Source: an uncultured Deferribacteres bacterium (GTDB taxonomy: Bacteria; Zhuqueibacterota; Zhuqueibacteria; Zhuqueibacterales; Geothermadaptataceae). From it: a stretch of DNA of 64,000 nt. Shown here one piece after another: positions 1 to 64,000 of this stretch. Position numbers and translations under genes: made by a program. The notes under the pieces are model-generated. The model saw nothing but the letters and a program-made list of their open reading frames with translations, had not been told where the DNA came from and searched no databases. The stretch lies in the NCBI GenBank assembly GCA_964014485.1, contig CAXHAT010000003.1, forward strand, positions 1 through 64,000, written 5' to 3'. The first letter of the stretch is position 1. Each line of letters starts with the position of its first letter.

Positions 1-286
1 GAATTGCAGTCAAAGCAGCATTTCATAGAAAAGTACGCGTTAGTCGGATGAACCCTAACAGTGACAGCAACTGTCTGTTTATCTATGGCTTAGCAGGTAA
101 TAAAAAAACACTGTTTCCGCCCGGCGGATCACTTTTTTCAAGTAGACTCCAATTTTACACACCTGCTACTTTGCAATGACAACCCCGCTAAAGAATTTCC
201 ATATATTCGTCCACGTTATTTGAAAAAACGCCGCTGAGATTTGGCGGCGCTCTCATTTTATGGACGAATTAACAGGAGACGCATCA

Positions 287-913
287 ATGAAGTTAGCATC
301 GAAGTTTTTTACCGTCGTACTCGGCTTGTCATTGACCGGCTTTTCTCATCTTGCCGCCAGTGACGAAATTGTTGAGCCCGAAAGCGAAGTTGCTTTTCCG
401 AAGACGATGACTGTTAAAGACGGCGATAAAACGCACAATCTCGGCGTTACGGGACTTTTCCATTTTCACATTAAAAAACGCAAGGGCGACGTCAGCCTTT
501 ATACTTTCGCTCATTATTATGACAAAGCCGCCGGCCTGACCAAAGCGACGACAATGCAAGAGATTAAATCAGGCGAGGCTGTTAAAGCATTGACTTTTAG
601 CGTGAATCGCGGCGCTCGGCTCGGCAGCTTGGGACCGTGGTTTGTCAATCTGTTTCAACGGCTGGCTACGCCAGAGCAAGTCGCTGAGAACCAGGACGGG
701 ATCAAGGCGTTTTCGGAAATTCTTGGCGGGCAAATGGAAAAGAAAGACAAGGTAACCGTTCAGTACATTGCAAATGACAAGGTGACCGTTGTATTGCCGA
801 ACCAGGAGACGAAGACCATGACCAATCCGGGCTTTGGCAAATTCTTTTGGGACACGATGTTTTCAACCAGTTCGCCGATCAATTTTGCAAAACTCGTATC
901 GATGGTCGAGTAA
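287..913 (+). CDS. Secreted chalcone-isomerase-like fold protein
   Basis: AGGAG RBS before ATG287; signal peptide; 'EPESEVAFP...LGVTG...SLYTFAHY' and 'FGKFFWDTMF' resemble the bacterial Chalcone_3 family. Confidence 0.55.
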   Translation: MKLASKFFTVVLGLSLTGFSHLAASDEIVEPESEVAFPKTMTVKDGDKTHNLGVTGLFHFHIKKRKGDVSLYTFAHYYDKAAGLTKATTMQEIKSGEAVKALTFSVNRGARLGSLGPWFVNLFQRLATPEQVAENQDGIKAFSEILGGQMEKKDKVTVQYIANDKVTVVLPNQETKTMTNPGFGKFFWDTMFSTSSPINFAKLVSMVE

Positions 914-1048
914 TGACAAAAAATTTACGAAAAGCCGACCATTTGTTGACTGCCTGTGTTTGGCAGATTCGCTTGGTAGGATGTAATTGAACTGCAACTA
1001 TTGATTAAAACACATTTCAACAAAAGCAAGAATCTCAGGAGACGAAAA

Positions 1049-1660
1049 ATGAAAACGAAAAATATTTTGATCGGCGCTTTAACCGCGGGAATGTTCCTGG
1101 CGACTGTTGGCAACGCTTTTTCACAGCGAGAAGATCCTCGCCGTCGCGGCGCTTCTGACGGCGGCACAGCTATTCAACAGCAATTGAAGACCTTGAAGCC
1201 GGGCCAATGGATCGATATTACAGGCGTGCCGCAGAAAAACGGCGTTATCGACGCAGTAAAATTGAAGAAGCTGACGGGCGATTTCGAACCGAGCGATTGC
1301 GAAGTGCGCGGAACAGTTCGTCGTCTTAATCTCGAGAAAGAAGAATTCTATATTATGGGGATGCTCTGCACGGTCACTGAAGAAACCGAGTATGAGCAAA
1401 GTGGTCAAGGTCCCGTCAAGTTCGCTAAGTTCGCCGATATGAGAACGGATATTCTCATTGAGGCTGAGGGCGTTTTCAAAGACGGCAAATTTATCGCTGA
1501 AGAAGTCCAGGACGAATCTGCAACGGAAGACGAAGAAGAGAAAACTGAAGTCGCGGTGACCGGCCAGATTCAATCTGTCGATGTTGAGCGGAAAATGGTG
1601 AAGATCATGAATATGGAATTCAAGATTTCCGGCACAACGAAGATCAAGAAAGGCTTCTAA
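1049..1660 (+). CDS. Secreted DUF5666-like repeat beta-barrel protein
   Basis: AGGAG RBS; signal peptide; repeated 'EVRGTV', 'IEAEG...F.AEEV', 'VTGQIQSVD' units. Confidence 0.5.
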   Translation: MKTKNILIGALTAGMFLATVGNAFSQREDPRRRGASDGGTAIQQQLKTLKPGQWIDITGVPQKNGVIDAVKLKKLTGDFEPSDCEVRGTVRRLNLEKEEFYIMGMLCTVTEETEYEQSGQGPVKFAKFADMRTDILIEAEGVFKDGKFIAEEVQDESATEDEEEKTEVAVTGQIQSVDVERKMVKIMNMEFKISGTTKIKKGF

Positions 1661-1823
1661 CAGCGCGCAATCGTTTCGGCGACCGGAAGTGAAGCGCGTT
1701 GCTTTTATAAAAGTCGCCATGCTTGATTCGTTTTTAAATGAATCATCGCCGCGCAAATTCGTCTGCGCGGCGACGGTTCAACGATGCAGTAAAGTTTTGA
1801 AATGACAGTAAGGAAGACACGTA

Positions 1824-3398
1824 GTGAATACCAGATGCACGACGCACAACTTTGGAAGAAATAGATCGATCGCAAAGGCGGCGCTGAGGATCGGCGTTGG
1901 CGCTGTGGCGGGGTTGCTTTTTGTTACAGGTTTGCAGGCGCAGAAAAAGAACAAGAAAAGAAGCGAGACGCGCGTCCCGGATTCGTACTCGGAATCACAG
2001 ATTGAAAAAGCGCTGCAGAGCCCGCTGACCCTGGACGATTGTATTCGCATCGCCCTGCGCAAAAACGTCAATTTGGAGATTGCCCGTTTTGATATTGAAG
2101 CGGCGAAAGCAGACATTTCCGGCAGCTACGCCACTTTTCTGCCGACTTTTTCAATTGAAGCGCAACAAACAAAGCAGAGCGAAAATCGCCCGATTGATCC
2201 GGACGAACCGGACGAGATTACTGATTTGGAATTCGACAACAACGCTTTGGTCGCCAGTGTTGAGCAAACGTTTATCACGGGCGGCATTCTTAAGTTTTCC
2301 GGAGATTTGCGAAGAGACGTCAATTCGCCGGATCGGTTTGGCGCCGCTCCTGAAGAAACGGAAAACCGGGGCTATACCGTCGAATTCACCCAGCCGCTGC
2401 TAAAGGACGGGTGGTTCATGATTACGAAAAGTGCAACGAATTTAGCAAAGCACGAAAAGCGCGCTCAACAATACATTTACGATGATGCAGCTCTGCAAAC
2501 CATGCTTGAAGTCAAGCGCGCCTATTATGAAGTTTTGTTGCAGCGAGAAATCATCAATTCAAACACTGCGGCAATCTCTCGCGATTCGACGCTTCTTTCA
2601 CTCTCGAATTCGAAGTTTAACGCGTCTCTTGCCACGCGGCGGGATGTTCTCAGCGCGGAAATTCAACTTGCTGAAGATCAGGCGGCATTGATCGCCGCTG
2701 AAGCGGAGTATGAACTTTCGCTGGACGCCCTCAAAGAAGTTCTAGGATTGCCAATCACTGACAGGATTCGCGTTGCGCAGACAACCCTGGAATATTCCGA
2801 CGTGCCGCTGGATCAGGAGAAGCTGATCGCATTGGCGCTGGACAATAATCCGGTTATCAAAAGCATCGAAGCGGATGTTAGGCAAAACGAATTGCAGCGT
2901 CGTATCGCCAAAAACCAGCGCCTCCCAAGCCTCGATTTCAATATTTCTTACAATGGCCAGAACGACAAGAAAATCACGGACCAAACCGAAGTAAACAGTA
3001 ACGATTTTGTCTTGGGTTTGAGCTTGAGCTACCCCTTGTTCGACAGAAAATCGTCTTCGGACGTGAAGAAAGCTTCTATTGCGCTTTCGCAGCAACAAGG
3101 CAAATTGTCCAATGTACGCCGCCAAACCATACAAGAAGTCAGGAAGCTGGTTCGGATTACTTTTAGCTCTGTAAAAGAGCTTGAAGTCTTGGCGAAAAAT
3201 AAGGAAGCCGCGAACGAAAAAGTGAACTTCGCAACCGCGATGTTCAACATGGGCCGCGCTTCAAACCTCGATATCACGGACGCCCAGCAAGCGCTTCTGA
3301 AATCGGAAATTCAATACAATCGGAAACTGGTCGACTATCATCTGCAACTGGCGCAGCTTGAAACGTTGATTGGGCGTTCACTCGCGGATATTCAATAA
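1824..3398 (+). CDS. TolC-family outer membrane efflux protein
   Basis: 'LTLDDCIRIAL..N', two OEP repeats, 'G.ASNLDITDAQ', C-terminal 'LETLIG'; start uncertain. Confidence 0.9.
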   Translation: MNTRCTTHNFGRNRSIAKAALRIGVGAVAGLLFVTGLQAQKKNKKRSETRVPDSYSESQIEKALQSPLTLDDCIRIALRKNVNLEIARFDIEAAKADISGSYATFLPTFSIEAQQTKQSENRPIDPDEPDEITDLEFDNNALVASVEQTFITGGILKFSGDLRRDVNSPDRFGAAPEETENRGYTVEFTQPLLKDGWFMITKSATNLAKHEKRAQQYIYDDAALQTMLEVKRAYYEVLLQREIINSNTAAISRDSTLLSLSNSKFNASLATRRDVLSAEIQLAEDQAALIAAEAEYELSLDALKEVLGLPITDRIRVAQTTLEYSDVPLDQEKLIALALDNNPVIKSIEADVRQNELQRRIAKNQRLPSLDFNISYNGQNDKKITDQTEVNSNDFVLGLSLSYPLFDRKSSSDVKKASIALSQQQGKLSNVRRQTIQEVRKLVRITFSSVKELEVLAKNKEAANEKVNFATAMFNMGRASNLDITDAQQALLKSEIQYNRKLVDYHLQLAQLETLIGRSLADIQ

Positions 3399-3419
3399 TC
3401 TCATTTGGAGGAGACAGAC

Positions 3420-4631
3420 ATGAGCGTATTTAGTAAAATGTTCAGCGGCGGCGCAAAGTCGAACGCCTTGAAAATCACCATTCCCGTCGTCATACTTGGC
3501 GTCTTGTTCACGCAGAACTACATCTTTTCTGACAGCCAGGAGTCGGTGATTCCGTCAATCAATGTGAAGCGCGGCGACGTCGCGATCAAAATTACTGAAG
3601 CGGGCGAACTCCGCGCCAGCGATCAGGTCACGATCAGCGCGGTGACGGACAAGCAGATTCTATGGTTGGTTCCGGAAGGTACGACGGTTGAAGAAGGCGA
3701 TACTTTGCTCGTTTATGAATCTGAAAAGTATGTGATTTCAAAGAGCGAAGCCGAAGTCTCGGTCGAGTTAGAAAAGGCGAACATCATTCGCGCTGAAAGC
3801 GATCTGGAATCGCAAAAGGCGAAAGAAGAAGGAGCACGCCAGAAATACGAAAACTTGCGAAATCTCGCCAAAGACGGATTTGCTGTTGAGAGTGAAGTTG
3901 AGCAAGCCAGGTTGGGTCACATCGAACTGCAATCAAAAACCCGAGGCACTGAAGCTTCGGTAGATGCTGCACGAGCAAACTTACGCCGGGCTGAAAGACA
4001 ATTGAATCAGCAAGAGCGAAAGCTTCGTCAAGGCGTTGCTTTGGCTCCGCGCGCCGGTCTGGTCGTGTACGCGCCGGTCGGCTCGGAAGAGGACGGTAAG
4101 AAAATCGAAGTCGGAATGATTCCTTTTGAAGGCATGGATTTGATCTACTTGCCGGACATTTCAACGATGATGGTCGATACCGAGATCAGCGAAGTCGATC
4201 TTGCTCGCGTCCATCCAGGGATGAAATCTGAAATTCGACTGGACGCCTATCCTGACGCCGTTTTTGAAGGTGAGATTGAAAATATTGCTGATCTGGCAAA
4301 ACGCAAAATCAGCCGCATCACCGGAAAAGCGACCGGCGCCAAAGTTTTTGAGGTCGAAGTGGAAGTTGACTCCCAGGACGAACGTTTGAAGCCGGGTCTT
4401 TCCGCAACCGTCGACATCATCATCTCGACCTATGAAAACGCGTTGTACATCCCGCTGGAAGCCGTTTTTATCGACGAGCTGGACCGCACCACCGTTTTCG
4501 TGAAAAAAGGCGGCGGCATCGAGCAAAAAGTCGTCAAGCTCGGCGAAAGCAACGAACGCGTGATTCTCGTTGTCGACGGCGTCAAAGAAGGCGATGAATT
4601 GCTGCTTGGCCGTCCCGCTTCCACGACCTGA
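3420..4631 (+). CDS. Efflux periplasmic adaptor (MacA/HlyD-like MFP)
   Basis: GGAGGAG RBS; lipoyl-like 'VPEGTTVEEGD', coiled coil, 'LKPGLSA', 'GVKEGD'. Confidence 0.9.
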   Translation: MSVFSKMFSGGAKSNALKITIPVVILGVLFTQNYIFSDSQESVIPSINVKRGDVAIKITEAGELRASDQVTISAVTDKQILWLVPEGTTVEEGDTLLVYESEKYVISKSEAEVSVELEKANIIRAESDLESQKAKEEGARQKYENLRNLAKDGFAVESEVEQARLGHIELQSKTRGTEASVDAARANLRRAERQLNQQERKLRQGVALAPRAGLVVYAPVGSEEDGKKIEVGMIPFEGMDLIYLPDISTMMVDTEISEVDLARVHPGMKSEIRLDAYPDAVFEGEIENIADLAKRKISRITGKATGAKVFEVEVEVDSQDERLKPGLSATVDIIISTYENALYIPLEAVFIDELDRTTVFVKKGGGIEQKVVKLGESNERVILVVDGVKEGDELLLGRPASTT

Positions 4632-4721
4632 CGAGCGGCGAATTGAGCATGTCATTTAGTAAACTCTGTGCCTTTGCGCCCTTGCCGCTTTGTGCCTGAC
4701 TTATCGCAATCGGAGAGCAGA

Positions 4722-5465
4722 ATGCTTGTAGATATAGAAGATTTAAAACGAACTTATGTTATGGGGGACACTGAAGTCCACGCGTTGCGCGGCGTAACGT
4801 TTGACATTGAGCGCGGCGATTATGTGTCAATCATCGGGCCTTCCGGCTCGGGAAAATCGACGCTCATGCACTTGCTGGGCTGCCTCGACAAACCGACCTC
4901 AGGCAGCTATCGGCTGGACGGAACGCCGATTCAGGAATTGGACGATGTCGAGCTATCGAGACTTCGAAATCAAAAAGTTGGTTTTGTTTTCCAGTCGTTC
5001 AACCTGATCCATCAGCACACGGTGATGGAAAACGTCGAAGTGCCGTTGATTTACGGCGGCGTGGAGCGCAACGAACGCCGTGAGCGCGCCATGGAAATGC
5101 TCGAAGCCGTTGGTTTGGGACATCGTTTCGACCACCGCCCGAACGAGCTTTCCGGCGGGGAAAATCAGCGCGTCGCCGTCGCTCGCGCATTGGTTACCCA
5201 ACCGGACATCATTCTTGCTGATGAGCCGACCGGAAACCTCGACACCAAGACTGGCGCCGAGATCATGCAGCTTTTGCAAGAATTGAACGACAGCGGCAAA
5301 ACCATCATCATGGTGACGCACGATCTTGAAAAAGCGGCCTGGACGAAGCGGCTTATTCAAATGAAAGACGGCAAAATCGTCCGCATTATCACCGGCGATG
5401 ATCGCAAAAGACTCATCGAGCTCTTTCACGAGACGCCCGCACTGGCGGAAAGCACACAAATGTAA
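4722..5465 (+). CDS. ABC transporter ATP-binding protein (MacB/LolD-like)
   Basis: Walker A GPSGSGKST, LSGGENQR, ILADEPTGNLD, VTHD. Confidence 0.95.
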   Translation: MLVDIEDLKRTYVMGDTEVHALRGVTFDIERGDYVSIIGPSGSGKSTLMHLLGCLDKPTSGSYRLDGTPIQELDDVELSRLRNQKVGFVFQSFNLIHQHTVMENVEVPLIYGGVERNERRERAMEMLEAVGLGHRFDHRPNELSGGENQRVAVARALVTQPDIILADEPTGNLDTKTGAEIMQLLQELNDSGKTIIMVTHDLEKAAWTKRLIQMKDGKIVRIITGDDRKRLIELFHETPALAESTQM

Positions 5466-5507
5466 ACCGTCCGGTTCAGGGCGAAAGTTTAGAGAGGGAT
5501 AACCAAA

Positions 5508-6743
5508 ATGGAATACTCTGAAAATCTAAGGATTGGATTAAAGAACATACTGGTCCACAAACTTAGATCCTTGCTCACAACGCTCGGGATTATTTTTGGC
5601 GTGGGGTCGGTCATCTCCATGCTCTCAATCGGCGAAGGCGCAAAACGAGAAGCGTTGGAACAGATTAAGTTGCTGGGCACGAACAATATTCGGGTGAACC
5701 ACGTCACGCTGACCGGCGAAAGAGCGAAAGAAGCGGAAGGCAAGTATTCGAAAGGTCTGAGCTACAGCGACGCCGTTTTGATGAAAGAGAATTTGCCAAA
5801 CGTCAACGGCGTGACGGCCATCAAATTCATCGACGAACCCGTCCTTTTCGGCTCTAAAGAATCGACGGGCCGCGTTGTCGGCGTTGATCATTCCTACGCA
5901 GCCGTGACAGGCTTTCAAGCGTCTCTGGGACGCTTTCTTGTCGAGTTAGACGTACGGGACGCCAAGCGCGTCGCCATTATCGGCGCTGAAGTCAGGCGCG
6001 AGCTGTTCGGCTTTCGCGATCCGATTGGGCAGCGCATTCGCATCGGCGGCGAATGGTTCAAAGTCGTCGGCGTGATGGAAAACAAGGCGATCAAGGAAGG
6101 CAAAACTTCAGTGATCAAGGTTCGCAATATTAACAAAGATATTTACATACCGATCACCACCGGCCTCAAGCGTTTCCGCAATTCCGACCGTCCGGAATTT
6201 GTCGAAGAGATTGCTGTTCAGGTGAAGCGTTCGGCGCAGGTCGTGCCTTCCGCAGACGTGGTTAGACGCATCTTGAAAAGGACGCATAAAGAAGTCCAGG
6301 ATTATGAAATTATTATTCCGGCGGAGCTTCTTGCCCAGAGTCAGCGGACTCAACGCGTTTTTAATATTGTCATGGGCTCGATTGCTGCGATTTCATTGCT
6401 TGTCGGCGGTATCGGCATCATGAACATTATGCTGGCCAGCGTGACGGAGCGCACCAAGGAAATCGGCATTCGTCGCGCTCTCGGCGCCACCGAAAAAGAC
6501 GTGCTCGGTCAATTCTTGAATGAAACGGTTTTGATTAGCTGCGCGGGCGGGTTACTGGGCGTGATTCTCGGCGTCGGTATGGCCAAAGGCATCAACGTAT
6601 TCGCTGGTTGGGAAACGGTCATTTCCGCCTTCAGCATCTCAATTTCTTTCGGCATCTCGGCTGCGGTCGGGATGGTTTTCGGCATCTACCCTGCGCGAAA
6701 AGCCGCCCAAATGGATCCGATCGCCGCACTGCGATTTGAATAA
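5508..6743 (+). CDS. ABC transporter permease (MacB/FtsX family)
   Basis: 'RSLLTTLGII.GV', 'VGGIGIMNIML.SVTERT.EIG.R.ALGA', 'YPARKAA..DP..ALR.E'. Confidence 0.95.
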   Translation: MEYSENLRIGLKNILVHKLRSLLTTLGIIFGVGSVISMLSIGEGAKREALEQIKLLGTNNIRVNHVTLTGERAKEAEGKYSKGLSYSDAVLMKENLPNVNGVTAIKFIDEPVLFGSKESTGRVVGVDHSYAAVTGFQASLGRFLVELDVRDAKRVAIIGAEVRRELFGFRDPIGQRIRIGGEWFKVVGVMENKAIKEGKTSVIKVRNINKDIYIPITTGLKRFRNSDRPEFVEEIAVQVKRSAQVVPSADVVRRILKRTHKEVQDYEIIIPAELLAQSQRTQRVFNIVMGSIAAISLLVGGIGIMNIMLASVTERTKEIGIRRALGATEKDVLGQFLNETVLISCAGGLLGVILGVGMAKGINVFAGWETVISAFSISISFGISAAVGMVFGIYPARKAAQMDPIAALRFE

Positions 6744-6801
6744 TTTTGACTTGGCCTGGGATGCCCCGGAACATGGTTTCTGAATGATAAACATGTCATA
6801 T

Positions 6802-6872
6802 GTAGGGGTTCAAAATTTTGAACCCCTACAACATGATGTGTATCGCTTTGCAAGTTTTGTGTTTTAAGACAG
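6802..6872. repeat. GTAG-type palindromic repeat, copy 1
   Basis: GTAGGGGTTCAAAATTTTGAACCCCTAC hairpin plus about 45 bp tail shared with 37584-37655. Confidence 0.75.
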
Positions 6873-6893
6873 TCGAGACCTGGCTGGAAATTC

Positions 6894-7202
6894 TCACTCT
6901 TCCGCTCTCTCACACAGATTTCTCAAATACTCATAAGTATACAGCCCGGTCGTGTGTCCGTCCGACCAGATAAACTGATACGCATACCGCCCAACTGGCC
7001 GCGCTTCCGTCGCGACAATTCCTTCCGGAACGTCTTTTTCAAAAACCACCCGCTGTCCGGTCGTTTCTTCCACGCATTCGGCGCACGGGCATTGTCCGCG
7101 CAGCTTGCGCATGTTGTATGTGCAGTCTCGACCGTCATTCCAGGTGATGACCAATTCGGCGTCGTTTGGTTTTTGCATATTTGTGGGATAAACTGTGGCC
7201 AT
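6894..7202 (-). CDS. DUF971 / gamma-butyrobetaine hydroxylase N-terminal-like protein
   Basis: 'ITWNDG...LR..CPCAEC...VGRYA....WSDGHTTGLYTYEYLR'. Confidence 0.85.
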   Translation of the reverse strand: MATVYPTNMQKPNDAELVITWNDGRDCTYNMRKLRGQCPCAECVEETTGQRVVFEKDVPEGIVATEARPVGRYAYQFIWSDGHTTGLYTYEYLRNLCERAEE

Positions 7203-7293
7203 GAGTCCGGCTCCTCTACGTTTCGGTGCTGTAAATTGGGCGGCAAATATAACTCGCACAACTTTGCGGTTCAAACGGAATTTCAAATTAGAT

Positions 7294-7539
7294 AACTGAT
7301 GTTACGCGCGTCAACGCACATTCTGAATCTTGAGGCAAATCTCGTCTCATTAGCGCCGGGCTTCAGCCCGGTGACACACAAAACGCCCATTTCCTTCTTT
7401 TCCGCCGCGCCAGCGCGGCGGAAAAGAAGGGGCGGCCGTCTTCAAAGGTCTCCGCTCTGAAGAGCGGAGCTAATGAGAACCAAAAGTTACCCGCAGGTTA
7501 CGATTGCAGGCGCCAAACAACGCGTGCGTAACTTCAGTT
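7294..7539. mobile_element. MITE family A, copy 1 (14-bp TIR AACTGATGTTACGC, 4-bp AGAT duplication)
   Basis: TIRs at 7294-7307 and 7526-7539 (1 mismatch); AGAT at 7290-7293 and 7540-7543; internal hairpins. Confidence 0.75.
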
Positions 7540-7543
7540 AGAT

Positions 7544-7612
7544 AACTGATGTTACGTTTCCATTGGGGGGTATTAGAGTAACTGTCGTTGGACGGATGAG
7601 TAAACATCTGTT
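7544..7612. mobile_element. MITE family A, short degenerate tandem copy
   Basis: AACTGATGTTACG ... GAGTAAACATCTGTT, followed again by AGAT. Confidence 0.55.
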
Positions 7613-9077
7613 AGATCATGAGATAGACGACTACACCGATCAATAGCGCGCCGGCAATATTTAACAAGAAGCCGCAGCGCGCCATTTCCGGCAGGGTAAT
7701 TTTCCCGCTTCCAAAAACAACCGCGTTCACCCCAGTGCCGGAAGGAAGGCAGAAAACGCATGAACAGGCAAAGGTTGCCGGGAAAAGCAGAAGCAGCGGA
7801 TCGGCGTTTTGCGCAACAGCGACCGAAGCCAAGACCGGCAGGAAAATATTCGCCGTTCCTGTGTTGGTGTTGACTTCAGTAAAAAATATCAAAAATAGTG
7901 CGATAAGAAGAATGGTCAACAAGAGCGGTAAGTTCTGGAGAAAAGTCATCTGCCCGCCCAACCATTTTGCCAGCCCCGTCGCTGAGTAAGCTTTGGCCAA
8001 AGCAAAGCCGCCGCCAACCAAAACGCCCATGCCCCAAGGAATCCGGTTCGCCGTTTCCCAATCCATCATCCGCTCCCCTTGTTTTACGCCCGAAGGCAGG
8101 GCAAAAAGCAGCATTGTAAAAAAGATCGCCACTGTCGCGTCCGTTACGAATTTTTCAACCCCAAGCAGAGAAGCCCAGCCCGATATTTCTAGAGCGCCGA
8201 GTTGGAAATCGCTCCTGAAAATCCAACCGGCGGCGGCTAACACGAAAATTATCAGGACGCGCTTTTCCGCTTGATTCATTGCACCCAAAGCATCGAGCTG
8301 GCTCTGGATAATTTTGGGCGAGTCGTCAGCTTTACCCGAAATGCTGAAATAACGAATCAAATAGAAAAAGGCGACTGGGAGAAGAATGATGACGACGGGA
8401 AGACCGACTGCCATCCAGGAAAAAAATGTAATCTCAAGAGAGTCCGGGAAGGCGCTTTTGAGTACCCCGGGAAGTACAAGGTTGGTCGGCGTGCCGATCA
8501 GCGTGCCGACCCCGCCGATATTCGCGGCATAAGCAATGGCTAGCAGCAGCGCGACGCCAAAGCGTGAATCGGCCTGTTCATTTTCCAGGCGATTCAAGAC
8601 GGCCATTGCAATCGGCGTCATCAGCAGCGCAACCGTGACATTGGCGATCCACATTGAAAGAAACGCGGAAGCGAGCATAAAGCTCAAGACCAGTTTTCTG
8701 CGACTCGCGCCGATGAGTTTGATCGTCGTCAGTGCGAAGCGTCGATGCAGGCCGTGCCGCTCAAGCGCCGCCGCAATGATAAAGCCGCCAATTAACAGTA
8801 GAATAAAATGGTGGCCATAGTTGACCGCGGTCGCCTGCGCCTCGAGAACGCCAAGAAGCGGGAAAAGCGCCATTGGAGCCAGCGCAGTGGCGTAGATGGG
8901 CAAGGCCTCCGTCACCCACCAAATCGCCATCAACAAAGTTACCGCGGCGACGCGCATGGCCTGGGGCGAAAGCCCTTCCGGCGCCGGCAAAAGAATGAAG
9001 ATAAGGAAAACGACGAGCCCGAATATTAGTCCGAAGTTTTTTCTGGAAAAAAATACAGATGCAGATGAGTGTTTCAT
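7611..9077 (-). CDS. SLC13/DASS sodium:anion (di/tricarboxylate or sulfate) symporter
   Basis: 'WWVTEALP', 'LSMWIAN', 'AYAANIGG.GTLIGTPTN', 'TEVNTNT'; many TM helices. Confidence 0.9.
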   Translation of the reverse strand: MKHSSASVFFSRKNFGLIFGLVVFLIFILLPAPEGLSPQAMRVAAVTLLMAIWWVTEALPIYATALAPMALFPLLGVLEAQATAVNYGHHFILLLIGGFIIAAALERHGLHRRFALTTIKLIGASRRKLVLSFMLASAFLSMWIANVTVALLMTPIAMAVLNRLENEQADSRFGVALLLAIAYAANIGGVGTLIGTPTNLVLPGVLKSAFPDSLEITFFSWMAVGLPVVIILLPVAFFYLIRYFSISGKADDSPKIIQSQLDALGAMNQAEKRVLIIFVLAAAGWIFRSDFQLGALEISGWASLLGVEKFVTDATVAIFFTMLLFALPSGVKQGERMMDWETANRIPWGMGVLVGGGFALAKAYSATGLAKWLGGQMTFLQNLPLLLTILLIALFLIFFTEVNTNTGTANIFLPVLASVAVAQNADPLLLLFPATFACSCVFCLPSGTGVNAVVFGSGKITLPEMARCGFLLNIAGALLIGVVVYLMI

Positions 9078-9262
9078 CCCAAACTGTACACGTTTCGTGG
9101 ACAATTTTGAAGGAAATTGTATCAAACGATCAGACAAAATTCCGGGAAATTGTCTTTTCAAAAAGACAATTTCTGCCCGTACCTCATGGCTTGACAACGC
9201 ACAGCGATCAAGCTAATTTGAATAAATGTTATCAGTGAAATTCACAGAGCCCTTCCAAGATC

Positions 9263-10129
9263 ATGAATAAATGGCGGACAAAAATGCCTCGGGGCAAAAA
9301 TGAAACGCGAAATGTTTCCGCTTTGACCAGTTTGGGCTACATCACTTCACTCTGCATTTTACTGTTGAATGATTTTATTCTGAAGGCAACATTCCCTGGT
9401 TTCTGGACGGGTAAAATATCAGATTTTGCTGGTCTTTTCATTTTTCCAATGTTCTTCTCAGCATTCTTTACTCAGTATCGAGTACAGATATATCTCTTAT
9501 CTGCAGCGGCATTTGTGCTTTGGAAATCAGAGATCGCGTCGTTTTTTCTTCTATTTTGGAATGCTTTGGGACTTTTTGAGATCTATCGAACGCAAGACTA
9601 CTCCGACCTTTTAGCTCTGTCTGTTTTACCGCTTTCATACGTATGTTCAAAAGCTAATGCCAGGGAACACACAATTCCCGCCGTTTTCCATAAAACCAAA
9701 TTTCCGATAATAATTGCTATTGTATCTGTTCTCGCATTTTGTGCTACATCACGGGTTTGGGTAATGGAATTTGAGCCCGCACAATATAGAGGCTTTATGC
9801 TCAAAGCGGAAAGAGATTTGGTGTTAGATCGAATACTTGAAGTTGTGAAACTGAATTCTGAAAGCTACTCTGCAGAACACTTGGAGAAAGAAATTAACAA
9901 CGCGAGATCGGAAAAACAGCATACGATTCAAATTCCAATTGAACATCCTGACTGCTCATTTGTGTATTCGCATATCGACGTTTTTTCAGAATCAGAGGGT
10001 ACTCGAATCCGAGTGGCAGACATTCGTTCTGCTTGTAAGTTTGGAGATGCCGATAGACAAAAATTGTTGGATTTTTTCCAACAGAACTACATAGAAAAAC
10101 TTCGAATTGAATTCACAGTTTTGGACTAA
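9263..10129 (+). CDS. Hypothetical membrane protein
   Basis: 'LLLNDFILK..F.G..TGKISDFAGL', several TM segments, AT-rich. Confidence 0.7.
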   Translation: MNKWRTKMPRGKNETRNVSALTSLGYITSLCILLLNDFILKATFPGFWTGKISDFAGLFIFPMFFSAFFTQYRVQIYLLSAAAFVLWKSEIASFFLLFWNALGLFEIYRTQDYSDLLALSVLPLSYVCSKANAREHTIPAVFHKTKFPIIIAIVSVLAFCATSRVWVMEFEPAQYRGFMLKAERDLVLDRILEVVKLNSESYSAEHLEKEINNARSEKQHTIQIPIEHPDCSFVYSHIDVFSESEGTRIRVADIRSACKFGDADRQKLLDFFQQNYIEKLRIEFTVLD

Positions 10130-10266
10130 AGAACAGAATTTGAACGCTTTTCAAAGAAGAGCACAAATTAAGCCCATGAAAGGCGCTTTTAGCAGCGCCC
10201 GGATTACTAACAATCCTGTCAATTGAACGATAGTTCGTTCGCGTCACAAAAACTCATGAGGTTGCT

Positions 10267-12294
10267 ATGAAACACAAATCATTTTTCCAATTGATTGCTG
10301 TCGCGGTTTTATTAACCGCACCCGCCGTTTTTGCTCAGGAATCGATCAAAAAGCTCACCCTTGACATGTACGCCGATTTCGAAGGCGTACGCGGCCCGCA
10401 GGTTTCTCCGGACGGACGGCAGATCGTTTTTGCCCGCACCTGGACGAATATGCAGGAAGATTCGCGCGAATCATCGCTTTGGATCATGAACGCTGACGGT
10501 TCGAAAAAGCGGTACCTGCTCGACGGCGGCTCGCCGCAATGGTCGCCGGACGGCTCACGCATCGCGTTTGTGAAGCGCGGTGAACCAAAAGGCGCGCAAA
10601 TCCACGTACGCTGGATGGATGCGGAAGGCGCAGTGACGCAAATTACCCGGCTTGAAAAATCCCCGTCAAACATTCGCTGGTCGCCGGACGGCAAATGGAT
10701 CGCATTTACCATGATTGTGCTCGAAAACGACCGCTGGTCGATTAAATTGCCTGCGCGTCCCAAGGGCGCGAAGTGGACGGAAGGCCCGCGCATAATTGAC
10801 CGTTTGCGTTATCGCCGAGACCGGCGCGGATTTCTCGAGGACGGCTTTACGCATGTTTTCGTCGTTCCGGCGGACGGCGGTTCGCCGCGTCAAATTACCT
10901 CCGGCGATTACAATCATTCCTCGCCTGAGTGGATGCCCGACGGCAAATCAATCCTTGTCAGCGGCTTGCGCATGGACGAAGCGGAATATCAGTGGCGCGA
11001 ATCTGAAATCTACGAAATTGACGTAGAAAGCGGCGAGACGACCGCGCTGACAAAACGCAAAGGCCCGGACTTTGGCCCAGTTCCTTCCCCTGACGGTAAG
11101 CTCGTCGCTTATTCCGGTTACGATCACACAACCGATACTTTTATCGAGCGCAAACTCTACGTCATGAACAGCGACGGCTCAAATCCGCGCGAGATTTCCG
11201 GCGACCTGGATCGCAGCCCCGGCGGACTCATCTGGTCTAGCGATAGCAAGGGTGTTTATTTTACGGCGCGAGATCGTGGAACGAGTAATTTCTACTTTGC
11301 TTCAACGGCGGGCAAAGTGAAAAAAGTCACCGACGGAAACCACATGCTTTCGGTCTCCAGCGTGGACAGTCGTGGTATGGCGGTTGGAACGCTCGGCAGT
11401 TCCCACGAGCCGGGAGACGTTGTTAGTTTTGCACTGAAAAATCCGGCGCAAATGGCGCGATTAACTGAAGTGAACGCCGATGTTTTGCACGGCGTCACCC
11501 TCGGTGAAGTGGAAGAAATCTGGTACAAGTCCGTGGAAGATTTTGACATTCAAGGCTGGATCGTCAAACCGCCGGATTTTGATCCGGAAAAGCAATACCC
11601 GATGATTCTTTCCATACACGGCGGGCCGCACGGCATGTACAACGTCGGCTTCAACTACCGCTGGCAGATGCACGCGGCGGAAGGCTATGTTGTGCTTTAC
11701 ACCAACCCGCGCGGCAGCTCCGGCTACGGCAGCGCTTTTGGCAATGCGATCAAAAACGCTTATCCCGGCAAGGATTATGATGATTTGATGAAAGGCGTGG
11801 ACGAAGTTGTGGCGCGCGGCTATGTCGATGAAGACAATCTTTTTGTTTACGGCGGCTCCGGCGGCGGCGTGCTCACCGCATGGATTGTGGGGAAGACGGA
11901 TCGCTTTGCGGCGGCTTCGTCAAACTACCCGGTGATCAATTGGATGAGTTTTGTTGGCACGACCGACGGTGCGAGCTGGTACCGCAACTTCAAAAAATAT
12001 CCGTGGGAAGACCCGTCCGAGCATTTGCAGCGTTCGCCGCTAATGTACGCCGGAAACGTTAAAACGCCGACCATGTTGATGACCGGCGTCAACGATCTGC
12101 GCACGCCGATTTCGCAGACGGAAGAATTTTACATGGCGCTGAAAGTGCAAAAAGTCCCGACCGTGATGCTGCGCTTCAACGACGAATGGCACGGCACGAG
12201 CGCCAAGCCGTCAAACTATCTGCGCACCGTGCTTTACCTGCACAGTTGGTTCGAAAAACACGCGCGGAACAAGGACGAAAAGAAGACGGATTAA
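10267..12294 (+). CDS. S9 family (acylaminoacyl/dipeptidyl) peptidase
   Basis: Signal peptide, WSPDG repeats, IHGGPH, GGSGGG nucleophile, D..DLR, H-GT. Confidence 0.92.
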   Translation: MKHKSFFQLIAVAVLLTAPAVFAQESIKKLTLDMYADFEGVRGPQVSPDGRQIVFARTWTNMQEDSRESSLWIMNADGSKKRYLLDGGSPQWSPDGSRIAFVKRGEPKGAQIHVRWMDAEGAVTQITRLEKSPSNIRWSPDGKWIAFTMIVLENDRWSIKLPARPKGAKWTEGPRIIDRLRYRRDRRGFLEDGFTHVFVVPADGGSPRQITSGDYNHSSPEWMPDGKSILVSGLRMDEAEYQWRESEIYEIDVESGETTALTKRKGPDFGPVPSPDGKLVAYSGYDHTTDTFIERKLYVMNSDGSNPREISGDLDRSPGGLIWSSDSKGVYFTARDRGTSNFYFASTAGKVKKVTDGNHMLSVSSVDSRGMAVGTLGSSHEPGDVVSFALKNPAQMARLTEVNADVLHGVTLGEVEEIWYKSVEDFDIQGWIVKPPDFDPEKQYPMILSIHGGPHGMYNVGFNYRWQMHAAEGYVVLYTNPRGSSGYGSAFGNAIKNAYPGKDYDDLMKGVDEVVARGYVDEDNLFVYGGSGGGVLTAWIVGKTDRFAAASSNYPVINWMSFVGTTDGASWYRNFKKYPWEDPSEHLQRSPLMYAGNVKTPTMLMTGVNDLRTPISQTEEFYMALKVQKVPTVMLRFNDEWHGTSAKPSNYLRTVLYLHSWFEKHARNKDEKKTD

Positions 12295-12761
12295 GCTGAA
12301 AAACGCCTTCATTTTGAATGGATTGATGGAATATTGGATAGCTGGATTAGTGGAGAAATCACTGTTTTCCAATATTCCAGCAATCCATCACTTCAAGGCA
12401 AGCATTTGAATAAATCGCGCAGATCATCTTGTCCTTTGCGTCGTCGTCCTTTCAGGTCTCGGTGTAGTTGACTTGCGAATGAGTTTACACAGACTTGTTC
12501 GCGCTTGGGCGGCGATAGTTTTTTTATGGTCTTGCAAAACTGGTGAGCATTTTTTTCACTATCCATCCTGCGACAGAGCACATTTTTGAGTTTTGTGTTT
12601 CACCTTACCGGTTCCATTCCTTTGTTTTTTCTCTGCGCCGTCGTCCTGCCTGATTGCACGAAAGTAGTCAACTTGCTTGAAATCAATTTCCAGAAACGCC
12701 GCCCAAGCCAAAGAAGTGATCGGGGCGAACGAATTGTCCTGATTTGGCGGCTTTAAAAATA

Positions 12762-13403
12762 ATGAATATGACGCGAATACTAGAAAATAGAATCGGCAAA
12801 AACAGGCTTGGCTGGCTGTTCGCGGAAGCGGCTTTGATTGTGTTAGGCGTTCTGCTCGGAATGATGGCAAACGAGTGGCGCGTTGCCTGGAATAATGAGC
12901 ATGAAGCCGAAAGGGCTCTGCTTGCAATACGAAATGAATTGCAAACTAACTTTGAACAAATCGAAGCCATCCTGCCCTATCACCGCCAAATTGATGATTC
13001 TCTTGAGATTCTCGCCCAACGCATCTATACGCAAAACGCAAAAATATCGCCGCTTGAAATTCTGCGTGCAATTCCAAAAGGTTTTACAACGCCGCTCATA
13101 GAAAAAAACGCTTGGGAGCTACTCAACCGCACGGGCGCGATCAGCAATATCGATTTTGATTTGGCGTCTGCGCTTTCAAAGCTCTACAGTCAGCAAGCGT
13201 TTTATCAAAGCAAACTCGATATTATTGGCCAGAACTTGTACGTCGCCGGCAATCTCAACCCGGAAAACCTTGCGTCAACAGCGATTGCGCTCGGCTTGCT
13301 TGCGAATGATATTGTCATTCAGGAAAAACGTCTGGTCGAGCGTTATCCCCAAATGATGGAACGGCTTGAAAATTACCTGGAACAAGAAAGGGAAATCCAA
13401 TGA
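12762..13403 (+). CDS. Hypothetical protein with one N-terminal TM helix and a coiled coil
   Basis: 'EAALIVLGVLLG...NEW' followed by helical domain. Confidence 0.7.
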   Translation: MNMTRILENRIGKNRLGWLFAEAALIVLGVLLGMMANEWRVAWNNEHEAERALLAIRNELQTNFEQIEAILPYHRQIDDSLEILAQRIYTQNAKISPLEILRAIPKGFTTPLIEKNAWELLNRTGAISNIDFDLASALSKLYSQQAFYQSKLDIIGQNLYVAGNLNPENLASTAIALGLLANDIVIQEKRLVERYPQMMERLENYLEQEREIQ

Positions 13404-13846
13404 CAACGCCTTCGAGCAAAACTCGCCCAAGCAGACGGCGAATCGGTTTAGTGGGGCTTTTGATCGGATTTCTGCTGAATCTGACAGGTTGGCTTGGAAA
13501 TAATTTTGTGCTGCGCGATATGTGGCGTGAAGTCGGCGCGAACTTCAGCGAAAGCGTCTGGCGGAACTCGATTTGGCGCGACGTTTTTTCATTTGTTCCG
13601 GATTTTCTTTACGGCTTTGCGATAGTTTGGCTATGCGTAAAGCTACAAGGAGAATTCTCAACGACGGGCGCATCGTTGCGTGCCGGATTCTTTGTCAGCA
13701 TGGTTGGCGGAATCACCACCTATTTTGCCATTGCCAATTCGGGATTTATTCCTTGGCTGCTGGCTCTCAGTTCATTCGTGTTGGTCTTTGCGACCAAGCT
13801 GCCTTTAGCCTTTCTCGCGGGGCGGCTTCTTTATCCTAAAAATTGA
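13400..13846 (+). CDS. Small hypothetical 4-TM membrane protein
   Basis: ATGA overlap with upstream gene; four hydrophobic segments. Confidence 0.7.
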   Translation: MTTPSSKTRPSRRRIGLVGLLIGFLLNLTGWLGNNFVLRDMWREVGANFSESVWRNSIWRDVFSFVPDFLYGFAIVWLCVKLQGEFSTTGASLRAGFFVSMVGGITTYFAIANSGFIPWLLALSSFVLVFATKLPLAFLAGRLLYPKN

Positions 13847-14530
13847 ACTACAAAAGTTCGCTTGTCAAAATTCGAAGAAGTTTTAGAATTTTATACAAGC
13901 GATGAGAGTGAAAGGTCTTAAATTGAAATATCGTTTATGAAGACGCGCTTGAATATAATCTCGAATGAGTTTCTTAACGCTTGCTCTCAGACTGTAAACG
14001 ATGGCCTGCAAGCGCGATTCGACGCTTTGCGAGATGCAGAAATATCCACTATCGACTTCAGCTTTTACATTTCAGTCGCGCCCGTCTTTTCAAGCTAGAT
14101 AGAAGGCGAAGAAACCGAACTGGACGGCTATGTGAAACACAAACGATCTGGGGTGGAATTTCAGCCAAACTATACCAAGAAAAGCGACGTCTTGTACAAC
14201 GCCTACTACTTTGTCACACTTGATTTTTTCTTTCGTTCGAAGCCGAAAAGCAGAAGAACTGAAGGAGTGCAAAGCTTGCTTTTCTTCTCATCCGGCTCAG
14301 TCGAACGAAGATCGAATGGTCCCCCAAAAGCTGGAATGAAATGCGCGATTCAGAAAAGCCTGCTATTGAAAAGCAGGGCAAGCCTTACACTTCTTTCGCG
14401 TCTCGCGGAAGCAATCGGCGGATGTTTGGGCATTGGCGTTCTATGAAAGCCATGCAGGAAAAATTGAAGTGTGACAATGTAATAGACTTGGTGAACAAAA
14501 GTTGCTTTTCCAAAACCTCAATATTATGTT

Positions 14531-14702
14531 CTAACATTTCTCACTTCAAATTGAGGCTAATTTGGAACCTTTTAGGCAAAAAATGAAGAACAAAACTCAG
14601 AGCCACCCTCAAGCGTTTTTCAAACATTACCACAATGAGTCTGGCCCTAAGGCTTTTACAAATAAAGGCTTAAGATATCCAAAATGAAGTGAGAAATGTT
14701 AG
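14531..14702. mobile_element. MITE family B (perfect 18-bp TIR, 7-bp target duplication)
   Basis: CTAACATTTCTCACTTCA ... TGAAGTGAGAAATGTTAG; TTATGTT at 14524-14530 and 14703-14709. Confidence 0.85.
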
Positions 14703-14922
14703 TTATGTTGTTGCTGGAGAGCAGACAACATAAACATACTGCGGGGCGGGTGATACAATCGATGGAAATCAGAGTCAGATATCTTTGAGCGTAAATTGAC
14801 GGTCTATAAAAAATTCAGATTAGAAATGTTTTTGCGACAATATACTGCCGCTGAATGAATTGTAGGCAACCAATCCTTTTAATTAAGTCAGGTCCTTTTA
14901 CACGATCAATTAGCTTGTCAGC

Positions 14923-15987
14923 ATGACATTACTCATCGTTTATGTGATCACCGCCTTACTCTTTTCGTTTATATGCTCAATTTCAGAAGCCGTACTGCTG
15001 AGTGTTACTACTGCTCATATCAGGGTACTTGAACAGGAAAACAAAAGTTCGGGTACACTGTTAGTCAAACTCAAGGGGGATATCAACAAACCGCTGGCTG
15101 CGATCCTAACACTAAACACCATAGCTCACACAGTTGGAGCTGTTGGCGCTGGAGCTCAAGCAACCGTGGTGTTTGGCAGTTCATGGGTAGGATTGATATC
15201 CGCAATCCTGACGCTGATGATCTTGGTATTTTCGGAGATTATCCCCAAAACGCTGGGTGCAACTTATTGGCGTGCGCTGTCAAGCATGACGGCACACTGG
15301 CTCAAATTCCTGGTATGGGCGCTGTACCCTTTTGTCTGGCTGTCTGAGCTACTGACTCGCGGTCTTTCTGGAAACAAGAAAATCGAAGGCTTCAGCCGCA
15401 AGGAGTTTGCCGCCATGGCCGATCTCGGCGAGCAGGAAGGTCAACTTGAAGCGCGAGAATCACGCATCCTGAAAAACATGTTCCTGCTACACGAAACAAA
15501 GGTCACTGATGTGATGACGCCGCGTCCGGTTGTGTTTTCATTACCCGAATCACTAACGGTTTACGAGTATTTCGATAAACACTATGATTCTCGCTTCTCG
15601 CGTATTCCAATTTATGCCGAAAACGACGAAGTCCTAACCGGCTTTGTACTAAAGGATGATCTATTATTGGCACAGGCGCGGGGCCATACGGACAACACCC
15701 TGGAATCCTATCGACATGACTTGAATACGTTATCAAGCAAGACCTCATTATCTGATGCATTTGACGAAGTGCTTCAGCAACGCACACATATCATGGTAAT
15801 CATCGATGAATATGGAGGCATGGAAGGCATTATCACCATGGAAGATATTCTGGAAACCTTGCTCGGTTTAGAGATAATGGACGAGAGCGACAAGACGGCT
15901 GACATGCAACAATACGCTCGGCGGCTGTGGAAAAAGCGAGCACGGGAAATGGGGATATCACTGCCCAAAGATGAAGAACCAACTTGA
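14923..15987 (+). CDS. CNNM/DUF21-CBS (hemolysin/CorB-like) membrane protein
   Basis: 'FSFICSISEAVLLS', 'SEIIPKT', 'DVMTPR', 'FSRIP', 'DEYGG.EG..TMED'. Confidence 0.9.
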   Translation: MTLLIVYVITALLFSFICSISEAVLLSVTTAHIRVLEQENKSSGTLLVKLKGDINKPLAAILTLNTIAHTVGAVGAGAQATVVFGSSWVGLISAILTLMILVFSEIIPKTLGATYWRALSSMTAHWLKFLVWALYPFVWLSELLTRGLSGNKKIEGFSRKEFAAMADLGEQEGQLEARESRILKNMFLLHETKVTDVMTPRPVVFSLPESLTVYEYFDKHYDSRFSRIPIYAENDEVLTGFVLKDDLLLAQARGHTDNTLESYRHDLNTLSSKTSLSDAFDEVLQQRTHIMVIIDEYGGMEGIITMEDILETLLGLEIMDESDKTADMQQYARRLWKKRAREMGISLPKDEEPT

Positions 15988-15993
15988 TTAAAT

Positions 15994-16058
15994 GTCTAAT
16001 CAACTGCTGAACACAGATTTCAAACCTGTGACTCGAAACTGGTTAGCATAACATTCTC
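15994..16058 (+). other. Degenerate attC-like recombination site
   Basis: GTCTAAT-CAAC-TGCTGAAC...GTTAGCA-TAAC: L boxes pair with one extra G; R boxes decayed; 7 bp after a stop codon. Confidence 0.4.
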
Positions 16059-16195
16059 CACAGTTATGGAGAATAGGAGGCAACTACATAGAGACGCAAG
16101 AAAAAGCGGCAAATATTAATTGTGGCTCAATCTAGGATCATAAATAACACAGAACTCCGCGGGATAGCCTGTGGGCGTCTAACATCATAGCTCTT

Positions 16196-18394
16196 ATGCT
16201 TCGCAAATATCGTCATCTCACACAGCACATATATTCGTTTTATGAAGATCTGAGGGGGGCTCTATTCGATTTGTCTATCATCGTCGGCATCATAATGTTT
16301 TATCAATTTGCCATACTGCAGACGGTGCCGGACAATTTGCCGGCCATGGTTGTCGGCCTCATGTTTGTGGCTGTTGGCCTGGCGCTTTTCTTACGCGGTC
16401 TTGAAATGGGGATATTTCCGCTCGGAGAGGATCTTTCCCAACAATTGGCGAGCTTGAGTAACCGAATCTGGATCATAATCTTCGCATTTGTGATCGGATT
16501 TGCCACGACGATTGCCGAACCGGCACTGATTGCCATCGCCGCCAAAGCCGAAATAATCAGTAATGGTGAGATTAGCGCCTTCACGCTGCGTCTGGTGGTC
16601 GCATTTTCCGTCGGCCTTGCCATCGTGATCGGCGTTTACAGGATCATCGTCAATCATCCAATCCATTGGTATATTATCGTCGGATATATCCTGGTCATTG
16701 GAATAACCTATTTCTCGCCGGAAGAGATCGTGGGGCTCGCCTACGACTCGGGCGGCATCACAACTTCGACCGTCACGGTTCCCTTAATCGCTGCTTTGGG
16801 GATTGGGCTGACCAGTAGTCTGAAGAATCGGAATCCACTCGTAGACGGATTCGGACTGATTGCTTTTGCCAGCGTCATGCCAATGATATTCGTGCAAGCC
16901 TACGGCATATTGGCATATCTCAACGTGGGAGAACCCAAAGCCTCGGAGGTGATCGTTACGGCCCTGCCGCAGGACACTGGGTGGTGGTTGTATTTGGAAA
17001 CATTCCTGGCAAGCGTTCGAGATGTGCTTCCGGTTATTACAGTGGTTCTGGTATTTTACCGGCTTGTACTGAAGAAACGGATTGAACGCTTTGGACGTCA
17101 GGCTTCCGGCTTCGGTCTAGTCATACTCGGTCTCTATGCTTTCGTAATCGGTCTGGAGATGGGACTCTTTCCAGTCGGGGAGAGTCTTTCGATCGAGCTG
17201 GCAAATAGCGGTAATCTCTGGCTTATTTTCAGTTTTTCGTTTTTAGTCGGTTTTGCGACAACGGTAGCCGAACCAGCCCTCACAGCCATCGCACGAAAGG
17301 CGGAAGAGATTAGTGACGGATCGATACAGCAGGGCTACCTGCGCATTTTCGTTGCGATCGGCGTCGGCGTCGGAATTTTATTGGGTTCCTATCGAATCAT
17401 TCACGGCGATTCGATTGTCTACTATATCATGACGGGCTACCTCGTGGTCATTGCCATGACCTATTTCGCACCTCGGACGGTCATTCCCATCGCCTATGAC
17501 AGCGGCGGCGTTACGACGAGTACGATAACCGTACCCATCGTTGCGGCTCTTGGTCTTGGTCTCGCAACAACGACGCCTGGCCGGGACCCGCTCATTGACG
17601 GATTCGGATTGATCGCGTTCGCAAGCCTGTTTCCAATGATTGCGGTTCTAGGGTATGGCATAAGCAAACGGGAGGCTATCCGGTTTCACGAACGCCGTAT
17701 CATCAGGCTCGAACAGCAGGTGATGACCAACGTAGGTCGGCATCTCGACGGTAATTTCGAAGGCGATAGCGATACGGACAGGAGATATATCAACACCCTC
17801 CCTCTTAGGAAAAAGAGAATCATTACGATTACCGGGGAGACAGGATCAGGCGTCAGTACTGTTACGAACAAGCTCGCAGATTCCCTCGGATATCGAAAAT
17901 TTAGTGCAGGTGGTATTTTCAGAACACTCGCACAGCAGTATGATATGACAGTCAATGAGTTGAACGATTTTGCACGAAGCAACCGAGTAGTCGACCGGGA
18001 GATCGATACGCTTATCCGCCGCATCGGAGAAGGAAGCGAAATCGTCCTGGACGCCCGTCTCGGTTACTACTGGATTCATGACAGCTTCCGCGTGTATCTC
18101 ACAGTTGATCCTGATATCGCGGCGCATCGGATCTATATGGATATCTGCAATGGCCGGCGGTATGAGGACGGAGCCGCCACGATCGACCAGACGATCATTA
18201 ATATGCAGAAGCAAGCCCAGAGTACACAGGATCGCTATTTCCGTGATTATGGCATTGACATCAGCAACACCAACATTTTTGATCTCATCATTGATTCGGA
18301 CGACAAATTGCCCGATGAAATCGTAACAATGATCAAGCGGGGCTACAGAACCTGGTTGAGAGATAGCGGTAAGGGAGTTCTTTTGGAAAAATAG
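16196..18394 (+). CDS. Tandem DUF1538 membrane domains fused to a C-terminal cytidylate-kinase-like domain
   Basis: Two 'AEPAL...AYDSGG.TTST.TVP...DGFGLIAFAS' repeats; then 'ITITGETGSGVST...SAGGIFR...D.EID...RY...YGID...FDLIIDS'. Confidence 0.8.
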   Translation: MLRKYRHLTQHIYSFYEDLRGALFDLSIIVGIIMFYQFAILQTVPDNLPAMVVGLMFVAVGLALFLRGLEMGIFPLGEDLSQQLASLSNRIWIIIFAFVIGFATTIAEPALIAIAAKAEIISNGEISAFTLRLVVAFSVGLAIVIGVYRIIVNHPIHWYIIVGYILVIGITYFSPEEIVGLAYDSGGITTSTVTVPLIAALGIGLTSSLKNRNPLVDGFGLIAFASVMPMIFVQAYGILAYLNVGEPKASEVIVTALPQDTGWWLYLETFLASVRDVLPVITVVLVFYRLVLKKRIERFGRQASGFGLVILGLYAFVIGLEMGLFPVGESLSIELANSGNLWLIFSFSFLVGFATTVAEPALTAIARKAEEISDGSIQQGYLRIFVAIGVGVGILLGSYRIIHGDSIVYYIMTGYLVVIAMTYFAPRTVIPIAYDSGGVTTSTITVPIVAALGLGLATTTPGRDPLIDGFGLIAFASLFPMIAVLGYGISKREAIRFHERRIIRLEQQVMTNVGRHLDGNFEGDSDTDRRYINTLPLRKKRIITITGETGSGVSTVTNKLADSLGYRKFSAGGIFRTLAQQYDMTVNELNDFARSNRVVDREIDTLIRRIGEGSEIVLDARLGYYWIHDSFRVYLTVDPDIAAHRIYMDICNGRRYEDGAATIDQTIINMQKQAQSTQDRYFRDYGIDISNTNIFDLIIDSDDKLPDEIVTMIKRGYRTWLRDSGKGVLLEK

Positions 18395-18582
18395 ATGAAG
18401 AAAAATTAGATACTAAATATAAACTTTTACTAATACCACTTTCCTTTATTGGCCATCCTCAAGTTGGTCATTTAGCCATATTGGAAAGGATGGGAAATTA
18501 AGGAAAATGGTATAATAAGGCGTTTGAGGAAGATATATTCCCTAGCACAAAAGACCGTCAACTTGTAATCAGACCCTGGTTT

Positions 18583-21500
18583 TCAAAATCCGGCATAAGC
18601 TGGCGAAACTTCTTCGCGAACTCCTGCCAAAGATTTTTTCAATTTGTCCGCCAGTTGCCGCACGAACGGCTCCACCAGCATTCCGCGCGGGGCGAAAGGG
18701 AGTTGGTGAACGTCGACGCCGTCGCGGGCGAGGGCGCCCCAGCCGAATTGCGGGTCTTCCATGCCTGAGAAAAGACGGTTAGGCCGAAACAAGGTGATTT
18801 TTCCGGGGTAGGGCGAAGGCGTGTAAGCTTCCTGGGCATGGTCGTTGATTTTCGCCAATGCTAAGTGCGGAAAGGCGCCGTTGCCGTTGCGTGACAGGCC
18901 TCGTGCGGCTTTGGTGAAGCCGGACTGAAAACGCATTTTCATCCTCTCTTTCGCCGTGCTCGTTTTTGTCTCCAAAAATTTCTTCTTTTCGCCTGCTGGG
19001 AGCTTCAGAACATTCTCTGCGTGGAAGCGCAGGTTTTGCCAGCCGAGTCGGGTTTTGCCCGCCAGTGAATAATCCTTTAAACCATGAACATTGTAGGTTT
19101 CCAGCAGCGCCAGCAGACTTACTCGCTCGCCGTCATGTACCAATCGCTGCGCAATTTCGTAAGCAATCGTTCCGCCCATGCAGTAACCGCCGAGCGCGTA
19201 CGGCCCTTCCGGCTGCAGCGCACGGATTTCTTTAAGATAAAGTTCGGCCATCTCTTCAATGGTGGTCAGCGGCGGCGTTTTGCCGTCCAGGCCTTGAGCT
19301 TGTAAGCCAAAAACAGGCTGATCTTCACCGAGCTTTCTGGCCAAGTCGCGATAAAGCAAGACGTTGCCTTCCGCGCCGTGGATCAGAAACAGCGGCGTCC
19401 TGGAACCGCCGGCCTGAATCGGTACAAGCGACGACCAGGATGATTTGCCCTTGTTGCGGCGAATCACCTGCGCCAATGCTGCAACCGTTGAGTCCTGAAA
19501 CAAGGTCGCCAATGGCAGCGCCACACCATGCGAGTCTTCGATTTTGGCAAACAATCGCGCCGCTAACAGTGAATGGCCGCCTAATTCAAAAAAATCGTCG
19601 TCCATGCCGATATTTTTCACGCCGAGCAGGCTTTCCCACGTTTTGAGCAATTGCATTTCCAGCAGGTCGCCAGCGTGACCGTTGCGTTTACCCCGTTGAA
19701 AGAGTTTTTCACGGGGTTTATCCCGTAGAAATCCATTTTCATGGGGTTTGCCGTTCGCATGAACTTTCCCGTTGAGTTCGCCGTTGGCATTGCCCTCAAA
19801 CCCCGGCGCGGGCAAAGCTTTTCGGTCGATTTTTCCGTTCGGCGTGAGCGGCATTTCGCCAACGAAGATGAAGCGCGCGGGAATCATGTAGGGCGGCAAA
19901 TCTTTTCGCAAATGCGCGCGCAAGTCAGCAGGCTGCGGCGCTTCATTTTCGCACACGAGATACGCGACCAGCGTCTGCGTCCCGCTCGCGTCCGGCGCGG
20001 CGTTGACGACCGCCTGTTTCACGCCCGCGATCTCCTGCAATTTCGCTTCAATCTCACCTGCTTCAATGCGGAAACCGCGAATCTTGATTTGGAAATCCGT
20101 GCGTCCGAGGCATTCAATGTTGCCGTCGGCGCGGTAGCGCGCCAAGTCGCCGGTGCGATAGACGCGGTGTTTAGTATTTAGTGATTGGTTGTTAGTATTC
20201 AGACCCTGGATTTTAGTGTTGATGAATTTTTCAGCGGTTAATTCGGGACGATTTAAATAACCTGTCGCGAGCCCGTCTCCCGCGATGTACAATTCGCCGG
20301 GCACGCCGACGGGGGCGGGCTGGCGATTTTCGTCGAGAATGTACATTTGCGTGTTGGCGATGGGCTTGCCGATCAGGATGGGTTCGTCCTTCGAGTCGAT
20401 TTTCATCACTGACGACCAGATCGTGGTTTCGGTCGGGCCATACATGTTCCAGAGTTCGAGATTTTGGTCGAGCAGCGCGTCACGCAGATCGGCGGGCATG
20501 GCTTCGCCGCCGCAGAGCGCTTTTTTCAGCGTCGCGTTTTGCCAGCCGCTTTCAAGCAGCAAGCGCCAGGTCGCAGGCGTGGCTTGCATGACGTTCGCTT
20601 GATGTTTGACCATCATTTCGGCGAGCAGTTTGCCGTCGGAAACGGTTTGTTTGTCCGCGAGAATCGTCGTCGCGCCGCAGGTCAGCGGCAGGAAAATTTC
20701 GAGCACTGAGATGTCGAAAGAGAGTGTCGTTACTGAAAGCAAGCGATCGCCTTCATGCAATCCGGGTTTTTCTTGCATGGCGAGCATGAAATTTACCGCC
20801 GCGCTGTGCGGAATTTGCACGCCTTTTGGCTTTCCGGTCGAGCCGGAAGTGTAGATGACGTAGACGAGGTCAGTGGCGGTTGTTGGTCTCTTGACGGCGG
20901 CTTCTACGTCATTCCCGCGCAGGCGGGAATCCAGTGGGGCGCCGCTCCTGGATTCCCGCCTGCGCGGGAATGACGAAATCTGCTCGACAGCTTCATTGAA
21001 AGCCAGTTCAATGTCTTGTGTTTCGCGCGAGGAAATTTCACTCAAATGAATAATCGGCGCATGATCCGGCGTTTTCAAATCAACCCGATCAAGATTCGTC
21101 ACCAGCGCCGAAATTTGCGCATCGTCGATCATAAATTGCAAACGCGCAGGCGGGAAACTCGGGTCGAGCGGAACGTAGGCCGCGCCGATTTTCATCACGC
21201 CGAGCAGCGCCGCGACTACTTCGGCGGAACGTTCGCAATAAACGCCGACCAGACCGCCTTTTTTGACGCCATTCTCCGACAGCAATTTCGCGAAATTATC
21301 GGCACGGTCGAGCAATTCCTGGTAAGAAAAAGAGCGATCTTCGCCGATCACCGCTGTCGCTTCCGGCGTTTTGGTCGCTTGCTGTTCGACCAAATCGTGC
21401 AATTTTAACGTCTTATCGAAATCGCGCTGCGTGTCGTTCCATTGATATAAAATCGTGTTGAGATCGTCTTCGCCGAGCATCGAAAAGCTATTCAATGACG

Positions 21501-24500
21501 CGCTTGTGTCATGGGCGATGTTTTCGAGCAGCGCTTCAAAACTGCGCAGCCAGACGCGCATTGTCGCCTCTTCGAAAAGGTCGGCGTTGTAGTCGCAATC
21601 GACGATCAGGCCGTCCGCCATTTCGTTCAAATTCATGAAAATATCGAAATGCACCGATTCTTTCGGCGCTTGTGCGATGTGCGCCTCCAGACCGTGAAAA
21701 CCCTGCCCGGCGCTGTCGCGGTCGAGGTTGAACAAAATTTCCACCAGCGGCGACCGCCCCGGACGGCGCTCAATTTTCAGATGCGGCAGAATCTCACCGA
21801 CGGTGCAATCGAAATGGTCGTAAGCGTCGAGAACGGATGTTTTAACCTGTTTCAAAAACTCGCTGAAGCTCGCTTCGCCGTCGAGTTTTGAACGCAGCGG
21901 CAAAAGATTAACGCAATGGCCGACCAGCGTATGCATGCCCGTCATCGCCTGCCCCGCCGCCGGCATGCCGACGACGAGATCGTCCTGCTTGCTCAATCTG
22001 TAAAGAAAAACCTTGAACGCCGCCAGCACCGCCGCGAATAACGTCGCCTTCTCCCGCGCCGCCGCCTTTTTGATCGACTGATAGATTTCCGGTCGAATGG
22101 TCATTTTGATCGTATGACCGCGATGCGATTTTTGTATGCCGCGCGGATGATCCGTCGGCAGATCGAGCGGTGCGGGCGGATTTTTCAAATGGTTCAACCA
22201 AAAATCAAGCGCGGACTGGCGGGCTTCACTGTTTTTGTCAGCTGTTTGCAATGCGGCGAACTCACGAAACGGCGTTGCTGGAGACAATTCAACAGGCTCA
22301 TTTTTGCAAATCGCCGAGTAAACAACGCTGATTTCATCAAGCAAAACGCCGGTCGACCAGCCGTCGCAGACGATGTGGTTGGTGAGAAAAATAAAGACGT
22401 GCTCCTGCGCATCAAGCTTGACCAGAAGCAGGCGGAACAACGGCCCGTTTTCCAGATCGAACGGAACCAGGCTTTCCCGCCGGATAATTTTATCGAGCTC
22501 GGTTTTTCGCGCAGACGCTTCGGTCTCAGAAATATCGGTGAAAGGCAGCTCAATCTTTTCTGGATCGAGCGATTCGGCGCGTTGGAATTCGCCGTTTTTG
22601 TCAAAGCGCAAGTGCAAAGATTCGTGGCGCGGCAGGACTTCGCGAACAGCCTTTTGCAAGGCGGAAAAATTCAATTCACCGTTCAGTGTGAGTAAAAACG
22701 CTTCGTTGTGCGCACACGCCGCATCTTCGCCGATTCTCGCCGCGAGCCAGATTTCTTTCTGCGCGGCGGTAAGGGGAAATCTTCCAGATTCCAGCAATAC
22801 GTCATTCCCGCGCAGGCGGGAATCTATGAGCGGCGCCCCACTGGATTCCCGCCTGCGCGGGAATGACGTGGATGGCGTTTCTTTAGATTCTGTGACAGGC
22901 TCAGATGGAGTGCGCTTCTGCGTTTTTTTTTCAATCGAAGCCCCGCCAGAACCGCCGCCATCATCCGGCCCGGGGAGAAAACCGGCTTTTTGCAGTTCGA
23001 TGACGCTTTCCTTTATGGCGCGCGCGACGAAAGCGATGTCCGCGTCGGTGTGGGCGGTGCAAAAGAAACAGTTTTGCCCGGCTTCGCGAATGTACACGCC
23101 CTTTTCCACCAAATGATAGAAGAGCAATTGCGCGTAAGTCAGATCGTAGGGATAGTCAAAGCGGAACCATGAGCTGAAATGCAGGACGCGGATCGGCACG
23201 CCGCATTCGGTGAAAAATGCGTTCATTTCAGCGGCGAAATCGGCGGTTTTTTGGTTGAGATTTTCCTGCAAACTCCCGCCCTGTTCAATCAAATGTTCGA
23301 GCACGGCTTTTCCAGCGGCCAACGCCAACGGGTGCCGCACGAATGTTCCGGCGAAAAAGGTCACGTCCGCTTCCGGCAGGGAATCGTCGCCGTACTGCCA
23401 CATGCCGCCGTCGAGGGAATCCATAAATTTTGCGCTGCCCGCGACCACGCCGCAAGGCATGCCGCCGCCTGCGATTTTGCCGTAGCTGGCTAAATCCGCG
23501 CGCACGTCAAACCACGCCTGGGCGCCGCCGGGATGGACGCGGAAACCGGTGATGACCTCGTCGAAAATGAGCGCAATGTTGTTTTCCTCGGTGATTTTGC
23601 GCAGCTCGTGCAGAAACTCGCGGGGTTGAACGTCCGGGTGGCGGCTTTGCACCGGTTCGACCAAAACAGCGGCCAATTCACCGGCGAATTCCTTGATAAT
23701 TTCCAGAGATTCCGGCTTGCCGTAATCCAAAACCAGATTGTTTTTGACCGAACTTTGCGGAATACCGGGCGCCGCCGGAGCGGTGTGCATTTTCCCGCGC
23801 ATGGTTTGCTGTCGCGCGAGCACGTCGTCGAAAATGCCGTGATAATCGCCTGAGAAAAAGGCGAATCGCGTGCGTCCGGTGACGGTGCGCGCCATGCGGA
23901 TCGCCGCCATCACCGCCTCGGAGCCGGTGTTGCAAAAAGAAACGCGCTCCATGTCCGTGAGCTGGCGCACCAGCCGAGCAACGTCTCCGGCCAGCGGCGA
24001 CTGCGGGCCGATTTCCACGCCTTTCTCAAGTTGCTTTTTCGCCGCTTCAATCACAAACGGCGGCGAGTAGCCCAGTAAATTCGCGCCAAAACACATCGTA
24101 ATATCGACGTACTCATTACCGTCGACGTCCCACAAATTGCAGCCCTGCGAACGTTCGGTCGCGATTTGATAAACCAGCTCTTTCCACAGCAGCCGGAATC
24201 CCGCCACCGAGCGCGGATCGGCCTGCACCGGACGATTTTGTTGCGCCAATTCTTTCGAGCGCTTGGTCTTGGCCGTCAGTTTTTGAATCAATGAATCGAG
24301 GTGTTTTTGCTGGCGCTCGGTCAAACCGCCGTCCTTCGCCTTTTCGATGGTTTTGTAAGGCCCGAATCGCCCTGTGTTTGCCTTCGCGCCCGATTTTTTG
24401 GCGGGAGCGTCCGGCAAACGCAAATCATCTTCCTGAGCGCGCGGCGACTTGTTTTGCTGTTCCTGAACGACAGGCGGTGCAGCGGCGGGCGCGCCGTTTT

Positions 24501-27500
24501 GCAGCAAAGCCAACTGTCGGCTCATTAAATCCATTTGCTGCTGAATGAGATTTTGCAGCGAGCCGTCGACCGGCGTTCCGAGTTGCATTTGTGGCATTGA
24601 CACGGACGCTGGAGCTTGCACAACCGATGGAGCAACCGGGATTGCTTCGGCTTGCATTGCTGTAGATTGAGGCTGGGGCGCAGGCGTCGATTCAATTGGC
24701 GGCGGAGGCGGTGCGAAGGCGCTCGACGGCAATTTTTCATCGAGATAATTCGCCAGCGCTTGCAGCGAATCGAGGTCTTCCAGCAACTGCCGGAAAGTGA
24801 TTTTAATGTCGAATTGCTCTTGAAACTCCGAGCTTGCCTGTGTGAGAAAGAGCGAATCGAGACCCATTTCCATGAAAGAATTCTCTTCGTCGCCGGGCTC
24901 CATTTCGATGCCGGACAATTCGTAAATTATCTCGCGCAGTTTCGCCAAAATGCGTTCGGTTCTCGGTTGTTCGGCTGATCCGGTGCTGTTCATGGTGCGG
25001 GTCTCGTTTGGTTTTTCGGTTTCAAGGTCGATTGTTGGGGCGTGTGTTCCATTGGCGACTGGAATCGGGACATTGGTGCTGATTTCGGTCGCTGAGCGGC
25101 CAGTCATTCCCCCTTCGAAGGGGATGCTGGGGGCAGTTGTCGAGATAGCAGGCTCCGAAACAACGTTTGTTACGTCATTCCCGCTTAGGCGGGAATCTAC
25201 TGGTTCGACGACGCTGACTGGATTCCCGCCTGCGCGGGAATGACTTGAAGGAGTTGTTGCCGAAGTTGTTGGCGATTCCATTTTCGGCGCATCCACCCAA
25301 TACCGCTTGCGCTCGAAAGGATACGTCGGCAATGGAATCCGACGGCGGGTTTCGTTTTCGTAGAAGGCCTGCCAGTCGATTTTCACGCCGTTGAGCCAGG
25401 CGCTGCCAAGCGCCGCCAGCAAATTCGCTGCGTCGGGCTTCGATTCTTTGACGTGACCCAGCGAAGAAATCGCGGTCAACTTGCCGTCTTTTTGCGAATG
25501 CTGCATCGCCAGCGCGGAGAGCGTTTTTCCGGGCCCAATCTCAAGGTAAATCCTGTTCGGCTCTTTTTGCAATTCACGCACGCCGTCGCTGAAACGAACG
25601 GTAAAGCGCAACTGCTTGGCCCAATATTCCGGATTGCGCGCTTCGTCGTCGGTGATCCATTTTCCCGTCAGACTGGAAATGAACGGAATGCTCGGTTTTT
25701 CTAATTTCGCTTGCGCAACTTTTTCTGCAAAAGGCTGAAAAACCGGCTCCATCATTTTTGAATGAAACGCATGCGAAGTGTGCAGCGGCTGGACGCTCAC
25801 GCCCTTTGCTTCCAGTTCGGTTTTGACGGCTTCGAGATGATCATGCGCGCCGGAAAGTACACACATTTGCGGCGCATTGACCGCTGCCAGCACCACGCCG
25901 TTTTGTACCCACGGGGATAAGTCTTTTTCCGAAAGCCGCACCGCGAGCATCCCGCCCTGAGGCTGCTCCTGCATCATTTTCGCGCGCGCAGTCAGAATCG
26001 TTAGCGCGTCTTCCAGCGAAAAAACGCCCGCCAAACAGGCGGCGACGTACTCGCCGACGCTGTGACCGATCATCGCGTCAGGCTGAACGCCCCAATGCAT
26101 CCATTGCCGCGCCAGCGCATATTCGATGACGAACAGGGCAGGCTGGGTGAGTGCGGTTTGCTTCAATTTTTGAGCGGCTTCTTCTTCGCCGCCGGAAATC
26201 GGGAAAAGAACCGGGCGCAAATCCAGATCGCACCGAGATTTGAGAATTTCCAGACATTGATCAACGGTTTCGCGAAGAACCTTCTCCGTTTCATAAAGCC
26301 CGCGCCCCATGTTTACGTGCTGGGCGCCTTGTCCGGGGAACATGAAAACGACGGAAGGTTCGCTGGTCGTGCAATGGGCTTTCGTGATGCTAACCTTACC
26401 GGAGTTCTTAAATCCTGACAGGGTTTCGGTCACAAAAATCTGCCGATGCGCCATATCACGACGACCGGAGTTGAGCGTGAACGCCGCATCGGCAAGATTC
26501 ACCTGCGGATATTTTGCCATAAAATCAGTCAAATTTGTACTCGCGTTTTTCAGCGCCGACTCCGTTTTGGCGGAGAGCGTCACGAGCTGCCACGGACGCG
26601 AATCGCTCGACTGCACGGGCTTTGGCGCTTCTTCCAAAACAACATGCGCGTTTGTCCCGCCGACGCCGAACGAACTGACGCCCGCGCGACGGGGCGAACC
26701 GTTGCGCTCCCAGTTTTGCAATTGATCGACAACGCGAAACGGGCTGTTTTCAAAATCGATTTCAGGATTGGGGGTCTCAAAATGGAGAGTTGGCGGGATT
26801 TGCCGATGATGCAGCGCCAGCGCGGTTTTGATCAGCCCGGCAACTCCGGCGGCGGAATCGAGATGACCGATATTGCTTTTCACCGAGCCGATACCGCAAA
26901 AGCCTTTCTTGTCCGTGCCCGCGCGGAAAGCTTTGGTCAAGCCGGTGATTTCAATCGGGTCGCCCAGCGGCGTGGCAGTGCCGTGCGCTTCAATGTAGCC
27001 GATGCTTTCCGGCGAAAATCCAGCGAACGCCTGCGCCATCGCGATCACCTGCGCCTGGCCGTCCACGCTCGGCGCGGAGTAACTGACCTTGTTCGCGCCG
27101 TCGTTGTTGAGCGCCGCCCCCTTGATGACGGCATAAATTAAGTCGTTGTCCTTGACCGCATCCTCCAAACGCTTGAGCACAACCACGCCCGCGCCGTTGC
27201 TGAACACCGTACCGCTCGCTTTGGCGTCGAACGGACGACAGTGACCGTCGGTGGAAAGCATCCCGCCTTCCTGGCTGAGATAGCCGCGATTCTGCGGCAC
27301 CGTGATCGTGATCCCGCCCGCGAGGCAGAGATCACTCTCGTAGTTTAGCAGACTTTGCACCGCTTGGCACACGGCGACCAGCGACGACGAACAAGCGGTT
27401 TGGACGTTGATCGCCGGGCCGGTGAGATTGAATTTGTAGGCCGTGCGCGTCGGCAAGTAATCTTTGTCGTTGCTGATGATGTTTTGGAAAGCGTCGACGG

Positions 27501-27954
27501 CTCGGAAGCGCACGAGCTTGTCGATGTACGCGCGGTCTTTACAGAGATTGTTGAGCAGGTAGCTGTTGATGTACGTGCCCGCAAAAACGCCGATCGAGCC
27601 GTCATATTTTTCTGAATCGTAACCGGCGGTTTCGAGCGCTTCCCAGGCGCATTCGAGCCAAATGCGGTGCTGCGGGTCGAGCGCTGCGGCCTCGCGGGGC
27701 GTGAAACCGAAAAAGCCGGCGTCGAATTGATCGATCCCGTCGAGCGTGCCGCGCGCGCGAATGTAATCCGGATCGTCCTTGACCGCGTCGTAGTCGAGTT
27801 CTTCGTCGCGCAATTCTTCGTGCGAGAGCGTGCGAATCGTCTCCTTTCCATCCTTAAGAATTTGCCAGAATTCATGGATGTTTTTTGCGCCGGGAAAGCG
27901 TCCCGCCATTCCGATGATCGCAATTCCGTCCAGGTTGTCGTGCGTGTTGCTCAT
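18583..27954 (-). CDS. Hybrid PKS-NRPS: KS-AT(malonyl)-ACP-aminotransferase-C-A(Gly)-PCP-TE
   Basis: VQTACSSS/HGTAT/KSNIGHL; GHSVGE and HAFH; MGLDSL; DEVITGFR..YGK; NHIVCDG; YTSGSTG; pocket DILQLGMIWK; LGGHSL; GYCMGG; RBS GGAG before ATG27954. Confidence 0.93.
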   Translation of the reverse strand: MSNTHDNLDGIAIIGMAGRFPGAKNIHEFWQILKDGKETIRTLSHEELRDEELDYDAVKDDPDYIRARGTLDGIDQFDAGFFGFTPREAAALDPQHRIWLECAWEALETAGYDSEKYDGSIGVFAGTYINSYLLNNLCKDRAYIDKLVRFRAVDAFQNIISNDKDYLPTRTAYKFNLTGPAINVQTACSSSLVAVCQAVQSLLNYESDLCLAGGITITVPQNRGYLSQEGGMLSTDGHCRPFDAKASGTVFSNGAGVVVLKRLEDAVKDNDLIYAVIKGAALNNDGANKVSYSAPSVDGQAQVIAMAQAFAGFSPESIGYIEAHGTATPLGDPIEITGLTKAFRAGTDKKGFCGIGSVKSNIGHLDSAAGVAGLIKTALALHHRQIPPTLHFETPNPEIDFENSPFRVVDQLQNWERNGSPRRAGVSSFGVGGTNAHVVLEEAPKPVQSSDSRPWQLVTLSAKTESALKNASTNLTDFMAKYPQVNLADAAFTLNSGRRDMAHRQIFVTETLSGFKNSGKVSITKAHCTTSEPSVVFMFPGQGAQHVNMGRGLYETEKVLRETVDQCLEILKSRCDLDLRPVLFPISGGEEEAAQKLKQTALTQPALFVIEYALARQWMHWGVQPDAMIGHSVGEYVAACLAGVFSLEDALTILTARAKMMQEQPQGGMLAVRLSEKDLSPWVQNGVVLAAVNAPQMCVLSGAHDHLEAVKTELEAKGVSVQPLHTSHAFHSKMMEPVFQPFAEKVAQAKLEKPSIPFISSLTGKWITDDEARNPEYWAKQLRFTVRFSDGVRELQKEPNRIYLEIGPGKTLSALAMQHSQKDGKLTAISSLGHVKESKPDAANLLAALGSAWLNGVKIDWQAFYENETRRRIPLPTYPFERKRYWVDAPKMESPTTSATTPSSHSRAGGNPVSVVEPVDSRLSGNDVTNVVSEPAISTTAPSIPFEGGMTGRSATEISTNVPIPVANGTHAPTIDLETEKPNETRTMNSTGSAEQPRTERILAKLREIIYELSGIEMEPGDEENSFMEMGLDSLFLTQASSEFQEQFDIKITFRQLLEDLDSLQALANYLDEKLPSSAFAPPPPPIESTPAPQPQSTAMQAEAIPVAPSVVQAPASVSMPQMQLGTPVDGSLQNLIQQQMDLMSRQLALLQNGAPAAAPPVVQEQQNKSPRAQEDDLRLPDAPAKKSGAKANTGRFGPYKTIEKAKDGGLTERQQKHLDSLIQKLTAKTKRSKELAQQNRPVQADPRSVAGFRLLWKELVYQIATERSQGCNLWDVDGNEYVDITMCFGANLLGYSPPFVIEAAKKQLEKGVEIGPQSPLAGDVARLVRQLTDMERVSFCNTGSEAVMAAIRMARTVTGRTRFAFFSGDYHGIFDDVLARQQTMRGKMHTAPAAPGIPQSSVKNNLVLDYGKPESLEIIKEFAGELAAVLVEPVQSRHPDVQPREFLHELRKITEENNIALIFDEVITGFRVHPGGAQAWFDVRADLASYGKIAGGGMPCGVVAGSAKFMDSLDGGMWQYGDDSLPEADVTFFAGTFVRHPLALAAGKAVLEHLIEQGGSLQENLNQKTADFAAEMNAFFTECGVPIRVLHFSSWFRFDYPYDLTYAQLLFYHLVEKGVYIREAGQNCFFCTAHTDADIAFVARAIKESVIELQKAGFLPGPDDGGGSGGASIEKKTQKRTPSEPVTESKETPSTSFPRRRESSGAPLIDSRLRGNDVLLESGRFPLTAAQKEIWLAARIGEDAACAHNEAFLLTLNGELNFSALQKAVREVLPRHESLHLRFDKNGEFQRAESLDPEKIELPFTDISETEASARKTELDKIIRRESLVPFDLENGPLFRLLLVKLDAQEHVFIFLTNHIVCDGWSTGVLLDEISVVYSAICKNEPVELSPATPFREFAALQTADKNSEARQSALDFWLNHLKNPPAPLDLPTDHPRGIQKSHRGHTIKMTIRPEIYQSIKKAAAREKATLFAAVLAAFKVFLYRLSKQDDLVVGMPAAGQAMTGMHTLVGHCVNLLPLRSKLDGEASFSEFLKQVKTSVLDAYDHFDCTVGEILPHLKIERRPGRSPLVEILFNLDRDSAGQGFHGLEAHIAQAPKESVHFDIFMNLNEMADGLIVDCDYNADLFEEATMRVWLRSFEALLENIAHDTSASLNSFSMLGEDDLNTILYQWNDTQRDFDKTLKLHDLVEQQATKTPEATAVIGEDRSFSYQELLDRADNFAKLLSENGVKKGGLVGVYCERSAEVVAALLGVMKIGAAYVPLDPSFPPARLQFMIDDAQISALVTNLDRVDLKTPDHAPIIHLSEISSRETQDIELAFNEAVEQISSFPRRRESRSGAPLDSRLRGNDVEAAVKRPTTATDLVYVIYTSGSTGKPKGVQIPHSAAVNFMLAMQEKPGLHEGDRLLSVTTLSFDISVLEIFLPLTCGATTILADKQTVSDGKLLAEMMVKHQANVMQATPATWRLLLESGWQNATLKKALCGGEAMPADLRDALLDQNLELWNMYGPTETTIWSSVMKIDSKDEPILIGKPIANTQMYILDENRQPAPVGVPGELYIAGDGLATGYLNRPELTAEKFINTKIQGLNTNNQSLNTKHRVYRTGDLARYRADGNIECLGRTDFQIKIRGFRIEAGEIEAKLQEIAGVKQAVVNAAPDASGTQTLVAYLVCENEAPQPADLRAHLRKDLPPYMIPARFIFVGEMPLTPNGKIDRKALPAPGFEGNANGELNGKVHANGKPHENGFLRDKPREKLFQRGKRNGHAGDLLEMQLLKTWESLLGVKNIGMDDDFFELGGHSLLAARLFAKIEDSHGVALPLATLFQDSTVAALAQVIRRNKGKSSWSSLVPIQAGGSRTPLFLIHGAEGNVLLYRDLARKLGEDQPVFGLQAQGLDGKTPPLTTIEEMAELYLKEIRALQPEGPYALGGYCMGGTIAYEIAQRLVHDGERVSLLALLETYNVHGLKDYSLAGKTRLGWQNLRFHAENVLKLPAGEKKKFLETKTSTAKERMKMRFQSGFTKAARGLSRNGNGAFPHLALAKINDHAQEAYTPSPYPGKITLFRPNRLFSGMEDPQFGWGALARDGVDVHQLPFAPRGMLVEPFVRQLADKLKKSLAGVREEVSPAYAGF
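20908..20974. repeat. GTCATTCCCGC..GCGGGAAT palindromic doublet, in frame inside the A domain
   Basis: Inverted pair, translated as SFPRRRES..LDSRLRGND. Confidence 0.9.
22801..22867. repeat. Same palindromic doublet, in frame in the aminotransferase-C linker
   Basis: Inverted pair, SFPRRRESSGAPLIDSRLRGND. Confidence 0.9.
25174..25244. repeat. Same palindromic doublet, in frame in the AT-ACP linker
   Basis: Inverted pair, HSRAGGNP...DSRLSGND. Confidence 0.9.
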
Positions 27955-28025
27955 CTCCTGCTCCTCTTTCTTCACATTTTTTCTTGACAAAATGATTGAA
28001 GTCAAAATGGTGGATTCAATAGTTT

Positions 28026-28202
28026 AATCCAAATTGTGACCTACAGCTAAAAAATGGAGTGCAAGGCTTGCCTTGCGATTCCGTCGCTGTTTTTTTTGTT
28101 TAAAACATCCTGATTTTGCTGTGACTTTTTTGAAAAAGTGGGGGAGGCAAAGCAAGCTTTGCACTCCTCGTCCCTTTTCAAACGGAGGTCACTACTTGGG
28201 TT
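28026..28202. mobile_element. MITE family C between the two synthetase genes
   Basis: Imperfect TIR AATCCAAATTGTGACCT / AGGTCACTACTTGGGTT; AGTTT on both flanks; internal GGAGTGCAAGGCTTG / CAAGCTTTGCACTCC pair. Confidence 0.55.
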
Positions 28203-28223
28203 AGTTTATGATTTTGCCTTTAA

Positions 28224-30956
28224 TCATTCTGAGTTGAAAACCCGTTGCTTTGCCATATGCCTGCGTTGCGCGAGTGCTGATTTTTTACGCTCGGCTTGTT
28301 TGTAAATATCAGCGAATTCCTGTGCGCCGTTGTTTTGTTTACCTAAATGTTTTGCCAACAGATCAATCGTTGGATATTCAAAAAGTTTGACGGTTTCCAT
28401 TTCAACCTCGAGCCGCCGCCGAATTTCCGCGATGACTTTGCCGACGCGCAGAGAATCGCCGCCCAGCTCGAAAAAACTGTCCTGCACGCCCACTTTTTCG
28501 AGATCGAGCGCTTCAGCGTAAATTTCCGCCAATTTCCTTTCAACATCGTTGCGCGGCGCAATGAAGCGCGCTTCGAGGTCGGGGCGCGTCGTCTCGGGTT
28601 TTGGCAGCGCGCGAAAATCGATCTTACCGTTGACGGTGAGCGGGATTCTGTCGAGCATGGTAAAGGACGACGGAACCATGTAATCAGGCAGGCGCTTGCC
28701 GAGCCACGCCGCCAATTCGCCGTGCGAAGGATAGACGCCGCTTTGAGGAACGAACCAGGCCATCAGCGTTTTTTCCGAACTCGTCGCCGCGTTGCCGTTG
28801 ACCCTGTTGGACAACCATCCCACAGGGTCAACGCGGTCGCCGCCGGATTCCGTCACAATCACCACCGATTCGCGAATCGCTTCGTGCCGGTTCAGGCAAG
28901 CTTCAATCTCGCCCAATTCAATGCGAAATCCGCGAATTTTCACTTGCTGATCGATGCGCCCGAGGTACTCAACGTCGCCGTCATGAGTGAAACGTCCCAA
29001 ATCGCCGGTGCGATAAAGCCGTTTTTCAGTATTCAGTTTTCGGTATTCAGTATTTAGTGCCCGGCTTTCGACTTCAGGCGCCCATTCGTCGGGGGAGATG
29101 AACTTCTCCGCCGTCAACTCAGGACGATTCAAATAACCGCGTGCCAGGCCTTCGCCGCCAACGAAGATTTCACCGGGAACGCCGGATGGAACGGGCTGCA
29201 AATGCTTATCTAAAATGTAGAGTTCCAGGTCAGGAATCGGCTCGCCAATGAGGCTGCCCGTCGCGCTGTCGAGATCGGCCATTTTTATTGGGCGGTACGT
29301 CACGTGGACGGTCGTTTCGGTGATGCCGTACATGTTCACCAGCGTCGGCTTGTCGTCGCCGTGACGCTCGAACCAGGGACGCAGGCTTTGTAAATCCAGC
29401 GCTTCGCCGCCGAAAATGACGGTGCGCAGCGACAATTTGTCTTCGCTTTGCGCTTTTTCGTCCGCAACGATGAATTGGCGGAATGCGGAAGGCGTTTGGT
29501 TGAGCACGGTGACTTTTTCACGTTGTAAAAGCGCATGAAAATCTTCCGGCGAACGGCTCGTTTGGTACGGCACGATCACCAGTCTGCCGCCGTAAACCAG
29601 CGCGCCCCAAATTTCCCACACCGAAAAATCAAACGCCGGGGAGTGAAAAAGCGTCCAAACGTCGCCGCTGTTAAAATTGAACCAATGCTGCGTCGAAGTA
29701 AAAAGCCGATCCACGTTGCGATGTGTGATTTGCACGCCTTTCGGCTTGCCGGTGGAGCCGGAGGTGTAGATGACGTAAATCAGATTCTCAGGAGAAATCT
29801 CGAGATTGGGATTTTCGGTGCTCGCGTTGGCGAAATCGTCGCCATGCCGGTCGAACAGAACGGTTTTGACGTTTTCCGGAGCAATGTAATTTTCAGCGGC
29901 GCGCGAATTGGAGAGAACCATTTTCACATCGGCGTCTCGAAGCATAAAATCGATGCGGTCCTGGGGATAAGCGAGATCGACGGGCAAGTAGGCCGCGCCC
30001 GCCTTCAGAACACCCAGAATACCGACGATCAGTTCCACTGAACGATCCAGCCGAACCGCGATGAGTTCTTCCTTTTGTACGCCATGTTTCAGCAGAAAAT
30101 GGGCGAGTCGATTGGCGCGTTCGTTCAACGCACGGTAAGAGATATTTTCACCGTCAAACGTCAGCGCAATCGCCTCGGGATTGGCGGCGGCTTGCGCTTC
30201 GAAGCGTTGGTGCAAACATTTTTCTTGGGTTTTTTCAATGGATTTTCGAGCGCATTGCACGATAATTTTCTGCTGCGCTTTTTGCGAGAGCATCGGCAAT
30301 CGGGAGATTTCAAGCTCCGGCTGTGTGATGAGCGAGATCAGCAAATTTTCATAATTTTCCAAAAACATCTGCACCGACCGGGCTTCGAAAAGCTCGGCGT
30401 CGTATTCGCAATTGAGTTCAAAGTTGGAGTCATGAGATTCGATTTTCAAGACAAGATCGCATTGCGCCAAATGTGAATCGTGTTCGAACTGGGCATTTTT
30501 TTCTGAGTAGACAAAAGCGAGGGACGGAGATGATTTCGTGCCGGTCGCCGACGCTGTTACACCCCCCCGGCCCCCCTCGATGGGGGAATTCAGCATCTTC
30601 GAAGCGGCGATTACTTCATGCAGTAGCGTTTCCGTTGTTATCTTTTCCGGAATGGTCAAATGAAGTGTTGTCAGCGGCAGGCTTCTTTCTGGTTCGGCGG
30701 CGGCTTTGGCCAAGCCAAATGAGATTTCTTCTTGCGCGGTATGACGATGCAAAAGAACGATAAACGCCGTCGCCAGCAATTCAAAATGCGGCGTATCAGA
30801 AAGCGCTGGATGCGTTTCTTGAAGAATGCTCTTTTGAACCTGACGGCCCGCTGACTCGCGGATAAAGCTCGGAAACGGCGGGCGGGGGTGATCGGTGAAA
30901 AGCGAAAATTTGAGATGTACGTCTTTCGAGACTTGTTGCTGCGTCGGCGATGCCAT
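28224..30956 (-). CDS. NRPS initiation module: partial C - A(Thr) - PCP
   Basis: YTSGSTGKPKG, pocket DFWNIGMVHK, YRTGD, LGGDSL; N-terminal C-like fragment lacks HHxxxDG. Confidence 0.92.
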   Translation of the reverse strand: MASPTQQQVSKDVHLKFSLFTDHPRPPFPSFIRESAGRQVQKSILQETHPALSDTPHFELLATAFIVLLHRHTAQEEISFGLAKAAAEPERSLPLTTLHLTIPEKITTETLLHEVIAASKMLNSPIEGGRGGVTASATGTKSSPSLAFVYSEKNAQFEHDSHLAQCDLVLKIESHDSNFELNCEYDAELFEARSVQMFLENYENLLISLITQPELEISRLPMLSQKAQQKIIVQCARKSIEKTQEKCLHQRFEAQAAANPEAIALTFDGENISYRALNERANRLAHFLLKHGVQKEELIAVRLDRSVELIVGILGVLKAGAAYLPVDLAYPQDRIDFMLRDADVKMVLSNSRAAENYIAPENVKTVLFDRHGDDFANASTENPNLEISPENLIYVIYTSGSTGKPKGVQITHRNVDRLFTSTQHWFNFNSGDVWTLFHSPAFDFSVWEIWGALVYGGRLVIVPYQTSRSPEDFHALLQREKVTVLNQTPSAFRQFIVADEKAQSEDKLSLRTVIFGGEALDLQSLRPWFERHGDDKPTLVNMYGITETTVHVTYRPIKMADLDSATGSLIGEPIPDLELYILDKHLQPVPSGVPGEIFVGGEGLARGYLNRPELTAEKFISPDEWAPEVESRALNTEYRKLNTEKRLYRTGDLGRFTHDGDVEYLGRIDQQVKIRGFRIELGEIEACLNRHEAIRESVVIVTESGGDRVDPVGWLSNRVNGNAATSSEKTLMAWFVPQSGVYPSHGELAAWLGKRLPDYMVPSSFTMLDRIPLTVNGKIDFRALPKPETTRPDLEARFIAPRNDVERKLAEIYAEALDLEKVGVQDSFFELGGDSLRVGKVIAEIRRRLEVEMETVKLFEYPTIDLLAKHLGKQNNGAQEFADIYKQAERKKSALAQRRHMAKQRVFNSE

Positions 30957-30986
30957 GTCTTTGTCCCTCTTGCCAAATAATTCTGT

Positions 30987-31164
30987 AACCGATGTTACGC
31001 GTCAGCTATGAAGCCAAAGAAACTCCTGTCAAAGTCATTCCCGCGCAGGCGGGAATCCAGGGGCTGTGCGCGATTGACTTGATTCCCGCCTGCGCGGGAA
31101 TGACGTAAAAGCGACATTTCTCTGGTGCTGCTTGAGAAGTTTCCAAGAGTGCGTAACATCAGTT
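30987..31164. mobile_element. MITE family A, copy carrying a palindromic doublet (31034-31104)
   Basis: AACCGATGTTACGC ... GCGTAACATCAGTT; flanks CTGT/CTAT. Confidence 0.75.
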
Positions 31165-31309
31165 CTATAATAAACTGGGTTCTGCTCTTCTTGCATGGAA
31201 TGATGGGTGTTTGGGTTTCCATGATTCCAAGAATCCATCACTCCAAAATCATGAACCCTCGATTTATCCGAGGCTGAGTCAAAAGCGAAACGCTTTTGAA
31301 ATATGCTCC

Positions 31310-33145
31310 TCAGTCCAGTCCCACCAAAGTCGGTGCGATTTTCTCGGTGGAACGGCGACGTGATTCTTCAATATTTTCCTGCACTTTGGCGGCGACGATG
31401 TAATCGCCCAGCACCAAAACGTCGAGGCGCGCTAATAAAAACGTATCGATCGCTTCTTCCGGCGTGCAAACGATGGGCTGACCCTTGACGTTAAACGAGG
31501 TGTTCAAAACCACGGGCATACCGGTGCGATCTTCGAAAGCGTCGATGAGCGTCCAGAATCGCGGGTTATGCTCGCGAGAAACCGTCTGCGGGCGCGCCGA
31601 ACCGTTGACGTGTGTGATCGCCGGTAACTGCTCCTGAAACTCCGGCCGCACCTGCGTCACGTAAAGCATGTGGGCAAACGTGTCTTCGTCGCCTGCGTCG
31701 ATATCAAAAATTTTCGCCGCGCCTTCTTTTTTGACCGCCGGAGCGAACGGGCGGAAACCTTCGCGCATTTTGATCAGCATGTTGACCTTGTTGCGCATCT
31801 CCGGGGCGCGCGGGTCGGCGAGAATACTGCGATTGCCAAGGGCGCGCGGCCCATACTCCATCCTTCCCTGGAACCAGGCGACGATCTTCCCTGCGTCAAG
31901 AAGGGCCGCGACGTCCCGGCAAAGTTCGGAGAAATTTTCGCGGCGGACGGTTTTGCAATCAGTTCGTTTATTGAGCGCGGCTTCGATGGCGGCGTTGTCA
32001 AACTCCGGCCCGTAGAGCGGCGCCGTCATCTTTTCCCGTTGAAATTGGGGGGTGAGTTGGCGTTGGGCGTAGAGCGCGGCGCCGAGTGCAGGGCCGTCAT
32101 CTCCGGCGGCAGGCTGCACAAACATATTTTTGAATAATCGGCTGCGACGGATGACGCCGTTGGCGGTGCAGTTGAGCGCCACGCCGCCCGCCATACAAAG
32201 ATTTGTCAAGCCCGTTTCCCGTTGAAAATGACGCAGCACATGCATCTGGCAGGTTTGCAGCATGGCTTGTACGCCGGCGGCAATGTCTTTGTGATATTGC
32301 GTCATCTCGGAACCGGGTTCGCGCGCCGGGCCGAAAGTTTCTTCCAATTCTTTGAGAACGCCGCGATGCGTTTCCTTTTCGAGCTGCGTTTTATTCTCGG
32401 CGAACAGCGGAATGGCGTACGTCCCGTCCGGTTTGAGATCGACGAAATCCATAATTTTGGTGTAGAACCGACGCGGATTGCCGTAGGGCGCCAGTCCCAT
32501 GACTTTGTACTCGTCCAGCCCGAAAAAGAAGCCGAGATAGAGCGTGAACACGCCGTAAAGAATCCCCAGCGAATGCGACGCGGAAACCTGTTTGAGCACT
32601 TCAATGTCTTTGCCGCGCCCGACGGCGACCGTAATGCTGTGAATCTCGCCCATACCGTCGCTGATCAAAATGAGCGCTTCGTTGTAGCCGCTGGGGTAGA
32701 ATGCGCTGGCGGCGTGCGCCAAATGGTGGGTTACTGGATAAAATTTCGCGTCCGCGTCGAATTCCGGATAAAATTCGCGGATTACTTCGCGCTGAACTTC
32801 CGGGGCATAGACTTCTTTATAAAGCGTCTTTAAATGATCGTCGCCTTCGAAATATTCTTTGACCGGCTCATAATTAAAGCCGTGCGCAATGTAATCGATA
32901 TTTTCAAGTTTGAGATTTCCGGCGGAGAGACAATAATTTATAGCGTACCGCGGAAACGCCCCCGTGGTTTTAACGCGCGAAAAACGCTCTTCCGAAGCCG
33001 CCGCGACGACGCCGTTTTCGTTGACCAGCGCCGCCGCCGAATCAAACCCCTGCGCGATGCGGTATTCTCGTCGACTTAATCCCGGAAAATGTTTTTTCTT
33101 AAACGCGACGCTGCGATGCAAACCGCTGATGCCGATGATGTTCAT
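31310..33145 (-). CDS. Carbamoyltransferase (NodU/CmcH family)
   Basis: 'DSAAAL..EERFSR.K', HHLAHAASAF, DGMGE, EYKVMGLAPYG, GGVALN, EYGPRALGNRS, FRPFAP, NTSFN. Confidence 0.95.
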   Translation of the reverse strand: MNIIGISGLHRSVAFKKKHFPGLSRREYRIAQGFDSAAALVNENGVVAAASEERFSRVKTTGAFPRYAINYCLSAGNLKLENIDYIAHGFNYEPVKEYFEGDDHLKTLYKEVYAPEVQREVIREFYPEFDADAKFYPVTHHLAHAASAFYPSGYNEALILISDGMGEIHSITVAVGRGKDIEVLKQVSASHSLGILYGVFTLYLGFFFGLDEYKVMGLAPYGNPRRFYTKIMDFVDLKPDGTYAIPLFAENKTQLEKETHRGVLKELEETFGPAREPGSEMTQYHKDIAAGVQAMLQTCQMHVLRHFQRETGLTNLCMAGGVALNCTANGVIRRSRLFKNMFVQPAAGDDGPALGAALYAQRQLTPQFQREKMTAPLYGPEFDNAAIEAALNKRTDCKTVRRENFSELCRDVAALLDAGKIVAWFQGRMEYGPRALGNRSILADPRAPEMRNKVNMLIKMREGFRPFAPAVKKEGAAKIFDIDAGDEDTFAHMLYVTQVRPEFQEQLPAITHVNGSARPQTVSREHNPRFWTLIDAFEDRTGMPVVLNTSFNVKGQPIVCTPEEAIDTFLLARLDVLVLGDYIVAAKVQENIEESRRRSTEKIAPTLVGLD

Positions 33146-33837
33146 GTTGTGCGCCCTCTGTCTGCGGTCAATTTTAGCGAATATTTGAAATACGCTTACG
33201 CAATGGACGTGCCAGTCCGGCGCATTGATTTTTTAGCAAAGGCAAGACTTTGTAAGTCATTGTTTTCATGCACTCTGCGCGACTAGTGGCTGTACGGGCC
33301 GGAAGCAACGGAAGCGCCGAATCCTTTTTCCGTAACATTCCATTACAGCAGGATTGGAATAAACCATTACAAGTCTCGAAGTGAATGCTTTTTTGTTCTG
33401 TTTCGGCTTTTAAGAATGGAGGTTGAGCTGTGGTCTAAAACCGGTTGAACTTAGCGAGCAAAATGCACAGAGTATTATAGGCACAGTTTCGACTGTGTAT
33501 AAAAGATATGAAAAGCAGGGGCGGGTGACTTTAATATCATCGGAAAACGTCATGAAAACAGGACTAACAAACAGTTTCAGTAATGCGCCGCTCAAAAAAA
33601 ATGTGACCCTGCACGTTTCCAACTATTTTGCCAAAAATCGAAATGGGTTGAATCCCCATAATAACGCTCCGGGAAAAAGCGGCTTCGTTCAACTCTCCCG
33701 ACGCATTCGGGGCGCTATTGCGCTCCCGGTAACAACATTCAGTGGAAAAACAACTTTCGGGGAAATCGGAACATCTCGCAGAAAAATTACGGCGCAACGG
33801 CGGATATATTCCTTAACGTTATACTCAAAAAATTATC

Positions 33838-35055
33838 ATGCCAAATCACGATCATTTAAAGATTTTGAAACAAGGTGTCGATGTTTGGAACCAATGGTGG
33901 AGTGATCGCTGGGCCACATTTCCCAAAGAAGATGGACGGGTTTCTAGTAAGTACATAGATTTTGACTTATCTGAAACAGATCTGTCGAATATGGACTTCG
34001 AAAATATAAATTTGAGATTTACCAATTTATCTAACTCAGATTTGAGCGATTCTGATCTTAGCTATGCGGATATTTTTTCAGCCAAATTGTCAAAAGCAAA
34101 TTTGACCCGAGCAACGCTTGTAAATTCTAATCTACGCGGATCGGATCTTAGCTATGCGAATCTAAGTTATGCTCATTTGGGTGGTGCTGACTTAGGTGGA
34201 GCAAATTTGTATATGACGGATTTATCGAATGCTCGGCTGCACAGTACCGGTTTCTGGGACGCTGATTTAACTGAAGCGAATTTTGAACACGCAATCCTGA
34301 ATTATACCAAATTCAATTATGCGAAGTTATTTCGATGCAGAAACTTAGAATCTTGTGTCCACTTGACTCCAAGTGGTATTGATCATCAAACTCTTATCAG
34401 TTCTGGTCCTCTGCCCGAAGTTTTCCTTAAAGGCTGTGGTTTGCCCCAACATTTTCTCGAGTATGTTCCTTCCCTATTTTGGGCACCCAATCCAATTGAG
34501 TTTTATTCCTGTTTCATTTCATACAACCATAGAGACAGATCCTTTGCACGTCGCCTTCATGACCAACTTCAAGCACGCGGGATACGCTGCTGGCTCGATG
34601 AGAAGAAAATGTTACCCGGAGATGATATTTACACAAAAATAGACCAAGGAATCAAACAGTATGATAAACTTCTTCTGTGTTGTTCAAAGCATTCCCTCGC
34701 CAGTTGGTGGGTTGACAATGAAATTGACACGGCTTTTGAAAAAGAACGGCAATTAATGCGAGAGCGTAAAGAGAAAATCCTATCCCTGATTCCGCTAAAT
34801 CTCGACGGTTTTTTATTTAGTAGCTGGAACTCAGGAAAAAAGCAGCAAATTCAATCCCGAGTTATCGCAGACTTTGTTGGTTGGGAATCAAATAATGCAA
34901 AATTTGATAGACAATTTGAGAAAGTTGTTAAATCTCTACGATTAGACGGTACCTACAAACGACAGGACTCAATAGTAGAACGAAGTAGCGAACAAGATGA
35001 GCGACTATGGTGGGGTTCCGCTCCTTTAGAGCCTAAGAGAACTTTCAAAAAGTGA
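33838..35055 (+). CDS. Pentapeptide-repeat protein with C-terminal TIR domain
   Basis: A(D/N)Lxx repeats; '[15 protein letters not shown]...L...GIRCWLD...S.WVDNE' with catalytic-position Glu; AT-rich. Confidence 0.9.
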
Positions 35056-35197
35056 CAATGTGGTGAATCTAATATTGCGTTGCCTGCGAAGTTTGACAAG
35101 AAAATTCTCTTGTGGGTTTCGTTACGGACTTTTTAATGATGGATTCTGACTATTGAAGTTTTGTGGTCAAGAAAAGCGAACGGATTGAATTCACGAA

Positions 35198-35331
35198 GTA
35201 TAACAATCGGGTCTACCAGACACCAAAAAGCTGGGCGCGGATTTCTAGTTTTGGGGTATTGAAAAGCGCGTGCAGGGTAGTCAAATTATATCGCTTTGAG
35301 GTTCCGGCACCCATTACCCAAACCGTTATGC
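35198..35331. other. attC-like integron cassette recombination site
   Basis: GTATAAC-AATCG-GGTCTACC ... ATTACC-CAAACC-GTTATGC, 134 bp; brnA stop codon lies in the GTTATGC box. Confidence 0.6.
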
Positions 35332-35553
35332 AGTATGTGAAGCCCAGTCCATTTTCAGTTTTCGATTGGATACGACACAATCCCGTAAGTAAAGGTTTAT
35401 CAAGCTTTGATAAGGGATTCCGGTTTCTTCTGACATTTGTTTGAAATATTCAATGACGTCTTCTCCCATTCGTAATGTGACTTGTTTTTTTAATTTTTTA
35501 GCGTATGGGTTTGGGCGGGATTTCATTTTTGAAAGGTCGTATTCTTCTTGCAT
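35326..35553 (-). CDS. brnA: BrnA-family antitoxin
   Basis: 'MQEEYDLS.MK...NPY...KKQVTLR...VIEYFK......GIPYQSLIN.YL'. Confidence 0.85.
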   Translation of the reverse strand: MQEEYDLSKMKSRPNPYAKKLKKQVTLRMGEDVIEYFKQMSEETGIPYQSLINLYLRDCVVSNRKLKMDWASHTA

Positions 35554-35557
35554 AAGT

Positions 35558-35841
35558 TCACCTTTTATAGTGTTTTGATTCATTCTTCGTCGCCTTCCGT
35601 GCAGATATGATTCTGATTTCGGATTCACTTTTTCGATAACAATGGCACACCATCAGCAGATTTAATTTTGAACTCAATCCAAGCAATAGAAATCGATCTT
35701 CCCATTCAGAATGTTCATCGTCATAGAATTCAACGGCAAATTCATCGTGGAACACGGTCTGCGCTTCTTGAAGGTGACGCCGTGTTTTCTAATATTCTCG
35801 CCTGCTTTACGGCGATCCCAATTGAAATACAAGTTTCTCAT
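35558..35841 (-). pseudogene. brnT: BrnT-family toxin with a 1-nt frameshift near 35770
   Basis: Frame 1 reads MRNLYFNWDRRK..NIRKHGVTF; the protein continues in another frame as EAQTVFHD...HSEWEDR...RIISARKAT. Confidence 0.8.
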
Positions 35842-35948
35842 GTTTACAACGTAAATACAAAGAATTTATTTTGCAAGTTACTTGTTTTGGGCAAGTCGAA
35901 GTCATAAAATTCAATCGCCATGATAACAAACCAAGTAAGAGGCGCTCA

Positions 35949-36392
35949 ATGAAATCTGAAATGACTCCAAACCCGAAAGAAAGACCGGCTCACCTGACAC
36001 TCGAAAAGCACATGAAGGCCAACGCCGCCGATCTCTACAAGGCCTGGACGGAACATTTTGATCTCTGGTTTGCTCAGCCGGGCGAGCTCATTATGGCTCC
36101 CGAAATCGACAAACCTTTCTTTTTTTACAACCGCCACGATTGGGGACGGCACGCCCACTACGGAAGGTTTCTTGCGTTAGAACAGGACCGGCGCATTGAA
36201 ATGACCTGGCTGACCGGCAAAGGCGGCACGTTTGGCGCCGAAACCGTTATTAGCATTGAACTCATTCCTCAAGACCAGGGCACACTGTTCCACATGACGC
36301 ATACGGGATTCGAGGACGAGAAAGCGGCGAAGGCGCACAAAGACAATTGGCCGCTCGCCCTCGACGAGCTCGATCAAAAGCTCACTGCCTAG
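35949..36392 (+). CDS. SRPBCC/AHSA1-domain protein
   Basis: 'LYKAWT...WF...G.F....RIEMTW...T...HTGF....H..NW..ALDEL'. Confidence 0.85.
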   Translation: MKSEMTPNPKERPAHLTLEKHMKANAADLYKAWTEHFDLWFAQPGELIMAPEIDKPFFFYNRHDWGRHAHYGRFLALEQDRRIEMTWLTGKGGTFGAETVISIELIPQDQGTLFHMTHTGFEDEKAAKAHKDNWPLALDELDQKLTA

Positions 36393-36511
36393 CGTCCATC
36401 CTGAAACAGCGCGTCCTTCTTGTCATTCGTGAGTAATTTATTTATTCAAACGCTCGCGATGACATAGATTCTACCTGAAAGTCAGACCATACTCACAAGG
36501 AAAATTTCATT

Positions 36512-37156
36512 ATGGCTCTCTCTACTTCCGCTGAAAACATTTTATCCCAACTCAACACGGAAAACACCAAACTTGGCGATATCAAGAAAATCGCCAGGGA
36601 AATAAAGAAAGACCACGATTTAGCCATGCAATTGTGGTCTAACGGAAATCTCTATCCGCGGTTGTTGGCGGTCCTGATTATGGACAAGAAATTACTCACG
36701 CAAGACGTCATAGATCGCTTGACTGAAGATTTGCAAATTCATGAGATGCAAGAGCGACTGCAAATTATCGACTGGCTGCTTGCAAACCAGCTAACAAAGA
36801 ACAAGAAAACGGTTGCCCTTCTGGATAGCTGGGAAAAAGCGCCGTCACCACTTCTGCGCCGTTTGTTTTGGTATTATCAAGCCCGTTTGCGCTGGACTGG
36901 CCAAACGCCGCCGGCCAACACAATTGATCTGTTAAATGCGCTGGAAACAGACATGGTCAACGCCGAACCTGAGGTGCAGTGGGCAATGAATTTTACTGCC
37001 GCGCAGATTGGGATTTTTCAATCAGAACATCGAGCGCGATGTATTGCGTTAGGAGAAAGACTTGGCCTGTACAAGGACGATCCCGTTCCCCGAGGCTGCA
37101 CGCCTGATTACCTGCCGGAATTCATTCGCGTTCAGGCGGCTAAACTGAAGTCTTAA
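36512..37156 (+). CDS. DNA alkylation repair (AlkD-like HEAT-repeat) protein
   Basis: 'KLGDIKKIA.EIKKDH.LA..LW', 'VQWAMN', 'GCTPDY.P.FI'. Confidence 0.75.
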   Translation: MALSTSAENILSQLNTENTKLGDIKKIAREIKKDHDLAMQLWSNGNLYPRLLAVLIMDKKLLTQDVIDRLTEDLQIHEMQERLQIIDWLLANQLTKNKKTVALLDSWEKAPSPLLRRLFWYYQARLRWTGQTPPANTIDLLNALETDMVNAEPEVQWAMNFTAAQIGIFQSEHRARCIALGERLGLYKDDPVPRGCTPDYLPEFIRVQAAKLKS

Positions 37157-37209
37157 CGAGTTTTCACTTGATTTACTACCGTCAACCTAATTTCGGGACG
37201 CCGAAAAAT

Positions 37210-37565
37210 CTCGTTCCCAATCTCAGGATTGGGAGCGCGATTGCACTCGAAACTCCAGTTTCGAGTGAATTCTTTGGCCCGAAACCGGAGTTTCGAGCCC
37301 GCTTCCGTTCCCAAATCTCGCTACCTGACGCTTTTTGTTCAAGCCTCTAAGACTGCTAAAAAGGGCCGGGATTGTCATGCTGGGAGAATCTATTTTGATC
37401 CAACCCTTGAACTTTTGAGCGTAATCGGCACTGGACGATAACAAAGATTTTGCTTCGCCGGCCTTTGGCTTTTCAGAATGACAAGACGGGGGCTTTCGGC
37501 GGCTCGAAAATGCAGTTTACAAAAAGTGTCAGGTAGAAAGTCCCAAACTGGAGTTTGGGAACGAG
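37210..37565. mobile_element. CTCGTTCCCAA...GGGAACGAG palindromic element interrupted by a nested MITE (37317-37540)
   Basis: Inner TIR CTACCTGAC(G/A)CTTTTTGT; flanks TCCCAAAT/TCCCAAAC. Confidence 0.65.
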
Positions 37566-37583
37566 CCGTAACTTTTATTATAC

Positions 37584-37655
37584 GAAGGGTTCAAAATCTT
37601 GAACCCCTACGACATGCTGTGTGTCGTTCTGAACGTTTTGTTTTTTGAGACAGCC
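37584..37655. repeat. GTAG-type palindromic repeat, copy 2
   Basis: Aligns by eye with 6802-6872. Confidence 0.7.
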
Positions 37656-38026
37656 CGCTTCCTTTGCTTTTCTACGAAGCACCGTTCTGGGGACATTCCA
37701 TTTTTGTAAGCCTTGCCCTGCGCCGGATTTCAGAATTGAGGCGCAAATGCGGAAAAACCCGCGAAATTTTTTTCAGAATTTTCGAATGCGGTGACTTTTG
37801 AAGTATGAGAATAGGCTCGAATGCGCAGTTTTTCATCGCCTTACTCTCTGTAAAAACAATATCTTATTTACATCTTCTCCACGGGCGTGATATCCTGACA
37901 AATCCGCAACTTTTGCTGAGATTCTCGTTTTTGGCGTCGAGGTTGCGAAAAGGCGGGCTGATCGGATGAGCGATCGTAAGTCGTGGGAATGACATCAAGG
38001 ACGAGCATCGAGGCGGCAAAGACGGT

Positions 38027-39757
38027 ATGGGAAAAGCATCAGGGAAGAACGCGCCGAAGCGCATTTTTTATATCATTTCATTTTTTGTTTTTGGCTTTTT
38101 GGCTCCGAGAAACAGCCAGGCGCAAGGGTATTATTTTTGGAACCCCGCGAATAAAAACTTGCCTTACGTTTCCGAAATCAATCCGGCCATTATCACCAAA
38201 CAGTTCACGCAAATCGCCGCCGGGGTGCGGCTTTACCATGTCGGTTTTCTCAGCGAAAATTCCTTCGCGATGAAAGAGAGCCGGGTCAATCTCAGCTTCC
38301 CGTTTCTTTTGCCCACGAGCTTGGGCATGGGTTTCGACATGCGTTATTTTGATTCCGGGCTGTTTTCTGAACTCAACGCAGCCTTCATGCTTAGTCGCGA
38401 AATTGCGCCAAAACTTTCTCTCGGCGTCAAACTGGGCTTCGAGCAGCGCGGTTTTAACACAGGCGAGTTTGTCGGTTTCGATCTCAACGATCCGCTGATC
38501 GCCAACGGAACGTCTTTTTTACGCCTCAATGCCGGAGCAGGGATGTACTGGTCGCCGGGAAATGTGGAACTCGGCGTCGGCGTCGATCACCTGAACGCCG
38601 CGAACGTCAACATTCTCGGCGCGACAACGGCAAATCTTCCGCGCGAGATTACCGGCGCGTTAGGTTATCGTCTCGGCGCTTTTACGCCGACGCTTTTGGT
38701 GCATCACGACGGCGTGCAGAGCCGGATCGGTTTCTCCATCACCGCCGCCAAAAACAAGCTCGGATCGATTCGATTGGGCTACGAAGAAAATTTGCCCATA
38801 CGTGTTGAAGCGACGTTCAACTTCACCCGAAACGACCGCTTGCAATACGGCGTGGACGTGCCGCACGGCGGAACGCGCGGTTTGACCGCCGGAACGCAGG
38901 CGCTGGATTACATCCACATTCTCGGACGCGCGCCGGAGTTGGGACAGCCGGAAATTTTATTCTCGACCAACGAAACCAAGGTCATCGAAAAGAAAATCAT
39001 TCGCAGCGTCGAAAGCGGGTTGAGCGTAAAAAACATCGCTGAATTCGATGAAGTGCTGCCCGCCTACGTTTCCACCGCGCGTCATCGCGACCCATTGCTG
39101 ATCATCGTCGCGGGCGCTTTGAGTGCGTACGAAACTGACGCTATTCGCGCACGGCGTTACCGCGATTTGCACGCGCAAGTCTCGTCGCTTTTGCAGCAAA
39201 ATCCGGGGATAAAGGTCGTGGTTCGAACGACGAGGGAAAACGTCGCCGACGCCAAGGCGATTGCCGCTTACATGGTAAGGCAGGCCCGCGTCGATCCGAG
39301 TCAGATCAAAATCGCCGGCATGGGCGCCGCAGCAGGCAAAAATTTGCGCGGATTTGCGCCCGGCAGAACGACGGTTCAGCGGCTTAAACCGGCGCTTTCG
39401 GAAGCAAGCGTCGTAATCAATCTGCGGGTCCCGGGAAAAACGCGCAAGACCAAAGGCTGGACGCTGCGCATCGCGAACGCAGACGGCGAAACGGTGAAAA
39501 CATTCTCCGGCGGCGGCAACTTGCCCGCAACGCTGAATTGGGACTGGCGCAACGACGGCGGCGCTTTGGTCGCGCCTGGAAAGTATGCAGTGACGCTTGA
39601 AGCAAAAACGATTTACGACAATAAAAGAACGGCGGAAGCAACGCCGCTGGGCGTGATTCTGGTAAAGCGGACGGTCAATCTCAAATTCCACAAAAACAAA
39701 GCGACGACGCAGACAACGCCGATTGAAACGGCCAGACGCGGCGAAGGGGTCGAATAG
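38027..39757 (+). CDS. PorP/SprF-like outer membrane barrel with C-terminal OmpA-like and FlgD-Ig-like extensions
   Basis: Signal peptide; 'NPA', amphipathic strands, 'DPL', 'NAGAG.YW', 'GV.VDHLN'; C-terminal 'WTLRI...VKTF.G...WDWRND.G..V.PGKY'. Confidence 0.65.
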   Translation: MGKASGKNAPKRIFYIISFFVFGFLAPRNSQAQGYYFWNPANKNLPYVSEINPAIITKQFTQIAAGVRLYHVGFLSENSFAMKESRVNLSFPFLLPTSLGMGFDMRYFDSGLFSELNAAFMLSREIAPKLSLGVKLGFEQRGFNTGEFVGFDLNDPLIANGTSFLRLNAGAGMYWSPGNVELGVGVDHLNAANVNILGATTANLPREITGALGYRLGAFTPTLLVHHDGVQSRIGFSITAAKNKLGSIRLGYEENLPIRVEATFNFTRNDRLQYGVDVPHGGTRGLTAGTQALDYIHILGRAPELGQPEILFSTNETKVIEKKIIRSVESGLSVKNIAEFDEVLPAYVSTARHRDPLLIIVAGALSAYETDAIRARRYRDLHAQVSSLLQQNPGIKVVVRTTRENVADAKAIAAYMVRQARVDPSQIKIAGMGAAAGKNLRGFAPGRTTVQRLKPALSEASVVINLRVPGKTRKTKGWTLRIANADGETVKTFSGGGNLPATLNWDWRNDGGALVAPGKYAVTLEAKTIYDNKRTAEATPLGVILVKRTVNLKFHKNKATTQTTPIETARRGEGVE

Positions 39758-39787
39758 ATTAAAAATCAAGTGCCCCAAATTTTCAAC

Positions 39788-39858
39788 GTCATTCCCGCGC
39801 AGGCGGGAATCCAGCAAAGCGTGCAAAATCGATAGATTCCCGCCTGCGCGGGAATGAC
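39788..39858. repeat. GTCATTCCCGC palindromic doublet, intergenic
   Basis: Inverted pair matching the in-frame copies. Confidence 0.9.
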
Positions 39859-39928
39859 AGATAATTTAACGAAAACAAGACCAAGTTACACTACAATTCA
39901 CATTCATATCGGAGTAAGGAGTCACATT

Positions 39929-40957
39929 GTGAAAGGATTTCTCAATATGTTTGACGATCCGTGGAGAGTTCGGAGATTCTGGGGCGTATTTTTGGCGGCG
40001 GCGCTGTTTTGCACGCTGACTTTTGTCAACGAGGGTTTTAGTCAGAAGAGAAGCGCCAAAGCGCAGACGGAGCAAGTCGCGAAAAACGGCAATGCGCAAG
40101 AGGCCGAAGGTACGGAGCTGACCGCTTGGAATATCATCGAAATGACCTCTTGGCTGTTCTGGCCTTTCGTCGTACTGACCGGCGCGGGAATTATGCTGAT
40201 TTCGTTTAAGAGCTTGCAAGAATATCAGCAGAAAGCGCGGGCGCAATCGCTGTTGCAAGGCAAAATCACCGTCAACGATTTGAAAGGGCTCGTGCGACAG
40301 GTTCAGGAATCAAAGCCAAACCGTGCGTCGCAATTGCTCTACGCCATGATTGCGACGTTTAACAAAACCAACAACGCCGAGCCGATTGGCGACGACGCCG
40401 AGGCGTATTTGAACACGGAACGCGAGCGCTACGAGACTTTCAATCGCGTCATGGGCTTTCTTTCCGACAGCGCGGGCGCGCTCGGGCTTCTCGGCACGGT
40501 CTGGGGAATTTTCGAAACCTTTCACGGCGGAAAATTGGACGGCCCGACAATTTTGCAAGGGATGAGCGTTTCGTTGGTGACAACGCTGGTCGGCTTGATT
40601 ATTTCATTGGCGCTCAACGCCGGAACGACGGCGGTCTTCGCGCTTTTTAACGGCCAAATTAGCTTGCTCTCAACACGTGCGGAAGAACTGCGACAGGCAT
40701 TGATGCAGCTCAAAAGCAACGGCAGCCAACAACCATCGCAGGCGCAATCTCAACCGCGTTCACGCGCCAAATCGTCGCCGAATGCATCGAACATGTCATC
40801 GGAAGAATATGCGCGACGCATGAGCGCCATGAGAGAAGGCGCTTTCAGACCTTCGGAAACAGCTCGGCGTAGAGCCTCCGAGATGGAAGAAACGATTGAG
40901 TCCGGCCGCCCTGCGTTTGAGCCCGAAACCAACGGCAGCAGTAACGGCTGGCTTTGA
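39929..40957 (+). CDS. MotA/TolQ/ExbB proton channel protein
   Basis: 'LGLLGTVWGI..TF...GMSVSLVTTLVGL'; AGGAG before GTG39929. Confidence 0.88.
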   Translation: MKGFLNMFDDPWRVRRFWGVFLAAALFCTLTFVNEGFSQKRSAKAQTEQVAKNGNAQEAEGTELTAWNIIEMTSWLFWPFVVLTGAGIMLISFKSLQEYQQKARAQSLLQGKITVNDLKGLVRQVQESKPNRASQLLYAMIATFNKTNNAEPIGDDAEAYLNTERERYETFNRVMGFLSDSAGALGLLGTVWGIFETFHGGKLDGPTILQGMSVSLVTTLVGLIISLALNAGTTAVFALFNGQISLLSTRAEELRQALMQLKSNGSQQPSQAQSQPRSRAKSSPNASNMSSEEYARRMSAMREGAFRPSETARRRASEMEETIESGRPAFEPETNGSSNGWL

Positions 40958-41130
40958 TTTGAGGCTGTTGGCGGTTGGCTTTTAGCTGTTGGCAAAATCC
41001 TCCCGGAGTGTCATTCAGGAGGAATCTATTTAGAACACGGGCGAAGAAGGCGGCCTTTTCGTTGGATTCTTGGCGAGAAAAGTACGCTCATAATAAAATT
41101 TTCTCTTTTGCACATTGATGCGAGTTAAAA

Positions 41131-42555
41131 ATGCACTTTAACTTTAAACAAAAAAGCGCGAAGCGCGTGAAAATTCCCCCTTCGAAGGGGGTTAGGGGGA
41201 TGTTCTGCGGCGGCGTTCATGAAGCGATGCGCGCAAATATTCACTCCGTTTCCCTTTCGAAGCGGCCTTCAGTTGCAGGCTTTTTAAAGAAGCCGACGCC
41301 GCACTCCGTGTCATTTCGAGCGGACGAAATGAAAAAACAATCGTTTACAAAACGGATAAAGCCCGCTTTAATGTTTGTTCTTTTCGACGATTCCAGAGCG
41401 AGAAATCTCAGCCGTTCCTTGACAAAAGCCTTGAGATTCCTCGCTTCGAACTTCAAAAGCTTTTCTTTGAGAACAATATTTTATCGTTCTCAAAAAAGCG
41501 CATTCCCAAAAAAACTTCCGCTCGGAATGACAAACCGAAATGCGGCGCGGTTGGATTCTCGTTCCAATGCTTCGCGTTGGAATGCAGTTTTCGACGCTTT
41601 GCGTCGCGTGCTTTTTGGGAAAACAAATGCGCTGGAATCAAATCCTGAGCGTCATGAATGGACGCGGAAGCGTCCGGGCTGTATTCCCACGCAAAGCCTG
41701 GGAACGAGACTCTCAAGAACCCTGCCCCAAAAAACCGCCTTCCTTTCGAAAGGAGGAACTGAGAACGCTGCTCGCCTAACGATTCAAATACTTTTTGTAT
41801 TTATCTGTTTCTGTCTAACGACAAACGCCAGCGCGCAAGCGCCGCGCGTCACGATTGAAGCGCCGGAGCTGCGGCAATTGGCGGGAGCGCGGGTTGAGTT
41901 GAATTTTCGCGCCGGGGCTTTGGATAATCCGGTTCAAAACCTCTTCGGCCTGGCGTTTGAATTGCACTATTCCGACGCGACGCACATTGTTTTTGACAAT
42001 CCGAGCGATGCGCTGGCCGGGCCTTTTTTACAGCCGGACGTTTTTACGTTCACGCGCCACGAGCCGGAAAATCGCGTGTTTTTTCTCGCGGTTAGCCGCA
42101 AACGCGGCGCGGCGGGACAAAACGGCGACGGGATTGCCTTGACGCTGCCGTTCACGATTTCCGAAAATGCGCCGCCGGGAGCGAAAATCTGCTTCACAAT
42201 CCAAAACGTGGCGGCGAATACGCCGGACGGTACGCCGCTGCAATTTGAAGCTGGCGAAACGGTATGTTTGGAAGTGATCGAGCCGGTGATCGAGGTCGTG
42301 CCGAACCCGATTACGCCGAACAACGACACCTACAACGACGAAGTCGAATTCAAGCGCGACGGCGGTTGGCCGGTAGAATTCTCGGTTCGCATCATGGATC
42401 GCACCGGACGGATCATTCGCGTTCTGGAAAACGGCGAAAATAAATGGGACGGCCGCGACAGCGCCGGACGGCTGCAATTGCCGGGCGTTTATCTCTACAC
42501 GATTCACGACGAAGGCCGCGTTGTTCAGCGCGGTTTTTTAGGGATTATTTTGTAA
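41131..42555 (+). CDS. Secreted cohesin-like protein with type B (CHU_C / gliding-motility-associated) CTD; signal peptide interrupted by an in-frame repeat mosaic
   Basis: 'NLFGLAFELHY' cohesin-like; 'PNPITPNND.YND.V.F...I.DR.G..I...WDG...GVYLY...G....I'. Confidence 0.7.
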   Translation: MHFNFKQKSAKRVKIPPSKGVRGMFCGGVHEAMRANIHSVSLSKRPSVAGFLKKPTPHSVSFRADEMKKQSFTKRIKPALMFVLFDDSRARNLSRSLTKALRFLASNFKSFSLRTIFYRSQKSAFPKKLPLGMTNRNAARLDSRSNASRWNAVFDALRRVLFGKTNALESNPERHEWTRKRPGCIPTQSLGTRLSRTLPQKTAFLSKGGTENAARLTIQILFVFICFCLTTNASAQAPRVTIEAPELRQLAGARVELNFRAGALDNPVQNLFGLAFELHYSDATHIVFDNPSDALAGPFLQPDVFTFTRHEPENRVFFLAVSRKRGAAGQNGDGIALTLPFTISENAPPGAKICFTIQNVAANTPDGTPLQFEAGETVCLEVIEPVIEVVPNPITPNNDTYNDEVEFKRDGGWPVEFSVRIMDRTGRIIRVLENGENKWDGRDSAGRLQLPGVYLYTIHDEGRVVQRGFLGIIL

Positions 42556-42573
42556 TGAGCCGTTAAATTTCAC

Positions 42574-42644
42574 GTCATTCCCGCGAAGGCGGGAATCCAG
42601 CTAGTCGCGCAGAGTTTCTGGATTCCCGCCTTCGCGGGAATGAC
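42574..42644. repeat. GTCATTCCCGC palindromic doublet, intergenic
   Basis: Inverted pair. Confidence 0.9.
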
Positions 42645-42750
42645 AAGAGTGGGCGCTTCTTATGATAAGGGACAGCCCGGCGCGATCGTATCATTTTCAA
42701 TAAATAGCCCTGAGCATCACTGAATTTTCAACCATTGCACGACATCAAAA

Positions 42751-45579
42751 ATGCTCTTCTTTGCAAAAATTCCTCGCCAAATTCGGCTGCACATTTTCGC
42801 CCTGGCTTGCGCGTTCTGCGGAATAGCAACCAATGCACAAGCGCAGAAACTGCGGCTGGATTATAACAGCATCGACGCGAGCGCATTTCCGCGCATCGTG
42901 TCGATGGTGACCGTCACCAATGATTCCGGATTTACCGTCGGAGCGCTGGACACGAGCCATTTCGTCGTGCATGAAGACGGCGTGCGCGAATATCCGATTG
43001 AAGTGGTCGAACTGGTCGATGAAAACGTGCCTGTGACGGTCGTTTTGGTTATCGACAAAAGCTCGAGCATGGACGAGTTTAACCTCATGGAAGATACGAA
43101 GGCCGCCGCGATCACTTTCGTGAACATCATGGGGCCGAACGACAAGACCGGGGTCGTTTCCTTTGCCAGTAAAATCTTCACCGAGCACGACGTTTCCGCC
43201 GACAAGCCGTCGATCATCTCCGCCATAAACGCCATTGAAGCGAAGGGCGGCACCTCGCTTTACGACGGCATTATGCGTGCGACCAACGTCATTCGCCCGC
43301 ACTTGCGTCCTGACGAAAGCGCGGCGCTGATTGTGATGACCGACGGCGAAGACAAGGAAGATTCCGAAGCGTCGTTCAACGAGGCGCTCAATGCTTCAAG
43401 GGCGCTTGGAATTCCGGTATTTACCATCACGCTATTCAAGGAAGGCGGCTTTATCGGGCGGGACATGAAAACGCTGGCGGCAGAGACTGGCGGGCTGCAT
43501 TTTCACAGCCCGACTTCGAAGGATTTGGAAGAAATCTACCGCCGTCTTTCCGCTCTTCTGAAGCACCGTTATCGCGTCAGTTACACCACGCACAATCCCG
43601 CCCGCGACGGCACGCTGCGTCTGGTGCAAATTGATGTCAACGCTTTCAATGCGACGGCGTTTGACACGGCCTATTACCGCGCGCCGCTCGATCTGGTCAC
43701 GGTTTCGCCGACGACGCAGGACATTCCGGCGCCGGATCGCAGCTTTGAGATCGAAATCGTCATTCCGCCGTTGAGCAATCCGGTTTTTGAGATGAAGGAT
43801 TTGACTTTTGTTTTGACCTACGATCCGCAATGGTTGAGCGTCCCCAATCTCGATCCTGCGCTTTTATCTGGCGCGTTGTTCGGTGCGCCAAATTCGCATG
43901 CGATTCAGTACGTCGTTGATCAGGCGCACGGCGAGATCAGGTTTACTTTGTCGAAAAATCAGATCGATGATTTAATCAGCGGGCGGGGGCAATTGGTGCG
44001 GGCGGTCTTTCAAACCTCGCCTGATCTGCCGGACAACATCCCGCTGACGTTCACGCTGCAAAATCTTGAATTGCGCAACGGCGAAGGAAACATCATTCCC
44101 TCGGAAGCGACGACGTTGACGGTGAATACTTTTGGTTACATCACAGCGGCGCTGACGACAAATCAGGAGTTGAATCCGGGGCGGGAGTTTTGTCTGTTCC
44201 TTGAGATTCCGCCGCATAGCAAGGCCGTCCCGGAAATGCGTGATTTCGCTTTTGTCGTCAAATACGATCCGTCGTTTTTGACCCTTCGTCCGGCGCAGAA
44301 CGGAGCATTTCAGCCCGGCGCATTGTTCCAGCCTAGCGGCAGTTTTTCGGCGCAATTCAACCCGGATGCTCAGGGCGGCGGCTTGCAGGGAAGCCTGACG
44401 AAAAATGAAGGCGCCGCATTGGTGCAAGGACGCGGCGAAATCGCCAAAATTACGTTCGATGTGTCGCCGGATTTGCCGGACAGTTCGCTGCTGAAATTTG
44501 AGTTCATTTCGGCGAGCGGGCACGACGGCAACGCCTGGCCGCTGCCTTTTCGCACCGAAGATTTAACGATTGTCAGCAACGGGCTGACGGTTTGGCCCGG
44601 CGACACGGATCACAACGGCGTGGTTGAATTGATCGACGTTCTACCGCTCGGCGTGCATTGGGAATTGAACGGCCCGGGCCGTCCGAACGAGCCGGATCCG
44701 ATGCTTTGGAAGGCGCAGCTCACGCAACGCTACCCGGTCAAAAAGGCCGCTCATGCAGACGCTGACGGCAGCGGCGGCGTGAACGAGCAGGACATTGTGC
44801 CGGTCGGCGTCAATTGGGGGAAAACGCAGGGGCAAGCGGCGGCGAAGCCGTCTCAAAAAGGCGTACAATTGCCCTCAGGTTACCTGCTGGCCACGTTGGA
44901 AGAATCGAATGTGCAAGGCCGGGTTAACCTCAGCTTGCGCTATTTTTCAGAAAATGACGCGCCAATTTCTGGAGCGACTTTCAAACTGAATTTGCAAGGT
45001 TCCGGAGCGGCTTTTGTGCGCGCGCTCGCCGGAAACGATTGGCAAAACAACCCGCTTTTGATAGCGCGCGAATTTTCCGGCGATAAAAAAATTGGCGTCG
45101 GAGTCGTTGCATTGGCGGGGCGATCGTTGGCCAAAAAGAACGGCGAAATTGTACAAATTTCTCTGAAATCGGAGCAATCCGATCTGCTGAATAAATTGGT
45201 TTTTGAAGACGTGAATCTTGTCGCGGCGAACGGCGCTTTGATCGTTTCACGTGTTGAAAAAACGCAGGTGGCCGAAGCGATTCCGCAAACGTTTTCGCTC
45301 TCCGACGCCTATCCGAATCCGTTCAACCCGGTGACCAATTTGCGGTTTTCCTTGCCCGAAATCGCCGACGTGCGCGTCAAGATCATCGACGCATTAGGAC
45401 GGGCGGTGTTTGAGTATCGTTTAAACAATGCCTCGGCGGGCTATCATTCCTGGCAGTGGCAAGGACGAAATTCGGCGGGCGAAAACGTCGTCAGCGGCGT
45501 GTACTTCGCGTTGTTTTCGGCAAAAAGCGCGTCGGGAGAAACATGGCAGGCGATGCGAAGGATGAGCCTGGTGAAGTAA
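42751..45579 (+). CDS. VWA + cohesin-like + dockerin-like surface protein with type A CTD/FlgD-Ig
   Basis: MIDAS DKSSS / GGT / TDGED; 'WPGDTDHNG.V...D' and 'ADADGSG.V...D'; 'YPNPFNP.T..RF.LP...W.G....SGVYF...M.LVK'. Confidence 0.85.
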   Translation: MLFFAKIPRQIRLHIFALACAFCGIATNAQAQKLRLDYNSIDASAFPRIVSMVTVTNDSGFTVGALDTSHFVVHEDGVREYPIEVVELVDENVPVTVVLVIDKSSSMDEFNLMEDTKAAAITFVNIMGPNDKTGVVSFASKIFTEHDVSADKPSIISAINAIEAKGGTSLYDGIMRATNVIRPHLRPDESAALIVMTDGEDKEDSEASFNEALNASRALGIPVFTITLFKEGGFIGRDMKTLAAETGGLHFHSPTSKDLEEIYRRLSALLKHRYRVSYTTHNPARDGTLRLVQIDVNAFNATAFDTAYYRAPLDLVTVSPTTQDIPAPDRSFEIEIVIPPLSNPVFEMKDLTFVLTYDPQWLSVPNLDPALLSGALFGAPNSHAIQYVVDQAHGEIRFTLSKNQIDDLISGRGQLVRAVFQTSPDLPDNIPLTFTLQNLELRNGEGNIIPSEATTLTVNTFGYITAALTTNQELNPGREFCLFLEIPPHSKAVPEMRDFAFVVKYDPSFLTLRPAQNGAFQPGALFQPSGSFSAQFNPDAQGGGLQGSLTKNEGAALVQGRGEIAKITFDVSPDLPDSSLLKFEFISASGHDGNAWPLPFRTEDLTIVSNGLTVWPGDTDHNGVVELIDVLPLGVHWELNGPGRPNEPDPMLWKAQLTQRYPVKKAAHADADGSGGVNEQDIVPVGVNWGKTQGQAAAKPSQKGVQLPSGYLLATLEESNVQGRVNLSLRYFSENDAPISGATFKLNLQGSGAAFVRALAGNDWQNNPLLIAREFSGDKKIGVGVVALAGRSLAKKNGEIVQISLKSEQSDLLNKLVFEDVNLVAANGALIVSRVEKTQVAEAIPQTFSLSDAYPNPFNPVTNLRFSLPEIADVRVKIIDALGRAVFEYRLNNASAGYHSWQWQGRNSAGENVVSGVYFALFSAKSASGETWQAMRRMSLVK

Positions 45580-45660
45580 TTTTCAGTAAGCAGTGATTAG
45601 TGATGAGTCATTAGAAACTAATTACAAATCACTAATGACTAATCACCGTTTGGAAAAAGG

Positions 45661-46089
45661 ATGGCAATGAGAAGAAGGAGAAAAAGCGGGGGCGGCGGAT
45701 CGTTGATGATCCGAATGATCGACGTCGTGTTCATTTTGTTGTTCGGCTTTATCGCCGTGTCGCAAATCAGCCAGGCGGAAGCGGTTGAGCCGCCGAAAAG
45801 CGAGGAAGCCATGATGAAAGCGCCTGAAGGGCCGCACATTGTGATTGTCGGCGTGCGCGGCGAGGGCGTTTACTCGGTGGAAGGCGGCGAAAAACTGTTT
45901 CGCAGGCTCGATCAGTTGCAGCGATATTTGAAGTCAGCGTCGGAAAAAGCCAAGGGCAATAACGAAGAATTCCAGGTTCGCATTCGCGCCGAATGGAACG
46001 CCAAGCTGGAAGACGCCCTGCGCGTCGCCAAGCTTTGCCGGGACTCGGAGTTTGTGAAAGGTTTTGACGTGGTGAAAGTAAAGGGATAG
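45661..46089 (+). CDS. ExbD/TolR-family protein 1
   Basis: 'MIDVVFILLFGF' TM helix with conserved Asp; 'V.IRAE'. Confidence 0.85.
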   Translation: MAMRRRRKSGGGGSLMIRMIDVVFILLFGFIAVSQISQAEAVEPPKSEEAMMKAPEGPHIVIVGVRGEGVYSVEGGEKLFRRLDQLQRYLKSASEKAKGNNEEFQVRIRAEWNAKLEDALRVAKLCRDSEFVKGFDVVKVKG

Positions 46090-46189
46090 AGTGAGAATGG
46101 ATAAATGGAATGTTGGATTGATGGAGTTTTGCAAGAAACCCAAAAATCTAACACTCCACTATTCCATGAATCCAATTTTGGGCTAAGAC

Positions 46190-46588
46190 ATGAACGACAA
46201 CAACAGACTGATGGTGCGGCTTATCGACGTGGCGCTCATCGTTTTGATGGGCTTTATCGCGATCAGCCGCTTGAAAACCGAATATATTGACCTGCCCGCC
46301 GCAGGCAATCCCGAACCGCAAAAGACTGAGATTAAGGAAGCGTCTTTGGTCATTTTCGGAGATCGCTACGAATTAAAGGAAAACGGCCGTCGGAAAACCA
46401 TGCGCGGCGTAGACGAGCTTGAGAGCGTGCTGGTCAGCAAAAACCGGCAATACGAAAACCGGGGTCAAAAACTGATGATGAACATTGAATCGCACAAGTC
46501 CGGGATCATGCAAAATCTCGTGCATGTTCTGGACATTTGCGAGCGCAACGAAATCGACAAGAGCCTGAATTATGACAAACTTCCGTGA
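46190..46588 (+). CDS. ExbD/TolR-family protein 2
   Basis: 'LIDVALIVLMGF', 'IDLP', 'LVHVLD'. Confidence 0.82.
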   Translation: MNDNNRLMVRLIDVALIVLMGFIAISRLKTEYIDLPAAGNPEPQKTEIKEASLVIFGDRYELKENGRRKTMRGVDELESVLVSKNRQYENRGQKLMMNIESHKSGIMQNLVHVLDICERNEIDKSLNYDKLP

Positions 46589-47663
46589 CTACATCAAGAA
46601 TCGCGACAATCTGAAAACAACCTCCATCGTCGCGACGCTGCTGTTTCTTTTGTTGGTTTTTATTCTAACGCAGCTTTTCGGTTTCCAGCGTGATCCCGAA
46701 GAAGAAGAAATCGTGCGCATCGAATTGCGCGAACGTCCGCCAAAGGTGCGGCCCAAGTTGAAACAGAAAAACGAGAAGCCCAAGAAGCGCAAAGCCGCCG
46801 GGCCGCCGACGAATTCAAAGCAGGCGCAGAAAAACCCCGCCAAACAGCAGGAGCAGGCCAAGCCGAAAGTGCAAACGGCGGATATTTCTTCTCTTGTGAA
46901 AAGCTTCACGCAGATGAAGGTGACGCGCACAACGACGACCATGCGGCAAACGCGGCAGGCCGAGGCGCAAGTGACGTCGATGAACACGACTTTAACAAAA
47001 TCAACGCGCAGTGACGTTTCCAGCGCCAATTTGAGCGCGCATTTGAGCAGTCGTCCGACGAATATTTCCGGCGGCCGGCGGGGCGCGCCGAGTGCGAGCC
47101 AAAGTGCGTCGGTCGCGGTTGGCGGCGGCAGCAGTCAGGCGGGAACGGTGCAAGGCGTTTCGAGCGGCTTGGCGGGCGGCGCAGGCAATGGTCGTGCGAC
47201 GCGCTCAACCGGAGGCGGCGGTGGAGGCGCATCGATTTCCATCCCCGGCGGCGCCGGAGACGGTGAAGAAGCGGCCATCGATATTCATGACCTAATCAAA
47301 TGGATGAAAGCACATCCGGGGAAAATTCCGCTGTTGGTCGGCTACGAAATGGGCCACAAGGAAGGCGCTGACTTGTCTTCGGCGGTCAACGTGACGATGA
47401 ACGGGCGCAGTTTTACCATGTTTCTCTCGTGTAATGAAAAGGAGCTTTTGCTGCGCATTTGCATGGTCGAGAACAACGAATACACGCTTTTGAAAGACGC
47501 GGGCATTAGCGAAGCCAGCAATTTTCTGACAAGCGGCGGCGTGATTCGCGAAGCTTCCGCGATTAAATCTTTGATCAGCTCCCGCAGCGCCCCGGCGGGC
47601 AAGGCGGATGCTTTTTACGATATTTTCTGGGGTTGGTGGGAAATTGAAAGAGCGAAAATGTAA
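46572..47663 (+). CDS. TonB/TolA-like single-TM protein with a long low-complexity linker and a non-canonical C-terminal domain
   Basis: N-terminal TM helix; K/P/Q-rich then S/G-rich spacer; folded C-terminal ~130 aa; overlaps exbD2. Confidence 0.55.
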   Translation: MTNFRDYIKNRDNLKTTSIVATLLFLLLVFILTQLFGFQRDPEEEEIVRIELRERPPKVRPKLKQKNEKPKKRKAAGPPTNSKQAQKNPAKQQEQAKPKVQTADISSLVKSFTQMKVTRTTTTMRQTRQAEAQVTSMNTTLTKSTRSDVSSANLSAHLSSRPTNISGGRRGAPSASQSASVAVGGGSSQAGTVQGVSSGLAGGAGNGRATRSTGGGGGGASISIPGGAGDGEEAAIDIHDLIKWMKAHPGKIPLLVGYEMGHKEGADLSSAVNVTMNGRSFTMFLSCNEKELLLRICMVENNEYTLLKDAGISEASNFLTSGGVIREASAIKSLISSRSAPAGKADAFYDIFWGWWEIERAKM

Positions 47664-47742
47664 GTAATCAGTGATGAGTCATTAGTCAATAGTTTCTAAT
47701 GACTAAAAACTAATCACTAATGACTGAAAAAAGGGTGAGATT

Positions 47743-49224
47743 ATGTGTGGAAAAGGACGTTCCGGAATCTGGGCTTGTCTGGCAATGACGGCCATTATGG
47801 GGTGCGCGTCTTCGGGCGGCAAAAAAACGGCGGCGAGAGAAACGATGCGTGCTCCGGCGGGCGTGGATCGGATGACGGCGGCAAAGGCGTTTCGCAACGC
47901 TGACAGCAACTTTGTCTCGAAGCAGCGCGAACGGCAGGCGGTGCAACAGTTGGCTGTCGGTCGCAAGCGGTACAACAAAGTTGACGAATTTTGGAAATAT
48001 CTTGACCAAAGCGTGCAGCGCGGAGCACTTTCAGGGGCGCAACAACAGGCTTTCGACCGAGAATTGGCTGCGGGCGCTGAAGCGTTGACCAAGTGGCGCG
48101 ACGCGACCAGTAACGGGCAAAATCAAAAAATGTTGAAAGCGGCCAAGGCGCAATGCTACCAGGCGCAACAGCACTTGGAAAACGCCGTTCGCCTCGATCC
48201 GTTCAATCGCGACGCGCGCGTCTTGCTAGCGATGAATTACTATGCTTTGCAGCATTATTTTGATGAAGAAAAGAACTACGAGCGCGCCGTCGAAGTCCTG
48301 GAACGCCTGGTTCGTCTCGAAAAAGGCGAGCATGAATTGTATCGTCTGCTCGGCGAAAATTACATGGCGATGAAAGTGTTCGATCAGGCTTTGATCAACT
48401 TCCGCCGAGCGCAAAATGTTGTCGTCAAGACAAGCTTTGACACGCCGCCGGATACATCGATGCTCTTTTTTTACGCCTACATGCAGGGCGACGCTTTTGC
48501 CCGCTTGCACAACGCGCCCGGCGCCGTGAAAAGCTTTCAAACGGCGAAGCGATTGGCGCGCAGCGAGCAGGAAAAAACGGACGTTGATAATTATCTCAAA
48601 TGGATCAATTGGGACGGCGGCAATATTCGTGCGTCGGAAGCCTGGGACGAAATTTTGAAGCTGGAAGGACAAAAAAGCTACGCCGCCGTGTCGAAGGCGT
48701 GCATGGGGATTATCCCGCATCTTAAAACGCGCAAAGCCAAGTTATCAGTGCATCATAAATTGGCGGTGATGGAGTTTGAATTTACAGGAAAAAAAGAAAA
48801 AGCCGTCGAGCGAATGCGCGCGCTTTACGAAGCGCTGACTCCCGAGCAAAAAGCCCAGCCGGATGAAACTGTGCAAGCCTACCTGAACGCTTACGGCGCC
48901 ATGCTTTTTAGTTTGGGCGTCGAGAGCCGCAACAAGGATGAGAAAAAAGTGGCGCTGGCATACTTTTCAAAGTCCGTTTCTTTCGACTGGGATCAAATGG
49001 CGAAGGCGTTGCGCGAAACGATCACTCTGGTTTGGAATACGCCGGAGCAGGCGATTACGTACGGCAAGAAGGCGCTTGAGGTCGGGCAGGGCGTGCTTTC
49101 AGAAGAAGAAATTTGCGAGGTTTTTTCGCTCATGGTAAAAGCGCACAAGAGCGCCGGGAAATTCGACGAAGCGCGAACCTATTTTACCAAATGGAAGGCG
49201 TGCGACGCACCGCAGACGGACTAG
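47743..49224 (+). CDS. TPR-repeat lipoprotein
   Basis: Lipobox 'AIMGC'; TPR-like helical repeats. Confidence 0.75.
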   Translation: MCGKGRSGIWACLAMTAIMGCASSGGKKTAARETMRAPAGVDRMTAAKAFRNADSNFVSKQRERQAVQQLAVGRKRYNKVDEFWKYLDQSVQRGALSGAQQQAFDRELAAGAEALTKWRDATSNGQNQKMLKAAKAQCYQAQQHLENAVRLDPFNRDARVLLAMNYYALQHYFDEEKNYERAVEVLERLVRLEKGEHELYRLLGENYMAMKVFDQALINFRRAQNVVVKTSFDTPPDTSMLFFYAYMQGDAFARLHNAPGAVKSFQTAKRLARSEQEKTDVDNYLKWINWDGGNIRASEAWDEILKLEGQKSYAAVSKACMGIIPHLKTRKAKLSVHHKLAVMEFEFTGKKEKAVERMRALYEALTPEQKAQPDETVQAYLNAYGAMLFSLGVESRNKDEKKVALAYFSKSVSFDWDQMAKALRETITLVWNTPEQAITYGKKALEVGQGVLSEEEICEVFSLMVKAHKSAGKFDEARTYFTKWKACDAPQTD

Positions 49225-49290
49225 ACTCTGGCAAATTCCAAAAAACAACATCCAAATTTCAAAATCAGGCAATAACTTTTGGAGAGCAGA

Positions 49291-49917
49291 ATGAGAAGGA
49301 TTTTTATTTCAATATTTATTGGCTTGATGGTCAGCGTCGGCGCTTTGTCGGCGCAGAATAAGGCCGTCGAGGTCGATCAGCGCGAAGTGCAGTACGCCAA
49401 AATTACTGATCAACGCTTGCTGCGCATGTTCATCGACGATTTCATGATTCCCGAGGACAATATTTCCTACATCATCGTGTACGACATCAACGGCGACGGT
49501 TTTGGACAGGGCGATTTGGCGCGGACGTTTCCGGGCGGAAAAGTTTATTTGACCACGCCAAGTGCAAAGGCGCAAAAATTCATGAACACCTGGAATTTTG
49601 GCGGCAACATCCGCTTCACGGCGCACGCCAGCGATCCGCCAGATCAGTTTGAGAATGCGCCGGATTCCGTGCGCGCTATGGGCGGCATCTTCGCGTCGTT
49701 GTTGCGCGGATTGCGCCGAAATTATAAGGGCAAGCCGATCAAAATCCATCTCGAGCAAAATCAGGACGTGGCTTCGATTGAAATTTGGGGCTATGATCCA
49801 CGCTTGATGGATTACAATCCGCCGCCGGAAAACAAAGTCCCGGAAGAAGTGCCGGTGATGAAGTTGATTTATTTGGAAAAGTCGGTGGTGGATAGTGTTT
49901 ATACTGGCAAACAGTAA
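49291..49917 (+). CDS. Secreted hypothetical protein
   Basis: Signal peptide; Dx[DN]xDG-like 'DINGDG'. Confidence 0.7.
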   Translation: MRRIFISIFIGLMVSVGALSAQNKAVEVDQREVQYAKITDQRLLRMFIDDFMIPEDNISYIIVYDINGDGFGQGDLARTFPGGKVYLTTPSAKAQKFMNTWNFGGNIRFTAHASDPPDQFENAPDSVRAMGGIFASLLRGLRRNYKGKPIKIHLEQNQDVASIEIWGYDPRLMDYNPPPENKVPEEVPVMKLIYLEKSVVDSVYTGKQ

Positions 49918-50008
49918 TTAGTAAAGAGTGATTAGATGTTAGTGATTTCTGACTACTCATCACTTTTTACTAATCACTGACTCAAAGACTTCCCCGCGTA
50001 TCCATCCG

Positions 50009-50051
50009 AAAAAAGCCTCTCCCGCTGGTTTTAGGGAGAGGCTTTATTTTT
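50009..50051. terminator. Bidirectional intrinsic terminator
   Basis: AAAAAAGCCTCTCCC-loop-GGGAGAGGCTTTATTTT between convergent genes. Confidence 0.8.
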
Positions 50052-50121
50052 AGTGAATAGTTATTAGTGATTGGTAATAGTGACGACCAAAGACTAACCA
50101 CTATTTACTAAATACTGATCA

Positions 50122-51765
50122 CTACCCCAAATTCCTGCCTGTATTGATCACGTTCACGTCATTAAAGCGTGTGGTGGCGCAGCCGTGCGAGACGGCGCTG
50201 ATTTGTCCGGGCTGACCTTTGCCGTCGAAGAACGAGCCGCCGAGACGGTAATCGCTCTCGTCACAAATGGCGGTGCAGGAATTCCAGAATTCTTGCGTGT
50301 TTGACTGGTAGGCGACGTCATCGAGCATACCGACGATTTTGCCGTCCTTTATTTCATAAAAAAGCTGCCCGCCGAACTGAAAATTGTAGCGCTGTTGGTC
50401 GATTGAGTACGAGCCGCGCCCATGAATATAAATGCCTTTCTCCACGTCCTTGATCATATCGGCCACGGAAAGTTTTTGTTTACCCGCCGCTAAAGAAACG
50501 TTCGGCATTCTTTGAAATTGCACTGAGCTCCAATCATCGGCGTAGCAGCAGCCATGAGATGCTTCTTCGCCAATAATGTGCGCCTGATCACGGATCGCCT
50601 GATAATTAACCAAAATGCCGTCCTTAACCAAATCCCAGCGTTTGCATTTCACGCCCTCGTCGTCCCAGCCGTTTGCGCCGAGGGAGCCGTGCTGCGTTTT
50701 GTCGGCAAAAAAGTTGACAATGTCGCTGCCGTATTGAAAAGATTTGGATTCCCACTTGTCCAACGTCGCGAAGCTGGTGCCTGCGTAATTGGCTTCATAA
50801 CCCAAAACGCGATCCAATTCAAGCGGGTGCCCAACAGATTCATGAATGGTCAAAAACAGGTGCGTCGGGTCGAGAACTAGATCGTATTTTCCCGGCTCAA
50901 CGGATTTCGCCTTGAGCTTTTCCTGCGCTTGTTTGGCGGCCAAAGCCGCGTCTTCCAAAATGTCGTAGTTGAGACCGTAGTGCGCGGTCACGTCGCCGCC
51001 GGTTGCGTATTTTGACGATGCTTTCGGCTCCATATATTCGTAGCCCAAGCCGATTGGCGCGCAGAAAGAATTGCGCGTCTTGAATTTGCCGGTCGATTTG
51101 TCGATGGCCGTTACAGTGAACGGACACCAAATACGATGCAGGTCTTGATCGCAGTAGGTGCCTTCGGTCGAGGCGAAATACTTTTGTTCATTCACCAGGA
51201 AAAGCTGCGAATTGACGAAATTGGCGCCGTTTTCCATTGCCATATGATTGGCTTCCAGCAGCAAATCCACTTTTTCAGAAATGGGGACTTCGAAGGCGTT
51301 TTTTTGAATCGGCGTTTTCCAGGAAACTTCGCCGTAGCCTTTTTCTTTGGCGAGTTGAACCGGTTCATCCTGGATCGTAGCGTTGGCTTTGGCGATGGCC
51401 GCCGCTTGTTTCGCCGCTTGGGCGATTCCTTCGGTCGTTACGTTATCAGTCGCGGAAAAGCCCCAGGTCCCTTTCGCAATCACGCGAACGCCAACGCCGA
51501 AAGATTCCGTATTCACAATGTTTTGGACTTTGTTTTCCCGGGTAAAAATCCGCTGGTTGAGATAGCGCCCGATTCGAACATCGGCGTAGGAAGCCCCGGC
51601 GCTGCGTGCGGCTTGAAGCGCGACGTCCGCCAACGCTTTTTTGTCGCCGGATGGTATCGGCGAAAGCGCACCGAATGCGGAGACAGGGTTGCCGTACAAT
51701 GGGATTGTGAGCATAGCGCCGCCAGCGCCAAGCCCGGCAAGCTTCATAAATTTGCGTCTTTTCAT
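50122..51765 (-). CDS. tldD: TldD/PmbA-family metalloprotease with a Tat-like signal
   Basis: 'GA.YADVR', 'G.WGF', HESVGH, 'DDEGV', 'RMPN', 'GKGQP.Q...VSHG'; MKRRKF N-terminus. Confidence 0.9.
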   Translation of the reverse strand: MKRRKFMKLAGLGAGGAMLTIPLYGNPVSAFGALSPIPSGDKKALADVALQAARSAGASYADVRIGRYLNQRIFTRENKVQNIVNTESFGVGVRVIAKGTWGFSATDNVTTEGIAQAAKQAAAIAKANATIQDEPVQLAKEKGYGEVSWKTPIQKNAFEVPISEKVDLLLEANHMAMENGANFVNSQLFLVNEQKYFASTEGTYCDQDLHRIWCPFTVTAIDKSTGKFKTRNSFCAPIGLGYEYMEPKASSKYATGGDVTAHYGLNYDILEDAALAAKQAQEKLKAKSVEPGKYDLVLDPTHLFLTIHESVGHPLELDRVLGYEANYAGTSFATLDKWESKSFQYGSDIVNFFADKTQHGSLGANGWDDEGVKCKRWDLVKDGILVNYQAIRDQAHIIGEEASHGCCYADDWSSVQFQRMPNVSLAAGKQKLSVADMIKDVEKGIYIHGRGSYSIDQQRYNFQFGGQLFYEIKDGKIVGMLDDVAYQSNTQEFWNSCTAICDESDYRLGGSFFDGKGQPGQISAVSHGCATTRFNDVNVINTGRNLG

Positions 51766-52007
51766 GAAGTTGTCTCCTTAACATTGGTTAGAATTTGTTC
51801 TGCGATCCATCATTTAGATTCGAGGCGGGATCGTTGTTTAAACTGTGGTTAGAGCCTGGGCCTCGTCGATGGCATGATAAGAGAATATTTTTTCACTCGT
51901 GTTCAAAATAGAATCCTACTGAATGACATGTGCAGGTTTTGACGGAGGGGTGAAAATCAAAATTCTCCCCCGCGATTTTTGAAGAGCGCGGAGGAGAATT
52001 TTTCAAA

Positions 52008-52532
52008 TTATGAAAGCGTGCCGGAGAGATAGTAGTTGCCGTAGTGCCAAATGAGAGTGGCTTTGCCTTCTTGCGAACCGTGCCCGGGCATGATGTCAAA
52101 GTAGATGTGCGCTGAGCCTTGTTCCGTCTTTTCGAACAAAGAATCGAGCTTGATGACTTTTGACATGTCAGGCTCTTGCCCGCGCGCCGGACGCCCCGGA
52201 TAAAGCGCGAGGCTCCAATCATTTTCTCCGTTCATGATGGCGCCGACGGTGTAGCTGCCTGCGGCTATCGTTGCGTCGCCGACAGTAATGTCAGCAGAGA
52301 ATTCAACAGTGCAAAAGCTTGGATTGAAAGCGCCTTTTTTCACGTTTTCAATGTGCTCCATGTTGGCCGGAGCAGTAAAATAAGACAGCTTTGTTTCAAC
52401 GTCGCCGACTTTGGTCGTCACTGTTTTTTGCAAGTGCGGATGACGGCGTGCGCTTGCCTGATCGATCGTCAGAGCAATTCCAGCAACGGCTAGGGTTAGT
52501 GTTGCGACTAAAACTTTGTTCTTTCTGAGCAT
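52008..52532 (-). CDS. Secreted DUF2911-like protein
   Basis: Signal peptide; 'VEFS.DITVG...I.AGSY...W.L'. Confidence 0.5.
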   Translation of the reverse strand: MLRKNKVLVATLTLAVAGIALTIDQASARRHPHLQKTVTTKVGDVETKLSYFTAPANMEHIENVKKGAFNPSFCTVEFSADITVGDATIAAGSYTVGAIMNGENDWSLALYPGRPARGQEPDMSKVIKLDSLFEKTEQGSAHIYFDIMPGHGSQEGKATLIWHYGNYYLSGTLS

Positions 52533-52686
52533 AAGTCCTCCTTAAAAATAAGAAAGTTATTCATGACGGCGCATACGCAAACTAAAAGAAAGACCAGGCG
52601 CACGCAATGAATGTTCAACCGAACTATACTTAACTTTCTGCAAAGAACACAGCGGATTCGCAGAAGAAGCAACTTTTTTTGAACGC

Positions 52687-54816
52687 CTACTCGGCGGGAA
52701 AACTGTGAATTGGCGAAATGTATTTTCGCCACCACTTCAATTCCTGGTCATAGCGATGCACCATGTTCCAGGGCGTCCAGCCGCCGTGGTACATGTCGGG
52801 ATAGCGTACAAAGCGGGCCGGAACGCGATTCTTTTTCAGGGCGACGTACATTTGCTCGGCTTCTTCAATCGGAACGCGCAAATCGGCCTCGCCGTGAATG
52901 AATAGGGTCGGCGTGGCCACGTTTCCGGCGTAAATAATTGGCGAGTATTTCAAGAGCAATTCGCGGCCTTGCTTTTCCCAGGGCGGGCCGAAAAATTCAC
53001 TTTCCTTTGTGCGCGGAATGTCCGCCACGCCATAATCACTGATCCAATTGGAAATCGATGCGCCTGCGACGGCTGCCTTGAATCGGCGCGTTTGGGTGAT
53101 AATCCAATTGGTCATGAATCCGCCGTAAGAATATCCCGTCACGCCCAAGCGATTCGCGTCAACCGGATAGCTTTTTAAAACATGATCGACGCCGGCCATC
53201 AAGTCTTCATAATCAAGCTTGCCCCACCCGCCCCACGTAGCCCAGCGAAACTTTTCGCCATAACCGACGGAGGCGCGCGGATTGATGTAGAGAATCACGT
53301 ACCCGGACGCGGCATAGAGATGTCTTTGAAAATTGAAGTTGTTGCCGTAAGCGCCGTGTGGTCCGCCGTGGATTTGGAGGATCATCGGGTATGGGCCGCC
53401 TAGCTGACTGTAATCCGGCGGGAAATGCAGCCAGCCCTGGATTTTTGTACCATCCTTGCTCTTAAACTCGATTTGACGCACTTTGCCGATCTCTCGGTTG
53501 CCCAGAAATTCGGCGTTGTTGTTTGTGATCTTCGCTTCGAAGGAGCCGTCAAGATTCGCGGATTTGATTTCGCCCGGACTTTCTGGGGTCGTTGCCTGGT
53601 AAGCCATTCTAGGATATTCGCTCGCAAAGCTGAAGTCGGACAACCACCTTTCGCCTTCGGTAAGTTGCTGAATCTCTCCGCCGCCCGTCGGAACGCTAAA
53701 CAAATGTCGATTGCCTTTTGTTACTGCTGAAAATAGAATTTGCCTGCCGTCGGAACGCCAGACTGGGTTGGATGGAATCAAATCCCAATCGGCCGTCATG
53801 TTATCAGGGCCGCCACCGCCCGCGGAAAGCCAAAAAACGTCGGTTGGTGAGCCGTAGTTTTGTTTTCGAGCAATGATTTCGTTTAAGCTTTCATACCCCA
53901 AAACCGCGATTGCCGTGCCGTCGGGCGACCATGCCGGATTGAAGTAGTGGTAAGCGTCCTCCGTTAATCTGTGCACTTTTCCGTTTATATCGACCATCCA
54001 CAAGTCAGCTCGCTCATAAGACAATTCATCGCGCTGATACACGTCCGCCGTGAAAGCTAAGGCGGTGCTGCTAGGTTGCCATGTAACGCCTCGAACGTCG
54101 ACGCCCATTTCCGTCAACCGTCGCGCTTCGCCGCCTGCTCTGGGTAAAAGAAAAACTTCCAGGGACGGCGTCGCGTCCGGGTCGCGCGGATCGTTTAAAT
54201 ATCCTCTGCGGTCAAACCGGAAGTTCATCCAATCATAAATGCGTCCTTCAAATCGCGAAGCCAACAGTTTTTCTCGTTCAGTTTTTGGGAATGCTCGTTG
54301 AGGTTCCAGGCGTTTTGTAAACGCAATCCATTTGTTATCGGGGCTAAAAATCGGGGCGCCTTCAAGGCCGGGAATCTGGTACGCTTCGCCCGGCGTGCCG
54401 TCCATTTTAAGGAACCAATATTTTGTTTTGCTCTGCTCAGCACTCCCGTCGACTTTTCTTGTTGATTCGAACGCGAGCAGAACGCCGTCCGGGCTCCATC
54501 TGGGATTGACGGCGTTAAATGCCGGGGTGGTGAGGCGTATCGGGGAGTGAGAGCCGTCTACTGGCGCAAGCCAAATTTCAGAACGTCTTCTATTTTCCGC
54601 TTCGAGAATTCTGGTTTTAACATAAGCGACGCGTTTACCGTCGGGGGAAATAGCGGGGGAGCTTACGCGCTCAATGGCGTAATAGTCCTCAAGTTTAATC
54701 GCTTGTTTGCTTGTTTGGGAATGCGCCGAGACGATTCCGCCAAAGACCGCTAAAATACAAATGCCGATGAGCGGGATTGTGCGGAGTTTTGCACCAAAAG
54801 CACTGAGCGTTTTCAT
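52687..54816 (-). CDS. S9 family peptidase
   Basis: WSPDG repeats, IHGGPH, GYSYGG, DLRVP, YHG. Confidence 0.92.
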   Translation of the reverse strand: MKTLSAFGAKLRTIPLIGICILAVFGGIVSAHSQTSKQAIKLEDYYAIERVSSPAISPDGKRVAYVKTRILEAENRRRSEIWLAPVDGSHSPIRLTTPAFNAVNPRWSPDGVLLAFESTRKVDGSAEQSKTKYWFLKMDGTPGEAYQIPGLEGAPIFSPDNKWIAFTKRLEPQRAFPKTEREKLLASRFEGRIYDWMNFRFDRRGYLNDPRDPDATPSLEVFLLPRAGGEARRLTEMGVDVRGVTWQPSSTALAFTADVYQRDELSYERADLWMVDINGKVHRLTEDAYHYFNPAWSPDGTAIAVLGYESLNEIIARKQNYGSPTDVFWLSAGGGGPDNMTADWDLIPSNPVWRSDGRQILFSAVTKGNRHLFSVPTGGGEIQQLTEGERWLSDFSFASEYPRMAYQATTPESPGEIKSANLDGSFEAKITNNNAEFLGNREIGKVRQIEFKSKDGTKIQGWLHFPPDYSQLGGPYPMILQIHGGPHGAYGNNFNFQRHLYAASGYVILYINPRASVGYGEKFRWATWGGWGKLDYEDLMAGVDHVLKSYPVDANRLGVTGYSYGGFMTNWIITQTRRFKAAVAGASISNWISDYGVADIPRTKESEFFGPPWEKQGRELLLKYSPIIYAGNVATPTLFIHGEADLRVPIEEAEQMYVALKKNRVPARFVRYPDMYHGGWTPWNMVHRYDQELKWWRKYISPIHSFPAE

Positions 54817-55121
54817 TATTCACCTCCTTGGTAAGGCGAGCAAGTTGTGAAACGTGGTTGTCCCCCAAGAACATGAAATTTGATTGTCCTGAACGAATTT
54901 GATCGTGGTTGGTATTGGAAAGCTAAAAACGGGTGGAAGGTGAGAAGAGCGTAAACGATGCGCACGACCCAAGATATAACATTCAATTTCCCGTAGAGCC
55001 GATTCGCATCGATCATGATGAGCATCGTTTTGAGCAAGAAGCAGTTTGTTAGTTAGGAATCAAAGGAAAGTCTCCTTAACGTGCCATCCACAATCCTTAT
55101 AAGTGACATTTGCATCAAAAT

Positions 55122-55156
55122 AAAAAGCGATTCTACTCTAGCAAGCAGAATCGCTT
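55122..55156 (-). terminator. Intrinsic terminator after the sigma factor gene
   Basis: AAGCGATTCT..AGAATCGCTT hairpin with a U-tract on the minus strand. Confidence 0.6.
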
Positions 55157-55213
55157 CGTCGTTAAAAATACGAAATTGTACGCTCATGTTCGGGCTTTCA
55201 AGTGAGTGTGATT

Positions 55214-55906
55214 TTAATACCTTTTTTCCGAAGCGGAGAGTTCGTTTTTAACGATGTTTTTTAGCCGCGTGACGATATTCCCGATACGTTTCGCTGAAAG
55301 ATCGAACTGTTTTTGCTCTGCGATCTCTTTCGCGGTAAAACCATAAAAAACGCTTAACTTAAACAAAAGCTTGTCTCGACTTTGTGATTTTTCACTCACA
55401 GCCTTTTCAAGAATAAGTTCGATTTCCTCTTTGAGTTGCTGAACTTGCAATTCGTTCTGCAAGTCGCATGAAAATGACTGCGCAACGTCTATAATGTAAA
55501 AAAACTCCTTATTCCCAAAACGGCCCAACGGCGCAAAAATTGAATCTGTCACAGGCAGATTGCTTTTTCGCTTTGTCCTGGTGTGATAATTACGCACGCA
55601 ATTCATCGCAATCATCGTCAGATACGCGTGAATAGAATTGTCGTTTTGGCCCCTGAATGATCTCAAGGCGCGAAATTCGTTTGCCACTAGTTTGACATAA
55701 ACGTCCTGCACCAAATCTTCAAAAACGTCTTCAAAGTTCAATTCTGATTTTTCGATATGCTTGCGAATACATTCACGCTTGACATTAACCTTGATGGTCT
55801 TGTCATAGCGTGAGACAAACTCGTTCCATGCGGGAGCGGAATCTTTGTTTTGAATGCAATACTGAATGAGACTATTGTTGTCGAATTTGGAGAAATCAGT
55901 GATCAT
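55214..55906 (-). CDS. ECF-like sigma-70 family RNA polymerase sigma factor
   Basis: 'AWNEFV.RY', 'EDLVQDVYVKL', 'YL..IA.N', region 4 'G.TAKEIA'. Confidence 0.8.
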   Translation of the reverse strand: MITDFSKFDNNSLIQYCIQNKDSAPAWNEFVSRYDKTIKVNVKRECIRKHIEKSELNFEDVFEDLVQDVYVKLVANEFRALRSFRGQNDNSIHAYLTMIAMNCVRNYHTRTKRKSNLPVTDSIFAPLGRFGNKEFFYIIDVAQSFSCDLQNELQVQQLKEEIELILEKAVSEKSQSRDKLLFKLSVFYGFTAKEIAEQKQFDLSAKRIGNIVTRLKNIVKNELSASEKRY

Positions 55907-56232
55907 AGCAGCACGATGGGGTAGGAAGTGTGCATTAATTGCAATTCAACATCACGTGAAGCAGCGACTTCATTTCAAAACATCGCTTGGCAAAAAGGTA
56001 ATCTCAATGTAGTCAATTTATGCAACTATAAACAGGGCGATCCCCCCAGTCGCCCCGATTTATAGTTTTATTTATCGTTTGCATTGAATTGATTCTATAT
56101 GAGTTATTCGGATTTGCTGCTAAATAATAATGGATAATGATTCTTAACATAAACTTTTTGACAAATTTTTTTGAGGTGATTCCCTTAATAGTTTTGCATT
56201 TTTTGCGTTAACTATTACGTTGAAAGATTTTG

Positions 56233-56260
56233 TTGACATTGTTGGGCAAAAGTTTATATT
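56233..56260 (+). promoter_or_regulatory. Sigma70-type promoter of tRNA-Asn
   Basis: TTGACA-16 bp-TATATT ending 14 bp before the tRNA. Confidence 0.7.
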
Positions 56261-56274
56261 TAGGCTCTCGAAAT

Positions 56275-56347
56275 TCCCGAGTAGCTCAACCGGCAGAGCG
56301 GGTGGCTGTTAACCACTAGGTTGTAGGTTCGAGTCCTACCTCGGGAG
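56275..56347 (+). tRNA. tRNA-Asn(GTT), no encoded CCA
   Basis: Acceptor TCCCGAG/CTCGGGA, D arm GCTC..GAGC, anticodon loop CT-GTT-AA, GGTTCGAGTCC; followed by CAT rather than CCA. Confidence 0.95.
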
Positions 56348-57892
56348 CATAATAGGACGTGGGTCAGCTTTTTTCGGAAGGCTGGCCTTTTTTGTTTGAT
56401 ATTCTCTGTTCGTAACCGCAAGAATATCAAATGGTTGTGTGTATGTGGGGATCAGCTTGCCATGCTTCCACAGCGAGTTCGAGAATACAAAATTTAACAG
56501 CTTTCGTTTCTCCTCCATTTCCTGTTTTTCGTATAATTGTACGGCTTTTTGAGACAATTCTAGAATTTGAGCGCCATCATCGAGATAGGATTTGTTGGCG
56601 TTTTCATATTTTGCAATTTTTTGAAGGATTTTGGCTTGCTCCACTCTCCATTCTTCGCTTTTGCTTTTGAAAAATTCCTGCGTGATATTGCCATCAAGTT
56701 TGTCGACATACATCGCGTCAACGCGATTTTGAAGCAGCTTGTATCTTAGTTGCAGTTTTTCGATCATCTCGTCGTGAAATTTTTTCTCATCCTTATGACT
56801 TTCTTTTAAGGCTGTTACAACCCAATCCAAAACTTCGGCATCCATTCTGATAGCCCGTAATGCCTGTGCAAATTGCCTTGCCAACTCCTCTTCACGAACA
56901 AACTTTTCCGGACATTTGCCTTTACTGCCTGTGCAATGATAGTAAATGTACTTCTTTTTCTGAATTTCAGCCGTCAGTGTGCAGCCGCAATGACCGCAAC
57001 TTACAAGGCCCTGAAAAGCCCAACGATGCTTCTGTTGTCGGGTCTTCCGTCGTCCCTTGATCTCCAACACATTTTGAACTTTCTCGAATAGTTCTTTCTG
57101 AATGATCGGCTCATGCACGCCTTCATAAAGCTTGCCCGTCCACTTAAATTCTCCGTGATAAATCGGATTCTTCAAAATTTTATGCACGATACTTTTGTGA
57201 ACCGTCTTATCCGTATTTCGATAAGTCATGCCTGCCGCAACGGCCTTATGGGTCACTTGCTTCAGCGAGTAATTACCGGTTGCATACCACTCGAAGAGTT
57301 TTCTGATCATGGGAGCAACAGCAGGATCAGGTTGAATGATACGCTTGCCGTTGCATGTGACATTGATGTAACCAAGCGGTGCGTGACCGGGATAAATGCC
57401 TTGTTGCGCTTTTTCAAGCATTCCTTTCTTGGTCTCTTCTGAAAGATTGTCAATATAGTTTTTCGCCATCAGTACTTTGATGCCGTGAATCAGCTTTTCC
57501 GATGAACGTGAATCGTTCGAAAGAATGCAATTCTCTTTCACGAAATGAATTTCTAAATCCAACTCGTCAAGCGTCACCCAATCTTTCAGATTTCTGTATA
57601 GCCTGTCCGTCTTCTCAACCAGAATGGTTCTGCAAGGCTCGGCTATACTCTTGTTCCTGATTTGTTTTCGGAGATAATTCACCATAGCTGAGAAATTTGT
57701 TCGTCCAGATCGCTTGGCAGTTTCGACATCGACGTACTTCTGAGCGATGATGAAGCCCTTTTCAGTCGCATATGAGTTAAGCAGTTTTAATTGCGAAGGG
57801 ATTGAATAACCTTCTTTTTCCTGCTCTTTTGATGATACGCGAGCATAAATCACCGCGTTTGGACGCTGTAATGCGCTACTCGAATTCTTCAT
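56336..57892 (-). CDS. Large serine recombinase (integrase)
   Basis: YARVSS, 'KTDRL.RN', 'PLGY', 'G.HEPII', Zn ribbon CGHCG..YYHC..C, coiled coil. Confidence 0.93.
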   Translation of the reverse strand: MKNSSSALQRPNAVIYARVSSKEQEKEGYSIPSQLKLLNSYATEKGFIIAQKYVDVETAKRSGRTNFSAMVNYLRKQIRNKSIAEPCRTILVEKTDRLYRNLKDWVTLDELDLEIHFVKENCILSNDSRSSEKLIHGIKVLMAKNYIDNLSEETKKGMLEKAQQGIYPGHAPLGYINVTCNGKRIIQPDPAVAPMIRKLFEWYATGNYSLKQVTHKAVAAGMTYRNTDKTVHKSIVHKILKNPIYHGEFKWTGKLYEGVHEPIIQKELFEKVQNVLEIKGRRKTRQQKHRWAFQGLVSCGHCGCTLTAEIQKKKYIYYHCTGSKGKCPEKFVREEELARQFAQALRAIRMDAEVLDWVVTALKESHKDEKKFHDEMIEKLQLRYKLLQNRVDAMYVDKLDGNITQEFFKSKSEEWRVEQAKILQKIAKYENANKSYLDDGAQILELSQKAVQLYEKQEMEEKRKLLNFVFSNSLWKHGKLIPTYTQPFDILAVTNREYQTKKASLPKKADPRPIMLPR

Positions 57893-57896
57893 AAGC

Positions 57897-58061
57897 CTAT
57901 TTCCTTTGTTTCAAAAGCTCAGTCGTTATAAGGCTGGAGACCCATTCTTGAATAGTCGTATCCTGCTCGATGACGTATAATTTTAACTTCTTATGCACGT
58001 CTTCTGGGAGGCGCACATGAATCATTCTTTCTCTTGTTCTTTTGGATGCTTTTTTTGTCAT
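57897..58061 (-). CDS. 54-aa ribbon-helix-helix-like regulator (absent from the ORF track)
   Basis: GGAGGAG RBS; MTKKASKRTRERMIHVRLPEDVHKKLKLYVIEQDTTIQEWVSSLITTELLKQRK. Confidence 0.7.
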   Translation of the reverse strand: MTKKASKRTRERMIHVRLPEDVHKKLKLYVIEQDTTIQEWVSSLITTELLKQRK

Positions 58062-58181
58062 GAGTTTTCTCCTCCATTTTAAAAAACCGCGTTACAAATA
58101 TAACAATGTGGTCGCAAAAATTCAGCTAAAAATTTGCTACATTGTCTTGCAAAGTTCACCCAAAACAGAATTTTGTCACGG

Positions 58182-60410
58182 CTATTCGGCGTCGCTCACG
58201 CGACAGTAAGAATTCCGAACAAATTCTTTAGCCAATTTTTCAGCCTTCATACGCTCATACCCGCCATCAAATTCCAGGATTGCGGCGCGTTCGTTATACG
58301 CTTCCCGCCATTTATCCGGCCACGTTTCATACTTATCAGGCAAAGTCGTGATTTCGACCTGATGATTCGTTTTTTTACTACCGACACGAGTGATTTTCGC
58401 AGGAGGGGGTTTGTACCTTCCGGTTTCGTTTGCAACCCTGCAACCCTTAAGCTGTTCAACAGTAGGCAAGAGACTTGATTTTTCAGGTAGAGGGTCGCCG
58501 ATCACTAATTGTGCAGCTCGGCCTTTGCGACTTTCAAGATTCTTCAAATAGCCATGCTCAATGGCGACGTGAGTTCGTCGCAGGGTTGTTGATTTATCTA
58601 AAGACAGCTTTTGGGATAACGCTTTAATGGTGACGGAATCTTCTTTATGCTCGATGAGTTCTTGCACCGCTTCTACTGTCTCTCTGACCGTTGCGGAAAC
58701 CGAGACTTCAATGCCTTCCGCGAGTATGTTGACAATCAATTCACGAACAGATGTATAATCCTGGAAAGTCGCGATAATGTCTCCATCTTCATTACGTTCT
58801 CGGTTGACCTGATGGAGTAAAGCGTGAGACTTTATCAGGTTCAAAAGCAATGAAAAGTCGCGACGCAGCCTCAATGCAACCGGCGGGATCAAGGCGGCAA
58901 GATCGCGCGCATATGGAATTTTTACTTTATGCTCTGCCAATTCAAGCCATTCCTGAAAAGCAACCCAGGGTGTAAGATCGTAACTCTCTTTTCGCTCTTC
59001 CGCCAGCGCGAATAAAATTTCCCTCGTATGATCCGGCGTATCCGTGACATTTACGGTAAGAAATCGCGTCTCATTTTCAGGATGCAGGCGAACGGCAGTC
59101 GTCGTGACAATCAACCCGGTTGGCCCTTCACGAACGATCATCCTGGCTCTCAATCCTTTTGACGTCTTTTCCACCGTCTCGTAACGAACCCGCCCCTCGC
59201 TCAACAATGATCTGATCAAGTACGTCGCAAATTCACCTTTCATTCCCGCAGCTTCATAAATGACGAGGAAACGATGCTCAAGCGGCTCCGTCGAATAGGC
59301 CAATGCACGTTCACTCATCCCGCTCAAAGCATAAAAAGCACTGTCAGGAAATAATTTGAGCACACGGTCTACAAGATAGGATTTGCCTCCAGAGCTCGGG
59401 CCTTTGACAGAAACTGAAACAGGCCTCTGAAGAAATCGGCTGGTAACGGCCAAATAAAGAAGTTTAGCATGACGGGATTCTCCCACCATTCCGATTTTGC
59501 TGAGAACGTCAGTCAATAAACCGAGAATGGAATCAGCTTCCGCCAGATGCCGGCATTGATGCCAAAGCGCCTGTATTTTTTCTTCTCTCTCGCGTTGTTC
59601 AATTTCAGACCACGGTGCTGCGATTTTAATGGCCGCTTCCCAGGCGTTTGCAAAATTTTCAGGGTTCGCCATATGGAGTTCTGAGACGTCTTTAGCGTTT
59701 TCGAACTGAATGAGCCAGATGTGATTCCGAATAGACGATTTCGTGATCCACTCGACGACCGCATCACCGCCACTGTCGGGCTCTATGATCACATAGATTT
59801 TTTCGATGCCGTCAAAATATTTCCCCCACGGCTCCTGCCAAGTATTGGCGCCCGGAAGACCAATAGCCGGAATATTGTGCAGCCACAATGTTTGTGTATC
59901 ACTCTCTCCTTCACAGAGTACGATATACCCGGTGCGTTTAGCATCAGCCATTTTCCATAATCCGTACAGCGACAGCTTCGAGCCTTTTTTCCAACGAAAT
60001 CGATTGTCATCGTCGGCAGACCTGGTTAATCCCGTGCGAAATCTGACGGCGGTCTCTTCTCCTGATTCATTGTAATATGGTATTCGCACCGCAGGTTTTC
60101 CCATGTACTTGATCTGAGTCGTCCCCAGTTTTTGTAAGAATTTGACCGGAAGTTTTTTCTTCGCGGAATAGTCGTCAAGTGTACAACCGCCCGTGGGTTG
60201 CAGGGTTGCAGTGGAATTTCCCGGGATATGCGCCCTCCCCGTTTGTGTGCGAATATGTTTCCCGCAAGCGGGATGAAAACATTTGCCGATGGCGTCATCG
60301 CTCTTTATCGAAAACTTCTTTTTACCGCAAAACGGACACTCAACTTTTTTACCTGGGCGACCTGAGATGTTATATTGATCGCGAAGAATCTGAGATACTG
60401 AGTAACTCAT
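58182..60410 (-). CDS. Zn-finger/TOPRIM primase fused to a P-loop helicase-like domain
   Basis: CPFC..CFHPAC; LCEGESD, D..G; GPSSGGKS; wHTH-like region; C-terminal 'ERAAILEFDGG'. Confidence 0.8.
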   Translation of the reverse strand: MSYSVSQILRDQYNISGRPGKKVECPFCGKKKFSIKSDDAIGKCFHPACGKHIRTQTGRAHIPGNSTATLQPTGGCTLDDYSAKKKLPVKFLQKLGTTQIKYMGKPAVRIPYYNESGEETAVRFRTGLTRSADDDNRFRWKKGSKLSLYGLWKMADAKRTGYIVLCEGESDTQTLWLHNIPAIGLPGANTWQEPWGKYFDGIEKIYVIIEPDSGGDAVVEWITKSSIRNHIWLIQFENAKDVSELHMANPENFANAWEAAIKIAAPWSEIEQREREEKIQALWHQCRHLAEADSILGLLTDVLSKIGMVGESRHAKLLYLAVTSRFLQRPVSVSVKGPSSGGKSYLVDRVLKLFPDSAFYALSGMSERALAYSTEPLEHRFLVIYEAAGMKGEFATYLIRSLLSEGRVRYETVEKTSKGLRARMIVREGPTGLIVTTTAVRLHPENETRFLTVNVTDTPDHTREILFALAEERKESYDLTPWVAFQEWLELAEHKVKIPYARDLAALIPPVALRLRRDFSLLLNLIKSHALLHQVNRERNEDGDIIATFQDYTSVRELIVNILAEGIEVSVSATVRETVEAVQELIEHKEDSVTIKALSQKLSLDKSTTLRRTHVAIEHGYLKNLESRKGRAAQLVIGDPLPEKSSLLPTVEQLKGCRVANETGRYKPPPAKITRVGSKKTNHQVEITTLPDKYETWPDKWREAYNERAAILEFDGGYERMKAEKLAKEFVRNSYCRVSDAE

Positions 60411-60604
60411 GCCGCGCCCCCGTTTCCTTTTTTATCGCGGTCCCTTGTGCATGAATCAGTTCGGTCCCACTCCGCCAACACTTTAAAAAAACCACAGATA
60501 TTTTCTACGATGACGCGAGCGTCTTCTTTCGTCGGTTCAAAGTCGCCGTATTTTCTCCAAAAAAGCACTGTTTGATCGATCAGATTCGTAGTATTGCCAG
60601 CCAT
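60407..60604 (-). CDS. Small hypothetical protein translationally coupled to the primase
   Basis: ATGA overlap; 'LIDQT..FW...EDAR.IVENI.GFF.VL.EW'. Confidence 0.6.
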   Translation of the reverse strand: MAGNTTNLIDQTVLFWRKYGDFEPTKEDARVIVENICGFFKVLAEWDRTDSCTRDRDKKGNGGAA

Positions 60605-60625
60605 GATGTAAGCCTTCAAAATAAA

Positions 60626-60780
60626 AACCCCCGAAAGGCTCTACCCATAGAAGCATTTTTCGGGGGTTATTGATTGTGCAAGCGGACTTGCAACAGATTG
60701 TTGAGATTTTGGGCTGGGTAGCGCCTTCGATGAGAAAGGCGCTACATTTCGTGTAGCAATGCTACAAACCGTGTAGCAAT
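60626..60780 (-). promoter_or_regulatory. Leader with terminator/anti-terminator pairing and two tandem palindromic operator-like sites
   Basis: Hairpin 60626-60668; 60635-60647 complementary to 60715-60727; two GCTACA-N5-TGTAGC at 60741 and 60761. Confidence 0.6.
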
Positions 60781-60799
60781 TTAAACTTTTTTGAAAAAT

Positions 60800-62875
60800 C
60801 TAATCGGTGTGCCACTCAAATGGATTGTCAGGGTTATAAACGAGAGTCCGGCCGGTTTGAATACTTGACCTTAAATGTCTCGCCAATATGTCGTGATACG
60901 ATGAAATCTTTGTAATTGATCTCGAAATTGCGCGACTTACACTTTTGCGGATTCGCTCCTGTGTGCTTGATACCTTTCGAGGTCGACCTTTTTCTGTAAG
61001 GGCGGATTTCAAATATGCGACAATCCGCTCTTTCTGAAATTTTAATCCATCCAATTTTCCGACATCATTATTCTCCTCGGTTTCTTGTATTTCCTCTTCC
61101 AAATCCATAAGTTCTTTTTTCAAGTTTTCCGCACCTTCCTTCGATATAAGAAAATCAGGCAGGTCATCATCTCCAACACGCATCCCGAACTCAGAAAGCG
61201 ACTTTTTGTCCGTTTGAAATCCCGTTTGACGACCGCTAAAAATTGATCCATGTACTTCTTGATAAACAGTGAGTACATGAACTTCTTTCCTGAGCGGCTT
61301 TTTCAACAGAAAAGCGATGTACTCCAGACCAATACTATGCTCCATGTTGATTGTTTTGTTTTCAAATCGCAGCGTCCATTTCTGACCATCTCTCCTAAAA
61401 ATCGACTGGTTTAACACTTCATCCGGGGCTTCTGATAGCGACGCCTTCTCTTTTGGCAGGCACAGTCGTATCAGGCAATTCAAAGGCAAGTCGTCCAAAA
61501 TAATATCGCGCGCGTGGTTCTTCACCGCCCCTTCAAGAACTTCCTGGATTTGTTGGCCGTGACGCTGATGAAGCTCAAAAATATCGCTTCCAACCTGATC
61601 CGGCGTTCCATCCAGGAACTGGATGACTCTGCTCGCCTCGCCAAATTTGGTAAAAAAGTTGAAATCTGAAATCATCGAAAGCTCTTTTGCCGTGCGAACA
61701 TAAGATTCGAGCAAGGTGATTTGCTCCGTATTTTCTCTCTTTCCGGTTAGCAAATCAACATTGTAGATTTCATCGGGATCGTCTTCAGCATACCGGCTTG
61801 CCAAAGCGGCAAAACGGCGATCAATACATTGCGAGCATTTTCCGCAGTGCGAATGGGCTTTCGTCCTCTCCCATGTGCGGCTGCAACTTATGGTATGCTT
61901 AATCAATTCCCGGCAGCCCGAATCGCCTATAAAATCGACCACATCGGTTTTCGTTTTCCACATAAACGGATTTTCGATTGTAAACCTCTCGTTTGTCACA
62001 AGACTAAAAAAGTCAGAAAAGGCACTCAACGCTTTCGGGTGCGTCGTTCGGCTGGCGCGCGAACCGACAAGTTGTTCCGAGATCGGTAAATTGATGCTCG
62101 TGACGCCGTTTTCATAAAACTTTAGCGTGGACAGTTTGAAAGCGTGTGCGACCGTCGCACCTAAAACAGCATAGAGAAACGAGCGTGTTCTTTGCGTGTG
62201 CTCCCGTCCCAAATTCTTGTCTTTATTGACCCAAATGGGCACATGAAAAACAGTCGCTGGCTTGCAATATGTTTTCAGATCGTGAACAAGCTCTCTTCTG
62301 ACACCAATAGATTTTGGCGTTGACGTGTGCGTAACCAAAAGTGTGTTTTTATGATTGTTCACGCATTCTTCTATCGCGCCGCCCAAAGAATCGAGCCCGC
62401 CGGAAAACATAATAACCGCGTTGGGTTTCGCGCCAATAATCTCTTCCTGTCCAAAAGCGAAAGATTGTCCCGGCGTTTCCACTTTTTCAAGTTTGGAGAA
62501 TTGAAAAACATAATTGTCATCAGAGAGAAATTCCAATGCGTCAATTAAGGCGGGATAAATCTCGGAAGATGACCAAAAACCCGGATTTCGAACAGGCAGG
62601 TGAAACGCGAAGGAGCGCCGCCAGTTTCCGCCGATGCCGGGAGAAGTCGATCCGCCGCGCGTGAAGCTCTGATCCGCGGAATACACATAAGCCGCGATCT
62701 CGAGTAAATCAGTAAAAATGCTTGAAATTCGACTTGCCAGGCGTTTGCTCAAATCATGGGTCAACAGGAAAACATTCGGATTTTTGCCGTGCAGATTGAG
62801 GCGAACGACGCTGTCATCCTGAAATGAGCCGGCCGGTTCCACGCCGCTGCAATAAAATATACGCTCACGTCCCAT
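60800..62875 (-). CDS. QueC-like (QatC-type) PP-loop protein fused to a C-terminal putative DNA-binding domain
   Basis: SGGLDS, RTRSFLY, ENG..SIN.P, SRTTHP, NPF..KTK, SC..HCGKCSQCIDRR; extra ~200-aa C-terminal domain. Confidence 0.8.
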   Translation of the reverse strand: MGRERIFYCSGVEPAGSFQDDSVVRLNLHGKNPNVFLLTHDLSKRLASRISSIFTDLLEIAAYVYSADQSFTRGGSTSPGIGGNWRRSFAFHLPVRNPGFWSSSEIYPALIDALEFLSDDNYVFQFSKLEKVETPGQSFAFGQEEIIGAKPNAVIMFSGGLDSLGGAIEECVNNHKNTLLVTHTSTPKSIGVRRELVHDLKTYCKPATVFHVPIWVNKDKNLGREHTQRTRSFLYAVLGATVAHAFKLSTLKFYENGVTSINLPISEQLVGSRASRTTHPKALSAFSDFFSLVTNERFTIENPFMWKTKTDVVDFIGDSGCRELIKHTISCSRTWERTKAHSHCGKCSQCIDRRFAALASRYAEDDPDEIYNVDLLTGKRENTEQITLLESYVRTAKELSMISDFNFFTKFGEASRVIQFLDGTPDQVGSDIFELHQRHGQQIQEVLEGAVKNHARDIILDDLPLNCLIRLCLPKEKASLSEAPDEVLNQSIFRRDGQKWTLRFENKTINMEHSIGLEYIAFLLKKPLRKEVHVLTVYQEVHGSIFSGRQTGFQTDKKSLSEFGMRVGDDDLPDFLISKEGAENLKKELMDLEEEIQETEENNDVGKLDGLKFQKERIVAYLKSALTEKGRPRKVSSTQERIRKSVSRAISRSITKISSYHDILARHLRSSIQTGRTLVYNPDNPFEWHTD

Positions 62876-63647
62876 TGACCCGCCCCCGCCGTGTCAACTC
62901 ACTTCTGATTTTCTTCAGCGCGAAATAGACAAATCCTTTTGCGCTCTGATGATCGATACCGCCTTCGAAAGTGTTCTTGGAAAACCAGCCGCCGGCAAAT
63001 TCTTCCATAATCCGCGCCGTTTGGCGGCAATGCACTTCGAGCGCTTTTTTGAATTCGCCATGCTTATCGATATTCGCAAAGCGTTTTCCCGGCCCGACGT
63101 GATTCGAGAGTTCCCGGCTCAAGTAATAGGTCAAATAACGTTTGGTCACACGAGAAAAGAAATCGTGAGCAATGTGGCTGAATTGCTTCTTGTATGAAAA
63201 CCCCTTAAACGCACCCTGAACGCTTTCAGCGGAAACACCGAATAGACTGTCTGTTTTTGCGCCCGCGACTGCGGTCAAGCTCTCCGCCGCGGCGAGTTGG
63301 GCGATTTCGCTCAAATCGTTGCGCCGACCATATTCTTTGTTTTTCTGATCGACAATGTTTGAAAATGCGGAAACGATTTCCAATAAAGAGGGCGAATCTG
63401 AAACGGCAAGATCAAGACTTCTAAGCGCGCTGGCGAAGTTTTTCTCGTGGGCGGCGGCGGGAATTTGTGTGAGCAGCCAGAAGGCGTGAACAAAGGCGGG
63501 ATCGTCAGGGGCTTGTCTTAACCCTTTTTTTGAAGCGTCAAGAACGGCGGCGGCGATTTCTGACGCCGACGAACCGTTGGCAACAAGCCCGACGACAGTT
63601 TGCCAGCTCTCTGTTTTGGGAAGATTTCCCAGGCGAAGATGCCCCAA
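62865..63647 (-). CDS. Helical partner of the QueC-like protein (QatB-like by position)
   Basis: TTG start with GAGG RBS; MGHLRLG N-terminus; overlaps the QueC-like start by 11 bp. Confidence 0.65.
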   Translation of the reverse strand: MGHLRLGNLPKTESWQTVVGLVANGSSASEIAAAVLDASKKGLRQAPDDPAFVHAFWLLTQIPAAAHEKNFASALRSLDLAVSDSPSLLEIVSAFSNIVDQKNKEYGRRNDLSEIAQLAAAESLTAVAGAKTDSLFGVSAESVQGAFKGFSYKKQFSHIAHDFFSRVTKRYLTYYLSRELSNHVGPGKRFANIDKHGEFKKALEVHCRQTARIMEEFAGGWFSKNTFEGGIDHQSAKGFVYFALKKIRSELTRRGRVNGT

Positions 63648-63740
63648 ATTCTTTCCTCACTCAATCCTGAATATAACACGATCACTATTGGCTATTAATA
63701 CCGGCAGGATATGTAACGCTTTTGAGTATGTTGCCCTAAT

Positions 63741-64000
63741 TTATTCGAGATCAGGTTCACCAACGCCTATCTCAGGCGCTATTTGGCGTTCTTCTACAGA
63801 AGTCTTTTTCACAAATTTACTAAAAAGAAAATCACCGAGAGGTACTGACAACAATCCAATAACAGCGCCGCCTAAGAAATCTTCTACATGAAGGGAGATA
63901 GGTAGATTTAAATTACTCAGTCGTCGAGTCATCAAGATTGTGACGATTGACACGATGGATCCAGAGCAGAAAATCGCAAATCCGTCAACAATCATTGTAA
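63741..64000 (-). CDS. Hypothetical membrane protein, probably truncated by the window end
   Basis: Two hydrophobic helices; frame open to the edge. Confidence 0.45.
   Translation of the reverse strand, partial: TMIVDGFAIFCSGSIVSIVTILMTRRLSNLNLPISLHVEDFLGGAVIGLLSVPLGDFLFSKFVKKTSVEERQIAPEIGVGEPDLE

Follow-up and report, generated by a model that had tools for sequence, protein, structure and literature searches.

A nine-gene operon of an uncultured KSB1 bacterium that joins a putative proton-driven motor to a PorP/SprF-like barrel and secreted CTD proteins

What common task could bring together an outer-membrane barrel, ExbB and ExbD motor genes and secreted adhesin-like proteins? The question is raised by a locus of an uncultured KSB1 bacterium, found in a window of 64,000 nucleotides, the whole stretch of DNA that was analysed. 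Nine genes, g1 to g9, lie between 38027 and 49917. The first-pass annotation described them as co-directional and closed by a terminator, and both observations hold: all nine open reading frames are found on the + strand where they had been placed, and a strong hairpin with a U-run, flanked by an A-run, follows them (50012..50052, + strand). The hairpin has 12 pairs (about 50012-50045, with the U-run next) and a folding energy of -23.2 kcal/mol (z = -4.5), and none of 200 shuffled sequences was equally stable. Because the A-run stands before the hairpin, the terminator could also serve a convergent gene and may act in both directions. No published description of the nine-gene module was found in the literature searched.

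The operon also contains dispersed repeats. A palindromic repeat of 74 nt, with no strand assigned, occupies the g1-g2 gap (39786..39859) and recurs in the g3-g4 gap (42572-42645); it has 55 matches of at least 30 nt across 47 contigs of the genome. An extra spacer full of dispersed repeats (40958..41772, also unstranded) is not present in orthologous loci. Its region 41131-41770 has 40 matches of at least 30 nt across 30 contigs in a genome search, and an over-long g3 reading frame runs through it.

The first gene encodes a barrel of the PorP/SprF family, an identification on which the first-pass annotation had staked its reading. g1 (38027..39757, + strand) scores 49.1 bits against PF11751 (PorP_SprF) over residues 61-275, above the Pfam cut-off of 22.3, and 54.2 bits against TIGR03519, under the cut-off of 90.55. 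The barrel spans about residues 35-300. The N-terminus has the NPA-type motif usual for the family; there is no plug domain, and no TonB-box-like motif was seen. A C-terminal extension of about 270 aa ends in a CTD-like Ig domain, where Pfam places a FlgD_ig-like domain at residues 478-527, and the g1 family profile matches the CTD of PorU (6za2) at E = 0.005.

Two of the genes encode secreted CTD proteins. g3 (41773..42555, + strand) is a small protein with a beta-rich domain of about 150 aa and a T9SS type B CTD, scoring 36.9 bits against CHU_C in Pfam (cut-off 27) and 30.2 bits against TIGR04131, under the cut-off of 35. Its reading frame is open from 41131 and its start codon is uncertain, with no ATG, GTG or TTG immediately 5' of the signal peptide. 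A length of 474 aa was rejected as an over-extended frame in favour of about 260-290 aa; six aligned orthologues have 279-296 aa and can be aligned only from about residue 216-238, and the extra 640 bp (41131-41770) carry dispersed repeats. The beta-rich domain had been called a cohesin. While the type B CTD of that annotation stands, a cohesin-like nature is unproven, as no cohesin was found in g3 by Pfam, even at E <= 5, or by PDB profile search, and a BLASTP comparison with the g4 cohesin modules gave E = 0.07-0.1 only. g4 (42751..45579, + strand; Pfam and NCBIfam) combines a VWA domain, two cohesin modules, a dockerin-like segment and a type A CTD. The VWA (56.3 bits), Cohesin (41.4 bits) and FlgD_ig (35.7 bits) matches come from Pfam, and TIGR04183 gives 25.6 bits (cut-off 23). 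The earlier description of g4 is upheld for VWA, cohesin and type A CTD, but the dockerin is weak, with 15.3 bits against the Dockerin_1 cut-off of 22.9.

Three genes encode the predicted motor. g2 (39854..40957, + strand) had been recognized as ExbB/TolQ, and a score of 48.8 bits against PF01618 (MotA_ExbB) agrees; it is an ExbB/TolQ/MotA-family stator protein in a short form without Ig domains. Its true start is probably Met32 (39947), because the alignment with orthologues begins at residue 42-46 and the palindromic repeat contains the first ATG. Structures of PomA, ExbB, MotA and TolQ all lie at an equal distance from the g2 family profile (15.6-17.7 bits). An HMM of the module ExbB scores the three copies in the modules of this genome at 407-461 bits and its six ordinary ExbB genes at no more than 38 bits, and the module motor proteins form a separate lineage. 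g5 (45661..46089) and g6 (46190..46588), both on the + strand, encode ExbD1 and ExbD2 of the ExbD/TolR family (PF02472, 39.3 and 32.0 bits). They carry the transmembrane Asp noticed at first reading, Asp21 and Asp13, which is invariant in 67 of 67 ExbD1 and 70 of 70 ExbD2 relatives. The two proteins belong to separate orthogroups, both kept in every complete locus, and a pair of distinct ExbD paralogues with an invariant transmembrane Asp implies a heteromeric 5:2-type proton motor. Long-form ExbB proteins have Ig domains after TM3 and no hydrophobic segment beyond, so these domains would be cytoplasmic, which the reading preferred below leaves unexplained.

The last three genes may link the motor to the outer membrane. 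g7 (46572..47663, + strand), which overlaps g6 by 17 nt, is an inner-membrane-anchored protein with a TM helix, a disordered linker of about 200 aa rich in K/P/E and S/T/G, and a C-terminal domain of 130 aa that is conserved. The term "TonB-like" fits this architecture of helix, linker and folded head but not the head itself: g7 has no Pfam or NCBIfam family and no TonB_C, and all of its relatives are annotated "hypothetical". The AF2 model of the domain has two helices, six strands and one helix, with pLDDT mostly about 75-92, dipping to about 52 near residues 311-320. Foldseek found no fold match at E <= 0.001, and the best Z with VIA was 5.9; the domain does not match the TonB or TolA fold, which counts against the preferred reading. 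S18, L26 and F30 are conserved in the aligned TM helix. This helix lacks the His that PMC12204202 describes in the SHLS motor-binding motif, and the coupling of g7 to ExbB is for that reason assumed. g8 (47743..49224, + strand) is the TPR lipoprotein that it was first taken for, with TPR families in Pfam and a near-invariant lipobox Cys21 (at least 90% of 51 relatives). g9 (49279..49917, + strand), always the last gene in the module, is a secreted protein of an unnamed family, with no match in Pfam or NCBIfam, a signal peptide assigned by eye only and a poor AF2 model (pLDDT 55).

Synteny in relatives, which the first reading had proposed as a check, is conserved. The nine-gene order is kept in 7 of 7 orthologous loci at 35-66% identity, and this genome has three paralogous modules, counting the operon, where each module encodes a PorP-like barrel and a CHU_C cargo of its own. 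With the g7 alignment as query, 103 relatives were found and 79 loci were kept; the 78 distinct external loci belong to KSB1, Calditrichota, Rhodothermales/Balneolaceae and Gemmatimonadota. Record titles name Rhodohalobacter sp. 8-1 and Balneolaceae ANBcel3 among the carriers. The seven core genes are all present, in the single order PorP-ExbB-ExbD1-ExbD2-g7-TPR-g9, in 45 of the 78. A PorP-like gene occurs in 59, with a CTD-bearing gene as well in 53 of these, and CHU_C was found by Pfam on the gene adjoining PorP in 12 of 12 sampled loci. The common cargo form has FG-GAP, Ig and CARDB domains. Up to four module copies occur per genome, with different cargo each time. Five loci consist of cargo-PorP-g7-g8-g9 without ExbB/ExbD; for four of the five the same assembly also yielded a second module locus (two with ExbB and both ExbD, one with ExbD1/ExbD2 at a cut contig end, one with g7-g8-g9 only). 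Loci of this kind tie g7-g8-g9 to the barrel and allow a motor supplied in trans. The Gemmatimonadota loci have ExbB-ExbD-ExbD-g7-g8-g9 and no PorP-like gene on the stretch examined, which in one case (L069) included 7 kb upstream. The motor arm can therefore exist without a barrel in cis, a point against the preferred reading.

A search of the genome for T9SS genes detected SprA (693 bits), PorU (825 bits), PorV (248 bits) and type A CTDs, the last with over 40 matches, but not GldL, GldM or GldN; GldM was detected in none of 121 genomes sampled from the phylum. Because g7 is found in 44 of these 121 genomes and SprA in 119, the module is not the general T9SS motor, and we read it as an add-on to type IX secretion. 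Type B cargo is reported to require a cognate PorP/SprF shuttle encoded adjacent to it, often with PorE (PMC12618676), for which a TolA/TonB-like transducer has been proposed (PMC12204202, section 10). The closest known systems are the Bacteroidota operons of type B cargo and PorP/SprF (PorE), such as SprB-SprF and Fjoh_3952-3951-3950, as they are described in PMC12618676 and PMC9143113. In both cases a CHU_C/type B gene adjoins a PorP/SprF barrel, the cargo is adhesin-like, and SprA, PorU and PorV are in the genome. However, g1 has a periplasmic extension and roughly double the length, and is accompanied by its own ExbB-ExbD1-ExbD2, TM-linker-head protein, TPR lipoprotein and g9, whereas PorE is absent from the operon and GldLMN from the genes detected.

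The best reading of the module, with a probability of roughly 0.55, is an accessory machine driven by the PMF and dedicated to type B cargo on its PorP anchor. g3 would be exported via the SprA translocon, after which its cognate barrel g1 would collect and hold it in the way SprF does SprB, and g4 would be displayed next to g3, perhaps docked to it. With g8 at the outer membrane, and g9 and the g1 C-terminal extension in the periplasm, the motor would act via g7, together with g8 and g9, on the outer-membrane complex of g1 and cargo. It could serve to pull the barrel, once loaded with cargo, away from the translocon, or to maintain the anchoring or the tension of the adhesin complex.

An unlikely alternative is a gliding or "pulling" engine that moves the PorP-adhesin complex laterally or cyclically along the cell surface, as Agl-Glt moves CglB in Myxococcus or GldLM moves SprB in Flavobacterium. 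To our knowledge, none of these uncultured lineages is known to glide. The adhesin-like cargo (VWA and cohesin in g4, and the domains of the common form) and the lack of detected GldM in the phylum sample favour it. So does the architectural likeness to the Myxococcus xanthus Agl-Glt "core complex" (AglR, AglQ, AglS, GltG, GltD/E/C), which as described in PMC3169522 shares one TolQ-like and two TolR-like proteins, one TM Pro-rich transducer and TPR proteins, together with a surface VWA adhesin (PMC9946355). However, that system has GltA/B/H/K and CglB in place of a T9SS PorP barrel and CTD cargo, and the module is without cytoplasmic Glt-like components. The operon has no cytoskeletal or track gene (MglA, MreB-linked or GldJ-like), and four copies per genome at most, with differing cargo, are a better fit to the handling of specific cargo than to one engine for locomotion.

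It is similarly doubtful that the motor and g7 serve as a Tol-Pal-like tether, a structural rather than transport device that stabilises or repositions an outer-membrane/peptidoglycan anchor (the g1 extension and g8) of a heavy adhesin complex. The g1 extension gives an OmpA plus FlgD_ig match in the ESM Atlas (0.78-0.82, a lead only), and the fourth PorP-family gene of the genome is a PorP-OmpA fusion (L003, OmpA 96 bits). In addition, Bacteroidota PorE, a PorP partner, is read as a CpoB-TolB-Pal fusion in section 10 of PMC12204202, where CpoB outside proteobacteria is inferred to be a TPR lipoprotein, as g8 is. On the other hand, g1 has no OmpA domain by Pfam, even with the extension scanned alone at E <= 5, the operon has no TolB- or Pal-like gene, and the module is missing from 77 of the 121 phylum genomes and is thus not a housekeeping envelope system. 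The Ton and Tol systems (ExbB-ExbD-TonB, TolQ-TolR-TolA) do share the MotA/ExbB and ExbD families with their transmembrane Asp, as well as a third protein in which a long Pro/Lys-rich linker connects an N-terminal TM helix to a globular head. They differ in that the module has two distinct ExbD paralogues and an ExbB no closer to ExbB or TolQ than to MotA or PomA, that the g7 head is neither TonB_C nor TolA-like and its helix lacks the His, and that the partner is a PorP barrel and not a plugged receptor or Pal. The operon logic is shared with the TM-linker-vWA "force transducers" of Williams-Jones et al. 2025 (PMC12204202), whose section 8 places non-TonB TM-linker-globular transducers beside TPR-tolQ-tolR-tolR genes: a TPR protein, one TolQ-like and two unlike TolR-like proteins and a TonB-shaped protein with a non-TonB head. 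In contrast to that account, the g7 head is another, unnamed 130-aa alpha/beta domain without the reported SHLS His in its helix, and the VWA domain is on the secreted T9SS cargo g4.

Ton operons of FCB bacteria usually have the order ExbB-ExbD-ExbD-TonB with a TPR gene next. Ordinary Ton-type uptake, with a divergent TonB energising import via g1 and the CTD proteins binding substrate at the surface, is nevertheless quite improbable, although Fibrobacter succinogenes up-regulates such a cluster (FSU_2400-2403) on cellulose (PMC6851124), since g1 is a plug-less PorP/SprF-family barrel with an NPA-type N-terminus and no TonB-box-like motif seen, g7 has no TonB_C, by score the motor proteins stand well apart from the six ordinary ExbB genes and, on a point that the first-pass reading had raised, the set with its own ExbB lineage has no TonB-dependent receptor in the scanned neighbourhoods. 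By its description, the wider cluster FSU_2396-2403 (OmpA, TPR, TPR, ExbB, ExbD, ExbD, TonB family) is likewise an FCB ExbB-ExbD-ExbD-transducer set that adjoins TPR/OmpA-type envelope proteins and has a link to a surface adhesion complex, but a PorP-like barrel or CTD cargo is not among the genes reported for it (PMC6851124).

Overall, we read the nine genes as one copy of a conserved module of the FCB superphylum that would span the envelope and serve one surface-protein/anchor pair. The first-pass proposal of a hybrid PMF-driven adhesin display, secretion or motility machine is supported by these sequence comparisons. The operon brings together a predicted membrane motor driven by protons, an anchor barrel of the outer membrane and the sticky surface proteins that are probably held there.

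The nine genes at 38027-49917 of the window form one operon, and its core is conserved in gene order in related loci from other genomes. As the first-pass annotation had claimed, nine open reading frames lie in the same direction on the plus strand, and the single terminator proposed to close them is present as a 12-pair hairpin followed by a U-run (-23.2 kcal/mol, z = -4.5, with 0 of 200 shuffles folding equally well). The genes code for a PorP/SprF-like barrel (g1), an ExbB-like protein (g2), two CTD-bearing secreted proteins (g3 and g4), two ExbD proteins (g5 and g6, or ExbD1 and ExbD2), a protein with a transmembrane helix, linker and head (g7), a lipoprotein (g8) that is TPR by Pfam and NCBIfam, and a secreted protein (g9); g7 and g9 match no family in either database. 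The genes flanking the operon are unrelated to it. Upstream are an NRPS module, a carbamoyltransferase, a TIR-pentapeptide protein, an AHSA1-like protein, and a DNA-alkylation-repair protein, and downstream is a convergent TldD/PmbA gene.

Conservation of gene order, whose absence would have counted against the first reading, holds in two sets of loci. In the seven loci found with g2, all nine genes occur in the same order with 35-66% identity; one of these loci, truncated by the end of its contig, has a g4 duplication, and in another g1 and ExbD1 are apparently split. A search with the g7 alignment gave 103 relatives, the best 80 of which led to 79 loci. One locus was dropped because the same contig is filed under two bins, and L006, L007, and L009-L012 were dropped because their regions are covered by L013-L021, while L008 was kept and counted. 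This left 78 external loci. In 45 of the 78 the full set of core genes is arranged as PorP-ExbB-ExbD1-ExbD2-g7-TPR-g9, seven in all, and most of the others are cut by contig ends. A PorP-like gene is present in 59 of the 78 and a CTD-bearing gene accompanies it in 53 of the 59; in four of the six PorP loci lacking a CTD gene, the compared stretch begins with PorP or no more than 100 bases before it. In each of 12 loci sampled with Pfam, the gene adjoining PorP carries a CHU_C domain. Across the loci compared, g7, g8, and g9 strictly co-occur, both among themselves and with the motor genes and the PorP-cargo pair. The names given in the record titles of these loci are KSB1, Calditrichota/Caldithrix, Rhodothermales, Rhodothermaceae, Balneolaceae, Rhodohalobacter, and Gemmatimonadota, and further loci come from metagenome-assembled genomes labelled, as filed, Cytophagia, Bacteroidetes, Deferribacteres, or Phycisphaerae.

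The module occurs in four architectures. Type I, with the order PorP, ExbB, cargo genes, ExbD1 and onward, includes the orthologues of the window's operon and accounts for 20 loci. Type II (32 loci) begins with cargo, PorP, ExbB, and ExbD1; by Pfam its cargo combines FG-GAP/Ig/CARDB domains with CHU_C in about 830-1440 aa, and in eight of nine sampled loci a TPR protein gene comes before it. Type III places the motor arm first, followed by cargo and PorP, and is found in two loci and on contig C16 of this genome. Type IV (five loci) lacks ExbB and ExbD and consists of cargo, PorP, g7, g8, and g9. For four of these five, the assembly gave another module locus as well; two of these second loci have ExbB and both ExbD genes, one has ExbD1/ExbD2 where the contig breaks off, and one has g7-g8-g9 only. 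The Gemmatimonadota loci carry ExbB-ExbD-ExbD-g7-g8 and a long g9, with no PorP-like gene on the stretches compared. In this genome there are two further modules, on contigs C16 and C48, each with a long PorP-like barrel, an ExbB-like protein, two ExbD proteins, homologues of g7, the TPR protein, and g9, and a CHU_C cargo. Types I, II, and III are represented once each, and family HMMs find exactly three copies each of g7, g8, the PorP type, and the motor.

The motor genes suggest a stator driven by protons, with an ExbD heterodimer as its axle. The proposed ExbB/TolQ gene belongs to the MotA/ExbB/TolQ family (PF01618, 48.8 bits, gathering score 22.9) but is neither ExbB nor TolQ proper, since it misses the NCBIfam equivalog cut-offs (tolQ, 26.3 bits vs 221; exbB2, 21.2 bits vs 135). 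An HMM of the module ExbB gives 407-461 bits on the three module copies and no more than 38 bits on the other MotA/ExbB genes of the genome. With a profile of 36 module ExbB proteins, the structures of PomA, ExbB, MotA, and TolQ all score alike (15.6-17.7 bits), which makes the module ExbB a lineage of its own within the superfamily. The true start of g2 is probably Met32. The two ExbD genes were correctly recognized: g5 scores 39.3 and g6 32.0 bits against a threshold of 25.4 (PF02472), and both have the transmembrane Asp, which is invariant in 67 of 67 ExbD1 and 70 of 70 ExbD2 relatives. Every complete locus has both. They are separate orthogroups: each HMM gives 156-215 bits on its own group and 58-80 bits on the other. 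By analogy with solved relatives, a 5:2 stoichiometry would be expected for the stator.

Some module ExbB proteins are longer than the short form encoded by g2. The long form (about 410-690 aa; L001:4278-5882, L002:9678-11348, L051:6664-8748, and L075:7082-8653) has Big_1/invasin-type Ig domains after TM3. It has no further hydrophobic segment, and therefore these domains are predicted to be cytoplasmic, which is odd. Two other long MotA-like genes of this genome were rejected as module relatives, having different neighbours. At L004:1630-5634 (-) on contig C46, the neighbour of a 407-aa MotA/ExbB-like protein is a caspase (Peptidase_C14)-FGE-sulfatase protein of 916 aa, an integrase lies close by, and this cluster may be a conflict or defence system. 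At L005:127-12263 (-) on contig C14, a 537-aa protein with a weak MotA_ExbB match is found with an Hsp70-like protein, two Hsp90/HATPase-like proteins, and an OmpA-domain protein.

The outer-membrane end of the operon is made up of a PorP-like barrel and a type B cargo protein encoded together. The identification of the first gene as a PorP-like barrel held up, with 49.1 bits to PF11751 (gathering score 22.3) over residues 61-275. The score with NCBIfam TIGR03519 (T9SS_PorP_fam) is 54.2 bits, under the cut-off of 90.55, and g1 is a divergent member of the PorP/SprF family. The barrel is followed by about 270 residues that include a C-terminal FlgD_ig-like domain by Pfam. Pfam finds no OmpA domain in this extension; the ESM Atlas gives OmpA and FlgD_ig at 0.78-0.82, as leads only. 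The g1 family profile also matches the PorU CTD (6za2) at E = 0.005 over its last 65 or so positions. A fourth PorP-family gene of the genome, outside the motor modules, encodes a 796-aa PorP_SprF-OmpA fusion (L003:6004-8394 (-), contig C185).

The cargo assignments were upheld for the CTDs and in part for the other domains. The g3 protein, encoded in the same operon as g1, matches CHU_C at its C-terminus (36.9 bits, cut-off 27), in agreement with a type B CTD, and scores 30.2 bits with TIGR04131, under the cut-off of 35. The cohesin also claimed for g3 was not confirmed: there is no Pfam hit at E <= 5 and no PDB profile hit, and BLASTP aligns it with the g4 cohesin modules only at E = 0.07-0.1. 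For g4, the VWA domain (56.3 bits), cohesin (41.4 bits), and type A CTD (TIGR04183, 25.6 bits vs 23) were recovered, but the dockerin is weak at 15.3 bits; PF18962 gives 20.8 bits, under its cut-off of 27. The 474-aa open reading frame of g3 is over-long. Its orthologues have 279-296 aa and align with only the last 240-260 residues, and the spacer at 40958-41772 is open in the g3 frame, producing a false extension. The start of g3 is uncertain because no ATG, GTG, or TTG is found just upstream of its signal peptide.

The spacers of the operon contain dispersed repeats. The g2-g3 spacer of about 800 bp (40958-41772) consists largely of them and is missing from orthologous loci; within this genome the part at 41131-41770 is matched 40 times, over 30 nt or more, on 30 contigs. 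A 74-nt palindromic element, REP- or MITE-like, occupies spacers at 39786-39859 and 42572-42645 and is matched 55 times, over 30 nt or more, on 47 contigs. Another palindromic repeat, at 37229-37314 upstream of the operon, has 55 hits on 49 contigs. The sole match to the sigma-54 promoter pattern upstream of g1 (37230-37245, two mismatches) was rejected because it lies within this repeat; over the window the pattern has 22 matches vs 34.5 expected by chance. Repeats rich in A/T, with words like TAATCACT and AGTGATTA, are found in the spacers at 45578-45646, 47663-47731, and 49913-49979 and after the terminator at about 50040-50120. An Rfam scan of 37000-50300 gave no match. Outside the operon, the window has at 18583-30956 (-) and 33838-35055 (+) a 3140-aa open reading frame beside an NRPS module (condensation, AMP-binding, and PP-binding domains) and a carbamoyltransferase, and an adjoining pentapeptide-repeat-TIR protein. 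This is probably a biosynthetic cluster, since the long open reading frame adjoins the NRPS module and the carbamoyltransferase.

The putative transducer g7 is TonB-shaped but is not a TonB. In the alignment it has an N-terminal transmembrane helix and about 200 disordered residues rich in K/P/E and then in S/T/G, followed by a conserved head of 130 residues. The AF2 model has a helix at 3-35, disorder at 37-233, and a head of two helices, six strands, and a last helix, with pLDDT mostly about 75-92 and a dip to about 52 near residues 311-320. The membrane anchor and Pro/Lys-rich linker bear out its description as a TonB-like linker protein, while the TonB C-terminal domain is lacking in Pfam and NCBIfam at E <= 0.01. 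Among 60 relatives listed, none has a Pfam domain and each name given is 'hypothetical protein'. Structural comparison of the C-terminal domain gave no Foldseek hit at E <= 0.001 and a best VIA Z of 5.9, to unrelated chains; the ESM Atlas has no named relative of the head. In TonB and TolA, an SHLS motif with a conserved His in the transmembrane helix binds the motor (PMC12204202, section 8). None of ten aligned g7 sequences has a His in this helix, in which S18 is nearly invariant, and therefore the motif is not present in g7. The lack of a TonB C-terminal domain by sequence and of this His separates g7 from TonB. Its family is small: in a profile search of 1.84 billion cluster representatives, just 302 matched at E <= 0.001. 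Protein P0067 (1330 aa) represents a fused form, with the g7 head at the C-terminus (residues 1135-1323).

Less can be said of g8 and g9. When g8, g9, and the C-terminal domain of g7 were co-folded, the scores were 0.56, 0.23, and 0.26 against a mark of 0.32, which speaks neither for nor against binding, and the AF2 model of g9 is poor (pLDDT 55). The long g9 of Gemmatimonadota (717-799 aa; L069:11714-14113, L077:5674-7827, L085:3195-5363, and L088:5067-7244) was considered as a fused barrel, a reading dropped because its extension is four EF-hand-like repeats with a DxDxSGxID motif and conserved Cys. A lone g9-like gene at C84:29973-30758 (+), with 124 bits to the g9 HMM, lies apart from the three modules.

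SprA is nearly universal in the phylum sample, and the module is an accessory of some lineages. Candidate division KSB1 is now called Zhuqueibacterota (PMC11683472, in part). This genome (8.4 Mb, 465 contigs, 97% complete) has more than 40 type A CTD matches. The search for type IX components suggested with the first-pass annotation found SprA (693 bits), PorU (825 bits), and PorV (247.9 bits, cut-off 250) but not GldL, GldM, or GldN. No match to TIGR03513, TIGR03517, PF12081, or TIGR03523 occurs in the genome; these searches had no positive control and divergent forms are possible, so GldL/PorL, GldM/PorM, and GldN/PorN are described as not detected rather than absent. GldK was matched only through its FGE-sulfatase domain (78 bits vs 350). 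The phylum sample of 121 genomes includes this one and one flagged as unpublished (G092), the latter accounting for 1 of 121 in each tally. SprA is present in 119 of the 121 genomes and in 97 of 97 high-quality ones, and GldM (TIGR03517, no positive control) in 0 of 121. The g7 gene is found in 44 of the 121 genomes and, counting only those of high quality, in 40 of 97. Four families have it in almost every member, it is scarce elsewhere, and a genome that has it carries one to four copies. Because g7 is so much less widespread than SprA, the module was rejected as the general type IX motor of the phylum. The non-detection of GldL, GldM, and GldN beside SprA may reflect a motor too divergent for the models used.

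The module resembles several known systems, and the earlier judgement that it fits neither canonical scheme is supported. Its parts list is common to motor-driven systems, and it does not qualify as a Ton system or as a canonical T9SS motor by their defining features. A search of full-text literature, subscription journals and supplements being outside its coverage, found no description of the operon. Among the nearest systems are the operons of Bacteroidota that pair type B cargo with PorP/SprF(-PorE), with which the module has its outer-membrane end in common. Type B T9SS cargo needs its own PorP/SprF barrel, and exit through SprA with capture by the cognate barrel has been shown for SprB-SprF and Fjoh_3952-3951 (PMC12618676, in part). 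Two further close systems are TM-linker-vWA transducers encoded next to TPR-tolQ-tolR-tolR genes (PMC12204202, sections 8 and 10) and the F. succinogenes FSU_2396-2403 cluster (PMC6851124, in part). By this comparison the type B protein would exit through SprA and be collected by its cognate PorP-like barrel. The motor, acting via g7 with g8 and g9, would then do work on the barrel-cargo complex, which might be release from the translocon, or anchoring, tensioning, or moving. A dedicated machine, running on the proton motive force, for handling or displaying the cargo is the favored reading, with a probability of about 0.55.

Three other readings of the module are less probable. An engine that moves adhesins would recall the Agl-Glt core complex, which also has one TolQ-like and two TolR-like proteins, a transmembrane Pro-rich transducer, and TPR proteins in one cluster (PMC3169522, in part); none of the nine genes matches an Agl or Glt family by NCBIfam, and this reading is rather improbable. 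To about the same degree it is improbable that the module is a tether like Tol-Pal. A Ton-type uptake system is the least probable, one point against it being that g7 has no TonB C-terminal domain by sequence. Ton and Tol systems are among those nearest to the module.

A stronger proposal is rather improbable. A second proton-driven type IX engine, independent of GldLM, would have ExbB5-ExbD1-ExbD2 pull or move PorP-anchored adhesins via the new transducer g7. SprA is present and GldM undetected in these lineages, and on this proposal the module would represent an independent or ancestral coupling of membrane energy to surface adhesins and, if true, a new adhesion or motility machine. Overall, several FCB lineages, two of them with cultured isolates, have cargo-barrel pairs genetically tied to what appears to be a dedicated proton motor and to an unnamed family of putative transducers. 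This linkage of motor, transducer, cargo, and barrel leads to the testable hypothesis that individual surface adhesins may be put under force by way of the barrel that anchors them.
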